From positions 5,649-69,648 of the forward strand of contig JABDBC010000004.1 of assembly GCA_013288825.1 (NCBI GenBank): a stretch of DNA of 64,000 nt, in the 5' to 3' direction. The notes under the pieces were generated by a model that was not told the DNA's origin, did no database searches, and saw only the letters and a program-made list of their open reading frames with translations. The translations under genes were made by a program, and so were the position numbers. Origin of the DNA: Chlamydiota bacterium (lineage in GTDB: Bacteria; Chlamydiota; Chlamydiia; Chlamydiales; Parachlamydiaceae). Shown here piece after piece: positions 1 through 64,000 of the stretch. Position 1 is the stretch's first letter. Each line of letters begins with the position of its first letter.

Positions 1-720
1 GTTGTGAAAGGGTTCTAGAAAAAAGCCAATCAAAGTATCTTCCAGGAGGGAAAAGAAAGAAGCAACTGTTTTATCTTCTACGCCGACATCTCGAGCGATA
101 TTTGAATAATTGATTATTTTCCCATTTGATTGTGCAGCGACTTCTAAAAATTTCCGAAAAGGATCGAGGTTTCGAATAAAGTGTTCATCCCAGATTTCCT
201 CTTTTAGATAAGTATTCGCATAAGCGTGGAGAAAATGATCGCGTTCATTATCTTCATCAAAAGCAAAAAGCTCAGGTAATGAACCCCATTGGAGAGTGAA
301 ATTTAAATTAAATTGGTTACCTATCTCAAAAGATGTAAGAGGAAATAAATTGTAGACAAAGGCTCGGCCAGCCAATAGATTTGCCCCACCTCTTTTCAAT
401 TTTCGCGCAGAAGATCCAGTCATGACAAAAAGCTGTTCTGTTTCACCCATTAATCGATGAACGACATCGAGAAGTTTTGGAATTTTTTGGACTTTATCGA
501 TAACAACATGGGTTATGGATTTAGGAGCAGCTTTAACCATTTCGTATAGCGTATTAGGTTTTCTGGAAAAGCGATCTTCCTCATCAGGATCAAGGAGATC
601 ACACCAAAGTGTTTTCTCCTTTGCGAAAACATTTTTCAAAAAAGTGCTTTTACCCGTATTTCGTGCCCCAAACAGAAAAAAGCTTCTTTTTTTTGTCACA
701 TTTAGCAATCGTGGAAACAT
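1..720 (-). CDS. AAA+ ATPase, AAA_14/DUF4143 type (N-terminal 240 aa; C-terminus lies beyond window start)
   Basis: Not in the ORF track because it runs off the window. My translation of the complement from ATG at 720-718 reads MFPRLLNVTKKRSFFLFGARNTGKSTFLKNVF..HVVIDKVQKIPKLLDVV..GSSARKLKRGGANLLAGRAFVYNLFPLTSFE..NIARDVGVEDKTVASFFSLLEDTLIGFFLEPFHN and stays open to position 1. Walker A is GARNTGKST. Same architecture as the 34626..36074 product. Confidence 0.8.
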   Translation of the reverse strand, partial: MFPRLLNVTKKRSFFLFGARNTGKSTFLKNVFAKEKTLWCDLLDPDEEDRFSRKPNTLYEMVKAAPKSITHVVIDKVQKIPKLLDVVHRLMGETEQLFVMTGSSARKLKRGGANLLAGRAFVYNLFPLTSFEIGNQFNLNFTLQWGSLPELFAFDEDNERDHFLHAYANTYLKEEIWDEHFIRNLDPFRKFLEVAAQSNGKIINYSNIARDVGVEDKTVASFFSLLEDTLIGFFLEPFHN

Positions 721-783
721 ATATTCTATCCTTTAAAATTTCATTCTACTACGAAAATGCGTTTTTATGCATCAAAAAACCAG

Positions 784-834
784 TTTTTTCGTAGTCGACT
801 ACGAAAAAATCAGATAATTTCGTAGTACGCTACG
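784..834. promoter_or_regulatory. operator-like palindromes upstream of the ATPase gene (perfect 26-mer TTTTTTCGTAGTCGACTACGAAAAAA at 784-809; CGTAGTACGCTACG at 821-834)
   Basis: Read directly. Both share the CGTAG..CTACG core and lie 64-114 bp upstream of the start codon at 720. Confidence 0.4.
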
Positions 835-857
835 GATTTTCCAGTCTTATTACTCTT

Positions 858-1027
858 AAAACATGTGCATTTTTTGCGTGATTTTCAACATGTTTTGAAA
901 ACATGTTGAATGAATGAACATGTTCCAAAAACATGTGCATTTTTTGCGAAATTTTCAACACATTTCAGGGACATGTTGAATCAGTGAACATGTCTTTAAA
1001 ACGTGTTGAATTTTGCGAGATTCACAA
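858..1027. repeat. 69-71 bp tandem repeat x ~2.4 with internal TTCAACATGT / ACATGTTGAA inverted repeats
   Basis: Units start at 858, 927 and 998 (AAAACATGTGCATTTTTTGCG.GATTTTCAACA...). Read directly. Confidence 0.85.
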
Positions 1028-1038
1028 TAGAGTGCTAA

Positions 1039-1451
1039 AAATGGAATGGACTTAATGAGGTAATTGCAGAAGTAATATCATTTTTGCTCTTTTTTTTCTC
1101 ATTTTGTAGCCCACTCCAAGGTTTCGCGAGCCTGCGAGCGGAACCGCAGGTGTGGGAAGCGATAAAACTCAAAACTTAACCAGGGACCTGGTTCTTCTTT
1201 TTTTTCTCTTTCTTATCACAAATTGAGAAAAAGAAAAAAATGAAGAACCAGTCCCTGGTTGAGGTGCGGTTCTCGTGATTCCCACACCTGCGGTTCCGCT
1301 CGCAGGCTCGCGAAACCTTGGTGTGGGCTACAAAATGAGAGAAAAAAGAGAAAAAATGATACCGTAGTGGACTGTAATGGACGATAAAACACTGTCCATT
1401 GGAGTCCACTACGGTCCATTACCGTCCATGTCCATTAAGTCCATTCCATTT
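1039..1451. repeat. nested mosaic palindromic element (~410 bp)
   Basis: Inverted-repeat pairs: 1039-1057/1433-1451, 1077-1157/1280-1360, 1180-1200/1242-1258, and a hairpin at 1361-1415. It carries the ATGGAC-periodic module and the GAGGTAATTGCAGAAGT module shared with other loci. Confidence 0.85.
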
Positions 1452-1471
1452 ATAGGGGAAAAACTTCTGTT

Positions 1472-4400
1472 TTACCTCCAGGGGATTCTTTTATTGACCT
1501 TCTCCATGACGAGATAAAGGCTTGGAGTGATGAAGAGAGTAATCAGCTGGGAAAGGCAAAGCCCTCCGATGATCACTAAACCAAGAGGACGACGCGATTC
1601 TGCACTTGCGCCGAAGCCGAGAGCGATTGGCAGAGCCCCAAATATGGCTGCAACCGTTGTCATCATGATCGGCCTAAAGCGTGCTAAGGAGGCATCATAG
1701 ATCGCATCTCGGGGTGTCATCCCCCTTGTGCGTATATTATCAAGGGCAAAGTCGACCATCATAATTCCATTTTTCTTCACAATGCCAATCAAAAGAATAA
1801 TACCGAGGTAAGAGTACATCGAGAGAGGCAAGTCAAAAATCCATAAGGTTAACAACCCTCCCAAAGTAGCTGGTGGAAGGGTTGTGAGGACGGTCACAGG
1901 GTGGACGAAGCTTTCGTACAACATACCTAGAATGATATAAATGGCAAAAATCGCAATGAAGAGGAGAAATCCTGCATTTTTGATCGATTCTTGAAAGGTC
2001 TGTATTGCACCAATCGGTTGCATCTGTATGATCGGGTCTACAAATTCCTTTTGTAGCTCTTGCAGTCGGTTGAGAGCTTGACCAAGGGTGAAGCCTGAAG
2101 CGAGATTGAAATCGATCGTGACGGAAGGAAATTGATCGATGTGATTGATGCTTGAAGCCCCTAATCCCTCTTCCCATTGTGCTACAGCCCCCATGGGGAC
2201 TAATTTATTGGATACAGCCGAGCGCATCCATAAGTAGTTGAAAATATCTGAATCCATCTGATACTTATCCAACAACTCCAAAATAACATTGTATTGGTCC
2301 ACAGCGGTCTCGATTCGCGTGACATAGTTGTACGAATAACTGAACATGAAGGCTCTTTCGATATCTGCAGCCGTAATGCCAAGTGAGGAGGCTTTGTCTC
2401 TCATTATGGACACATTAATCTGCGGCGAATTGATTTCTAGATCACTGTTGACCCCTTGAAAGATGGGGTCTTTTTGCATGGCAGTGATCAACTTTTGAGC
2501 AGAGGGATAAACTTTATCAGAGAAGATGCTTTGCATGGCTAGCTGGTAGTCACCGCGGCTTTCTTGTCCTGTTGCCAAGTCTATCAAAGGTAGATTTCTT
2601 ATAAATGATTGGATGCCTGGAATTTGAGCTAAGTTCTCATTGAGTTCTTTGATGACATCTTTAATAGGGGCTCGTTGATTATGGGGTTTTAAAGCGACGA
2701 GGTTTTGACCTTTGCGATATTCGGAATACGAACTAATGGCAATGACTTTATCAACTGCTGGATGGGCTTTCAACACATCGGCGACTTGTTTCTCATATTT
2801 CCTCATTCGAATCGAAGAACCCGCTTCCATTTCTTGAGTATAGACAATAAAAAAGCCAGCATCTTCATCAGGGACGAAATCGATAGAGATAGTATAAAAA
2901 AGCCAAACGGTTAAGACCAAACAAATTAGACCCACAGCGAGGGCTACGTAGCTTCGATCGATGACTTTTGTAAGCATTCTGCCGTAGGCATCGCGCATTT
3001 TTTTGTTCATGCGCGTTGAAAATTGAAAAAGCTTGCCTTCCCGATTGTTTTGGGGAAGGAATCGGCTGCACAACATGGGAGTGAGGCTGAGGGAGATGAC
3101 TCCTGAAATAATTGTGATGGCCGATAAAGTGATAGCAAATTCGCTTAATATTTTCCCTATTAAGCCCCCCATCAGAAGCATGGGGAGGAAGACTGCGATA
3201 AGGGACAGGGTCATCGAGACAATGGTGAAGCTAATTTGTCGTGAGCCTTCCAGGGATGCTTGTATACGGTCTTCTCCCGACTCCTGTCGTCTTACAATAT
3301 TCTCAAGGACCACAATCGCATCGTCGATGATGAAGCCGACAGCCAACGTCAATGCCAAAAGAGAAAGATTATCCAAAGTGAATTTGTAGGCATCCATTAG
3401 AATGAAAGTTCCGATGACAGACATCGGCATCACAATGGAAGGGATGATGGTATCGGCTATCTTTCCTAAATATAGCGTAATGACTATCACAACAAGGATG
3501 AGGGCAATGATAAGAGTCAGTTTAACATCGTCAATTGAACTGCGGATCGATTGAGAACGATCATAAAAGACATTTAATTCCACCGCTTGCGGCAGTTCTT
3601 TTTTCAGTGTAGCCAGAAGGTCATAAATCGAGTCCGATATTGCTACTGTATTTGCTGCGGGTTCTTTTTGAATTGCTAGTAGAATGGTGGGTTCCGTTTT
3701 GTCTTTGTCGACATATTCCACATGAATTTTGTCATTCTGAAAGCTCTCAACGGTTTTACCCAAGTCTTGAATGCGCACAGGGGTGCCATTGCGATAAGCG
3801 ACAATAAGGGGATCCCATTCAGCAGCAGTGACAAGTTGTCCATCAACAGAAAGGTTAGGAGCCTCTATTAGGCCGTCTAATTGTCCTGTGGGCAGGTTGA
3901 CATTTCCTAGGGCAATTGCAGTGGCTAATTCTGATAAGGAGATATCATGAGAGACCAATTTCCCGGGATCCACTTGTATGCGGATGGCCAATGGGGAACC
4001 AAAAACAGTGACCTGAGAAACACCTGAGAGCATGGAAATGCGCTGGCCGATAAAGTTATTTGCATATGTATATAAGTCGTTGAGGCGCATTGTTTTTGAA
4101 GAGAGCCCTATGTAAATGATCGGGAGTTCAGCAGGGTTTACTTTACGATATGTCGGGGCGTAAGGAAGATTTGGAGGAAGATTTGGCGTTGCGGTAATGA
4201 TGGCTGACTGCACATCTTGAGCTGCCTCAGTCATATTTTTATCGATGTTAAATTGGATGACGATGCTGCTGCTGCCTAAAGTATTGTTTGAGCTAACAAG
4301 AGTCGCTCCAGGAATTGCCATGAGTTGCTTTTCTAGAGGAAGGGCAACAGCATGAGCCATGACATCTGGAGTCATCCCTGGAAACAAAACGCTGACAGTG

Positions 4401-4534
4401 ATAGTGGGATAGGTCACATTAGGCAAATTGCTAATGGGTAAACGAAAATAAGCCAAAATGCCTGCAAACAGGATAGCGACCATTAACAGAGTAGTCATGA
4501 TGGGGCGGTTAATAAACGGTGCAGACAAATTCAT
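1472..4534 (-). CDS. RND (HAE1) efflux permease, AcrB/MdtB/MdtC-like, downstream paralogue
   Basis: 1020-aa ORF. Canonical N-terminus MNLSAPFINRPIMTTLLMVAILFAGILAY, two large periplasmic loops and multi-TM blocks. By eye about two thirds identical to the 4899..8012 product. Confidence 0.95.
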   Translation of the reverse strand: MNLSAPFINRPIMTTLLMVAILFAGILAYFRLPISNLPNVTYPTITVSVLFPGMTPDVMAHAVALPLEKQLMAIPGATLVSSNNTLGSSSIVIQFNIDKNMTEAAQDVQSAIITATPNLPPNLPYAPTYRKVNPAELPIIYIGLSSKTMRLNDLYTYANNFIGQRISMLSGVSQVTVFGSPLAIRIQVDPGKLVSHDISLSELATAIALGNVNLPTGQLDGLIEAPNLSVDGQLVTAAEWDPLIVAYRNGTPVRIQDLGKTVESFQNDKIHVEYVDKDKTEPTILLAIQKEPAANTVAISDSIYDLLATLKKELPQAVELNVFYDRSQSIRSSIDDVKLTLIIALILVVIVITLYLGKIADTIIPSIVMPMSVIGTFILMDAYKFTLDNLSLLALTLAVGFIIDDAIVVLENIVRRQESGEDRIQASLEGSRQISFTIVSMTLSLIAVFLPMLLMGGLIGKILSEFAITLSAITIISGVISLSLTPMLCSRFLPQNNREGKLFQFSTRMNKKMRDAYGRMLTKVIDRSYVALAVGLICLVLTVWLFYTISIDFVPDEDAGFFIVYTQEMEAGSSIRMRKYEKQVADVLKAHPAVDKVIAISSYSEYRKGQNLVALKPHNQRAPIKDVIKELNENLAQIPGIQSFIRNLPLIDLATGQESRGDYQLAMQSIFSDKVYPSAQKLITAMQKDPIFQGVNSDLEINSPQINVSIMRDKASSLGITAADIERAFMFSYSYNYVTRIETAVDQYNVILELLDKYQMDSDIFNYLWMRSAVSNKLVPMGAVAQWEEGLGASSINHIDQFPSVTIDFNLASGFTLGQALNRLQELQKEFVDPIIQMQPIGAIQTFQESIKNAGFLLFIAIFAIYIILGMLYESFVHPVTVLTTLPPATLGGLLTLWIFDLPLSMYSYLGIILLIGIVKKNGIMMVDFALDNIRTRGMTPRDAIYDASLARFRPIMMTTVAAIFGALPIALGFGASAESRRPLGLVIIGGLCLSQLITLFITPSLYLVMEKVNKRIPWR

Positions 4535-4607
4535 ATAATCATCACAAGTTAATCACAAGTTAGTAATACATAAGCACATGCAACAGGATAGTTAAGGAAA
4601 CACACCT

Positions 4608-4914
4608 CGAAGAAAAGTAACAGGATATGGAGGATCGCAAGCGGCAGGATAAGAAGGATAGCAAGCATCCTCTCGATATGAAAAAGAAATTCCAATGAGA
4701 AACGAAAAACGAAGTGTCGGAAAGAAAATAAAGGGCTTCGACTTTCTTCGCCTATTCGGTCCTTTATTTTCTTTCCGACACTTCGTTTTTCGTTTCTCAG
4801 GGGATCTTCCTAGATTGCTTGCAATCTGGGAAAACTAAAAACGTATCTCCCCCTCCCCTATCCTTCATATCCTGCCGCTTGCGATCCTCCATATCCTGTT
4901 ACTTTTTTTCTTCG
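4608..4914. repeat. nested palindromic element between the two RND genes
   Basis: Outer arms 4608-4651 / 4868-4914 and inner arms 4694-4735 / 4761-4800, plus small hairpins at 4665-4679 and 4811-4829. The right arm overlaps the last codons of the upstream RND gene. Confidence 0.85.
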
Positions 4915-7900
4915 TTGTTTCCTGTCTGAGCTTGATGCGGGTGCTTGCGCATCTTGTTACTTAAATTTTCCAATCCCAGATACAAAATTGGCGTTATAAA
5001 TAGGGTGATAAGCTGTGAGATCAATAATCCGCCAATGATGACAAGGCCAAGAGGTCGCCGTGCCTCAGCGTTTGCACCAAATCCTAAAGCAATAGGAATC
5101 ACCCCAAATACTGCAGCCATTGTAGTCATTATAACAGGCCTGAAACGCACTAAACAGGCATCGGTTATAGCTTCTCGGGATGCCATTCCTCTCAAACGAA
5201 TATTTTCGAGAGCTAAATCGACAATCATGATCCCATTTTTTTTCACAATTCCTATCAGCAAAATAATCCCTAAAAAGGAATACATAGAGAGGGGCATCCC
5301 AAACACCAATAAAACAAGAAGACCTCCAAATGTAGCTGGAGGTAACGTTGTAAGGATGGTAATGGGATGGACAAAACTCTCATATAAAATTCCTAAAATG
5401 ATGTAGATAGAAATAACAGTTATGATCAGCAGATAGCCAGAAGATTTTATAGATTCCTTAAATGTTTGTGCTGCACCGATAGATTGCGCAGAAACTCCCG
5501 GTTCTACAACTTCCTGAGTCAGTTGATTTAATCTTGTGAGTGCAGTTTCTAATGGAATCTCTGGTGCAAGATTGAAGGATATCGTTACGGCTGGAAATTG
5601 ATTGATATGGTTGACACTAGTAGCCCCCAAACCCTCATTCCATTGCATTGTCGCTGACAATGGGACCAGCTTTAAATTGAAAGGAGAGCGTATCCAAACA
5701 TTATTTAAGGTTTCTACCTGGCGTTGATATTCTGGATATAGCTCCAGAATGACGTTGTATTGATCTATCGGAGTCTGGATTTGCGATATTAAATTACCAG
5801 AGTAGCTGAGACTGAATACACTTTCAACATCAGCAGCTGTTATTCCATATTGAGCAGCTTGATCGCGTAATATACTGACATTAATTTGTGGAGTGTCGAT
5901 TTCTAAATCGCTATTGACTCCTTGGAATATAGGGTCTTCTCTCATTTTTTTAAGCAGCCTTCTAGCAGATGTATAAATGCTATCGGCATTAATGCCTTGG
6001 AGGGCAAACTGATAGGCCGCTCGGCTTTCTTGTCCTATTGCAAGATCAATTAGAGGAATGTTCTTAATAAAACATTGAACTCCCTCAATGTGGCTTAATT
6101 TTTTGTACAGATTTTGGATGATTGTGTTGATTGGAGGTCTTTCGTCTTGTGGTTTGAGATGGATATAATTCAACCCCTTCCGATATTCGTTGATGGAGCT
6201 TAAAGCTACGAAGGTATCGATGCCAGGTTCATTTTTTATTACTTCGAGAATTTGATTTTCATAATTGAGCATTCGTGCAGAGGACCCTCCCTCCATTTCT
6301 TGGGTATAGATAGCAAAAAAACCCACATCTTCATTTGGGACAAAATCGGTTGGGATATACATGAACATTAAGACAGTGGCAATTAAACTCAGCAAACCAA
6401 TAGCTAATGCTGCAAATTGATGGTCAAGGACCCTTAGAAGCATTTTGTGATAAACATTGCGCATAGATGAGTTCATCTTGTCAGAAAATTTTTCCATTCT
6501 CGATTTGCGATTGCCTTGACTATTCCTAGGGGGTATGAATTGGCTGCAAAGCATAGGTGTGAGCGTCAGGGATATAATTCCTGAAATGATTGTAATAGCT
6601 GCCAGGGTGATGGCGAACTCACTAAAGATTTTTCCGATCAATCCACCCATAAAAAGCATGGGAATAAACACAGCGAGGAGGGACATTGTCATTGAAACAA
6701 TCGTGAAGCCGATTTCACGTGAGCCTTCTAAGGATGCATCCAAAGGCGATTCTCCCATTTCCACACGTCGAATGATGTTCTCCAAGACAACCACAGCATC
6801 GTCGATGATGAAGCCCACTGCCAGTGTCAAGGCCAATACGGATAGGTTATCCAACGTGAAATTAAGCGCATACATCACTATGAAGGTTCCTATGACGGAC
6901 ATTGGAAGGACTAATGAGGGGATAATTGTATCGGCGATTTTTCCTAAGAAGACATAAATCACACCCACGACAAGGATGAGGGCAAGAAAAAGTGTAATAA
7001 TGGCATCGCTAATGGCTGTCCGAACAGGAATGGAGTGATCAAAAAGAACATGAGTCTCAATAGCAGGTGGAAGCTGATATTTCAATTCGTCTAATAATTG
7101 ATATATCCCATCAGCAATGGCTACAGTGTTAGCGCCAGGTTCTTTTTGAATTGCCAACAGGACCGTGGGTTGAGAACCTTTGGAATCGACGTATTGACCG
7201 AGAATTTTGTTGTTTTGGAAATTCTCTATAGCCCTTCCAACATCTTGAACGCGCACGGGGGTGCCATTCCGATAAGCAATGATCATCTGCTCGTAATCCC
7301 GCGCATTAACCAGTTCCCCATTTACTGAAATAATAGGAGCTTCAATGCTGCCATCCAGTTGTCCCGTTGCCAGGAACACATTTTCACTTTGAACTGCTGC
7401 TGCTACTTCATCCAGCGTGACACCGTGTGTGACGAGCTTGGCGGGATCTACTTGTATGCGGACAGCCAAAACGGAGCCGTAAGTGGTCACTTGTGCAACC
7501 CCAGCCAACATGGAAATGCGCTGTCCGATCAATGTATTTGCATATGTGTATAAGTCATATCGTGGCATCGTGGGGGAAGTTAATCCAATATAGATTACAG
7601 GTTGCTGTGCGGGATTAATTTTGCGGTAAACAGGTCCGTAAGGAATATTCGGCGGTAAAAATGGTAAGGCGGTAGAAACGGCTTCCTGAACATCTTGAGC
7701 CGCGGTTTCCATATCTTTGTCGATGTCGAACTGTAATACGATACTTGTGTTTCCCAATGTACTGTTTGAGCTGACAATGCGAAGCCCAGGAATAGCCATG
7801 AACTGCTTTTCCAGTGGAAGAGCCACTGAATTTGCCATTGTTTCTGGCAGAGATCCAGGAAAAGTGGCTTTGACATTAATGGTGGGAAAATTGACATTAG

Positions 7901-8012
7901 GCATGCTGCTGATAGGCAATAAATAATAGCAAATGAGACCTGTAAATAATATAGCAACCATCGCTAAAGTTGTCATCACAGGGCGTTTTATGAAGGGTGC
8001 CGATGGATTCAT
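4899..8012 (-). CDS. RND (HAE1) efflux permease, AcrB/MdtB/MdtC-like, upstream paralogue
   Basis: 1037-aa ORF starting MNPSAPFIKRPVMTTLAMVAILFTGL. Its start overlaps the MFP stop by 4 bp (ATGA at 8009-8012). Confidence 0.95.
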   Translation of the reverse strand: MNPSAPFIKRPVMTTLAMVAILFTGLICYYLLPISSMPNVNFPTINVKATFPGSLPETMANSVALPLEKQFMAIPGLRIVSSNSTLGNTSIVLQFDIDKDMETAAQDVQEAVSTALPFLPPNIPYGPVYRKINPAQQPVIYIGLTSPTMPRYDLYTYANTLIGQRISMLAGVAQVTTYGSVLAVRIQVDPAKLVTHGVTLDEVAAAVQSENVFLATGQLDGSIEAPIISVNGELVNARDYEQMIIAYRNGTPVRVQDVGRAIENFQNNKILGQYVDSKGSQPTVLLAIQKEPGANTVAIADGIYQLLDELKYQLPPAIETHVLFDHSIPVRTAISDAIITLFLALILVVGVIYVFLGKIADTIIPSLVLPMSVIGTFIVMYALNFTLDNLSVLALTLAVGFIIDDAVVVLENIIRRVEMGESPLDASLEGSREIGFTIVSMTMSLLAVFIPMLFMGGLIGKIFSEFAITLAAITIISGIISLTLTPMLCSQFIPPRNSQGNRKSRMEKFSDKMNSSMRNVYHKMLLRVLDHQFAALAIGLLSLIATVLMFMYIPTDFVPNEDVGFFAIYTQEMEGGSSARMLNYENQILEVIKNEPGIDTFVALSSINEYRKGLNYIHLKPQDERPPINTIIQNLYKKLSHIEGVQCFIKNIPLIDLAIGQESRAAYQFALQGINADSIYTSARRLLKKMREDPIFQGVNSDLEIDTPQINVSILRDQAAQYGITAADVESVFSLSYSGNLISQIQTPIDQYNVILELYPEYQRQVETLNNVWIRSPFNLKLVPLSATMQWNEGLGATSVNHINQFPAVTISFNLAPEIPLETALTRLNQLTQEVVEPGVSAQSIGAAQTFKESIKSSGYLLIITVISIYIILGILYESFVHPITILTTLPPATFGGLLVLLVFGMPLSMYSFLGIILLIGIVKKNGIMIVDLALENIRLRGMASREAITDACLVRFRPVIMTTMAAVFGVIPIALGFGANAEARRPLGLVIIGGLLISQLITLFITPILYLGLENLSNKMRKHPHQAQTGNNEEKK

Positions 8013-9124
8013 GGGTTATTGATTGCTACCTCAGTAACTGCTAGTCCTGGAGCAATATTGATTTGTCCATCAACAATGACACTGTCTCCAGCATGAACTT
8101 GGGAAGACTGCACAGCAATGTACTGTTCAGTTCTGGTAAGGATTGTGACATTTTCCGCAGCAGCTTTTCCCTCTTTATCAACTGTATAAATGTATGGACC
8201 ATCTTTCCCAATGAGAACGGCACTCGGAGGCACAATTAGAGCGTCTGGAGCCATTTTATAAAGCACTTTTACCCGAATGAATTCTCCTGGCCAAAGTTCT
8301 CTATTCTTATTTGGCAAGCGTCCTTTTAAAAGGATAGTTCCGGTATTTTGATCGACTTGGTTGTCGATAAAATATGTCATTCCTTCAAATGGAGAATTGG
8401 GTTTCTCAGGTAAAGTAGCAACGAATTTCCATTCACCCGCATCTCCTTGCTCATGCCTGATAAGTTCGAACTGTTGCTGAGGCAGTGAGAATGTGATGTC
8501 AATAGGGGAAAATGGACGGATGACAGTGATCTGATTAGGATCATCAACGACGAGAACATTGCCCACATCGACGTTAAAAAAGCTTATTTTGCCTGATACA
8601 GGTGCGACGACTTGGCAATAGTCTAAGTTGATCTGAGCCGCTGTTATGGCTGCTGTATCGAGTTCTACTTGTGCGCGTGCAGCTGCAGCATTGCTCAAAT
8701 ATTGCTCATAGGTGATTTTGGAAAGAAATTCATCTTCCACAACTTTCTTATACCTTTCAACAGTCTGTTCAGCATATACCAGCAAGGCTTGGTCATGTGC
8801 TAATTGCGCTTTGGCTTCATCTATGATAGCCTGATAAGGTCTTGGGTCAATTTCATATAAAAGATCCCCCTCTTCAACAAGAGCCCCTTGTTTGATGTAA
8901 GCATTTATCAGTTTACCTGCTGCCTGAGGTCTGATGTTGACAGTGACGGGCGAAATCACTTGTCCAATGGCGTCTATATAGATCGGGATATTTTCCTGCT
9001 TTACTTTTGTTGTCGTCACACGTGGTGGTGGAGGCTTTTCGTTGCTCTTTTTTTTGTTGCATCCAGCAAACATTAAAGATAAAAATACTGTGAATATTAG
9101 AAAGTATAGAAGTTTTTTACTCAT
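8009..9124 (-). CDS. RND periplasmic adaptor (membrane-fusion) lipoprotein
   Basis: 371 aa. Lipobox-like LMFAGC. HlyD/MFP-type motifs YEIDPRPYQA and AQINLDYCQVVAPVSGKI. Sits directly upstream of the RND permease. Confidence 0.9.
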   Translation of the reverse strand: MSKKLLYFLIFTVFLSLMFAGCNKKKSNEKPPPPRVTTTKVKQENIPIYIDAIGQVISPVTVNIRPQAAGKLINAYIKQGALVEEGDLLYEIDPRPYQAIIDEAKAQLAHDQALLVYAEQTVERYKKVVEDEFLSKITYEQYLSNAAAARAQVELDTAAITAAQINLDYCQVVAPVSGKISFFNVDVGNVLVVDDPNQITVIRPFSPIDITFSLPQQQFELIRHEQGDAGEWKFVATLPEKPNSPFEGMTYFIDNQVDQNTGTILLKGRLPNKNRELWPGEFIRVKVLYKMAPDALIVPPSAVLIGKDGPYIYTVDKEGKAAAENVTILTRTEQYIAVQSSQVHAGDSVIVDGQINIAPGLAVTEVAINNP

Positions 9125-9164
9125 TATGTTTGCTCACTATTATCCTGAGTTTTTTGTTTAAAAT

Positions 9165-9495
9165 ACTTGATAAGGTAGCGCCCCTGCCGGGGCGAAATAC
9201 GCGTGTGGGGCGTTTACCCAGGCTTCTCTGGCCCCTCCGGGGCAGCGCTCAGCCTGGGCTAAATTGTAACAGCCCTCCGGGCCGTGTGCAATGGCTGTTG
9301 TGGGCACGATTCCGGGCTGCTTACGATTTCTTTCGGGCTATGTGCCATGTCATTTTCCCACAAAAGTTTTTGCACACGGCCCGGAGGGCTGTTACAATTT
9401 AGCCCAGGCTGAGCGTTGCCCCGGAGGGGCAAGCGAAGCCTGGGTAACGCCCCAAACATGCATCTCGCCCCGGCAGGGGCGCTACCTTATCAAGT
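9165..9495. repeat. GC-rich long-arm palindromic element (331 bp)
   Basis: Arms of about 125 nt (9165-9291 / 9369-9495) around an approximately 77-nt centre. It is strikingly GC-rich relative to its flanks. The core 9212-9291 resembles 29622-29701. Confidence 0.9.
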
Positions 9496-9503
9496 GTTTT
9501 AAT

Positions 9504-11045
9504 CTAAAGACCCTGGTTATTATCATGTAATGGTAATTGATACAATTCTTTAGGTGGACTCCTTTCCCAATGGCCGCTGGTATCTGTTAACACTCCTACT
9601 GAAAATGCCAAATTTGCCAATGCTGATGCCCATTGTGTACGGGTCAATATTTCTTGCGCTCTGGCATTGCTTAATGTTGTCAGTGAAGTCATTATGTCCA
9701 AAATTGAGGCTGTTCCCGTCTTATATTGTATCACAAAACCTCGAAACGCCCTTTCACTATATTCTACAGCTGCACGACTTGATGCCAAAGCCGCTTCCGA
9801 TGACGTGAATGCATAATAATTGGTCACGACTTGAGTCGATACTGCTGCTACCTGAACATCCAAATTGGCTAATGCCTCTTCAATTTGAGCGCGAAATTGC
9901 CGTTGTTGGTTCAAAAAGAAGAATCCTTGAAATATTGGAAAATTTACTTGAAGGGCAGCTGTTTCATTATATCCTGAAGGCTTTGTGGGGAAAATAAAAC
10001 GGACTTGATTCCAGTTGGCATTCGCGGTTAATGTGGGCATGCTATTAGAATAAGAAATTGCCAGTTGAGCTTCTTGCTGTTTAATAGCTGTGATGGCTAT
10101 GCCTAAGTCGGGTCTTCTCTTTTTTGCCAGCTCAAGCAAGCTCGAGATGTTTCCCGATATTTCTATAACTGGCAATTCTTGAGGCAGGTTTTCAACTGAA
10201 ATATCTGCATCAGGTGGCAATCCAACTGCGATCAAAATTTGTCCTAAGGAAGTTTGTTCCGACCCCTGCGCTTGCAGCCAGCTTGTTCGGAATTGCTCTA
10301 AATTCGATTGCGCTAGTAAAACATCTGTCAATGTCGCAAGACCTGCTGTACGCATCACTTGTGCTGCCTCTAATGCTATTTGGGCATCTTTAAGATCCTG
10401 CTGGTAGGCTTCAACAAGGCCCTTATTCCCTATGTAGGCAGTATACGCGTTCAACACTGATAGCATCACTTGCTGCATCGTGAAATTATGCTGCCAATTT
10501 GATGCGTAAAGAGCCTGGTGAGCAAACTCTGCTGTAGCATCTCGACCTCCGAAATCTAAAAGCAAATAGGATAGATTTAGGTTGTTTGATAGATTCGTCG
10601 TGTTAGTTTCTGTTGTAGGTGTCGTCGGGGTTGTGCCGGTGTTATTTGAGACAATCCCTGAACCAGAAGTTGCAAAGGATGAACCTCGATTCGTTTGGGC
10701 ATTTAAGCTTCCAAAATAGGTTATAGTTGGGTAATAGGGACTTAAGGATGCGTGGTAGGCATATGCTGCCGCCCGTGCAGCATTCCAGCTCACCCTTGTA
10801 GCAGGATTATTATACAAAGCCATATCGAGCAGACGTGACAAAGGCATTGTCCCCGACAAGTCGGAAATGTCAAAAAAAGGTTCTGCTGTTTTCTTCACTA
10901 TTATTGGTTTTTTATCCCATGTATTACCAATAGAAGTGGGTACATCCCCTTTGATCACTGGATCATAGAAAGGCTCACAACCACATAGTAGCAGTAATAA
11001 CAGAGCTGTTACACTATTGTGGATGTATTTCGATTTATTAGTCAT
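9504..11045 (-). CDS. outer-membrane efflux lipoprotein (TolC/NodT family)
   Basis: 513 aa. Lipobox LLLLCGC. Two OEP-type repeats with alpha-helical heptad-like segments. Located in the efflux cluster. Confidence 0.9.
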   Translation of the reverse strand: MTNKSKYIHNSVTALLLLLLCGCEPFYDPVIKGDVPTSIGNTWDKKPIIVKKTAEPFFDISDLSGTMPLSRLLDMALYNNPATRVSWNAARAAAYAYHASLSPYYPTITYFGSLNAQTNRGSSFATSGSGIVSNNTGTTPTTPTTETNTTNLSNNLNLSYLLLDFGGRDATAEFAHQALYASNWQHNFTMQQVMLSVLNAYTAYIGNKGLVEAYQQDLKDAQIALEAAQVMRTAGLATLTDVLLAQSNLEQFRTSWLQAQGSEQTSLGQILIAVGLPPDADISVENLPQELPVIEISGNISSLLELAKKRRPDLGIAITAIKQQEAQLAISYSNSMPTLTANANWNQVRFIFPTKPSGYNETAALQVNFPIFQGFFFLNQQRQFRAQIEEALANLDVQVAAVSTQVVTNYYAFTSSEAALASSRAAVEYSERAFRGFVIQYKTGTASILDIMTSLTTLSNARAQEILTRTQWASALANLAFSVGVLTDTSGHWERSPPKELYQLPLHDNNQGL

Positions 11046-11063
11046 GCGGTTTTATACCAATTG

Positions 11064-11954
11064 TCAATATGTAGAGGGGTTTTGTGTGCCAAAGGGGAAA
11101 TAATATTCTAATAAAACTAGGTTAGCATTTTTAGGGAAGTTATAAGCATAAACGCGATGGGCATATTGTAGGCTTAATGTTCCAAAGCAGCCCAAGGTAT
11201 ATCCATAGCGGATTCCCAAATCTACAGATTTATGTTCAATGCTGCCATATCCTTTAAAGCGATGAATTCGAAGATTATTTCTTCCTAATCCCCATAAAGT
11301 GTTGATGAAACCGCGAAATTGATTAATGCCATCGTAGTTATATTCAAAGGCTGCATCCCCTCTAACCCAAGGAGAACCAACATCAGCGATTCCAAAGCCA
11401 ATGACGTTCCACCATCGATATAGATAATCTTTGCAACACTGTGGATATCCATATTTTTTCCCAAGAGAAAAATGGATTTCCCCTTCAAGATGACCATGAT
11501 GAAATGAACTGATATCATGCAAAGCGCGAGATAAGGGCTCTGTCAGTGTTAGCCCTGCTACCATGCTTAAGGGATCTCCATCGATCTCACTCGCCCATTG
11601 ATGGCGTCCCGTGACGCGAAAGTTGTCCCAACGATATTTTTGATGCCGCGTATTTGCTGAAGTGACTTCAAATTCTCCACAGTATCTTCTGAAGGGATAT
11701 GCTGCACTGAATGTTGTAAATCTATCATTTTCATTGCGTTTGTGGGCATGATGATGAGGTGCGGAGATTGAATGATAGTTTTGATAAAGAACCGTGGCAC
11801 GGATTTCCGTCTCATATTCATTTCCAAACCATGGTTTAAGGTCTGTTGCTGCACAAATGGCAGTGATGAAAAGGAACAGGGATAAAAATGCTGCCTGCGC
11901 CATCTTGTGAGCCGCCAAAGTAAAGACGTGTATGAGTTGCTTAAATCTCGCCAA
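11064..11954 (-). CDS. putative outer-membrane beta-barrel protein, first gene of the efflux cluster
   Basis: 296-aa ORF with a signal-like segment MAQAAFLSLFLFITAICAA (alternative start at 11903). Alternating aromatic/polar strands and a C-terminal aromatic residue (..NPSTY). Lies 18 bp upstream of the OMF gene. No family recognised. Confidence 0.55.
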   Translation of the reverse strand: MARFKQLIHVFTLAAHKMAQAAFLSLFLFITAICAATDLKPWFGNEYETEIRATVLYQNYHSISAPHHHAHKRNENDRFTTFSAAYPFRRYCGEFEVTSANTRHQKYRWDNFRVTGRHQWASEIDGDPLSMVAGLTLTEPLSRALHDISSFHHGHLEGEIHFSLGKKYGYPQCCKDYLYRWWNVIGFGIADVGSPWVRGDAAFEYNYDGINQFRGFINTLWGLGRNNLRIHRFKGYGSIEHKSVDLGIRYGYTLGCFGTLSLQYAHRVYAYNFPKNANLVLLEYYFPFGTQNPSTY

Positions 11955-12154
11955 AACCGATGTGTTAGACGATTTTTAAAGCCTCTCTATAACATTTTTG
12001 AAAAAAGGATGCTATTTCTTTTTTTTTCTTTGCGTTTGCAAGAAATGAAATGGATCTTCTATAGTTCTGCTGGGCATACAAAGTATTACTAAAGAATATA
12101 GTAATCATGATGCACGTGTAGAGTAATTATTTATTTTTTAAAAGGAGATGTTTT

Positions 12155-12490
12155 ATGTCAGGACCATGCACAAGCGCTTTTCGTACAGCCTTTTGTCGTA
12201 CAGGAGGTTCAACACTAAATTCTGGCGTTTCTTTTAGTCGGTCTTCTGTGGGTTTTGCTGCAAGATTTTCTGCGCAAGTTCCTCAACATTCAGGGCATTC
12301 CAGTCGCGTGCCATCTCAGGCAATCAAAGCACCTCAAACAGGTTCCTCCAGTTCTCCTCGACTAGGAGGGCCTTTGACATTGGTTGTAGGGGGGACTATC
12401 GTTGCGAATTTAGCATTAGCCAATATGTACAAAAATGGTTATTCTCCATCAATGCCCATACCAGCACAAGTTCATGCAGGGCGTCCATGA
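12155..12490 (+). CDS. hypothetical Ser/Gly-rich small protein with C-terminal hydrophobic segment
   Basis: 111-aa ORF with a strong RBS (AAAGGAGATGTTTTATG). A hairpin lies downstream. No homology recognised. Confidence 0.5.
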   Translation: MSGPCTSAFRTAFCRTGGSTLNSGVSFSRSSVGFAARFSAQVPQHSGHSSRVPSQAIKAPQTGSSSSPRLGGPLTLVVGGTIVANLALANMYKNGYSPSMPIPAQVHAGRP

Positions 12491-12524
12491 TGGATCATCA
12501 ATGATAACTGTATATCTCTGTTTT

Positions 12525-12547
12525 GTACTGCCCTACCGGGGCAGTAC
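12525..12547. terminator. hairpin between convergent genes (GTACTGCCC-TACC-GGGGCAGTAC)
   Basis: 9-10 bp GC-rich stem read directly. There is no clear U-tract on either side. Confidence 0.4.
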
Positions 12548-12586
12548 ATCATACATACTACGATAGAACTTCTAATTTGGATACCG

Positions 12587-13951
12587 TTATCCATTTGGTA
12601 ATCGACGATACCTTAAATTTCGTGTCCTCCCAATCGATTCAATCAATCCTTTTTCAATGAGCAAATTAAGCCATCTTTGTGCCGTAGCACGTGAAATCGA
12701 AAATTTATTGATCACATCTTGGGTAGTAATTTCATTTTGAGAATAGAATAGAGTTAAAATTCCTTCTTCAGCTTGGGTCTTAATTGGAAGTGATTGAGAA
12801 GAGGCCCTCGGCAAAATGCACTTTATAAAATTTGCTCCTTCTATAATTTGAGGTTTTTCAAGTCCCCAAGCTTCATAACTCTTAAAGATGTTAATGAATC
12901 CAGTTCCCATTTTTTCCACAAGCCCCATTTCTCGAAAAATCTTACAGATAGCCGGATTGCGCAAATATGTCAGTCCCTTTAACAACTGATCTTGTTCAAT
13001 TGGTCCAGAAAAACCTCCCGGGCTATATAATTCCAAGCGATCATCGTAAATAGAAATCTTAGAGGGGGCCTGAATGTGATAATTTCGATGAATCAGTAAG
13101 TTTAACAAGGCCTCTCTAAACGCAACCTCCGGTATTTCTAATTTTTCATCTCTTACAATCGCTGTAATTGAGAATGACTTTGAAAGACGACTAAGAACAA
13201 AATGATGGGCTTGTTGGAATTGATTTAAAAGAGTTCCTTCACAATCTATTGAAGCAATAGCATCCCTGCCTTCTATGCCGCGAAAATGACTTACTATTAT
13301 CATTGCTTCTGAAAGAAAAAACTGGGGGGATTTTCCAAAATTTAATATACCCGCATAAGTGGGAAAGAGTTTGGAATGCTCTTCAACAATCAAAGAATAG
13401 GAACGCAAGACGTCTTGTGTCACTTTTGCAGATGCTTGATTCTTTCTGTTATCAAGAAAATGTTGAACCAATTGATTCTCGAGGGTATCAAGGGGGGCAT
13501 TGTAAACTGGCAGTTTTTCAAAATCTATGCTATGTGATTGCCATTTTAGCTCCTCAATCATCTCAGGAGTCGCATGTACGGTGCTCCGACCCACGCGAAT
13601 ATAGGTTCCTTTCTCTTTTCCTTCTGATTTCCTAAAATAGGGTTTACTCATCCCCGATGATACGGAAATGATTAACACAGTTTTATCCCCAAACACTTGA
13701 GTAGACACTAAGGGAATGATGGGTGGATAGCAGGCCTCATAAATAGAATGATCCAATGATTCAAGAAGCTTATTTATTTGACCCTCAGCAAGTCCTACTA
13801 TTGTTCGATCATTATCGACACCGAGTATAAGCTTCCCTCCTTTTTGATTGCAAAAACCGATGATTGTTTTAATTATTTGATCATTTTTAGGAACTTCTCT
13901 TTTAAATTCCAACAAAACCGATTCTGATTCTGGATGACGAAATAAGCTCAT
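12587..13951 (-). CDS. AlbA_2 (Schlafen-like) / HATPase_c_4-type putative DNA-binding ATPase with C-terminal wHTH
   Basis: 454 aa. The N-terminus ESESVLLEFKREVPKNDQIIKTIIGFCNQKGGKLILGVDNDRTIVGL is typical of AlbA_2 (divergent AAA_4) proteins. C-terminal HTH: ITTQDVINKFSISRATAQRWLNLLIEKGLI. Confidence 0.85.
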   Translation of the reverse strand: MSLFRHPESESVLLEFKREVPKNDQIIKTIIGFCNQKGGKLILGVDNDRTIVGLAEGQINKLLESLDHSIYEACYPPIIPLVSTQVFGDKTVLIISVSSGMSKPYFRKSEGKEKGTYIRVGRSTVHATPEMIEELKWQSHSIDFEKLPVYNAPLDTLENQLVQHFLDNRKNQASAKVTQDVLRSYSLIVEEHSKLFPTYAGILNFGKSPQFFLSEAMIIVSHFRGIEGRDAIASIDCEGTLLNQFQQAHHFVLSRLSKSFSITAIVRDEKLEIPEVAFREALLNLLIHRNYHIQAPSKISIYDDRLELYSPGGFSGPIEQDQLLKGLTYLRNPAICKIFREMGLVEKMGTGFINIFKSYEAWGLEKPQIIEGANFIKCILPRASSQSLPIKTQAEEGILTLFYSQNEITTQDVINKFSISRATAQRWLNLLIEKGLIESIGRTRNLRYRRLPNG

Positions 13952-13958
13952 ACATTCT

Positions 13959-14139
13959 CCTCATTTGCCTCACATAACTTAATTATGCATCAAATGAGGC
14001 GAATGAGTCAAATAGAATGTGATATCTGCAGTTTTTTTGCCTCATTTGCCTCATATAACTAAAATTATGCATCAAATGAGGCGAATGAGGCAAATAGAAT
14101 GCGATATGTATTTCCATGAGTTTTGCCTCATTTGCCTCA
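13959..14139. repeat. 81-86 bp tandem repeat x ~2.2 with internal inverted repeat CCTCATTTG / CAAATGAGG
   Basis: CCTCATTTGCCTCA occurs at 13959, 14040 and 14126. The first copy overlaps the RBS of the AlbA_2 gene (complement AAATGAGGAGAATGTATG). Confidence 0.85.
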
Positions 14140-14169
14140 ATTGAATGATCATCAGTTGAACTTGGAATG

Positions 14170-14718
14170 CTATTCTTTCTGAAATCTCAAATTGGGAGCG
14201 ACAACGCCATCTTGACCCGCATATTGTCTTTGAGTCTTTTGCTCAATATCTGTTGAAAGTTGCGTAAAAGATAGCATGGCTAATGCAAGCCCGCGTCGTA
14301 AAATGATATCGAAGGGACCTTGGTTTTTCATTTCTAAAACAATTGTTCTAGCTTCTTCAAAGTTACCGTCGATAATCCCTGAAGTGCAATGAAGGGCTAA
14401 TCCAATTCTCGCGACTGTGCTTCGCCCTTCTACGTGGCATACAATGTTTCTTGGGACTTGGAATTTTTCCAAAGTGCTGCCTAAAATAAATTGACCCGGT
14501 TTTATTGTAAAGTCGCTTTCTGAAATGCTTATTCGATCAAATTTGACATCGCGATTAGCGTCTAAATCTACTGTCTGACCTGCATTAGGAATCAAAAGTT
14601 CGCTGCCGAGATGGAGGCGAATGCCTGCCGGACGAATGTTTGCCAGGTTAAATTCTGGAAATATTTTTATTTTTCCGGCTGTAATGTAATCTTTAATTGT
14701 TTTGTCAGAAAGTATCAT
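14170..14718 (-). CDS. dcd: dCTP deaminase (dUTPase-fold)
   Basis: MILSDKTIKDYITAGKIKI..HVEGRSTVARIGLALH..GIIDGNF..LEMKN aligns with the Dcd family (GRSSLARLGL motif region). I place the start at MILSDK (14718) rather than the track start 14742. Confidence 0.85.
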   Translation of the reverse strand: MILSDKTIKDYITAGKIKIFPEFNLANIRPAGIRLHLGSELLIPNAGQTVDLDANRDVKFDRISISESDFTIKPGQFILGSTLEKFQVPRNIVCHVEGRSTVARIGLALHCTSGIIDGNFEEARTIVLEMKNQGPFDIILRRGLALAMLSFTQLSTDIEQKTQRQYAGQDGVVAPNLRFQKE

Positions 14719-14908
14719 GCTTAAACCTAATTGAAATCTCAAGGAAATCTTCTTCTAAAAAATACATTTTAGCAAGAGAAATGAAATACTTGAAATTGCT
14801 TGCAGCAGATCGTTGCAAACTCGGCTGATTTGAAGTTCAACTTCGGATTAGCCGGATTTGATATATTTATCTACCAATATTTCAAAAAAACATCCTGACT
14901 TTTGGCAT

Positions 14909-14937
14909 TTGACAATTTCTGTTCCCAGTGATATTAA
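14909..14937 (+). promoter_or_regulatory. sigma70-like promoter candidate (TTGACA-17 nt-TATTAA)
   Basis: -35 at 14909-14914 and -10 at 14932-14937, about 22 bp upstream of the ATG at 14959. Confidence 0.4.
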
Positions 14938-14958
14938 CTTAATAAAACTGGAGGCTCG

Positions 14959-16473
14959 ATGTTAAACACTTTTAAGCACATCTTATCCAAAAATTTCAAC
15001 TATTCAAGTTATCTCATTATTTTCATTCTAACTCTGATGGCCTACATCTCAAGCAACGGCTTGTTAGCCGATGAGAAAGGGTTGACACCTTTTCAGAAGA
15101 CTGAAAATAGCGCCAAAACATTGATTCGCGGTGGGACAATTGTTACCATGAATCCAAACCGTGATGTTTTATACAAGCAAGATATTCTCGTTGTTGGAAA
15201 TCGCATTCAAGCCATTGGAGATTTAAGTAAAGAATATGACAGTGTTGACAAAGTCATCGATGCAAACGGTCAAATTATCATTCCTGGGCTAATCCAAACT
15301 CACCTACACCTATCTCAGACGCTATTTCGGAATTTGGCAGCTGACAAAAATCTAGAACAATGGCTGGATGTTATTTTGCGATTACAAGCTGCACTCGATA
15401 AGGATTCCAATTATTGGTCCAGCATGCTGGGGATTGCTGAGCTATTTCTAGGGGGCACGACCGCTATCTATGATATGAACGCCACTCATTATGTTGATAG
15501 CGCTTTCGAGGCGATTGAAAAGACGGGTATGCGCGGTTTTTCTGGTAAAAGAATGACTGATATACTAAAACCAGGTTATCCAGAAAAGATGGTTCAATCC
15601 ACGGATGTGGCCTTTAAAGAAAGTGTGGATTTATTTCAGAAATGGGATGGACGTGCCGGAGGGCGGATTCAATACTGTTTTTGTCCAGGATCAGTCGATG
15701 AGTGCACTGAAGAGCTCTTGAAGCTCACTTCTGACTTTTCTGCAAAGTACCAAGCAAGGGTTCAAACCCATGCTGCAGAAAGTAAGGATGTAGCTCCAAT
15801 CGTCCTAAAACGAACCGGAATGAGCGAAGTCGCTTACTTAAACTCACTTGGATTGATTAATCCCAGAACTGTGCTGGCCCATTGTGTTCATGTAAGTCCT
15901 TCTGATATAGATCTGGTGGCGAAAGGAGGAGCCCATGTGGCTCACTGCCCTACTTCCAACCTATTTCTTGCTTCTGGAATCGCCCCAACACCCTCTATGA
16001 TTGACAAGGGAATTAACATTGGCATGGGATCGGACAATGCTGCGGACAATACAAATTTGGACACCTTTAAGGAATTGCAGTTAGCTGCTTTGCTTCAAAA
16101 AGGCCTTCACGCAAATCCCACGATTCAGCCCAGTGCGCAGAGGGCTTTTGAAATGGCCACCCTTGGTGGGGCGAAAGCTCTCGGACTAGAGGAAGAGATC
16201 GGCAGTATAGAAACTGGAAAGAAGGCTGATTTGGCCATTCTCGATTTTAGAAAGCCGCACACGTGGCCCAATGAGTCCGAAGTCAATTCAAAGGATAACA
16301 TTTATACACGCATAGTTTATTCGGCAATGTCTTCCGATGTTGTATTGACGATGGTTGACGGGCAGATAGTAATGCAGGATCGCAAGTTGTTGACGATGGA
16401 TCTCAACGAGGTTTTAGAGAAATCGAATGCAGCCATTATACGTCTGCTATCCATTACTCAAGCGCCTTTGTAA
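14959..16473 (+). CDS. metal-dependent amidohydrolase, ATZ/TRZ (MtaD/SAH- or guanine-deaminase-like) family, with N-terminal TM/signal segment
   Basis: 504 aa. HxH motif in GLIQTHLHLSQT; further HAAES, AHCVH and GSDNAADN motifs in family order. Confidence 0.85.
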   Translation: MLNTFKHILSKNFNYSSYLIIFILTLMAYISSNGLLADEKGLTPFQKTENSAKTLIRGGTIVTMNPNRDVLYKQDILVVGNRIQAIGDLSKEYDSVDKVIDANGQIIIPGLIQTHLHLSQTLFRNLAADKNLEQWLDVILRLQAALDKDSNYWSSMLGIAELFLGGTTAIYDMNATHYVDSAFEAIEKTGMRGFSGKRMTDILKPGYPEKMVQSTDVAFKESVDLFQKWDGRAGGRIQYCFCPGSVDECTEELLKLTSDFSAKYQARVQTHAAESKDVAPIVLKRTGMSEVAYLNSLGLINPRTVLAHCVHVSPSDIDLVAKGGAHVAHCPTSNLFLASGIAPTPSMIDKGINIGMGSDNAADNTNLDTFKELQLAALLQKGLHANPTIQPSAQRAFEMATLGGAKALGLEEEIGSIETGKKADLAILDFRKPHTWPNESEVNSKDNIYTRIVYSAMSSDVVLTMVDGQIVMQDRKLLTMDLNEVLEKSNAAIIRLLSITQAPL

Positions 16474-16510
16474 CTGTATGAAGTTTAACTAAAAGATGAG
16501 AGTAAGAGAA

Positions 16511-16540
16511 AGGCACTTAGTAATTTTTTCCTAAGTGCCT
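16511..16540. terminator. bidirectional hairpin terminator candidate (AGGCACTTAG-10 nt-CTAAGTGCCT)
   Basis: Perfect 10-bp stem between convergent genes, with T-rich sequence following. Confidence 0.55.
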
Positions 16541-16557
16541 CGAATATTTTTACCACG

Positions 16558-17157
16558 TTAATAGACAACAAACGAACCTGTAGCAGAAGCTATATTTCCA
16601 GTCACAGGAGCATCTAGATTAATAAACTCATAAGAGTTTTTATCCCCTAGTCCTGATACGAGCACACGTTCACCAACACTCCATTTTTTTGTAGATAAAT
16701 GATTATACCAGCTAAATTCCCAAACTGAATTATCATTTAATCTTATGAATTTTCCGTCGTCATTGATTTCTGCAATCATGAGGCCTGATTCAGGAGAATC
16801 GATGACATCAAAGATGAGGTAGGCTTCAACCTTTTCTTGATCTGGCCCACTAATTCTTTTAGTGGCCAACAGAAGAGCATCATCTTTTACGTCTGCTTTA
16901 AAGACTAGGACATCCCCCGGCTGCCACGAATTCATTACGTTGTCATCGCGGGTTTTGTAGTCTAATATACGCAAAATGAGACCGTTATCTAGTGTGATAG
17001 TCCCGGCCAACATTGCTTGATCATAAGCTAAAGAGATATCTGCTATAACATTTTGGTAAACTGGCAATGGAATCGAGTTTGTTGCTTGTACTTGACTGAA
17101 TTGACAGACGACCAATAGCAATAAGAGGCTTGAAAAAAACATTTTCAAACATTTCAT
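16558..17157 (-). CDS. secreted hypothetical protein
   Basis: 199 aa with signal peptide MKCLKMFFSSLLLLLVVCQFSQVQA. No family recognised. Confidence 0.7.
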   Translation of the reverse strand: MKCLKMFFSSLLLLLVVCQFSQVQATNSIPLPVYQNVIADISLAYDQAMLAGTITLDNGLILRILDYKTRDDNVMNSWQPGDVLVFKADVKDDALLLATKRISGPDQEKVEAYLIFDVIDSPESGLMIAEINDDGKFIRLNDNSVWEFSWYNHLSTKKWSVGERVLVSGLGDKNSYEFINLDAPVTGNIASATGSFVVY

Positions 17158-17448
17158 AATACTCTCCTTTACTTAAGGTTAAAAAACCAGACTTGCCATG
17201 CTAAGTGAATGGACAAATTCCGTGATTTATTCCTCCCTAAAAAAATCTTTTTTTTGAGATTTGTTTAGAGGGGATGTAAGGCATTTTAGCACATTATGAT
17301 TTCTTTCCAAGTAAAAAATTTAAATACGAGGCTTCAGGCTTTCTCAATTCCCTTCACATGAATATTTTCAGTGTCAAAAACATGACTTTAAAGTTATCAT
17401 GACTGCGTTGCTCTGAGTGAATATTCAAAATTCAACAAAAAGGGCATT

Positions 17449-18324
17449 ATGAAAAAAATTCTAAGTTTCCTGATTATTTTTTCTTTTACAATGTCATTAT
17501 TGATGGCCGATCAACAGGACTCTGTCGTGCCTGTGAGCGGATCGTTTGAAGAAGGGGAATTTTTACCTGAGTTGAATCCTTTTTTTCCCACCATGCTTGC
17601 CGAGCCCCATATTGTAGGGTATTCGGTAGGATATCGAACTTATGATAAGATATTTAAAATTAGCTGTTTGCCTGTCTCGATTGGAGATCAGTTTTCTCTG
17701 TACCAATTTAAATCAGTAACATGCGGTAGTTTATATTTGGGCATTGAAGCTTGTGTGTGGGCTGTATTTGAAGCCAGAGCTAAATCTTTATCTTTAATAA
17801 ATGCCGATTATTATGGAGCGTTGCCTCTGACATACATTTATGACAAATTTTCAGTTCGATTGCGCGTTTTTCATGAATCTTCTCATTTGGGAGATGAATT
17901 TTTATTAGAAAACGAAGAAGTTGTTCGTGTGAACCCAAGCATGGAGATTGTCGATTTATCATTCGCATATGAGTTCAACACAAGTTTGACTACTTTTATA
18001 GGTTTTTCTAGAGTTTTGCGTTCTGATGATAGTCATGCGGTCAAATTGAATGGAGTCTACTATGGATTTAATTGTTATCTTAACTGTCTAAAGATTAACT
18101 TCTTGAAAGTACAAGCCCTCCCATATATTGCAACGTATTTTGCTAATTTTGAAACGAATAATTGGAAGCTAGATAGTTCTATCGCAATCGGCTATCAATG
18201 GGATAAATATTACGGTCATAAATTGAGAGTTTACATAGAAGGCCATGACGGCTATTCCGCTGAAGGTCAATTTGCAAAGCAACAAACGAGGTATTTAGCC
18301 TTAAAGCTTCTCTATGGATACTAG
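17449..18324 (+). CDS. putative outer-membrane beta-barrel protein
   Basis: 291 aa. Signal peptide MKKILSFLIIFSFTMSLLMA, alternating strand pattern and C-terminal LKLLYGY. Confidence 0.7.
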   Translation: MKKILSFLIIFSFTMSLLMADQQDSVVPVSGSFEEGEFLPELNPFFPTMLAEPHIVGYSVGYRTYDKIFKISCLPVSIGDQFSLYQFKSVTCGSLYLGIEACVWAVFEARAKSLSLINADYYGALPLTYIYDKFSVRLRVFHESSHLGDEFLLENEEVVRVNPSMEIVDLSFAYEFNTSLTTFIGFSRVLRSDDSHAVKLNGVYYGFNCYLNCLKINFLKVQALPYIATYFANFETNNWKLDSSIAIGYQWDKYYGHKLRVYIEGHDGYSAEGQFAKQQTRYLALKLLYGY

Positions 18325-18326
18325 TA

Positions 18327-19172
18327 TTATCCAAAGACGTCCTTAAGATTTTTTCCATCCGTCAGACCATCTTGAGGAGGGTGTTGCTTTAGATATTCAT
18401 TAATGTCTTTTATGCGGATATCGGGATTCGGATGTGTTTGGAACATCTCGACAGAATGGCCCTGACCGCCTGCGGCTTTCAAAATCTCCATCACTTGAAT
18501 CATAGCTTTGGGATTGTATCCCGCTTGTGTCATCAATTTCAGTCCCCACATATCTGCCTCAGATTCATCCTTGCGGCTATAACGCAAGTCCATCATCTGA
18601 TTGACAACCGAAGCTATCATGGTCGCATCCATGGCATATCCGGGATGGTTAGGATCGGATGCGCCAACACCAACGGCCATAATTAATGATTGACCCAATT
18701 GGCTTTTAGCCATTTGTTCTGAAGCATGCCTTTCAATAACATGACCCATTTCATGACTTAAAACTCCTGCAAGCTGAGCTTCTGTTTGAAGCTTATTCAA
18801 CAATCCCATCGTGATGAAAATTTGACCTCCAGGTAATGCAAAAGCATTAATTGTTTTTGTGTCAGCAATCACATGAAATTTAAACTTCCAAGGACTCGTT
18901 TTGGCTACTGTATGAGTGACAAGAAAGGTGCCCATTTTTTCCACTTCCATATGGTGAGGATCTGTTGAGGATATTTCTCCACCCATTTTCTGAGTCATTG
19001 CTGGAGCGGATTGCAAACCTAGGCGAATCTCTTGATCTGGCGACATTGAAACATGTTGTTTCGCTCCAGTCACGGGGTTTTCTTGTACCTGCATGAAGTA
19101 CATTAAGAAGCCTATCCCCGCTATGAGGATAGCTCCAATCAATCGACCACTGAGTCCATTGTTATTGCCCAT
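18327..19172 (-). CDS. M48-family zinc metalloprotease with N-terminal TM anchor
   Basis: HEMGHVIERH (HExxH), plus a downstream E in ESEADMWG. The start is moved to MGNNNG (19172), which has GAGG 7 nt upstream. Confidence 0.9.
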   Translation of the reverse strand: MGNNNGLSGRLIGAILIAGIGFLMYFMQVQENPVTGAKQHVSMSPDQEIRLGLQSAPAMTQKMGGEISSTDPHHMEVEKMGTFLVTHTVAKTSPWKFKFHVIADTKTINAFALPGGQIFITMGLLNKLQTEAQLAGVLSHEMGHVIERHASEQMAKSQLGQSLIMAVGVGASDPNHPGYAMDATMIASVVNQMMDLRYSRKDESEADMWGLKLMTQAGYNPKAMIQVMEILKAAGGQGHSVEMFQTHPNPDIRIKDINEYLKQHPPQDGLTDGKNLKDVFG

Positions 19173-19283
19173 GAGTACCTCATTTAAGTGCAATTCATCC
19201 GTTCATTATAATAATTCAAGCTATGCCTTAGAAATTATTTTGAATTCAATTAAAAGTTTTATAATTTAGACAGATTGTCAATT

Positions 19284-20705
19284 CTACAGAAATTGTCCAA
19301 AATCGATAATTTTCGCGAAAAAGTCACTTTCGAGAACGGAATCTGTGACACCGTTCACATGTATGAGAATGGGACGAACGGAAAAGTTCTTTGGCTTTGC
19401 GATGCGATCCATTTTCTGCCGTAATTCCTTTATGACTGAGGGCCCAATCGGCTCTTTGGAAAACTTAATTTCACAGATGTAAAGCGTGTTAAACCTTGTT
19501 TGGATCAAATAATCAATCTGACATCCAGGATGTGTTTTTGTCGAGCGTTGGAAGTAGGGATTGTCATAAACCACTTCACTAGGATTCAAACCTAAAAGTT
19601 CATAAACCTTATGAAAATTGTTGAGTACCAAATTTTCAAATTGAATTCCCATTATGGTCGTCCATGCTGGGGGGGCGGCAATGCGGTTTTTTTCAATCTG
19701 TGTGCGTTGAGGTTCGATGTATCTCAGATAAAAACGGAGGTAATTGTCTCTGAGGCGAAATTTACATAAATTGGACTCTTTGCTACTTTTAATGTTCCAG
19801 GTGTGATCTCGAACGATATAACCAGTCTCTATTAGGTCTTCGAGGTAATCGCTGATCGTTCCTCCCTTTTCCAGATCGACCGCAGAGCAAATTTGCTCCA
19901 GCGTAGCGCTTCCTTCCACAAGCCGTTCTACAATTTGTTTGTAGCGTTGGGATCGCGTGGAAAATAGGTCGGAAAAAATTCGATCAAACTCTTCAACTAA
20001 CAAACCTCCCTTGCGGAAGGCTAAGTTATAGATATTGTCCTCTGCCGATAGGCCTGGATCGATTTCTTCTAGATAACGAGGAACACCACCTGTGACCGAA
20101 AGAATCTTAAACTTATCGTAAGAGGAAACAAGAGACGCTTTTTTTCTCCAAAACAGGTTACAGATGGGCAGTGGAAGCTCGTCAAGGGTCAGCTCCAATG
20201 AAATGCGTCCCATAAATCCCGTACTGCTTAGGATGTTGGTATCTATCCAGCTGGACATCGATCCACTGAGAATCATGAGGAGTTTGGGATTATTTTTAAA
20301 ATGCAAGTCCCATGCTGATTTCAACTTACCAAGAAATGTGTGGTCGAAAGAACCCATCCAATTAATTTCGTCTAGTACCACTAAAACTTGCTTCGATTGG
20401 GTTGCCTGAGAAAGATGCCAGAAGATATCCCCCCAGTCGTCAGCTTTTAAGCCTCGGATTCCCAACAGCCGCTCCATTTGCTGAACAAAATATTCTCGTT
20501 GTGTTTGTGCCGTGGTTTTTTCCGTAGGAGGAAGGCCGATAAAAATAAATGTTTTTAACCCCTTGCTAAATTCAAGAATAAGCCGACTTTTTCCAATCCG
20601 CCGCCTTCCTTTGATGACAACCAAGCTAGAGGTCTTTTTTTTGAGCAATCTATTAAGGCGATCTAACTCTTCCTTTCTTCCATAAAACGGTGTTTCGTCC
20701 ATCAC
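19284..20705 (-). CDS. ATPase, Arch_ATPase/DUF234-type
   Basis: 473 aa. Walker A GRRRIGKS, Walker B VVLDEINW. The C-terminal region resembles DUF234 (PD-(D/E)xK-like/wHTH tail) proteins. Confidence 0.85.
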   Translation of the reverse strand: MMDETPFYGRKEELDRLNRLLKKKTSSLVVIKGRRRIGKSRLILEFSKGLKTFIFIGLPPTEKTTAQTQREYFVQQMERLLGIRGLKADDWGDIFWHLSQATQSKQVLVVLDEINWMGSFDHTFLGKLKSAWDLHFKNNPKLLMILSGSMSSWIDTNILSSTGFMGRISLELTLDELPLPICNLFWRKKASLVSSYDKFKILSVTGGVPRYLEEIDPGLSAEDNIYNLAFRKGGLLVEEFDRIFSDLFSTRSQRYKQIVERLVEGSATLEQICSAVDLEKGGTISDYLEDLIETGYIVRDHTWNIKSSKESNLCKFRLRDNYLRFYLRYIEPQRTQIEKNRIAAPPAWTTIMGIQFENLVLNNFHKVYELLGLNPSEVVYDNPYFQRSTKTHPGCQIDYLIQTRFNTLYICEIKFSKEPIGPSVIKELRQKMDRIAKPKNFSVRPILIHVNGVTDSVLESDFFAKIIDFGQFL

Positions 20706-20745
20706 ATGACCCCTTCTTTGATATCTTCTACTATAGCATAATCAC

Positions 20746-20811
20746 ATCATGGAATCAAGAAAAGTTAATTCCATGATGAAATTTATCGGTATGAATTCTC
20801 ATCATGGAATG
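20746..20811. promoter_or_regulatory. CATCATGGAAT / ATTCCATGATG / CATCATGGAAT operator-like repeats
   Basis: Copies at 20746-20756, 20769-20779 (inverted) and 20801-20811, 40-105 bp upstream of the ATPase start and in the divergent region towards higA. Confidence 0.45.
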
Positions 20812-20907
20812 GAGTTTTCTTTGTTTCATGACGAGAAGTTATTCAAAGTTTTATGCGTGACGTAATGCTTAAAATCATGATAAGATATAATTATAAGGGA
20901 GAAATTT

Positions 20908-21207
20908 ATGAGTAATAAAATGCGTCCTATTCACCCCGGTGAAGTACTAAAAGACGAACTAGATGAACTCGGATTTTCAGCCAGTGCTTTTGCAAAGCAG
21001 CTAGCTGTGCCTGTCAATCGTGTGACTTCTATTTTGAATGGAACGAGGGCTGTAACCGCTGATACTGCACTTCGGTTAGCATGTTTCTTTGGAACTTCTG
21101 CTGAATTTTGGCTGAATTTGCAATCATCTTATAATTTGAAAATTACTATGCAACAGCAAGGCAAAAAGATAAGAAAAGAAGTGCATCCTCATAGAGAAGC
21201 GGCATAA
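20908..21207 (+). CDS. higA: HigA-family antitoxin (XRE HTH)
   Basis: MRPIHPGEVLKDELDELGFSASAFAKQLAVPVNRVTSILNGTRAVTADTALRLACFFGTSAEFWLNLQ is the canonical HigA/VapI pattern. Confidence 0.85.
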   Translation: MSNKMRPIHPGEVLKDELDELGFSASAFAKQLAVPVNRVTSILNGTRAVTADTALRLACFFGTSAEFWLNLQSSYNLKITMQQQGKKIRKEVHPHREAA

Positions 21208-21212
21208 TATAG

Positions 21213-21467
21213 TCATTTAGAAATTATCCACTCCCTCATCAACTGCTTTATTTTTGTTTGATAGTGAGTTCCCTCAAGATTTGCCTTCTGTTTAAAAGCA
21301 TTGAGAAGCGAAGGCTCTATTTTCAAGCTAATGAGTTGACACTTTTCAGGAGTTTTTGCGACAAGAGCGCGGTAATTTTCAAGAAATTCAATGATTTGAT
21401 CTGGCGTTAAGCTTGCACACCGCTCAAGATACTCTTTAGTGAAGTACTGAATTGTTTTTCTTTTCAT
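21213..21467 (-). CDS. RHH/CopG-like small protein (BrnA-type antitoxin-like)
   Basis: 84 aa. The C-terminal segment ISLKIEPSLLNAFKQKANLEGTHYQTKIKQLMREWI fits a ribbon-helix-helix. Overlaps the upstream gene by 4 bp (ATGA). Confidence 0.65.
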   Translation of the reverse strand: MKRKTIQYFTKEYLERCASLTPDQIIEFLENYRALVAKTPEKCQLISLKIEPSLLNAFKQKANLEGTHYQTKIKQLMREWIISK

Positions 21468-21922
21468 AAACTCTCCAAGGCCTTTACATCCTCTAAGTCT
21501 TGTTGACGTCCCGATGCTCTTTTCATTGCAATCAGGTCTTTTAGAGATAACACTCTAATTTTGCCAGAAGAAGTGCTGATCATTTTGGTGTGTGCGCTCT
21601 TAAGATCATAATTGATGATAATATCGACTTGATTAATTGGATTTTTAGGATCGTAGAAATTCCATGCAATTAGATTCCGGTTCTGTATATATTCATCTCT
21701 AAAGTGAAACAGGCTACTCGAATCGATAGGGATAAGGGAAACAAGCCCAAGCTCCTTTAAGACCTTCTCCGCATTTTCGAGATTTTTCAGTGTCCAATGG
21801 ATTGCAATATCGACATCCACAGTTCCTCTCGCCGCACCATGTAGGGCAACAGCATATCCCCCAACAATGGCATATGGAATTTTGGCATTATTAAGAGCGC
21901 TGCAAACATCATGAATGAACAT
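21464..21922 (-). CDS. nucleotidyltransferase-fold protein (AbiEii/DUF6036-like)
   Basis: MFIHDVCSALNNAKIPYAIVGGYAVALHGAARGTVDVDIAI carries the GG..(n)DxD pattern of minimal NTases. Start placed at MFIHD. Confidence 0.75.
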   Translation of the reverse strand: MFIHDVCSALNNAKIPYAIVGGYAVALHGAARGTVDVDIAIHWTLKNLENAEKVLKELGLVSLIPIDSSSLFHFRDEYIQNRNLIAWNFYDPKNPINQVDIIINYDLKSAHTKMISTSSGKIRVLSLKDLIAMKRASGRQQDLEDVKALESL

Positions 21923-22096
21923 ATGAATCTCTCGTTGGTATATACCGGTATATACCACATTTGGATTTTAGAAGTCAATATAAGTGCTACAATTCCCTGA
22001 ACATGACCAACTTGGCAGGAATGTTTGAAGTCTAATCAATCCTAGCATTCCGATACGCATCAGGCTAAGGTATGAAATTTCTCAGTAAAAAATTCA

Positions 22097-22190
22097 TTTT
22101 TTGATGCTTATACAGCATCAAAATATTGATTTTTGATGCTTATACAGCATCAAAATGTTGATTTTTGATGTCTTAAATGCTATCATAAAG
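22097..22190. repeat. 31-32 bp tandem repeat x ~2.5, each unit a palindrome TTTTGATGCT-TATAC-AGCATCAAAA
   Basis: Units begin at about 22097, 22130 and 22162 (degenerate). The array ends 20 bp before the XRE gene start. Confidence 0.8.
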
Positions 22191-22210
22191 AAGAGGAAGG
22201 AGAATGATTT

Positions 22211-22687
22211 ATGAAGAGACCTAAAAAATCGGAAAAGCTGCTTTTAAAAGAGATTTTTTTATCCAGTAAGACTTTATTAAAGCACCAAAGAAATCTTGAA
22301 ATAGGACAGCTAATTACGCTTACCCGAAATCAGCTGAAAATGTCACAACGAGCATTGGCTAAGAGGGCAGGAATTCCACAATCCACAGTATCCAGAATTG
22401 AATCTTGCGGCTTCGAAACAAATATCTCGATGCTGAAGAAGATTTTAAATGCTATGGCATGCGACCTACTTATCACAATTGTTCCAAAGGACGATTTAGA
22501 GACTATCAGAAAAAAACAAGCGAGAGTCAAAGCTGAAAAGAAAATTCGTTACCTCCATGGAACAATGAGTCTTGAAAAACAGGCGCCTAGCCAAAAGCTA
22601 TTACAGGAATTAATCAACGATGAAGTGAGTGATCTGTTAGATGCATCGGGTTCGGTACTTTGGGAAGAAGAATTATTTGAACAGTGA
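22211..22687 (+). CDS. XRE-family HTH protein
   Basis: LTRNQLKMSQRALAKRAGIPQSTVSRIESC is an HTH_3 motif. The ~80-aa C-terminal extension is unassigned. Confidence 0.8.
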   Translation: MKRPKKSEKLLLKEIFLSSKTLLKHQRNLEIGQLITLTRNQLKMSQRALAKRAGIPQSTVSRIESCGFETNISMLKKILNAMACDLLITIVPKDDLETIRKKQARVKAEKKIRYLHGTMSLEKQAPSQKLLQELINDEVSDLLDASGSVLWEEELFEQ

Positions 22688-22724
22688 AAGATATTCACAG
22701 CCCATCTGAAGGAGCATAATCGCA

Positions 22725-23915
22725 ATGAGGAAACATCTCAAACTATCCAGCTATTTGTTATTGTTTACTATTTTCCTGTTACCTTTTCAAAACTTCGGAA
22801 CTGAAGCCAGCGGACTTCAAATAATAGGTGAATTGCCCGAGGATCATAGTTTGTTAAATAAGTTACAAACACTATCCAACGAAGAAAGAAGTTTTTTATC
22901 GCCCGAGTATGAATCAATATTGATGCAACTTAAAGCCCGAATAGATGTTCTGAGGAATGGAGGATTTTTCATCCAATCGATGCTGCATGAAGAGTTGACT
23001 CCTGAAGAAGCGTTGCTTATATTTGGACCCTGTTTAGGAATTGACAACTACCTTGGAGATCCCTATGTGAGGGCAGTTTTTGCACAAAGCTTTTTCCCTG
23101 AATTTTACTTTACACGCTTCAGTGAAAGGACAAAAGTTGATCCTGAAAATTATTTCAATGAAACAGAACTGGAAGAGATTCATCAAACTGCCAAAGAGAT
23201 CCTTCGCAGGACTTCATGCGGAGATCACCTGATAAGCCTCGGTCAAAGCCCAGCGTATATTGTCGAGGCACTTGAAGAATTAGTATCCGATGATGAAACC
23301 CATGAGAATTTTCGCATTATTTATAAAGTGCCATGCTCTGGAGCTCCTGATTATTGCTGCTTAAATACACACTATAAAGGACTCCAATTGTCGAATGTCA
23401 CCACGCCAAAGTCATTGGCATACTATAAACAGGTCCTGAGAGATATAGGAGTGTGCCCATTGCAATTGGGATCGGATAGGAATATATATGTGATTGATCT
23501 GATTGGGACAGGCGGAAGTATCGCGTCATTTTTGAAGATATTGGTCAGTTGGTATGGGTCATTAGGGGTTGACTTGCCTGAGATTAGGCTATTGGACATT
23601 AGTGTAGAGAACAGAAATTTTAGAAATGAAACTCGCGTGATTTTACCAATAGTGGACAATTGTCAGATTCACATAGATCGGCTCTTCATACATACAACAG
23701 CATACTTATCGGATAAGTTGGACTATACTGAAGGAGAGGATCGTATTATACCTCCTTTTGGCGCCTTGCAATGGAAACCGGAATATGAGCGAGTATACAA
23801 ACAATATCCTAACAACTATGGTAGGGCGATAATAGAATGTGTGCGGAGATATGTAGAAAAAAGACTTTACAACAGTGGCAGCACTTATCTAGAATGCGCA
23901 ACATGCATGGATTAA
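22725..23915 (+). CDS. secreted hypothetical protein
   Basis: 396 aa. Signal-like N-terminus, RBS GAAGGAG. Possible Rossmann-like stretch YVIDLIGTGGSIASF. No family recognised. Confidence 0.75.
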   Translation: MRKHLKLSSYLLLFTIFLLPFQNFGTEASGLQIIGELPEDHSLLNKLQTLSNEERSFLSPEYESILMQLKARIDVLRNGGFFIQSMLHEELTPEEALLIFGPCLGIDNYLGDPYVRAVFAQSFFPEFYFTRFSERTKVDPENYFNETELEEIHQTAKEILRRTSCGDHLISLGQSPAYIVEALEELVSDDETHENFRIIYKVPCSGAPDYCCLNTHYKGLQLSNVTTPKSLAYYKQVLRDIGVCPLQLGSDRNIYVIDLIGTGGSIASFLKILVSWYGSLGVDLPEIRLLDISVENRNFRNETRVILPIVDNCQIHIDRLFIHTTAYLSDKLDYTEGEDRIIPPFGALQWKPEYERVYKQYPNNYGRAIIECVRRYVEKRLYNSGSTYLECATCMD

Positions 23916-23961
23916 CACCATGATGACTTTTCAGGCAAATAATTACCTATAGGGAGCTACT

Positions 23962-24513
23962 ATGAAAAAAACTATTTTTTTGTCGACATTTTTAGGGATG
24001 TTTGTTGTAGCAGGCCCAATATTTGCTGCAAATGCGAATGCTCCAGAATCAAATGATAAAACAGCACCCACAACGGCTACAATACAAAAACTTGCTTCGG
24101 AATTTGTTAAAAATTTGCCTGGGGAATTTAAGCTTGACGGCACACATACCGAAGAAGTGGGGAAGTATAGACTTGCAGCCATGAAAAACGGTGACTGGCT
24201 TCTAACGGATCATCCTATTCCTCTAGTAGACAGTTTTACACAGCGAACCTCTGCGTTTGCGACAATTTTTGTTAAATCAGGCGATGAATTTGTCAGAGAA
24301 TCGACTTCTCTTATAACTGAAAGTAATACAGATGCTGCTGGCACTGTTTTGAGCCATACAAATCCTGCTTACGATAACTTGATGAACGGAAAACGTTTCA
24401 CAGGCATTGTTGAATTGTTTGGTAAAAAATACATGGCTGATTACGATGTTTTTCGCGACAAAGACGGCAATGTGATTGGTGCTTACTTAGTTGGGCTTCC
24501 TCTTGCAAAATGA
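23962..24513 (+). CDS. stand-alone periplasmic single-Cache (sCache_3-like) sensor domain protein
   Basis: Signal peptide present. FATIFVKSGDEFVRESTSL..AAGTVLSHTNPAYDNLMNGKRFTGIVELFGKKYMADYDVFRDKDGNVIGAYLVGLP matches the Cache_3 ligand-binding pattern of chemoreceptors. Confidence 0.8.
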   Translation: MKKTIFLSTFLGMFVVAGPIFAANANAPESNDKTAPTTATIQKLASEFVKNLPGEFKLDGTHTEEVGKYRLAAMKNGDWLLTDHPIPLVDSFTQRTSAFATIFVKSGDEFVRESTSLITESNTDAAGTVLSHTNPAYDNLMNGKRFTGIVELFGKKYMADYDVFRDKDGNVIGAYLVGLPLAK

Positions 24514-24740
24514 TGCTTCGGTTGAGTAGGGGGCCTTGAGGGCCTCCTACGGTTGAACTATGGAAACTTCAGTGAGTGTTTTTGGATGCCCTTCTTCATC
24601 TAACACAAATTTTCCCCTTACCTCAATCAAGTCTTTTCGACTTTCCAAAATGGAGCCTTCTATTTCTGGACAATAGTAACATAGAGGCTAAAACAAAGCC
24701 TAAAAAAGTTCAAAATTCACCATAAAATCGATTAACTCTT

Positions 24741-24910
24741 AGGGATCGTCAAAAAATAACCTATACAACTCCATAGGAGAAATTGCGTCTTAGCTCTCGT
24801 AAAATTACTTCTGAACAACCCCTGTTGTGGGCTGTTCAGAAGTAATTTTACGAGAGCTAAGACGCAATTTCTCCTATGGAGTTGTATAGGTTATTTTTTG
24901 ACGATCCCTT
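24741..24910. repeat. 170-bp near-perfect palindrome (arms ~78 nt)
   Basis: AGGGATCGTCAAAAAATAACCTATACAACTCCATAGGAGAAATTGCGTCTTAGCTCTCGTAAAATTACTTCTGAACA pairs with its complement ending at 24910. Read directly. Confidence 0.9.
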
Positions 24911-25089
24911 ATCTTCTAGAGATCTTATTGTCTCTGTCAAGACAAATATCTGGTGTCCAGGATGACAAGTTCAATTTTGCATATTTATAAGGCCTACAGA
25001 ACTATTGACAATAACTTATTAAAAAAGTTAAAATCTTTATACTTTTACATACAATCTTTATTTAAAGTAATAATTTATTTTGGATCTTT

Positions 25090-25728
25090 ATGAATGTTAC
25101 TGCTACTGGCGGTTCTGAATCGTCAAGTTCTTTTTCCCCCTCTAAGTCTCTTCCTATAAGCTTGGATGATCTTATAAGGAAAGTTTATGCAGTGGCAAAT
25201 ATAACGAACTTTGAGGAATGGCTTAAGCTCAATAATATGTCAGGTCCTGATACTGGAATGTACACGCAGCGGGGAGATTTTGCTGTCTTTGTTGTTATGA
25301 AGCGCCCCACAACTGCAATTCAGATAAACGATTGGATGGAAAAAGTACAAAAAAAATCTTATGACTTAGTGAAAACACACAAAGCCGCAGGCGGCGATCA
25401 AAGCATTTCGCCTCTAATTCAAGCTTGGGTTAGCGATCCTTTGAAGCCGACAGTGTTGTATCTCTCCGGTTTCGCTGGGGTAGAATCACTACCATTGGTT
25501 GTAGGTACCATTCGTCAGAAAGCTGTTGAAGTTATTCAAGACCATCTTCGCTCTAGAGAAGGCGTAATAGGAATAGAAGAACTTCTTATCAGAGTAGAGG
25601 ATATGAATCAGTTTCCAGTGGTATTACTAAAGCTTATTGGACTTTTCACTGGAATGTTCCTTGAAATGAGCGATTTATCCACACCCGATCTTACTCTTGC
25701 TGTAAAAAAGACCATGGTGATAAAATAA
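25090..25728 (+). CDS. hypothetical protein with Ser-rich N-terminus
   Basis: 212-aa ORF. No homology recognised and the RBS is weak. Confidence 0.6.
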   Translation: MNVTATGGSESSSSFSPSKSLPISLDDLIRKVYAVANITNFEEWLKLNNMSGPDTGMYTQRGDFAVFVVMKRPTTAIQINDWMEKVQKKSYDLVKTHKAAGGDQSISPLIQAWVSDPLKPTVLYLSGFAGVESLPLVVGTIRQKAVEVIQDHLRSREGVIGIEELLIRVEDMNQFPVVLLKLIGLFTGMFLEMSDLSTPDLTLAVKKTMVIK

Positions 25729-25823
25729 ATCTAATTTCTTATCATCGCATCTCATTTTGCTTCAATTGTCATCTAGACCAGGCTCAATACAATTCTTTAT
25801 AAGATCCTAACTTTGGATTTTTT

Positions 25824-27047
25824 ATGACCGCCAAAGAACTAAAATTTTTATTGCTAATCATTGTCATCTTTATCGCAGCATGCATTGAGACAGATATCTA
25901 TCTCCCTGCTTTTCCCGATATGATGCTGTTCTTCTTAACAACAGAAGAACAGATCCAAAGCCTTCTCACTTGGAACTTTTTTGGTATTTGCATCTCCGGT
26001 CCCTTTTACGGACCGATCTCCGATTCATTTGGTCGAAAGAAACCTTTACTGATCGCTTTGGGCTTTTTCCTGATTGGCAGTATTGTCACTTTATTTGCAC
26101 AGTCTTTTGACGTAATGCTCTTTGGAAGACTTCTACAAGGGATTGGAAGTGGTGGATGCTTCACACTGGGAACAGCCGTTATCTTTGATGGCTTCAGCCC
26201 AAAAAATGCCATTAAAGCTCTTAACCACATCAATATGATTGTTCCATTTATTATGGCTGTGGCACCTTTGTTAGGAGGATTTCTCAATCATATGTGGGGA
26301 TTTCGATCGAACTTCATAGCTATCGCGATATGCGTGGCAGCAAGCTTGCTCCTTTGCCTCTTTTTCCTGCCTGAAACACTGCAAGAAGATAAAAAGAGAC
26401 CTTTGGAGATGAGGAGAGTGGCTTCCGATTTCAAACGCACGCTTACAAGCCTCCCTTTTTGGCTCGTAACGCTATTTGTAAGCATCATTTTTGGAGGATA
26501 CCTCGCATTCCTTTCTATTTCATCCGTTCTGTTTGTGATGGAATTAGGAGTTGATAAGGCACATTTTCCTTTTTTTCAGGCATTTATACTGATAGCATGG
26601 TTGATCGGCAGCTTAACTTTTAATTCAGTGATTGCTGTTCTTGGTACAGCTAAAACAAAAATCTGGGGCATTGCATTAGTGATTGTCGGGGGGCTTGGAT
26701 TTGCAATTGGGGCATATTTGTTTCCCACCAACCCATACCTGGCGACTATCTTGATGGGGCTTTACGCTTTAGGGGCTAATTGGAGCATGGGACTTTACTT
26801 TCCAGAGGGGATGCAAGTGTTGCCAGATATCAAAGGGGTCACAGCGAGTGTTCTGACGAGCATGCGACTGCTTATTGGCGCCTGGCTTGTGGGGCTTACT
26901 GCGGCTTTGTACGATGGTACCATTTATCCTTTGGCCGGCGTTTTGGGCGGGAGCGTGCTGTTAATTATTCCTATAATTTATGTTTATGAGAGATATTGTC
27001 CTTTGGCTCTGGAACCAGATGTTGAGGCCGTTTCGCTTTCACATTAG
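25824..27047 (+). CDS. MFS transporter, Bcr/CflA-like drug:H+ antiporter
   Basis: 407 aa, about 12 TM. N-terminal ETDIYLPAFPDM and GPISDSFGRKKP (motif A-like). Confidence 0.9.
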   Translation: MTAKELKFLLLIIVIFIAACIETDIYLPAFPDMMLFFLTTEEQIQSLLTWNFFGICISGPFYGPISDSFGRKKPLLIALGFFLIGSIVTLFAQSFDVMLFGRLLQGIGSGGCFTLGTAVIFDGFSPKNAIKALNHINMIVPFIMAVAPLLGGFLNHMWGFRSNFIAIAICVAASLLLCLFFLPETLQEDKKRPLEMRRVASDFKRTLTSLPFWLVTLFVSIIFGGYLAFLSISSVLFVMELGVDKAHFPFFQAFILIAWLIGSLTFNSVIAVLGTAKTKIWGIALVIVGGLGFAIGAYLFPTNPYLATILMGLYALGANWSMGLYFPEGMQVLPDIKGVTASVLTSMRLLIGAWLVGLTAALYDGTIYPLAGVLGGSVLLIIPIIYVYERYCPLALEPDVEAVSLSH

Positions 27048-27062
27048 AAGCAAAGGATAAAA

Positions 27063-27088
27063 GGACATAAGGAGGTAATTGCAGAAGT
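27063..27088. repeat. solo copy of palindromic-element modules (GGACATAAGGA + GAGGTAATTGCAGAAGT)
   Basis: Same 17-mer as at 1057-1073 and the complement of 29901-29917. Lies between convergent MFS and osmC genes. Confidence 0.6.
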
Positions 27089-27110
27089 GCTCAGCCTGAA
27101 AGACAGCTGC

Positions 27111-27533
27111 TTATTTAAGCCGAGCAGATACAGAAATCTCAGCTTTAAAAAGTTTTGAAACAGGGCAGCCCGTTTCAGCAGCTTTTACAGCAGCTTGGAA
27201 CTTATCTTTATTAGCTCCTGGTATATCTGCAACCAGATCAATATGACTTTTCGTAATAGCAAAACCACCTTTCCCTTGTTCAAGAGTAATTGTCGCAGTG
27301 GCTTCGAGTTTGTTTGGGACCATGCCTGCATTACCCAATTCATTTGACAACGCCATAGCGAAGCATCCTGCGTGAGCTGCGGCAAGAAGTTCTTCAGGGT
27401 TGGTGCCTATGCCATTTTCAAAGCGCGTTGAGAATGAATATTGCGTTTGCTTGAGAACGCCGCTATCTGTTGAAATCGTTCCTTTACCATCTTTTAAGCC
27501 ACCTTGCCAAATTGCTGAAGCTTTGCGATCCAT
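27111..27533 (-). CDS. osmC: OsmC-family peroxiredoxin
   Basis: 140 aa. [45 protein letters not shown] carries both conserved Cys. Confidence 0.9.
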
Positions 27534-27713
27534 ATTACCTTCTCCTTGTAAAAATTTGGTTCTATCAATTTATTGTAAAGTTTATGATTATGACTATGAA
27601 AAAAACAAGGCTTTTTCCAAAATTCCTTGCTTATTTTCAGGCCAACGGTCTGATGATGGGCTCTTTTGCAAATACCTCGGTAGGGGAGCTACATTATATA
27701 CCATGCACAACAA

Positions 27714-28670
27714 TTAGAGGATGGCGCAGGTGTAGAAGTCTCTGGTAGCCTCTGAAACAACAGTAGGGGTGAGTGAAGGGGTTGCCGGCGGTGTTGTAGA
27801 ACTTGAAGAAGACGGTGGAGCAGAATCAGAAGACGATGTGACAGGTGTGCTAGGAATTGGTGGAGACGATGTGGATGATGAAGAGGATAAAGAAGGCGAT
27901 GAAGAAGAGGAGGAGGAGGAGGAGGAGGTTGCTGCTGTTGTAGAGGAGCAAGTAGAACGACTCTTATGATATTCGTCTATCAATCTTTGAAGTTCTTTTT
28001 TCCAGGGAAATCGTTTTGTTTCTTTTGTAGAAGGATTAGCCTCTCGGATTTTCCATAAACTTTCCCAATCTTTATTACTCCATGGGGCATCAACTTTTGT
28101 CAATGAATAGTGGAATATCCACTCTTTATCGCCTTGTTCTCTCGAGACTTTTACAAATCTAAAGGTTTCTGATGCAACTTTACGTATTTCATCGTTTGAG
28201 AATTCGCAACAGAGTTTATAGGCTCTTCTTAACTCTGAGAAAGTAATAAGCCTCCTTTTTGTATCTTGTGTGTATCTGTTTGTCAGATACTCGGATTTTG
28301 GAGGAAAAGGGTTGTCATCGATATCAATACAAAAAACGAGTTGAATAATTGGTTGTCCTTCCATCGCTCTCTTGTAATTTTCAAAGATAAGATTTACCAA
28401 ATTGGCTTTACAAGAACGGAGTCCATCTTTACACTGTCCTCCATTAGACAGCATAGAAGGTTCTTTGTTTACTGTACTAGAATAAAGCTTGCACAGTGCT
28501 TTTTCAGATGGAGTGTTATATCCAAACAGATAATAGTTATAAATTGGGTTTCCTGCGCTAGTACATAGATCAGCTATCTGTCTGTATTTGCAATGATCAT
28601 AGCCATAAAACACTGTATGCTCTGAGTAATCTGTTATGTTTAAAACTGATGAATAATCAACTGTACACAT
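27714..28670 (-). CDS. hypothetical protein with Ser/Thr/Pro-rich C-terminal tail
   Basis: 318-aa ORF. The ~75-aa tail includes a run of 10 Ser. The upstream region 28680-28800 is extremely AT-rich. Confidence 0.7.
27907..27927. repeat. (GAG)7 trinucleotide repeat, read as Ser codons on the coding (minus) strand
   Basis: Read directly. Flanked by GAA/GAT-rich imperfect repeats. Confidence 0.9.
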
Positions 28671-28810
28671 AAAACTCCATAATTTATATTAACAATAATA
28701 TTATTATAAAATATATGAAATATAAAAGTCAAATAAAAAATACTATAATATATAATATATTGATGGAATTTAATATATGATTTAATTACACAAGATACAA
28801 TACACTTTAT

Positions 28811-55352: not shown

Positions 55353-57134
55353 TCAATTTCTATGTACATCCCCTTCAGGAAATGGCCAATAAATAGTCCG
55401 ATGCACATGGTTAATGAGATCCTGTTCAGCTTGTGTTGTTGGCCAATGTGGCTCATTATTTGAATAAAATTTATTTAAATAATCTTTAATCTGTAAAAGA
55501 TCTATATCCTTACATTTTTTCAAATGAGAGGCAATGATGGCGCCCTTTACCATAAGTGCATTTCTATAATTTATTTCTTGCGATTTTAATACTTCAGGAT
55601 CTAAAAGAAAATCTATATTTAGATATTTGATTTTTGGTAAGAGCTCCTCATTGTGTACACCCTTCAATGTCACAATAGCTTTGAGATAAATGCATTTATC
55701 TAAAGAATAAGCATCATACCCATAGGCCAAGCTTGGATGAATAAAGATCTCCCTTGTTTCTCCAACGAGCATTCCATTTACCCCATGGGCAAAACCTGGA
55801 ATGGTATTTTTTAAGTTAATCACTTCATCAAAACGGTGTCCTAAACAATGACCTAAGGGAGAATAAATGCTATATGTCAGTGTTACAAGAGGCCCTTTGC
55901 ATACACTTTTATTATTTTCATCAATTTTTATGGTTTTATAAAAAAGCTTTTGCGGTTCAATACATTGAAATTCTTTGTTATTATCTAGTAATTGAAAATA
56001 TACATTAGCTGTTTCTAGATTTTCTTTTGCTTCGATAAAATCACTGAGATAATTAGAAAAATAGGCCAGTCTTTCAACATTTAAATCTTTAGCGTCTGGA
56101 TTCTCTATTCCTTTTATGAAATAAGGCAAATGCTCATAGTCATCATATTTGAGTAGCTCCCAAAGGCCTTTAGCTATGATTTTATTAATTTCATTTTTGT
56201 CTTTTTTTAATTTAATTGACTTGTTTGAGTTTAAATAATCATTTCTTCCGGTGATCCTTTCTATTATAGTTGTATCAAAATTCTCAGAACGAATTAGCTT
56301 TTGAGTTTTTGCTTGAGCGTCCTCTAAGTCAGAGATAAGTTTTTTATTATTAGTCTTATCTATCCCATCCTTTAACCGACCGAAAATAAAATTAGGCTTT
56401 TTTTCCTCTAGGCTCTGAGAGGATATTACTAATTTCTCTGAATAATCATCCACTTCCTCTTTAGTCGTTTTGAATCCGAAGCTAGGAGGACACGGAAGGT
56501 ATTCGTGATCGAATTCTCGCTGAATCAAATTATGTGATAGAAATGGAGGAAACTCTTTATCAGAAGCTTCAAAAATATTTTCTACCCTACTGCAATATAG
56601 AGAATTTTGCGTTCCAAAACCTAGAAGAATTCCGATTAATACTTTATCATATTTTAAGAGTGCATGAAAGGGCTGATCCTCATGAATTAGAGCATTAAAA
56701 AGATTGTCTGAGCTAGCGGAAGGGCCGAGAACATATTGAAATAATGATAGATTTTCATTTATGACATGATGAAATAAAGGAACATTGATAACTAATACAT
56801 GGGCATAGCCTTTAATTTGAGGATCTTCCATTTGGCTAATATGAATAATTACATCTGAATTTTCTTTTTTTAATTTTCTCCATATTAGAGCCCCTTCTCT
56901 CAAAGCAACCGCTTCTCTATGATTCTCTGAGCTGACGCAAAATGGGTCTTTGAAGTAGTATGCATGAATACAAACAGGCTTCTTATCAAAAAGGACATAG
57001 CCAGCTTCAGAATCTTCTATCAGAACCCGTAGAAAAGTTTTAAGAGATGTTTTCTCCACATTGGAGAGTGGTTTGGTTTGTCCAAAGACACCACTAATTA
57101 CAAAGATAGCTAGTGTTAAAAAATAATATTTCAT
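55353..57134 (-). CDS. secreted protein with C-terminal FKBP-type peptidyl-prolyl isomerase domain
   Basis: 593 aa with a signal peptide. The FKBP-like segment is VTLTYSIYSPLGHCLG..NTIPGFAHGVNGMLVGETREIFIHPSLAYG. The ~400-aa N-terminal region is unassigned. Confidence 0.8.
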   Translation of the reverse strand: MKYYFLTLAIFVISGVFGQTKPLSNVEKTSLKTFLRVLIEDSEAGYVLFDKKPVCIHAYYFKDPFCVSSENHREAVALREGALIWRKLKKENSDVIIHISQMEDPQIKGYAHVLVINVPLFHHVINENLSLFQYVLGPSASSDNLFNALIHEDQPFHALLKYDKVLIGILLGFGTQNSLYCSRVENIFEASDKEFPPFLSHNLIQREFDHEYLPCPPSFGFKTTKEEVDDYSEKLVISSQSLEEKKPNFIFGRLKDGIDKTNNKKLISDLEDAQAKTQKLIRSENFDTTIIERITGRNDYLNSNKSIKLKKDKNEINKIIAKGLWELLKYDDYEHLPYFIKGIENPDAKDLNVERLAYFSNYLSDFIEAKENLETANVYFQLLDNNKEFQCIEPQKLFYKTIKIDENNKSVCKGPLVTLTYSIYSPLGHCLGHRFDEVINLKNTIPGFAHGVNGMLVGETREIFIHPSLAYGYDAYSLDKCIYLKAIVTLKGVHNEELLPKIKYLNIDFLLDPEVLKSQEINYRNALMVKGAIIASHLKKCKDIDLLQIKDYLNKFYSNNEPHWPTTQAEQDLINHVHRTIYWPFPEGDVHRN

Positions 57135-57481
57135 TCGCTAACCTGAAATGGCCATTCGACGCACTTGCATCTAAATTTGCAGATAGACACTGCACAGCCT
57201 AGACATTTCCAGCAATAAATTTGATGTTTATTGGGGCATTTGTTATCAGCTTCACTTGGTTTTCTTAATTCAATGATATACAGCCCGCAATTATCGGAGA
57301 AAACAGCATCCACAGGTAAATAACCCTCATCAACATTGTACAAAAATATTCCATGATCTGTAATTTGCAAGTCTGTTGAAGAAATATAAATTTTTTGTGA
57401 TAACTCTTCAGTTGATTCACCCTTGGAGTTAAAAGGTAAAAAAATTGCTAATAACAATAAGCAAGACGATCGAAATCTCAT
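57131..57481 (-). CDS. small secreted Cys-rich protein
   Basis: 116 aa with a signal peptide. C-terminal CPNKHQIYCWKCLGCAVSICKFRCKC. Its stop overlaps the FKBP gene start (ATGA). Confidence 0.7.
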   Translation of the reverse strand: MRFRSSCLLLLAIFLPFNSKGESTEELSQKIYISSTDLQITDHGIFLYNVDEGYLPVDAVFSDNCGLYIIELRKPSEADNKCPNKHQIYCWKCLGCAVSICKFRCKCVEWPFQVSE

Positions 57482-57502
57482 AAGCTTTCCTTTTAAATGT
57501 TA

Positions 57503-57580
57503 ATGGTGTTAAGTAGAAATCAGACTACATTATTCTTACCGCTTAGTAAAGAAAAAAGTGTCACAGACCCCGAAATGTAG
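57503..57580. repeat. left copy of ~78-bp direct repeat bracketing the TA module
   Basis: ATGGTGTTAAGTAGAAATCAGACTACATTATTCTTACCGCTTAGTAAAGAAAAAAGTGTCACA.. aligns with 58319-58398 (about 80 percent by eye). Confidence 0.75.
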
Positions 57581-57651
57581 GTATAGATTTGTCAGTTTTT
57601 GCTTGAGCGCCCTGGATTTAGCGGGAATTGTTGTTTTTCAAATAAATTGCC

Positions 57652-57680
57652 TTGCAAGAGATCGCTTTCTGATCTATAAT
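57652..57680 (+). promoter_or_regulatory. TA-operon promoter (TTGCAA-17 nt-TATAAT) with AGATC..GATCT operator-like inverted repeat in the spacer
   Basis: Conserved with the minus-strand copy at 41248-41277. Lies 7 bp upstream of the toxin ATG at 57687. Confidence 0.55.
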
Positions 57681-57686
57681 AAGATT

Positions 57687-57979
57687 ATGACAAGCGCACT
57701 GTGGACTGTGAACATCATTGGTCAAGCAAAAAAATCGCCCAAAATATTGCCTCAGGAAGCAGCGGCTTCTTTTGCATTGTTATTCATGGAATTAAAAGCT
57801 CAGGCCCCTATCGTATCGATTGGCCAAATTATACAAATATGAAGGGGGCAATAGAGGAATATCATTGTCATATTGAAAAAGGTAGGCCGACCTATGTAGC
57901 TTGTTGGAGAATTTTAGATAAGAAGCAAAGGATTATAGAGGTTTATTATGCTGGGACACACGAGAAGGCACCATACTGA
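57687..57979 (+). pseudogene. RelE/ParE-superfamily toxin, disrupted by a frameshift near 57805-57812
   Basis: Frame A reads MTSALWTVNIIGQAKKSPKILPQEAAASFALLFMELKAQ. Frame B reads GPYRIDWPNYTNMKGAIEEYHCHIEKGRPTYVACWRILDKKQRIIEVYYAGTHEKAPY. Joined, they form a typical RelE-like toxin. The junction is at the run AGGCCCC. Confidence 0.65.
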
Positions 57980-58268
57980 AAGCCACCATACTGAAAAAAG
58001 TTTTCGGGTGGAAAAGATTCAAGAAGTTGATCTGCCGATATCGGTTGACGATTATATTCGAGATTGTTTTGGTGATTTACCGAAATGGGCAGTAGCACTT
58101 CGAGGATTGCGTAATCGTGAAGGATTGACCCAGGCAGTGCTTGGGGAAATGCTGGGCACCCCACAGACGAATATTTCGAAGATGGAAATGGGTAAACGTG
58201 CAATCGGCAAAAATATGGCAAAAAAGCTCGCTAACCTGTTTAAAATAGACTATCGATTGTTTCTCTAA
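57948..58268 (+). CDS. XRE-family antitoxin
   Basis: 106 aa containing LRGLRNREGLTQAVLGEMLGTPQTNISKMEMGKRAIGKNMAKKLANLFKIDYRLFL. Overlaps the toxin 3' end. Confidence 0.8.
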   Translation: MLGHTRRHHTESHHTEKSFRVEKIQEVDLPISVDDYIRDCFGDLPKWAVALRGLRNREGLTQAVLGEMLGTPQTNISKMEMGKRAIGKNMAKKLANLFKIDYRLFL

Positions 58269-58318
58269 CTGATCTTAGTTCTGGCTGTGTCTGGCACCGT
58301 ATCGTAAAAGGGCTTACA

Positions 58319-58398
58319 GATGGTGTTAAAGAGAAATCAGACTATATCATTTCGCACCTTCTAGTAAAGAAAAAAGCATCACAACTAGCACGGAAATG
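58319..58398. repeat. right copy of the ~78-bp direct repeat bracketing the TA module
   Basis: See 57503-57580. Confidence 0.75.
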
Positions 58399-58465
58399 CT
58401 TGACTTCTGTGTTAATTCGTGTTAAATTCCTAGCTAGTTTATTATGTTAATCACTGGTGTGAACA

Positions 58466-59491
58466 ATGAAAGGATTGGTGTTTTCTTTATTAAGCATATT
58501 TTTTCTAGCTGATTGTTTAACTGCCCAAATTATCAAGACATCCAGCATTCAAGACATCAGAGAGGAAATTACAGATAATACTTTGGTGCTTTTCAATATT
58601 GCTGAAGTGCTGATGGATACAGAAACAAGTTTGGGAACACAAGCTTGGAGAAAATTTATTCGCGTGCGTCTTGATTCCAAACTGCATGATGAGCTCACTT
58701 TATTTGTCTTTGAAAATGTCCCACCAAAATGTCCCGAACCATCCACACCTCAACTCATTAATGAATTACAATCCGAGGGGATAGTTACATTAGCCTTTAC
58801 CTCTAGAGGAAGGAATGAGTGGTATGCCTCTCAAGTTCCAAATGTAGACCTTATCACCGAAAAACTGTTGCTTCAAATCGGCATTGATTTTTCAAAGACA
58901 CAACTCTCTGAAGAACTTTTATTGCTACCCAGTTTGTTTGCCGAGTTTTATCATGCAGGGGTAATTTACGCGACCAATACCAGAGAAAAGGGTGAATTGC
59001 TTCTTGAAATTTTTGAAAGAACAGGTTATCGCCCCTCTAAAATTGTTTTTGTTGACGACAAGGTCGATTCTTTAATTGCTGTTGAAAAAACTCCTAGCAG
59101 CCTGAATATTCCGTTTGTAGGATATGCATATTCTCGAACATCAAAAGATCACGCCAATTTTGATCCACTTGTTGCTAACATACAATTGGATTGGCTAATC
59201 ACCTATGGTAAAGTCTTGACAGATGCTGAAGCCATCGAAATCAAGAATGAGCAATATTTGAATACCGATTTAAGCCAATATTTTGAAGAGGTTATCGGAA
59301 AGTGGAAAGCATATCAAGGGTCGATTGCAGAAAATTCAATAAAGAGTTTTTCTAAAACTAGGAGATTCTCGGAAAGAGTCCCAGAATTCTCTTTGCATTT
59401 ATTGTTGCACGCTCCTCAATCGTTACTTCGTCACGGAATGCAGTCACATCGATACAGTCATCATATTTTTTGCGAGGAACTAAGTCTATAG
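58466..59491 (+). CDS. secreted HAD-like (DUF2608-type?) protein; 3' end doubtful
   Basis: Signal peptide present. A KIVFVDDK HAD motif-IV-like segment, with motif I degenerate (LFNIAEV). The last ~45 codons overlap the convergent gene and look non-protein-like. Confidence 0.6.
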   Translation: MKGLVFSLLSIFFLADCLTAQIIKTSSIQDIREEITDNTLVLFNIAEVLMDTETSLGTQAWRKFIRVRLDSKLHDELTLFVFENVPPKCPEPSTPQLINELQSEGIVTLAFTSRGRNEWYASQVPNVDLITEKLLLQIGIDFSKTQLSEELLLLPSLFAEFYHAGVIYATNTREKGELLLEIFERTGYRPSKIVFVDDKVDSLIAVEKTPSSLNIPFVGYAYSRTSKDHANFDPLVANIQLDWLITYGKVLTDAEAIEIKNEQYLNTDLSQYFEEVIGKWKAYQGSIAENSIKSFSKTRRFSERVPEFSLHLLLHAPQSLLRHGMQSHRYSHHIFCEELSL

Positions 59492-60542
59492 ATTCGTCTG
59501 TATCCTCAAATCCAAAGGCTCTTAACAAGTCTGCCTTTCCTGCAGCTCGTTCCTTCTCTATGCTCCCATCTTTTTCCTTTTGCTCGATTTCTTTTGATTT
59601 TACCCCGCGCTCTTTCTCGTTCTTAACCCATGCATTGAAATTTTCATCAAAATCCTTTTCCACTTGTTCTCTAGTAATAGTACCAATCTTTTCTGCAGTA
59701 TCTGTAGGCCCTTTTTTCCGAAACAACTCAGCATACTGGAAAAGCGGATGAACGCTCGCTCGAATCTCGGTATATTTTCTTTGATCGCGAGCTTCTTGAT
59801 TTCTCTTGGCGATCAGAACTGTCAAAGTATGAAATGGGCAGTATACCAGAACGGATTTAACTGATTCTTTTTGTTTGCTAAGAGCATGTCCTTCAAATTT
59901 GTCAGCTATAAAACAATCAAAAACTGCATCATGGCCTCTACTTAAATGATCAAGTATTGTGTCCATTACGAGTGTAACATCATCATGAGGCTGTTCATAA
60001 GCTTCTTTATAAACTGGAAGCTGTAAAGCTTTAGCTGTATCAGCTGCACGTTGACAGGCTACTGGGGATGCCTCTCTTTTGAATGTGCAAAGATCAATAT
60101 TTTCTGCGGCGTTGAGTATATGGGAGTGATAATCATCATCCCCTGCGACTAACACATTGTGAAGGTTGTCCCAATCTTCTTTTGTTACCCCCCACTTTGT
60201 ATAGTTGTCTTGCATGAATTTATACATTCGCTTACATCCAATAACATCTGCATTTTCCTCGATCATTCCTGGATCAAGCTTTCTTAAAGCCTTAGTCAGA
60301 GTTGTCTTTCCGACAGAAGAAGGGCCACACACAACGATGAGGCGTCCTTTATGCAACGGTGCAGTAGGTGTAGTAGGCCCTGCTGCATCACTTTTCATTT
60401 TTTGTGAAAGATCTCGAATAACGGAATCACTATCTTTTGATTCGGCTTTTTCTTTAGATTCAATTTTCGGCGCTTCTGGCCTTACAGGCGATGTCTTGGA
60501 GGGATCTAAGGGATCTCTGGGTATTTCATGTAATGGAATCAT
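59358..60542 (-). CDS. P-loop kinase, chloramphenicol-phosphotransferase-like (CPT/zeta-like) with ~65-aa disordered N-terminus
   Basis: GRLIVVCGPSSVGKTTLTKAL Walker A, then a later VLVYCPFHTLTVLIAKRN segment resembling the CPT family. Confidence 0.8.
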   Translation of the reverse strand: MIPLHEIPRDPLDPSKTSPVRPEAPKIESKEKAESKDSDSVIRDLSQKMKSDAAGPTTPTAPLHKGRLIVVCGPSSVGKTTLTKALRKLDPGMIEENADVIGCKRMYKFMQDNYTKWGVTKEDWDNLHNVLVAGDDDYHSHILNAAENIDLCTFKREASPVACQRAADTAKALQLPVYKEAYEQPHDDVTLVMDTILDHLSRGHDAVFDCFIADKFEGHALSKQKESVKSVLVYCPFHTLTVLIAKRNQEARDQRKYTEIRASVHPLFQYAELFRKKGPTDTAEKIGTITREQVEKDFDENFNAWVKNEKERGVKSKEIEQKEKDGSIEKERAAGKADLLRAFGFEDTDESIDLVPRKKYDDCIDVTAFRDEVTIEERATINAKRILGLFPRIS

Positions 60543-60647
60543 ATTGTATTACCTCGTTGATGAATCATTCGAACAAAATGACCAAGTTGGTATATAATGG
60601 GTTCTTGTATGGGATAATAACAGATCAAAACTATTTAGGCAATATCT

Positions 60648-61136
60648 ATGAACAAAGCAGTAATAGACTTAGAAGTACATGAGAATCGAACAAGTTTGGC
60701 AAAAAAGCGGGCTGGCACCAGCGTGAATGCATATCTTGTTTTGAAACAAGGAAATAATGTGCTGTTTCAATTAAGAAAAAATACTGGCTATTGCGATGGA
60801 ATGTGGGGCTTTGTTGCCGGACACGTAGAGGATGGGGAATCAGCAACAGCAGGGATGATTCGAGAAGTGCATGAGGAAATTGGAATTCATTTGGTTTCCT
60901 CTGAGATTAAAGTCGTCCATGTTATGCACAGAAAGACAAATCGATTGAATGTAGATGTATGTTTCGAATGTCAATTAATGGACCGAGAGATCAGAAACAT
61001 CGAGCCTGAAAAATGTGAGATGTTGGAGTTTTTTCCGTTAGAGAAACTGCCTTCAAACATGATTGAGTACAATGCAGCAGCTTTGCAGTCTATCCTCAGA
61101 GGTGAATGTTACTCTGAATATGGTTGGAGGAATTAA
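60648..61136 (+). CDS. NUDIX hydrolase
   Basis: Nudix box GHVEDGESATAGMIREVHEEIGI. Confidence 0.85.
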   Translation: MNKAVIDLEVHENRTSLAKKRAGTSVNAYLVLKQGNNVLFQLRKNTGYCDGMWGFVAGHVEDGESATAGMIREVHEEIGIHLVSSEIKVVHVMHRKTNRLNVDVCFECQLMDREIRNIEPEKCEMLEFFPLEKLPSNMIEYNAAALQSILRGECYSEYGWRN

Positions 61137-61300
61137 TCTATAATAGGGTAGTTTTTACCTTTATCGCAAATCAATTCTCAAGATATCATGGTAATGATGA
61201 TGGTATTAAATGGGGTTTGGAACTGATATGAATCCGTCAAAATTCATGAGACATTTCTTAAACATAGCCGCTATTCTCTCTTTAATGGCTTTGAGGGCAT

Positions 61301-62173
61301 ATGACAAAAGCAAATAATATTGATATCTGGTTTGAAACTTTTGGAAACAAAGAAGACCCTGTTCTTCTTCTTATCATGGGTGCATGTTCTCAAGGCATCT
61401 TATGGCCCAGCGAACTTTGTCAAAAACTAGCCTCTGTTGGATTTTACGTCATTCGGTATGACCATCGAGACACTGGGCTTTCCACACATTTTGATTTTGA
61501 GAAAAATCCTTATGACTTAATGGATATGTCAAAGGATGCTATTGGATTGTTGGATTCTCTTAAAATTAAAAAAGCCCACTTAATGGGATTATCTATGGGT
61601 GGACCCATTGCAGAGCTCATTGCGGTCCACTTTCCAGAATATGTTCATAGCATCACTTTAATGGCAACTTCTTGCGACTTCCGCCCTATGAACTTAGCCT
61701 ATGCAGGTTTACCACCCGAAGAGAATAGTCTTTCTAGACCTAAAGATTTTTATATTGAATGGATAGCGAGTTTCAAAGAAAAGACACCTAAGAATCTAGA
61801 AGAAGCCATAGAACAACGCGTCGAATGTTGGCGATTATTAAATGGTGCTGTAATTCCCTTTGAAGAAGAACTGTATCGAAAACTTCATAAAGAATTTCTT
61901 CTTAGACAACGAAATCCCGAGTCTATTAAAAATCATTTCTTTGTTTGCAGTAACTCCGAGCAATATGTCAGATCGGTTTCTTCTAAAGTAAAAGTTCCTA
62001 CATTGATCTTACATGGATCTGAGGACCCTATTTTTCCTTCTGATCACGGTGAAATGCTTGCTATGTCCATAGAGGGATCAAAGTATATTCCTCTTTACGG
62101 TATGGGACATGTTCCAAATCGATACTTCTACGATTTGATTGTGCAAGAAGTCTCAAAACTAAAGGAGGTCTAA
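61301..62173 (+). CDS. alpha/beta-fold hydrolase
   Basis: 290 aa. Nucleophile elbow GLSMGG, a later HGSEDPIFP and C-terminal GMGHV, in family order. Confidence 0.9.
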   Translation: MTKANNIDIWFETFGNKEDPVLLLIMGACSQGILWPSELCQKLASVGFYVIRYDHRDTGLSTHFDFEKNPYDLMDMSKDAIGLLDSLKIKKAHLMGLSMGGPIAELIAVHFPEYVHSITLMATSCDFRPMNLAYAGLPPEENSLSRPKDFYIEWIASFKEKTPKNLEEAIEQRVECWRLLNGAVIPFEEELYRKLHKEFLLRQRNPESIKNHFFVCSNSEQYVRSVSSKVKVPTLILHGSEDPIFPSDHGEMLAMSIEGSKYIPLYGMGHVPNRYFYDLIVQEVSKLKEV

Positions 62174-62393
62174 TTGATCTTTATTTGAGATCAGATTTAT
62201 CATTTACGAAAACATTTCTAAGAGCACAAACTGCTTATGAAATTGCCTGCTGAACTACCATGGCAATATTCTGCATACCAGCTTGAATCCCAAGCAAGCC
62301 AGGAAAGACAAAATCATGTGTGATGATTTGTTGTTCTAAAAGAAGTGAATACAAGCAGAAAAATAAAGATAAATTCAAAAGAACTAAGGTCAA

Positions 62394-62909
62394 GTGCCCG
62401 TTATGATTACAATAAGCCCTGCTTTTATTTCTAATTATCTGCTTGGGGCATTTGATGACCTTGTAATAATAAATTCATGGGGTGAAACAAGTTTTTTTTA
62501 TAATCCCAAAAATCTAAGCCCACGAGGTACCTATTTCTGCACCATCAAAGAAAATGACGGGGAGAATGATAAGGCATCTGCCTTACACCGCGATAAGGTT
62601 TTCCGCTTTAATTTTGGAATTACCAGGCCAACATTCTTAAAATTATTTGGTACAGTCCCCACACGTCCTCCAAAAGGGGGCGTCATCAACGGGTCGTATG
62701 ACTTTACTCAATTAGATACCCTATGTCCTCATCCAGTATACGGTTGGATGTGTTGGGTAGCTATCATTAATCCATCAGAACAGTCGTTTAAAGAGCTTGA
62801 AAGCTTGATATCAGAAAGCTATCGGTTAGTTTTACAGAAGCATCAGAAAAAACATAAGAGTTGTTTGAGAAAAGAGCATGAGTTAACAAATAAATGTAGT
62901 GAAAAATAA
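62394..62909 (+). CDS. conserved hypothetical protein (family not confidently recognised)
   Basis: 171-aa ORF with GTG in the track and an ATG alternative at 62403. The WGETSFFYNPKN..YFCTIKENDGENDKAS..FRFNFGI pattern looks like a real globular protein. Confidence 0.6.
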   Translation: MPVMITISPAFISNYLLGAFDDLVIINSWGETSFFYNPKNLSPRGTYFCTIKENDGENDKASALHRDKVFRFNFGITRPTFLKLFGTVPTRPPKGGVINGSYDFTQLDTLCPHPVYGWMCWVAIINPSEQSFKELESLISESYRLVLQKHQKKHKSCLRKEHELTNKCSEK

Positions 62910-63393
62910 AACATTCAAGTCCTTAATTTTCAGAGAGAAGTAAAAAAAAGGCGGAAAGGAGGATTACATAGATCATTTATGATGGTTAAGAAATTTGGTT
63001 ACAAATAATCCAACAGGTTTTCTCGGACATCCTGATAGGCAATTTCTGCAGAACCTCTTCTCAGCTAGAGCAAAAAGCTCGTGTAGCTGCGTTCTACTTT
63101 TTGGAAAAAATGACATTTCAACCCCAAGGTGTAATGGCTTGAATGAGACGATCAGAAGAAATTGCCTTGCTTTTCAACAACGGATAGCATACGTTTTAAC
63201 TCAAAAAAGACATCCACATAATCTTTACGGTTTAGCTAGGTTTTGGCAAGATATCTATCCATAATAAAAAAATTAAATTTTTATTTCTAATGGCGTTAAA
63301 TTGATAAAATCTCCCTAGAGAATTCTCTTCGTTTCTGATATCCTTTGGCATTCAGGATTATCCATCAAAGTAATAGTCTGTTTTATAAGGGTA

Positions 63394-63765
63394 ATGAAAT
63401 TGAATAATAAAAATCGAATTGCATTAGTCACAGGAGCTTCATCAGGCATTGGAGAAGCAATTTCGCGAGAACTTATCAAACGAGGTTGGCTTGTAATTGG
63501 TATTGCAAGATCTTCCAATAAGCTTTCCGAGATAAGAAAAGAGTTACGAGACGCTTTTATTCCCTTTACCTGTGATGTGTCTCAAAAGAGAAACATAGAA
63601 GAAACATCTCAACAGATTCGTGAAATGGGTCTTTGTCCTTCTTTATTTTTTCTTAATGCCGGTATTGCTGGTGAGTCCGTTATTGAAAATCCCAATCGAT
63701 TTGATCTCAACATTCATGAAAAGATTATGCAAGTGAACTACTTTGGTGTTTTCTCCTGCACATAA
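63394..63765 (+). pseudogene. short-chain dehydrogenase/reductase, truncated after ~120 aa
   Basis: IALVTGASSGIGEAISRELIKRGWLVIGIARS (TGxxxGxG) and NAGI are present. The frame ends right after VNYFGV, where the tandem repeat begins. The catalytic YxxxK region is missing. Confidence 0.75.
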
Positions 63766-63885
63766 CTTACATATACATATTATGTGCATCTTATCATTTA
63801 AGTCAAGAATGCACATAACTTACATATACGTATTATGTGCATCTTATCATTTAAGTCAAGATTCACATAACACTTATCTGATGTG
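63758..63885. repeat. 53-bp tandem repeat x ~2.3 with internal inverted repeat GCACATAA..TTATGTGC
   Basis: Units start at 63758, 63811 and 63864 (partial). The array begins exactly where SDR homology stops. Confidence 0.85.
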
Positions 63886-64000
63886 TTCCATATTCCATTT
63901 ATAAATCCTATTCCCAAGTCAATACATTAGGGATTGAGTGATTCTAATAATTAAAAAAACAGTATATCTGAGACAGAATCTTCAATGCATTACAAAAAAA

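Follow-up and report, generated by a model that had tools for sequence, protein, structure and literature searches.

The stretch at positions 1039 to 1451 folds on paper into hairpins nested within hairpins, and other long palindromes stand at gene ends nearby. The questions addressed here are what these elements are, whether they form one family, and whether they reached their sites as mobile DNA or arose there as structural signals. Throughout, the window denotes the whole stretch of DNA that was analysed, 64,000 nucleotides (64 kb) with a GC content of about 40%, whose contig (76,447 nt) comes from a JGI/NCBI assembly (reads SRR8433142). The organism is an environmental chlamydia, Parachlamydiaceae-like. 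The best named relatives of its peptide deformylase were Criblamydia sequanensis (69% identity) and MAGs of Rhabdochlamydiaceae (67-72%), and the relatives of the AcrB proteins of the window include Parachlamydiaceae MAGs.

Palindrome families of the window

A uniform search for palindromes with arms of at least 25 nt found nine in the 64-kb window and none in any of 20 block shuffles. All are confined to the first 37 kb. Besides those of the composite element E1, long palindromes lie at 4609-4910, 9138-9522, 24719-24931, 28810-28991, 29540-29917, 29931-29987 and 36226-36338. The sizes of the elements range from 113 to 531 nt (Table 1). The first-pass annotation had described one mosaic family with shared modules at eight sites. 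Sensitive self-BLAST of the window gave separate families instead and, judged by their sequences, the palindromes are at least three unrelated families (A, G and H) and two singletons, not one family. The singletons, E2 and E4, had also been credited with common modules; self-BLAST detected no sequence common to them and the other sites, with which they share architecture only, and neither has a second copy within the 64-kb window. It was also observed that element copies are 70-88% alike, which gives no sign of recent activity.

The sites are mostly spacers, as had been proposed; nevertheless, two genes of an efflux operon, OEP and the upstream AcrB, end within element sequence, from which their last codons and stop codons are drawn. 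The ORFs inside the elements showed neither a Pfam match nor a coding signal. The mirror ORFs inside the G palindromes had no coding potential. A Pfam search of the window, covering ORFs of at least 80 aa outside larger annotated genes, revealed neither a transposase, in agreement with the earlier reading, nor an integrase. No Rfam family reached its gathering score for the elements. The sub-threshold matches obtained at permissive thresholds were generic long hairpins such as miRNA precursors, and WsnRNA46 (60.3 bits against a threshold of 65.3) was rejected on inspection of the alignment, in which the agreement was in structure only.

Table 1. Location and composition of the palindromic elements, their parts and flanking repeats in the window.
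Feature	Position	Strand	Description
E1, composite	1035-1455		Family-A palindrome; left arm split by element B, which contains palindrome C
E1, outer family-A left-arm piece	1035-1057		Pairs with 1433-1455 (23 nt, 96%)
Module ii in E1 (GAGGTAATTGCAGAAGT)	1057-1073	+	Left terminus of the inserted element B
Element B	1076-1361		83-nt arms 1076-1158/1279-1361, 96%
Element C	1175-1263		Centre of B; two small hairpins in convergent orientation, each with a T run behind it; resembles a terminator on either strand
E1, inner family-A part	1361-1455		Inner left arm 1361-1382, loop, full right arm 1394-1455
E2	4609-4910		Nested palindrome; outer arms 4609-4661/4858-4910, 96%; inner arms 4686-4734/4761-4809, 92%
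Target-site duplication of E3, left copy	9138-9144	+	TATTATC (GATAATA on the coding strand)
E3	9145-9517		Family G at the OEP/MFP junction; inner 91-nt arms are the G core
Target-site duplication of E3, right copy	9518-9524	+	TATTATC (GATAATA on the coding strand)
Module v, second copy	22054-22094	+	Followed by 32-nt tandem hairpin units
E4	24719-24931		Palindrome, 103-nt arms, 89%, 7-nt centre; A run and T run at base
E5, solo remnant	27052-27110	+	GGAC-type tract, module ii and a short G-like piece
E6	28810-28991		Intact family-A palindrome, 85-nt arms, 92%; divergent intergenic region
Module v, first copy	29458-29498	+	Abuts the H element
E7, H element	29491-30021		Outer arms 29491-29542/29969-30021 of GGGAC tracts; interrupted by a G element
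G palindrome within E7	29540-29917		178-nt arms, 89%; 22-nt centre
Module ii variant	36180-36196	+	Adjoins E8
E8	36226-36338		Family-A palindrome; stop of histone-H1-like gene 10 nt upstream

All four layers of nested hairpins previously seen at 1039-1451 are present in E1, and they extend over 1035-1455. Folding of the 431-nt stretch confirmed that both strands are far more stable than shuffled sequences, with -283 kcal/mol against about -110 for the + strand (z = -32) and -267 kcal/mol against about -105 for the - strand (z = -26). The family-A part of E1 at 1361-1455 is made up of 10-nt repeats GTCCATTACC, and its hairpin 1361-1382/1394-1415 is 91% paired. The right arm of this palindrome is complete; the left one is broken after ...GGACTTAATG by 303 nt (1058-1360) and is short by 17 nt of its own arm sequence. 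A single deletion comprising the right module ii and these 17 nt would explain the asymmetry. Each arm of the inserted element B holds one GC-rich self-pairing unit preceded by GTAG, and the inner pairings of element C are 1175-1204/1234-1263 and 1188-1213/1226-1251.

Family A comprises the palindromes at 1035-1455, 28810-28991 and 36226-36338, the arms of which consist of 10-nt GTCCATTACA repeats with a GGAC core. The unit is repeated 3.6-4.6 times per arm, the centres measure 5-12 nt and the termini read CAGCATTTCCGGCTAAAAATGG. A 9-nt period had been assigned to the AATGGAC tracts; both TRF and a spaced-motif search give 10 nt, with a 20-nt super-period. The intact copy, E6, starts with CAGCATTTCCGGCTAAAAATGGAATGG, continues with about five of the 10-nt GGAC-core units and a 12-nt centre, and ends as its own mirror image. 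The arms of the family are free of internal hairpins (fold z = +0.5). With a spacing of 10 bp, the GGAC cores would all face the same side of the helix, an arrangement also seen in arrays of subterminal binding sites in several transposons. The histone-H1-like gene that precedes E8 was seen to be lysine-rich. Searches for the family elsewhere gave only chance matches. A family-A 17-mer matched 15 times in a genome collection, always in unrelated taxa and flanks, and two of these matches are simple ACGGTCCATT tandem arrays in unrelated MAGs. A 26-mer found nothing in a metagenome scan that also missed the window's own contig, and the family-A unit and module ii gave single chance matches, in coding contexts, in scans of viral contigs.

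Family G is represented at 9145-9517 (E3) and 29540-29917. Each G arm is formed by three GC-rich REP-like hairpins with TCC or TGCC loops, kept in both copies. GTAG precedes the first hairpin of the 9145-9517 copy and is missing from the homologous hairpin of the other, and the outer arms of E3 carry a canonical GTAG-tagged stem unit (GTAGCGCCCCTGCCGGGGCG). When both copies were aligned, 38 positions differed in the two arms together and 30 in one arm only, indicating that the palindrome was kept while the sequence diverged. This excess of both-arm changes offers a testable hint about the way in which palindromic elements are copied. As a separate observation, concerted changes in such excess are not predicted by the simple decay of cut-and-paste copies. 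A sigma-70-like outward site lies in the E3 arm (9290-9263, - strand) and could drive the MFP gene; it is not kept in the other G copy, and promoter-like sites showed no enrichment in the window. A 20-mer of the G core matched twice in a metagenome scan, by chance, in a high-GC organism.

Module ii, one of the modules of the first-pass annotation, proved to be real, with five copies (1057, 27072, 29540, 29901 on the - strand, and 36180); at up to three mismatches, seven matches were found in the window against 0.26 expected. Nevertheless, it is a terminal inverted repeat rather than a free module. It bounds one of the two family-G copies, that at 29540-29917, whose terminal inverted repeats consist of module ii (29540-29556 and 29901-29917) plus about 20 nt. 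A BLAST search of plasmids with this terminus found nothing. Module iii did not stand as a separate module, since its four matches compare with 1.0 expected and four of 100 shuffles reach the same number; its sequence is part of a GGAC-type tract. The solo remnant E5 fills the spacer between convergent MFS and OsmC genes.

The H element (E7) has one small terminator-like hairpin in each arm and a local hairpin at 29931-29987. The G element at 29540-29917 sits in its left arm, between AAGGGACGTA and AAGGGACATA. The two copies of module v, 22054-22094 and 29458-29498, were confirmed with an 80% match, and plasmid BLAST with 29450-30025 returned nothing. As for the singletons, the arms of E2 are built of AGGAT-type motifs, and the gene downstream of E4 was noted to be an ORFan.

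Orthologous sites in related chlamydiae

The window encodes an RND efflux operon on the - strand (11045-1472; OEP, MFP, AcrB, AcrB). About 20 kb of sequence was examined from each of some ten relatives, and the orthologous operon was compared in five of them, here called L027, L028, L029, L075 and L076 (AcrB identity 82-86%). The OEP and MFP genes overlap by 14-20 nt in L028, L075 and L076, and the same junction measures 380 nt in the window, where it contains 9145-9517. Likewise, the two AcrB genes overlap (ATGA) in L027, L029 and L075 and are separated by 45 nt in L028 and by 72 nt in L076; the window junction is 364 nt long and includes 4609-4910. Presence and absence at orthologous loci were thus seen for E2 and E3, both absent from the five relatives, in a comparison between species or genera. 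The insert at the E2 junction is the more complex one, in which an additional small hairpin and a tail of 75 nt accompany the palindrome, and E2 supplies the last codons and stop (4899) of the upstream AcrB gene. In the same way, the last codons and stop (9504) of the OEP gene lie in an E3 arm. At the def locus, relatives were not syntenic.

Flanking duplications had been named as a sign of insertion, and one, the 7-bp GATAATA, was found for E3. Relatives have GATAAT once at this site, where it encodes Asp-Asn close to the C-terminus of OEP (...RDDNES...). When E3 and one copy of the repeat were deleted in silico, the OEP gene ended in ...LPLHDNSEQT* and its stop overlapped the start of MFP in the sequence TAATG. 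On these sequence grounds, the GATAATA repeat is a target-site duplication in the strict sense. It was also observed that a clean duplication is found for E3 alone among the elements. A possible ACACTT repeat flanks E6, which chance or tract periodicity could explain, and the same applies to AAGGGACRTA, which flanks the G copy at 29540-29917 with 9 of 10 positions matching; a target duplication was looked for around E2 and around element B in E1, and none was found.

The site equivalent to that of E1, directly downstream of the second AcrB gene, is occupied differently among the relatives. There is nothing inserted in L027; L028 has a half-copy of a GGGAC-tract element, the full palindrome of which lies at 17598-17710 of its sequence; L029 carries an element of CCACAGAG tracts; and L076 has an IS200-family Y1 (HUH) transposase gene, frameshifted once. 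In addition, a CCACAGAG palindrome with 67-nt arms stands between the MFP and AcrB genes of L075 (9834-9967), a junction that is intact in the window. BLAST of the window elements against 12 chlamydial loci gave no similarity, and therefore each lineage has its own families of the same design. The Y1 protein of L076 scores 59 bits on NCBIfam transpos_IS200 and matches Pfam Y1_Tnp; on the RAYT model it scores 19.5 bits against a cut-off of 80. Its gene is flanked by inverted repeats of 70-75 nt (92-94%), each of them self-pairing. This is the layout of TIRtrons, in which a Y1 transposase lies between long inverted repeats (Di Nocera et al., 2013; PMC3733652).

Likeness to known element classes

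The earlier comparison was with MITEs and with BIME/REP families. Like the MITEs (Correia/NEMIS of Neisseria, ERIC/IRU of enterobacteria, RUP of pneumococcus and Nezha of cyanobacteria), the elements are short (under about 600 bp), non-coding and dispersed, with terminal inverted repeats, and their orthologous sites are empty between species. They also resemble MITEs in a target duplication of which relatives hold one copy (7 bp in E3; E6 and the G copy in E7 are candidates), in their positions next to or overlapping gene ends, and in their likely RNA hairpins. Copy number within 64 kb is three for A, two for G and five for module ii, with E2 and E4 single; no parent transposase with matching ends was found in the window. 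Unlike MITEs, the window elements are entirely palindromic, with arms of 50-186 nt around a tiny centre, the arms are composed of 10-bp subrepeats or hairpin clusters, and nesting is frequent.

The likeness to REP and BIME sequences holds only for the GC-rich G arms, whereas A-type elements are closer to foldback transposons. Features in common with REP, BIME, REPIN and TIRtron elements are the G arms, inverted clusters of short GC-rich hairpins in a 40% GC genome, one GTAG-tagged hairpin, the mosaics with other motifs, and a relative (L076) with a Y1 transposase between long self-pairing inverted repeats. In contrast to REP, BIME and REPIN sequences, the units have several times the length, REP-like hairpins are missing altogether from families A and H, and the GTAG (or CGTC) tag that marks one end of the 20-40-nt imperfect palindromes of REP is not kept: the outer arms of E3 carry a GTAG-stem, and GTAG also precedes the arm unit of B, but it is absent from the other G hairpin, A, H, E2 and E4. 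REPINs insert without duplication, unlike E3, and tblastn found no RAYT gene in the window.

Drosophila FB transposons and plant foldback MITEs have long inverted arms of short tandem subrepeats with little centre, vary in size between copies and are flanked by duplications; their arms span hundreds to thousands of bp. Family A has the same long arms of short tandem subrepeats and a minimal centre, and the window elements share with them the variation in size between copies and a flanking duplication, seen at E3. The resemblance is architectural only, as those elements are eukaryotic and unrelated in sequence. The Rickettsia palindromic elements (RPE) are also palindromic repeats of an obligate intracellular bacterium that can enter coding sequence. 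They measure about 100-150 nt and are often in frame inside genes, whereas the window elements are longer, nested and replace gene ends only. The BOX elements of Streptococcus pneumoniae are modular mosaics whose end modules pair into a stem-loop; unlike the window elements, they have fixed A, B and C modules without long perfect arms, and there is no sequence relation between the two. Units with the 5-15-bp GC stem and U run of intrinsic terminators are found, in small form, inside C and the arms of H. Integron attC sites (57-141-nt palindromes of promoterless cassettes) were discarded on account of sizes up to 531 nt, mixed gene orientations, the lack of an integrase in the window and the location of one site between divergent promoters. 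Size and gene orientation also spoke against CRISPR arrays and partition sites, for which partner genes were likewise missing.

Proposed origin and movement of the elements

Taken together, the elements are probably several families of small non-coding hairpin mobile DNA of foldback or MITE-like type, relics that are possibly still active. Non-autonomous transposition is suggested by their short, non-coding and dispersed nature, the inverted termini, the one duplication, the absence at orthologous sites and the insertion of elements within elements. The first-pass proposal of dispersing MITE/BIME-like repeats thus agrees with the empty orthologous junctions, the target duplication and the nesting, except that they are not one family. 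In the mechanism that we propose, a transposase encoded elsewhere in the genome would mobilise the elements, which would insert with a short target duplication, as seen in E3. The places where they have landed are the few that a compact genome tolerates: directly behind a stop codon or on it, at junctions where operon genes overlap, and within older copies, which produced the nesting seen at 1035-1455 and 29491-30021. Two genes would have had their last codons rewritten in this way. Transcripts would be expected to carry hairpins of great length, several with an A run on one side and a T run on the other, which may terminate transcription in both directions or serve as RNase targets, and could divide the efflux operon. 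Points against the mobile-element explanation are the lack of a transposase with matching ends in the window, the restriction of a clean duplication to one element, the 70-88% likeness of the copies, the two palindromes with no second copy in the 64 kb, and the excess of concerted arm changes.

The main rival holds that single-strand hairpins were moved by an IS200-like Y1 (HUH) transposase, as has been proposed for REP/REPIN elements with RAYTs and for TIRtrons, and that the long-arm palindromes are inverted repeats left after loss of the gene. It is possibly valid for some families and, as a general account, rather doubtful. In its favour is the Y1 gene of L076, located between long self-pairing inverted repeats at the E1-equivalent site and matching the published architecture (Di Nocera et al., 2013; PMC3733652). 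The layout recurs, minus the gene, in element B, whose 83-nt arms enclose 120 nt. The GTAG-plus-stem unit in the outer arms of E3 and the clusters of three GC-rich hairpins in the G arms point in the same direction, and many concerted arm changes fit a need to keep the hairpin. However, Y1 transposition proceeds without target duplication, yet E3 has a verified 7-bp one. Moreover, the repeats of L076 have no sequence similarity to any window element, its protein falls far under the RAYT cut-off, and tblastn detected no Y1 remnant in the window. Families A and H lack the GTAG tag, as does the corresponding hairpin in the second G copy, and the family-A arms have no internal hairpins.

It must also be considered that the hairpins could be host-selected structural signals, arisen or kept in place as bidirectional terminators, RNase III sites or mRNA stabilisers. 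Seven of the eight sites touch a gene 3' end, an A run precedes and a T run follows the stem in A, H, E2 and E4, C and the arms of H contain small terminator-like hairpins on both strands, and palindromy was kept through divergence. Several elements could, judging from these features, terminate or process transcripts in both directions. Against this, conserved structural terminators, the alternative named at the outset, are contradicted by the operon junctions of the five relatives, which lack the elements and where genes overlap and are presumably co-translated. The element at 28810-28991 sits in a divergent promoter region, neither a target duplication nor element-in-element insertion is expected of terminators made in place, and arms of 80-180 nt far exceed what termination needs. 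A terminator scan gave 19 against 16.6 and 19 against 16.5 in shuffles, that is, no enrichment. We consider an origin in place very improbable; a terminating effect can be accommodated within the mobile-element explanation as a by-product.

Whole-genome amplification of sorted cells can create inverted junctions. The source samples seem, from the style of their accessions, to be of the JGI/SRA sorted-cell type, and contigs built from short reads end inside the elements, as is expected of repeats and inverted repeats in short-read graphs. On the other hand, an independent Logan assembly is identical to the window over 1408-4638 and 29903-32248, which speaks for the sequence being real. An amplification or assembly artefact is nevertheless unlikely, and inverted chimeras as the origin of the elements extremely so, since the arms are imperfect (83-96%) with distinct loops; the elements are non-coding families with diverged copies at several loci and not inverted neighbour genes; taking out E3 gives back a conserved junction, where the duplicated site is a conserved codon pair; similar palindromes exist in the assemblies of relatives, including the 1.3-Mb contig of L028; and those of one relative are identical in two separate samples.

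Beyond the mobile-element explanation that we favour, a broader and more speculative possibility, which we regard as quite unlikely, is that this environmental-chlamydia clade has an undescribed foldback system. Its arms would be either arrays of putative protein-binding motifs (with a GGAC core here and in L028, and CCACAGAG in three other relatives) or REP-like hairpins. They would be moved as self-pairing single strands by IS200-like Y1 transposases with long inverted repeats, the hairpin being re-templated or homogenised at each move, and gene junctions and earlier copies would be preferred targets. If this were true, re-templating would explain why arms change together, and the elements would remodel operons and gene ends in compact intracellular genomes.

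The class of element is well known in other bacteria. A full-text search of a limited literature collection did not return any account of repeats of the MITE, REP or foldback type in Chlamydiota. To our knowledge, the genomes of obligate intracellular bacteria are usually thought to be poor in such elements, with the exception of Rickettsia and Wolbachia. What stands out here is the length of the arms, their construction from subrepeats, the nesting, the insertion into overlapping operon junctions and the changes affecting both arms. In E. coli, SbcCD prevents palindromes with arms of up to 178 bp and centres as short as 7-22 bp from being tolerated, and the persistence of such long palindromes informs on DNA repair in this lineage. 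In practical terms, the elements fragment short-read assemblies of uncultured chlamydiae, an issue for metagenome binning. Finally, the efflux operon split at two junctions and the two rewritten protein C-termini are natural tests of the effect of huge hairpins on expression.

Repeats upstream of ATPase genes

Repeat arrays were found upstream of three ATPase genes of the same general type in the window, one of which lies only partly inside it. The 70-nt tandem repeat is upstream of this incomplete gene, which encodes an AAA-type ATPase on the minus strand and is cut off by the start of the window. The ~81-nt tandem repeats are located directly upstream of a Schlafen/AlbA_2-HATPase_c_4 gene (12587-13951) and resemble an array of repeated operators or promoters. 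The third gene encodes an AAA ATPase (19284-20705), and an imperfect inverted repeat was identified upstream of it.

Repeats and palindromes in the window (first seven rows) and in relatives (last row)
Feature	Position	Copies	Identity	Characteristics
Perfect hairpin	784-809			TTTTTTCGTAGTCGACTACGAAAAAA
70-nt tandem repeat	855-1014	2.3	77-83%	rich in AACATGTT palindromes
~81-nt tandem repeats	13959-14149	2.3	92-96%	contain CCTCATTTGCCTCA and its complement
Imperfect inverted repeat, 43 nt	20742-20836		77%	built around ATCATGGAAT motifs
32-nt unit	22098-22175	2.4		TTTTTGATGCTTATACAGCATCAAAATATTGA; every unit a hairpin, T runs on both strands
73-nt direct repeat	38045-38117, 40884-40956		93%
53-nt tandem repeat	63757-63871	2.2	95-98%	TGCACATAA...TTATGTGCA palindrome in each unit
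Palindromes with the CCACAGAG motif in their arms	L020:5350-5536, L020:18643-18776; L029:about 6900-7100; L075:9834-9967

Other repeats and genes of note

The 32-nt hairpin units come after the repeat termed module v, between divergently oriented genes. The 53-nt tandem repeat begins where a truncated short-chain dehydrogenase ORF ends. With respect to the 73-nt direct repeat, its first copy lies within a DUF7790 gene (37684-39084, minus strand) and its second one extends across the beginning of a small ORF (40913-41215); the repeat may be a duplicated gene fragment.

The region 44076-51811 encodes an RHS/YD-repeat protein of 1826 aa followed by three small ORFs, for which no family match was obtained. 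As judged from this gene order, the layout is that of a putative polymorphic toxin locus with immunity genes. In addition, a lysine- and alanine-rich protein of 85 aa (36349-36606) resembles chlamydial histone-H1-like proteins and had no Pfam match; the family-A palindrome E8 begins 10 nt past the stop codon of its gene. The gene at 25090-25728, downstream of the singleton palindrome E4, is an ORFan, its only match among 5.8 billion protein clusters being to itself.

Motifs and a transposase gene in other genomes

The family-A 10-mer ACGGTCCATT was present in intergenic tandem arrays of unrelated MAGs, with four copies in one (L008:153-190) and two in another (L010:1197-1220), which is probably a coincidence produced by the search pattern.

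At 16264-16959, the relative L076 carries a frameshifted IS200-family Y1 transposase gene (~157 aa) that is bounded on both sides by self-pairing inverted repeats of 70-75 nt. This gene lies immediately downstream of the second AcrB gene, where the window has the composite palindrome E1.

The CCACAGAG motif was common to palindrome arms of three different relatives (L020, L029 and L075), and the L075 palindrome sits between MFP and AcrB. Although whole elements of the three do not align, this short motif seems to be conserved across these genomes.

Follow-up and report, generated by a model that had tools for sequence, protein, structure and literature searches.

The repeat array at positions 13955-14139 of the 64-kb window (the whole stretch of DNA analyzed here, 64,000 nt) lies beside a gene on the minus strand (12587..13951) encoding a protein of 454 aa. 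Residues 10-127 of this protein match the AlbA_2 nuclease domain (PF04326; E 1.4e-19, 71 bits against a cut-off of 25.3), and residues 297-379 the HATPase_c_4 domain (E 2.5e-19, 69.5 bits against a cut-off of 26). The catalytic Ex4(E/D)xK motif, as defined for prokaryotic Schlafens in passages of PMC13056530, is intact (E10-SVLL-E15-F-K17, i.e. ExxxxExK). PDB entry 3lmm matches the protein with E 1e-14. Residues 392-450 match several winged-helix Pfam families, all below their cut-offs. A profile of 12 C-termini, compared with the PDB, matched AdcR, Lrs14, the helix-turn-helix of CAP and the C-terminus of 3lmm, and the predicted recognition helix SRATAQRWLN aligns with the helix that reads DNA in MarR/AdcR, Lrs14 and CAP. 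With a nuclease, a GHKL-type ATPase and a C-terminal HTH all found (Pfam, sequence, profile comparison with the PDB, class definition in PMC13056530), the gene is, as judged from its sequence, a prokaryotic Schlafen of the HisKinase-HTH class. PADLOC held no model for the whole Schlafen-GHKL-HTH protein and returned only partial matches to the Schlafen parts of pAgo and SIR2 proteins. The base composition of the gene does not differ from that of its surroundings.

The HisKinase-HTH class makes up 19.2% of prokaryotic Schlafens, i.e. about a fifth of them, and shares with the window protein an identical domain order of Slfn/AlbA_2 nuclease, GHKL/HATPase-like domain and HTH (Nat Microbiol 2026, PMC13056530). 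According to the passages returned from that study, the class was not tried experimentally there, including for anti-phage activity, and the fused domains were treated as likely sensors; in these passages 'HTH' is mentioned twice, both times with regard to domain composition, and no operator is mentioned.

On the gene (minus) strand, the array comprises twelve 9-mers related to TGAGGCAAA, which are grouped in five clusters of alternating orientation with a spacing of about 41 bp. From the distal to the proximal end, these are (i) distal box A (14122..14139), two exact forward copies TGAGGCAAA TGAGGCAAA (14131-39 and 14122-30), equivalent to box A of the orthologues described below; (ii) distal box B (14068..14094), found by repeat analysis, with inverted TTTGCCTCA (14086-94) and TTCGCCTCA (14077-85) followed by a degenerate TTTGATGCA (14068-76); (iii) box A' (14036..14053), again two exact copies TGAGGCAAA TGAGGCAAA (14045-53 and 14036-44), which serves at once as box C of the distal unit and as box A of the proximal unit; (iv) proximal box B' (13986..14012), also found by repeat analysis, with inverted TTTGACTCA (14004-12) and TTCGCCTCA (13995-14003) and a degenerate TTTGATGCA (13986-94); and (v) box C (13955..13972), with TGAGGCAAA (13964-72) and TGAGGAGAA (13955-63) over the predicted transcript start region. 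Viewed as units, 13959-14139 consists of two 82-bp units (45-nt core 96% identical) and a third, partial one. The period of 9 bp is shorter than one helical turn. In the 218-bp spacer 13952-14169, we counted 69 repeated 9-mer pairs, compared with a mean of 0.54 and a maximum of 3 in shuffled sequences. The repeats are real and non-random.

The original prediction had listed seven repeat sets across the window, all of which are present, at the expected positions or a few bases off. Its statement that no sequence is common to different arrays was borne out when the arrays were compared with one another. The Shine-Dalgarno sequence GGAG (13957-13960) sits within the last 9-mer, TGAGGAGAA, 5 nt before the ATG (13949-13951), and the earlier observation that the first unit overlaps the ribosome-binding site (RBS) is therefore right. 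Long intergenic palindromes are abundant across the whole window, so that a palindrome beside a gene is by itself uninformative here.

A promoter scan with the sigma-70 consensus, from which chlamydial promoters may deviate, predicted two promoters within the array, both on the minus strand: a distal one (TTGCCT-18-CATAAT, 14064..14093) and a proximal one (TTGACT-18-CATAAT, 13982..14011). In both, the predicted -35 lies inside an inverted box (B and B', respectively), and box C is located between the proximal -10 and the ATG. The repeated motif thereby overlaps the predicted core promoter of the Schlafen gene itself.

For comparison, we assembled 36 orthologous or paralogous Schlafen loci (L numbers below). 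In about 25 orthologues from other chlamydial genomes, the 9-mers occur at -102/-93 (forward), -61/-52 (inverted), and -21/-12 (forward) relative to the ATG; boxes B' and C of the window are in the same registers, -61/-52 and -21/-12. These orthologues carry a single unit, in which box A is followed by the inverted box B, containing the -35 and abutting the -10, and then by box C over the transcript start and RBS. The proximal -10 is kept as CATAAT, TACAAT or TATAAT, and alignment of the upstream regions showed the three-box layout to be retained around a sigma-70-like promoter. Conservation begins at box A, upstream of which the sequences are unrelated. Likewise, blastn against 14 orthologues gave homology from 14054, the start of the block in most of the 14 comparisons, to 12587, i.e. 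from box A to the Schlafen stop codon, where it ends without any conserved 3' element beyond. By these alignments, the window locus departs from its orthologues only by the tandem duplication of the 82-bp unit, which created the distal promoter and results in two predicted promoters. Tandem units, originally taken as the general state of such arrays, are found in the Schlafen array of the window but not in the orthologues, which carry one.

Some variation in the boxes was detected among the loci. Two orthologues (L014 and L021) retain box C only and lack A and B. Clusters contain between 2 and at least 4 of the 9-mers: in L010, at least four forward copies stand against two inverted ones, L029 has three inverted copies, and L005 four in box C. 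Allowing up to 2 mismatches, the 18-mer pair occurs 49 times in 191 kb around the orthologues, and 49 out of 49 occurrences lie within 260 nt upstream of the Schlafen gene; in the 64-kb window, the pair is confined to this array. When metagenomes were scanned for the 18-mer, the matches listed were mostly in one orientation and in unrelated DNA. About eight among the matches listed had both orientations, with the Schlafen gene in place at four. Also among the matches listed, L092, L047, and L135 have similar boxes without a Schlafen gene, and at L092 boxes A and B precede an unrelated gene (at least one such metagenomic contig). More distant homologues on plasmids of Lactobacillus iners and Butyrivibrio possess short-repeat arrays of their own at the equivalent position; Schlafen homologues within operons of other phyla have no array. 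The Ex4(E/D)xK pattern is present in most of the plasmid homologues examined and absent from two streptococcal ones.

The motif changes with the protein. In paralogues with 49-56% identity, the layout and the -10 are kept, while every box carries another 9-mer (TGAAACAAT, TGAGTCATA, TGAGTCGAG, TGAGGTATA, TGAATCAAT or TTGGGTCGA). Within each upstream region, the most frequent 9-mer has a mean of 5.7 occurrences, compared with 2.2 in shuffles, and it scores about 1 on the upstream regions of other classes versus 4.8 within the main class. Paralogues sharing one genome or locus also differ in their motif (L020 and L023 from one MAG; L001/L001b; L009/L009b). The recognition helix SRATAQRWLN is found in most members of the TGAGGCAAA class, with the variants SRTTAQRWLN (L001) and SRATAQRWLQ (L022); most of the classes that use another motif have a different helix. 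Among the loci whose motif varies by one base, L017 (TGAGTCAAA) shares the main-class helix, and in L019 (TGATGCAAA) and L020 (TGAGGCGAA) the helix is changed at its last residue only (N to T and N to L, respectively). The operator is conserved with the gene and changes with the DNA-binding domain, a co-variation partly confounded by shared ancestry, because motif and protein both diverge with time.

These comparisons bear on the question of which protein occupies the boxes. Binding by the cis-encoded protein is something we infer, and the boxes might instead be read by another protein, such as a global regulator of the host or a partner whose gene lies elsewhere. The boxes at L092, which precede another gene, and the loss of boxes A and B from L014 and L021 would fit such a factor. 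Several observations speak against it: the motif follows the lineage of the adjacent protein and differs between co-resident paralogues, it is absent elsewhere in the 191 kb of orthologous loci and in the 64-kb window, and the contexts are unrelated, with no constant neighbor that could supply the factor. We regard this alternative as quite improbable.

A regulatory role at the RNA level was also considered. Forward (GAGG) and inverted (CCUC) boxes could form alternative leader hairpins, which would either terminate read-through from dcd or hide the RBS, in the manner of an attenuator or translational switch. The 206-nt array indeed folds to -68.4 kcal/mol (z = -7.3), and in its minimum-energy fold, pairing between boxes B' and C masks the Shine-Dalgarno sequence. 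Uniquely in this window, a transcript started at the distal promoter would include A', B', and C and could adopt either the A':B' or the B':C pairing. Such a fold is, however, expected from any palindromic DNA array. Orthologues with a single unit have their -35 within box B, and therefore their transcript would hold box C only. Moreover, the copy numbers of the arms are unequal in L010, L029, and L005, and paralogue motifs such as TGAAACAAT are unrelated to the Shine-Dalgarno sequence. An intrinsic terminator or attenuator leader does not describe the locus either: the predicted promoter is inside the array, no terminator-like site with a T-run was found in 13800-14300, and the array matched no Rfam family. 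Regulation through the leader RNA is thus very unlikely.

Taken together, the array at 13955-14139 is probably the tandemly duplicated promoter-operator of the adjacent Schlafen-type gene, which is predicted to regulate itself negatively through a cognate operator. The ancestral unit of about 103 bp comprises three TGAGGCAAA clusters, their starts separated by 41 and 40 bp (close to four helical turns): box A with two forward copies, box B with two or three inverted copies, the -35 inside and the -10 abutting, and box C with two forward copies. In the proposed mechanism, the C-terminal winged helix of the Schlafen protein would bind the 9-mers, possibly with cooperativity between clusters on one face of the helix, and RNA polymerase would be kept off the promoter once B and C are filled, resulting in negative autoregulation of a potentially toxic nuclease. 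As to the sign of this regulation, we infer it only from the overlap of operator and promoter. Boxes A and C form a direct repeat with a spacing of 81 bp, and unequal exchange between them is proposed to have supplied the window with its additional A-B unit and its second promoter.

Repeats over the -35/-10 and the transcript start are the usual geometry of autorepression. MarR proteins are small and dimeric, and their sites consist of one or two palindromes. The C-terminal domain of the window protein resembles the winged helices of MarR/AdcR-type repressors in the profile search, and the overlap between repeats and promoter is similar. In contrast to these repressors, the winged helix is here the tail of a 454-aa nuclease-ATPase, and the sites are direct 9-bp pairs in three phased clusters of alternating orientation. 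A second likeness is to RepA of pPS10 and RepE of F, winged-helix initiators whose genes adjoin a short motif repeated in both direct and inverted orientation. Shared with these are a winged-helix protein next to direct and inverted motif copies, the position of the inverted copies over the protein's own promoter, the co-evolution of motif and protein, and the specificity between paralogues. The window locus differs from them in being chromosomal, with 9-bp repeats and with no Rep homology, AT-rich unwinding region or replication function. Iteron-controlled replicons consist of a Rep initiator, direct iterons of 17-22 bp, and an AT-rich unwinding region; the locus was rejected as such a replicon, since it encodes a Schlafen/GHKL/winged-helix protein instead of Rep and its 9-mer pairs alternate in orientation. 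With regard to the published class, whose fused domains were considered likely sensors in the passages returned from PMC13056530, the evidence here points to an HTH that reads its own promoter.

The original prediction had left open self-recognition as an alternative to autoregulation. The array might be a tethering site, on whose iterons the nuclease-ATPase loads or oligomerizes, to be held inactive or licensed until a trigger arrives, much as Orc1/Cdc6 occupies origin boxes or plasmid Rep proteins their iterons. Direct 9-mer pairs with 2 to at least 4 copies per cluster, the phasing of the clusters at about 41 bp, the GHKL-type ATPase domain of the Schlafen protein, and the resemblance of the DUF234-type family fold (see below) to Orc1/Cdc6 and ORC subunits could all be accommodated by such a role. 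Yet what speaks for it comes down to the layout, repression explains the overlap with -35, -10, and RBS more simply, and one chromosomal site could hold only a few molecules. Tethering is therefore an improbable function of the array, and self-repression remains our preferred reading.

The same predicted self-operator logic is supported by comparison for two further genes of the window. The first, an ATPase_2/DUF234-type AAA+ gene (19284..20705, minus strand; Pfam, PADLOC, structure model), matches the PADLOC candidate PDC-S27 with E 3e-80. In the structure model of its protein, an AAA+ domain is joined by a winged helix (252-318) and, at the C-terminus, by a nuclease-like domain; a sequence search against the PDB gave no match, and in a fold search the model resembled Orc1/Cdc6 and ORC subunits (Orc1/Cdc6 E 1e-9 to 1e-7). 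Upstream, repeat analysis revealed a candidate operator triple (20745..20810, minus strand) that reads, on the gene strand, ATTCCATGATG (20800-10), inverted CATCATGGAAT (20768-78), and ATTCCATGATG (20745-55). The proximal copy overlaps the -35 TTGATT (20753-58) and runs into the spacer before the -10 TATAGT (20730-35). Orthologues (L170-L175; 67-91% identity, unrelated contexts) keep the three-site operator, whose motif drifts with the protein. Archaeal Orc1/Cdc6 proteins have origin recognition boxes beside their own gene, and the DUF234-type gene is alike in its AAA+ and winged-helix fold and in the inverted repeats of a cognate motif directly upstream. What sets the gene and its protein apart from Orc1/Cdc6 is an additional, nuclease-like domain at the C-terminus, sites that overlie the -35 and reach into the promoter spacer, and the lack of any sign of an origin.

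The second is an AAA_14/DUF4143 gene, of which the window contains the 5' part (1..720, minus strand; full protein P0241, 389 aa; Pfam, PADLOC, structure model) and which matches PADLOC candidate PDC-S01 with E 7e-34. Its candidate operator set (743..834, minus strand; repeat analysis) consists of CGTAGCGTACTACG (821-834), TTCGTAGTCGACTACGAA (788-805), and a half-site TTCGTAGTAGAAT (743-755) carrying a -10-like TAGAAT. The set is conserved in the orthologues L176 and L178, which keep TTCGTAG..CTACGAA sites. The array of 70-bp units at 858-1027, which had also been assigned to this gene, is not conserved with it. In the structure model, a central winged helix (~185-254) is followed by a PD-(D/E)XK-like domain. 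A C-terminal winged helix, expected for all three ATPase families, is thus found in the Schlafen protein, whereas in the models of the two AAA+ proteins the helix is central and a nuclease-like domain follows. The notion that each paralogue has its own operator is supported by comparison in three gene families, a support that is comparative and not experimental, and the second AAA_14/DUF4143 gene of the window (34626..36074) has no evident array.

PDC-S27 and PDC-S01 are PADLOC candidates by defence-island enrichment, and DUF234 and AAA_14/DUF4143 ATPases are widespread as such candidates. The orthologues of the window Schlafen adjoin other defence-candidate genes as well. In the literature found, including that on PDC-S27/PDC-S01, no function or regulation is described for Schlafen-HisKinase-HTH, AAA_14/DUF4143 or DUF234 proteins, and searches by Pfam/COG identifiers found no paper on the regulation of these families.

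Each of these gene-operator modules is compact and located in unrelated genomic contexts across different chlamydiae. There is no synteny among the 36 Schlafen loci and no constant neighbor gene of the modules. The accessory proteins are 89-92% identical to their relatives versus 83% for the best non-self dcd, which points to gene exchange among environmental chlamydiae; the nearest dcd homologues, on long contigs, are only 80% identical and have entirely different neighbors. Direct repeats of 22-55 nt flank five modules (L008, L012, L024, L025, and L178). They differ from locus to locus and therefore represent target sequence rather than element sequence. In L005, L007, L020, and L032, the module directly adjoins tRNA-Ser(GGA) at its 3' end.

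Alternatively, the arrays might serve a mobile gene cassette as its sites of recombination or insertion, comparable to integron attC or transposon ends, with repeats that serve mobility and not regulation. A conserved block of exactly operator plus gene, the missing synteny, the identity contrast with dcd, the flanking repeats, and the tRNA-adjacent modules can be cited for this idea. The array, however, lies well inside the flanking repeats where these exist (in L012, the left repeat and box A are about 100 nt apart), it is found on one side of the gene only and includes the promoter, and the flanking repeats are locus-specific. Furthermore, the window copy has no flanking repeat of at least 10 nt and no tRNA, and no integrase, transposase or recombinase family was present among the 40 window ORFs scanned with Pfam, which did not include all small ORFs. 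Arrays that serve mobility in place of regulation are accordingly highly improbable. The insertion cassette originally suggested is partly supported: the block from box A to the stop codon, the absence of synteny, and the repeats at five loci speak for it; the arrays are not junctions, the window copy shows no flanking repeat of at least 10 nt, and no recombinase is linked.

In integron cassettes, attC is an imperfect palindrome at the 3' end of a promoterless gene. The modules resemble such cassettes, and integrase-less att-flanked islets, as single-gene units in many contexts, some of them repeat-flanked or tRNA-adjacent. They differ in their palindromic array, which is 5' and contains a promoter, in locus-specific flanking repeats, and in the lack of a linked integrase. 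With its promoter hexamers in a 5' array, no 3' element, and no integrase among the 40 window ORFs scanned, the locus was rejected as an integron gene cassette.

Overall, ordinary self-regulation is what the array indicates for this accessory gene of an environmental chlamydia, which is compact and spreads horizontally, and the identity contrast with dcd suggests a pool of such genes exchanged between genomes. If each protein reads a private operator, the role of the HTH becomes directly testable, as the DNA site is defined at the single-base level, naturally occurring variants in specificity are available, and paralogues from the same genome can serve as controls. Tests under the native promoter bring the operator along, and expression will therefore depend on the protein itself; such self-dependent expression calls for caution in heterologous tests. 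More speculatively, all three families might be self-contained single-gene immune cassettes that spread between chlamydial genomes as operator plus gene and leave long target duplications of varying length (22-55 nt) upon insertion, with winged helix and private iterons not only repressing but also tethering the nuclease-ATPase to its own locus or licensing it there, and insulating co-resident paralogues. This broader scenario is unlikely, but would, if true, amount to a new mode of control and mobilization for single-gene defence effectors.

The window also contains the remnant of a second Schlafen paralogue (51836..52077, minus strand), recognized by tblastn, ORFs, and repeats. It retains only the winged-helix coding end (51836-52006) with the recognition helix PRSTAGRRLA, and beside it lies a perfect palindrome of the AAATGAGTCATTT type with 16-nt arms (52037-52077).

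The spacer between the dCTP deaminase gene dcd (14170..14742, minus strand; TIGR02274) and the Schlafen-type gene (12587..13951, minus strand) contains a dense repeat array. On the gene strand, its repeats are 9-mers related to TGAGGCAAA, and the matches form five clusters of alternating orientation, i.e. 14139-14122 (forward), 14094-14068 (inverted), 14053-14036 (forward), 14012-13986 (inverted), and 13972-13955 (forward). One forward plus one inverted cluster make up the 82-bp unit of the original prediction, which had placed a tandem array at 13959-14139; the two units share a 45-nt core with 96% identity. The spacer contained 69 repeated 9-mer pairs, compared with 0.54 expected from shuffled sequences, so the array is real and far beyond chance. 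Promoter scanning predicted a proximal (TTGACT-18-CATAAT, 14011 to 13982) and a distal promoter (TTGCCT-18-CATAAT, 14093 to 14064), each with its -35 hexamer within an inverted box (box B). The forward boxes are termed A and, next to the gene, C. Box C covers the ribosome-binding site and the transcript start predicted from the scan; the Shine-Dalgarno sequence GGAG, 5 nt 5′ of the ATG, lies inside the final 9-mer TGAGGAGAA.

In the encoded protein of 454 aa, an AlbA_2/Schlafen domain (E = 1.4e-19) is followed by a HATPase_c_4 domain (E = 2.5e-19) and a C-terminal stretch matched by many winged-helix families, all below cut-offs. A profile built from twelve C-termini matched the winged helices of AdcR/MarR, Lrs14, and CAP as well as the C-terminus of 3lmm. 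The N-terminus carries E10-x4-E15-x-K17, which is the Schlafen tRNase catalytic motif in the definition of PMC13056530. In that study, the 'Slfn-HisKinase-HTH' class accounts for 19.2% of 5,930 prokaryotic Schlafens and lies outside the assays reported there; fused domains are proposed to be sensors. The closest relatives of the gene came exclusively from environmental chlamydiae that are uncultured, among them Parachlamydiaceae and Rhabdochlamydia.

Scanning one genome per species, mostly metagenome-assembled, gave 36 comparative loci. About 25 of these share a layout within 125 nt 5′ of the ATG: a forward 9-mer pair starting at -102/-93, an inverted pair at -61/-52, and a forward pair at -21/-12, with TTTGAxGCATAAT between the latter two. 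Upstream conservation starts at box A, with none 5′ of it, and is weak in the A-B spacer. Compared with 14 orthologues (73-87% identity), the window shows nucleotide homology from 14054 to 12587, exactly from box A through the stop codon. An extra copy of the same ~105 nt was aligned at the distal unit (14146-14034), indicating that a single unit is the ancestral, conserved state. A tandem duplication was found in the window and also at L027, a paralogue locus. Unequal exchange between boxes A and C, which form direct repeats at a distance of 81 bp, would explain it. Allowing up to 2 mismatches, 49 copies of the 18-mer pair were counted across 191 kb around orthologues, none more than 260 nt 5′ of a Schlafen-type gene; in the window, the pair was confined to the array at 13955-14139. 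Two loci (L014 and L021) are exceptions and have box C alone. On the metagenomic contig L092 (~680-760), TGAGGCAAA-type boxes A and B at the usual spacing precede an unrelated gene (product beginning MDSIERRIFFLCQD...) with no Schlafen gene beside them; this operator was either left behind or captured.

These data fit the array being, most likely, a cognate operator for the gene's own winged helix. Occupation of boxes B and C by the protein would shut off the promoter, both the binding and the sign of regulation being presumed. The three clusters are about four helical turns apart, so that proteins might cooperate on one face of the DNA, and the duplication in the window would supply a second promoter and two further clusters. 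Clusters contain from two to at least four 9-mers (L010, L005, and L029); this variable copy number and the 9-bp period suggest, as a guess, one winged helix per 9-mer. Alternatively, the array could act as an RNA-level switch: its predicted fold is highly stable (-68.4 kcal/mol, z = -7.3) and pairs box B′, the inverted box of the proximal unit, with the ribosome-binding site. However, in single-unit orthologues the promoter sits within the array, the two 'arms' differ in copy number, paralogue motifs bear no relation to the Shine-Dalgarno sequence, and neither a terminator nor an Rfam match was found in the array region. We consider such a switch highly improbable; it may be relevant only to distal-promoter transcripts of the window.

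Paralogues with 49-56% protein identity retain the layout and the -10 element (TACAAT, TATAAT) with a different 9-mer in every box: TGAAACAAT (L023 and L030), TGAGTCATA (L025 and L027), TGAGTCGAG (L026), TGAGGTATA (L028), TGAATCAAT (L001b), and TTGGGTCGA (L009b). The 77% orthologue at L019 uses TGATGCAAA. Motifs derived de novo occurred on average 5.7 times per upstream region versus 2.2 in shuffles, and scored 4.8 within the main class versus ~1 upstream of genes from the other classes. Motifs also differ between paralogues of the same genome (L020 and L023, isolate OFTM179) and of the same locus (L001/L001b and L009/L009b). When aligned with MarR proteins, the C-terminal helix at the position of their DNA-reading helix is mostly SRATAQRWLN in the TGAGGCAAA class (SRTTAQRWLN in L001, SRATAQRWLQ in L022), and TRSTAGRKIN, SRATAGRRLF, PRATIGRKLT, PRATATRRLK, SRSTASRILN, or PRTSAGRALN in other classes, a co-variation whose apparent strength is inflated by shared ancestry. 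In line with the proposal of a cognate array for each paralogue, the motif changes in concert with the protein lineage and differs between co-resident copies. That a different protein binds the array is very unlikely, given that the motif changes with the cis gene and is exclusive to its upstream region. The window also contains the 3′ remnant of a second paralogue, comprising the winged-helix part only (51836-52006, minus strand; 42-aa ORF MATLDLPRSTAGRRLA..., helix PRSTAGRRLA). A perfect palindrome TTGAAATGACTCATTT / AAATGAGTCATTTCAA, built on AAATGAGTCATTT, directly adjoins it (whole feature 51836-52077, minus strand).

Distant Schlafen homologues standing alone on plasmids have private arrays as well: (i) in Lactobacillus iners pC0094A1 (L160), ~84-bp tandem units with three 11-mers AATCGTGAGTT each lie upstream of the gene; (ii) in Butyrivibrio pCY360 (L164), seven TTGAAGT at 11-12-bp spacing reach the ribosome-binding site. 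Private arrays in this family therefore extend well beyond chlamydiae, and were absent from the operon-borne homologues examined in other phyla.

Two ATPase genes show comparable arrangements. For the DUF234-type ATPase (19284..20705; PADLOC candidate PDC-S27, E = 3e-80), orthologues with 67-91% identity in five unrelated contexts keep the order ATTCCATGATG, ~21 nt, CATCATGGAAT, TTTTCTTG, ATTCCATGATG, then TGCTATAGT, and the motif drifts with identity (CATGAGG at 78%, CGTGAG at 67%), consistent with the cognate sites originally proposed. Orthologues of the AAA_14/DUF4143 gene (1..720, full length 389 aa; PDC-S01, E = 7e-34) with 79-89% identity retain two TTCGTAGnnnnCTACGAA palindromes plus a half-site over the -10 element (821-834, 788-805, and 743-755 in the window), which likewise points to its own sites. 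The 70-bp tandem units at 858-1027 (2.3 copies, rich in AACATGTT palindromes), previously counted in this array, are absent upstream of its orthologues (L176 and L178) and so belong to something else. A second, full-length AAA_14/DUF4143 gene (34626..36074, minus strand) has no evident repeat array upstream, its spacer holding solely a GTCCATTAC-type palindrome. The winged helix had been expected at the C-terminus of both ATPases; the structure models instead place it centrally, at 252-318 between AAA+ and nuclease-like domains in the DUF234-type protein (pLDDT 87.6) and at ~185-254 before a PD-(D/E)XK-like domain in the AAA_14/DUF4143 protein. The latter arrangement agrees with the DUF4143 and DUF234 classification in PMC3424549. 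The DUF234-type model resembles 2qen, Orc1/Cdc6, ORC subunits, and NLR NB-ARC modules. By analogy with Orc1/Cdc6 or plasmid Rep, the Schlafen array might serve for tethering or loading, which we consider unlikely.

Operator-plus-gene modules may be mobile. None of the 36 loci shares neighbours with the window; genes of the other two families, or another Schlafen paralogue, often lie next to the module. The three accessory proteins have matches of 92%, 91%, and 90% identity in relatives, whereas dcd, searched in a collection of 5.8 billion proteins, has no non-self homologue above 83%. At L005, L007, L020, and L032, the Schlafen module lies directly against the 3′ end of tRNA-Ser(GGA), and L008 retains a fragment of this tRNA, which suggests an island hot spot shared by unrelated chlamydial genomes. 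Locus-specific direct repeats of 22-55 nt flank five modules (L008, L012, L024, L025, and L178), as if from insertion with target duplication. At L012 (3743-3797 and 5366-5420), the right repeat begins immediately behind the stop codon, while its left counterpart holds the upstream gene's terminator; at L178 (about -152 and +29 relative to the gene), the repeat includes the upstream gene's stop codon. A strict array-plus-gene cassette, as first suggested, is nevertheless disfavoured: arrays lie within the flanking repeats rather than at junctions, the window copy has neither flanking repeat nor tRNA, no linked recombinase was found among the scanned window ORFs, and base composition is unremarkable. 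No empty site was found, since gene order near dcd is no longer shared even at 80% identity.

Helix-turn-helix proteins whose operator overlaps their own promoter are familiar. In the literature searched, we found no such operator for the Slfn-HisKinase-HTH class or the PDC-S01/PDC-S27 ATPases. Sequence comparison, mostly with metagenome-assembled genomes and the basis of all our conclusions, gives a defined, phased three-cluster layout with private motifs that would separate co-resident paralogues. Their main use is as a precise experimental handle on three large uncharacterised nuclease-NTPase families.

A repeat search also recovered the arrays predicted at the XRE, RHS, and SDR genes. At 63757-63871 lie 2.2 copies of a 53-bp tandem unit (98% identical), every unit containing a palindrome of its own; they start where a truncated short-chain dehydrogenase ORF (63394..63765) ends. 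The interval from the DUF234-type ATPase to the XRE gene contains a small HTH antitoxin-like ORF (20909..21208, plus strand) and, on the opposite strand, a DUF6036 nucleotidyltransferase gene (21464..21958) with a short upstream ORF; the whole of 20909-21958 looks like an accessory-gene islet. A 73-nt direct repeat (38045-38117 and 40884-40956; 93% identical, 2.8 kb apart) has one copy within a DUF7790 gene (opposite strand) and the other at the start of ORF 40913..41215. Very long intergenic palindromes (arms 46-178 nt, 78-96% complementary), without a match in Rfam, occur at seven places (1076-1361, 4609-4910, 9138-9522, 24719-24931, 28810-28991, 29540-29917, and 36226-36338). They include at least two recurring sequence families, 10-bp-periodic GTCCATTAC-type (1361-1450, 28810-28991, and 36226-36338) and CCCCGGAGGGG...GCGAAGCCTGGGTAAC-type palindromes (9419-9473, 29598-29652, and 29805-29859), and resemble palindromic elements dispersed genome-wide, which may be bidirectional terminators.
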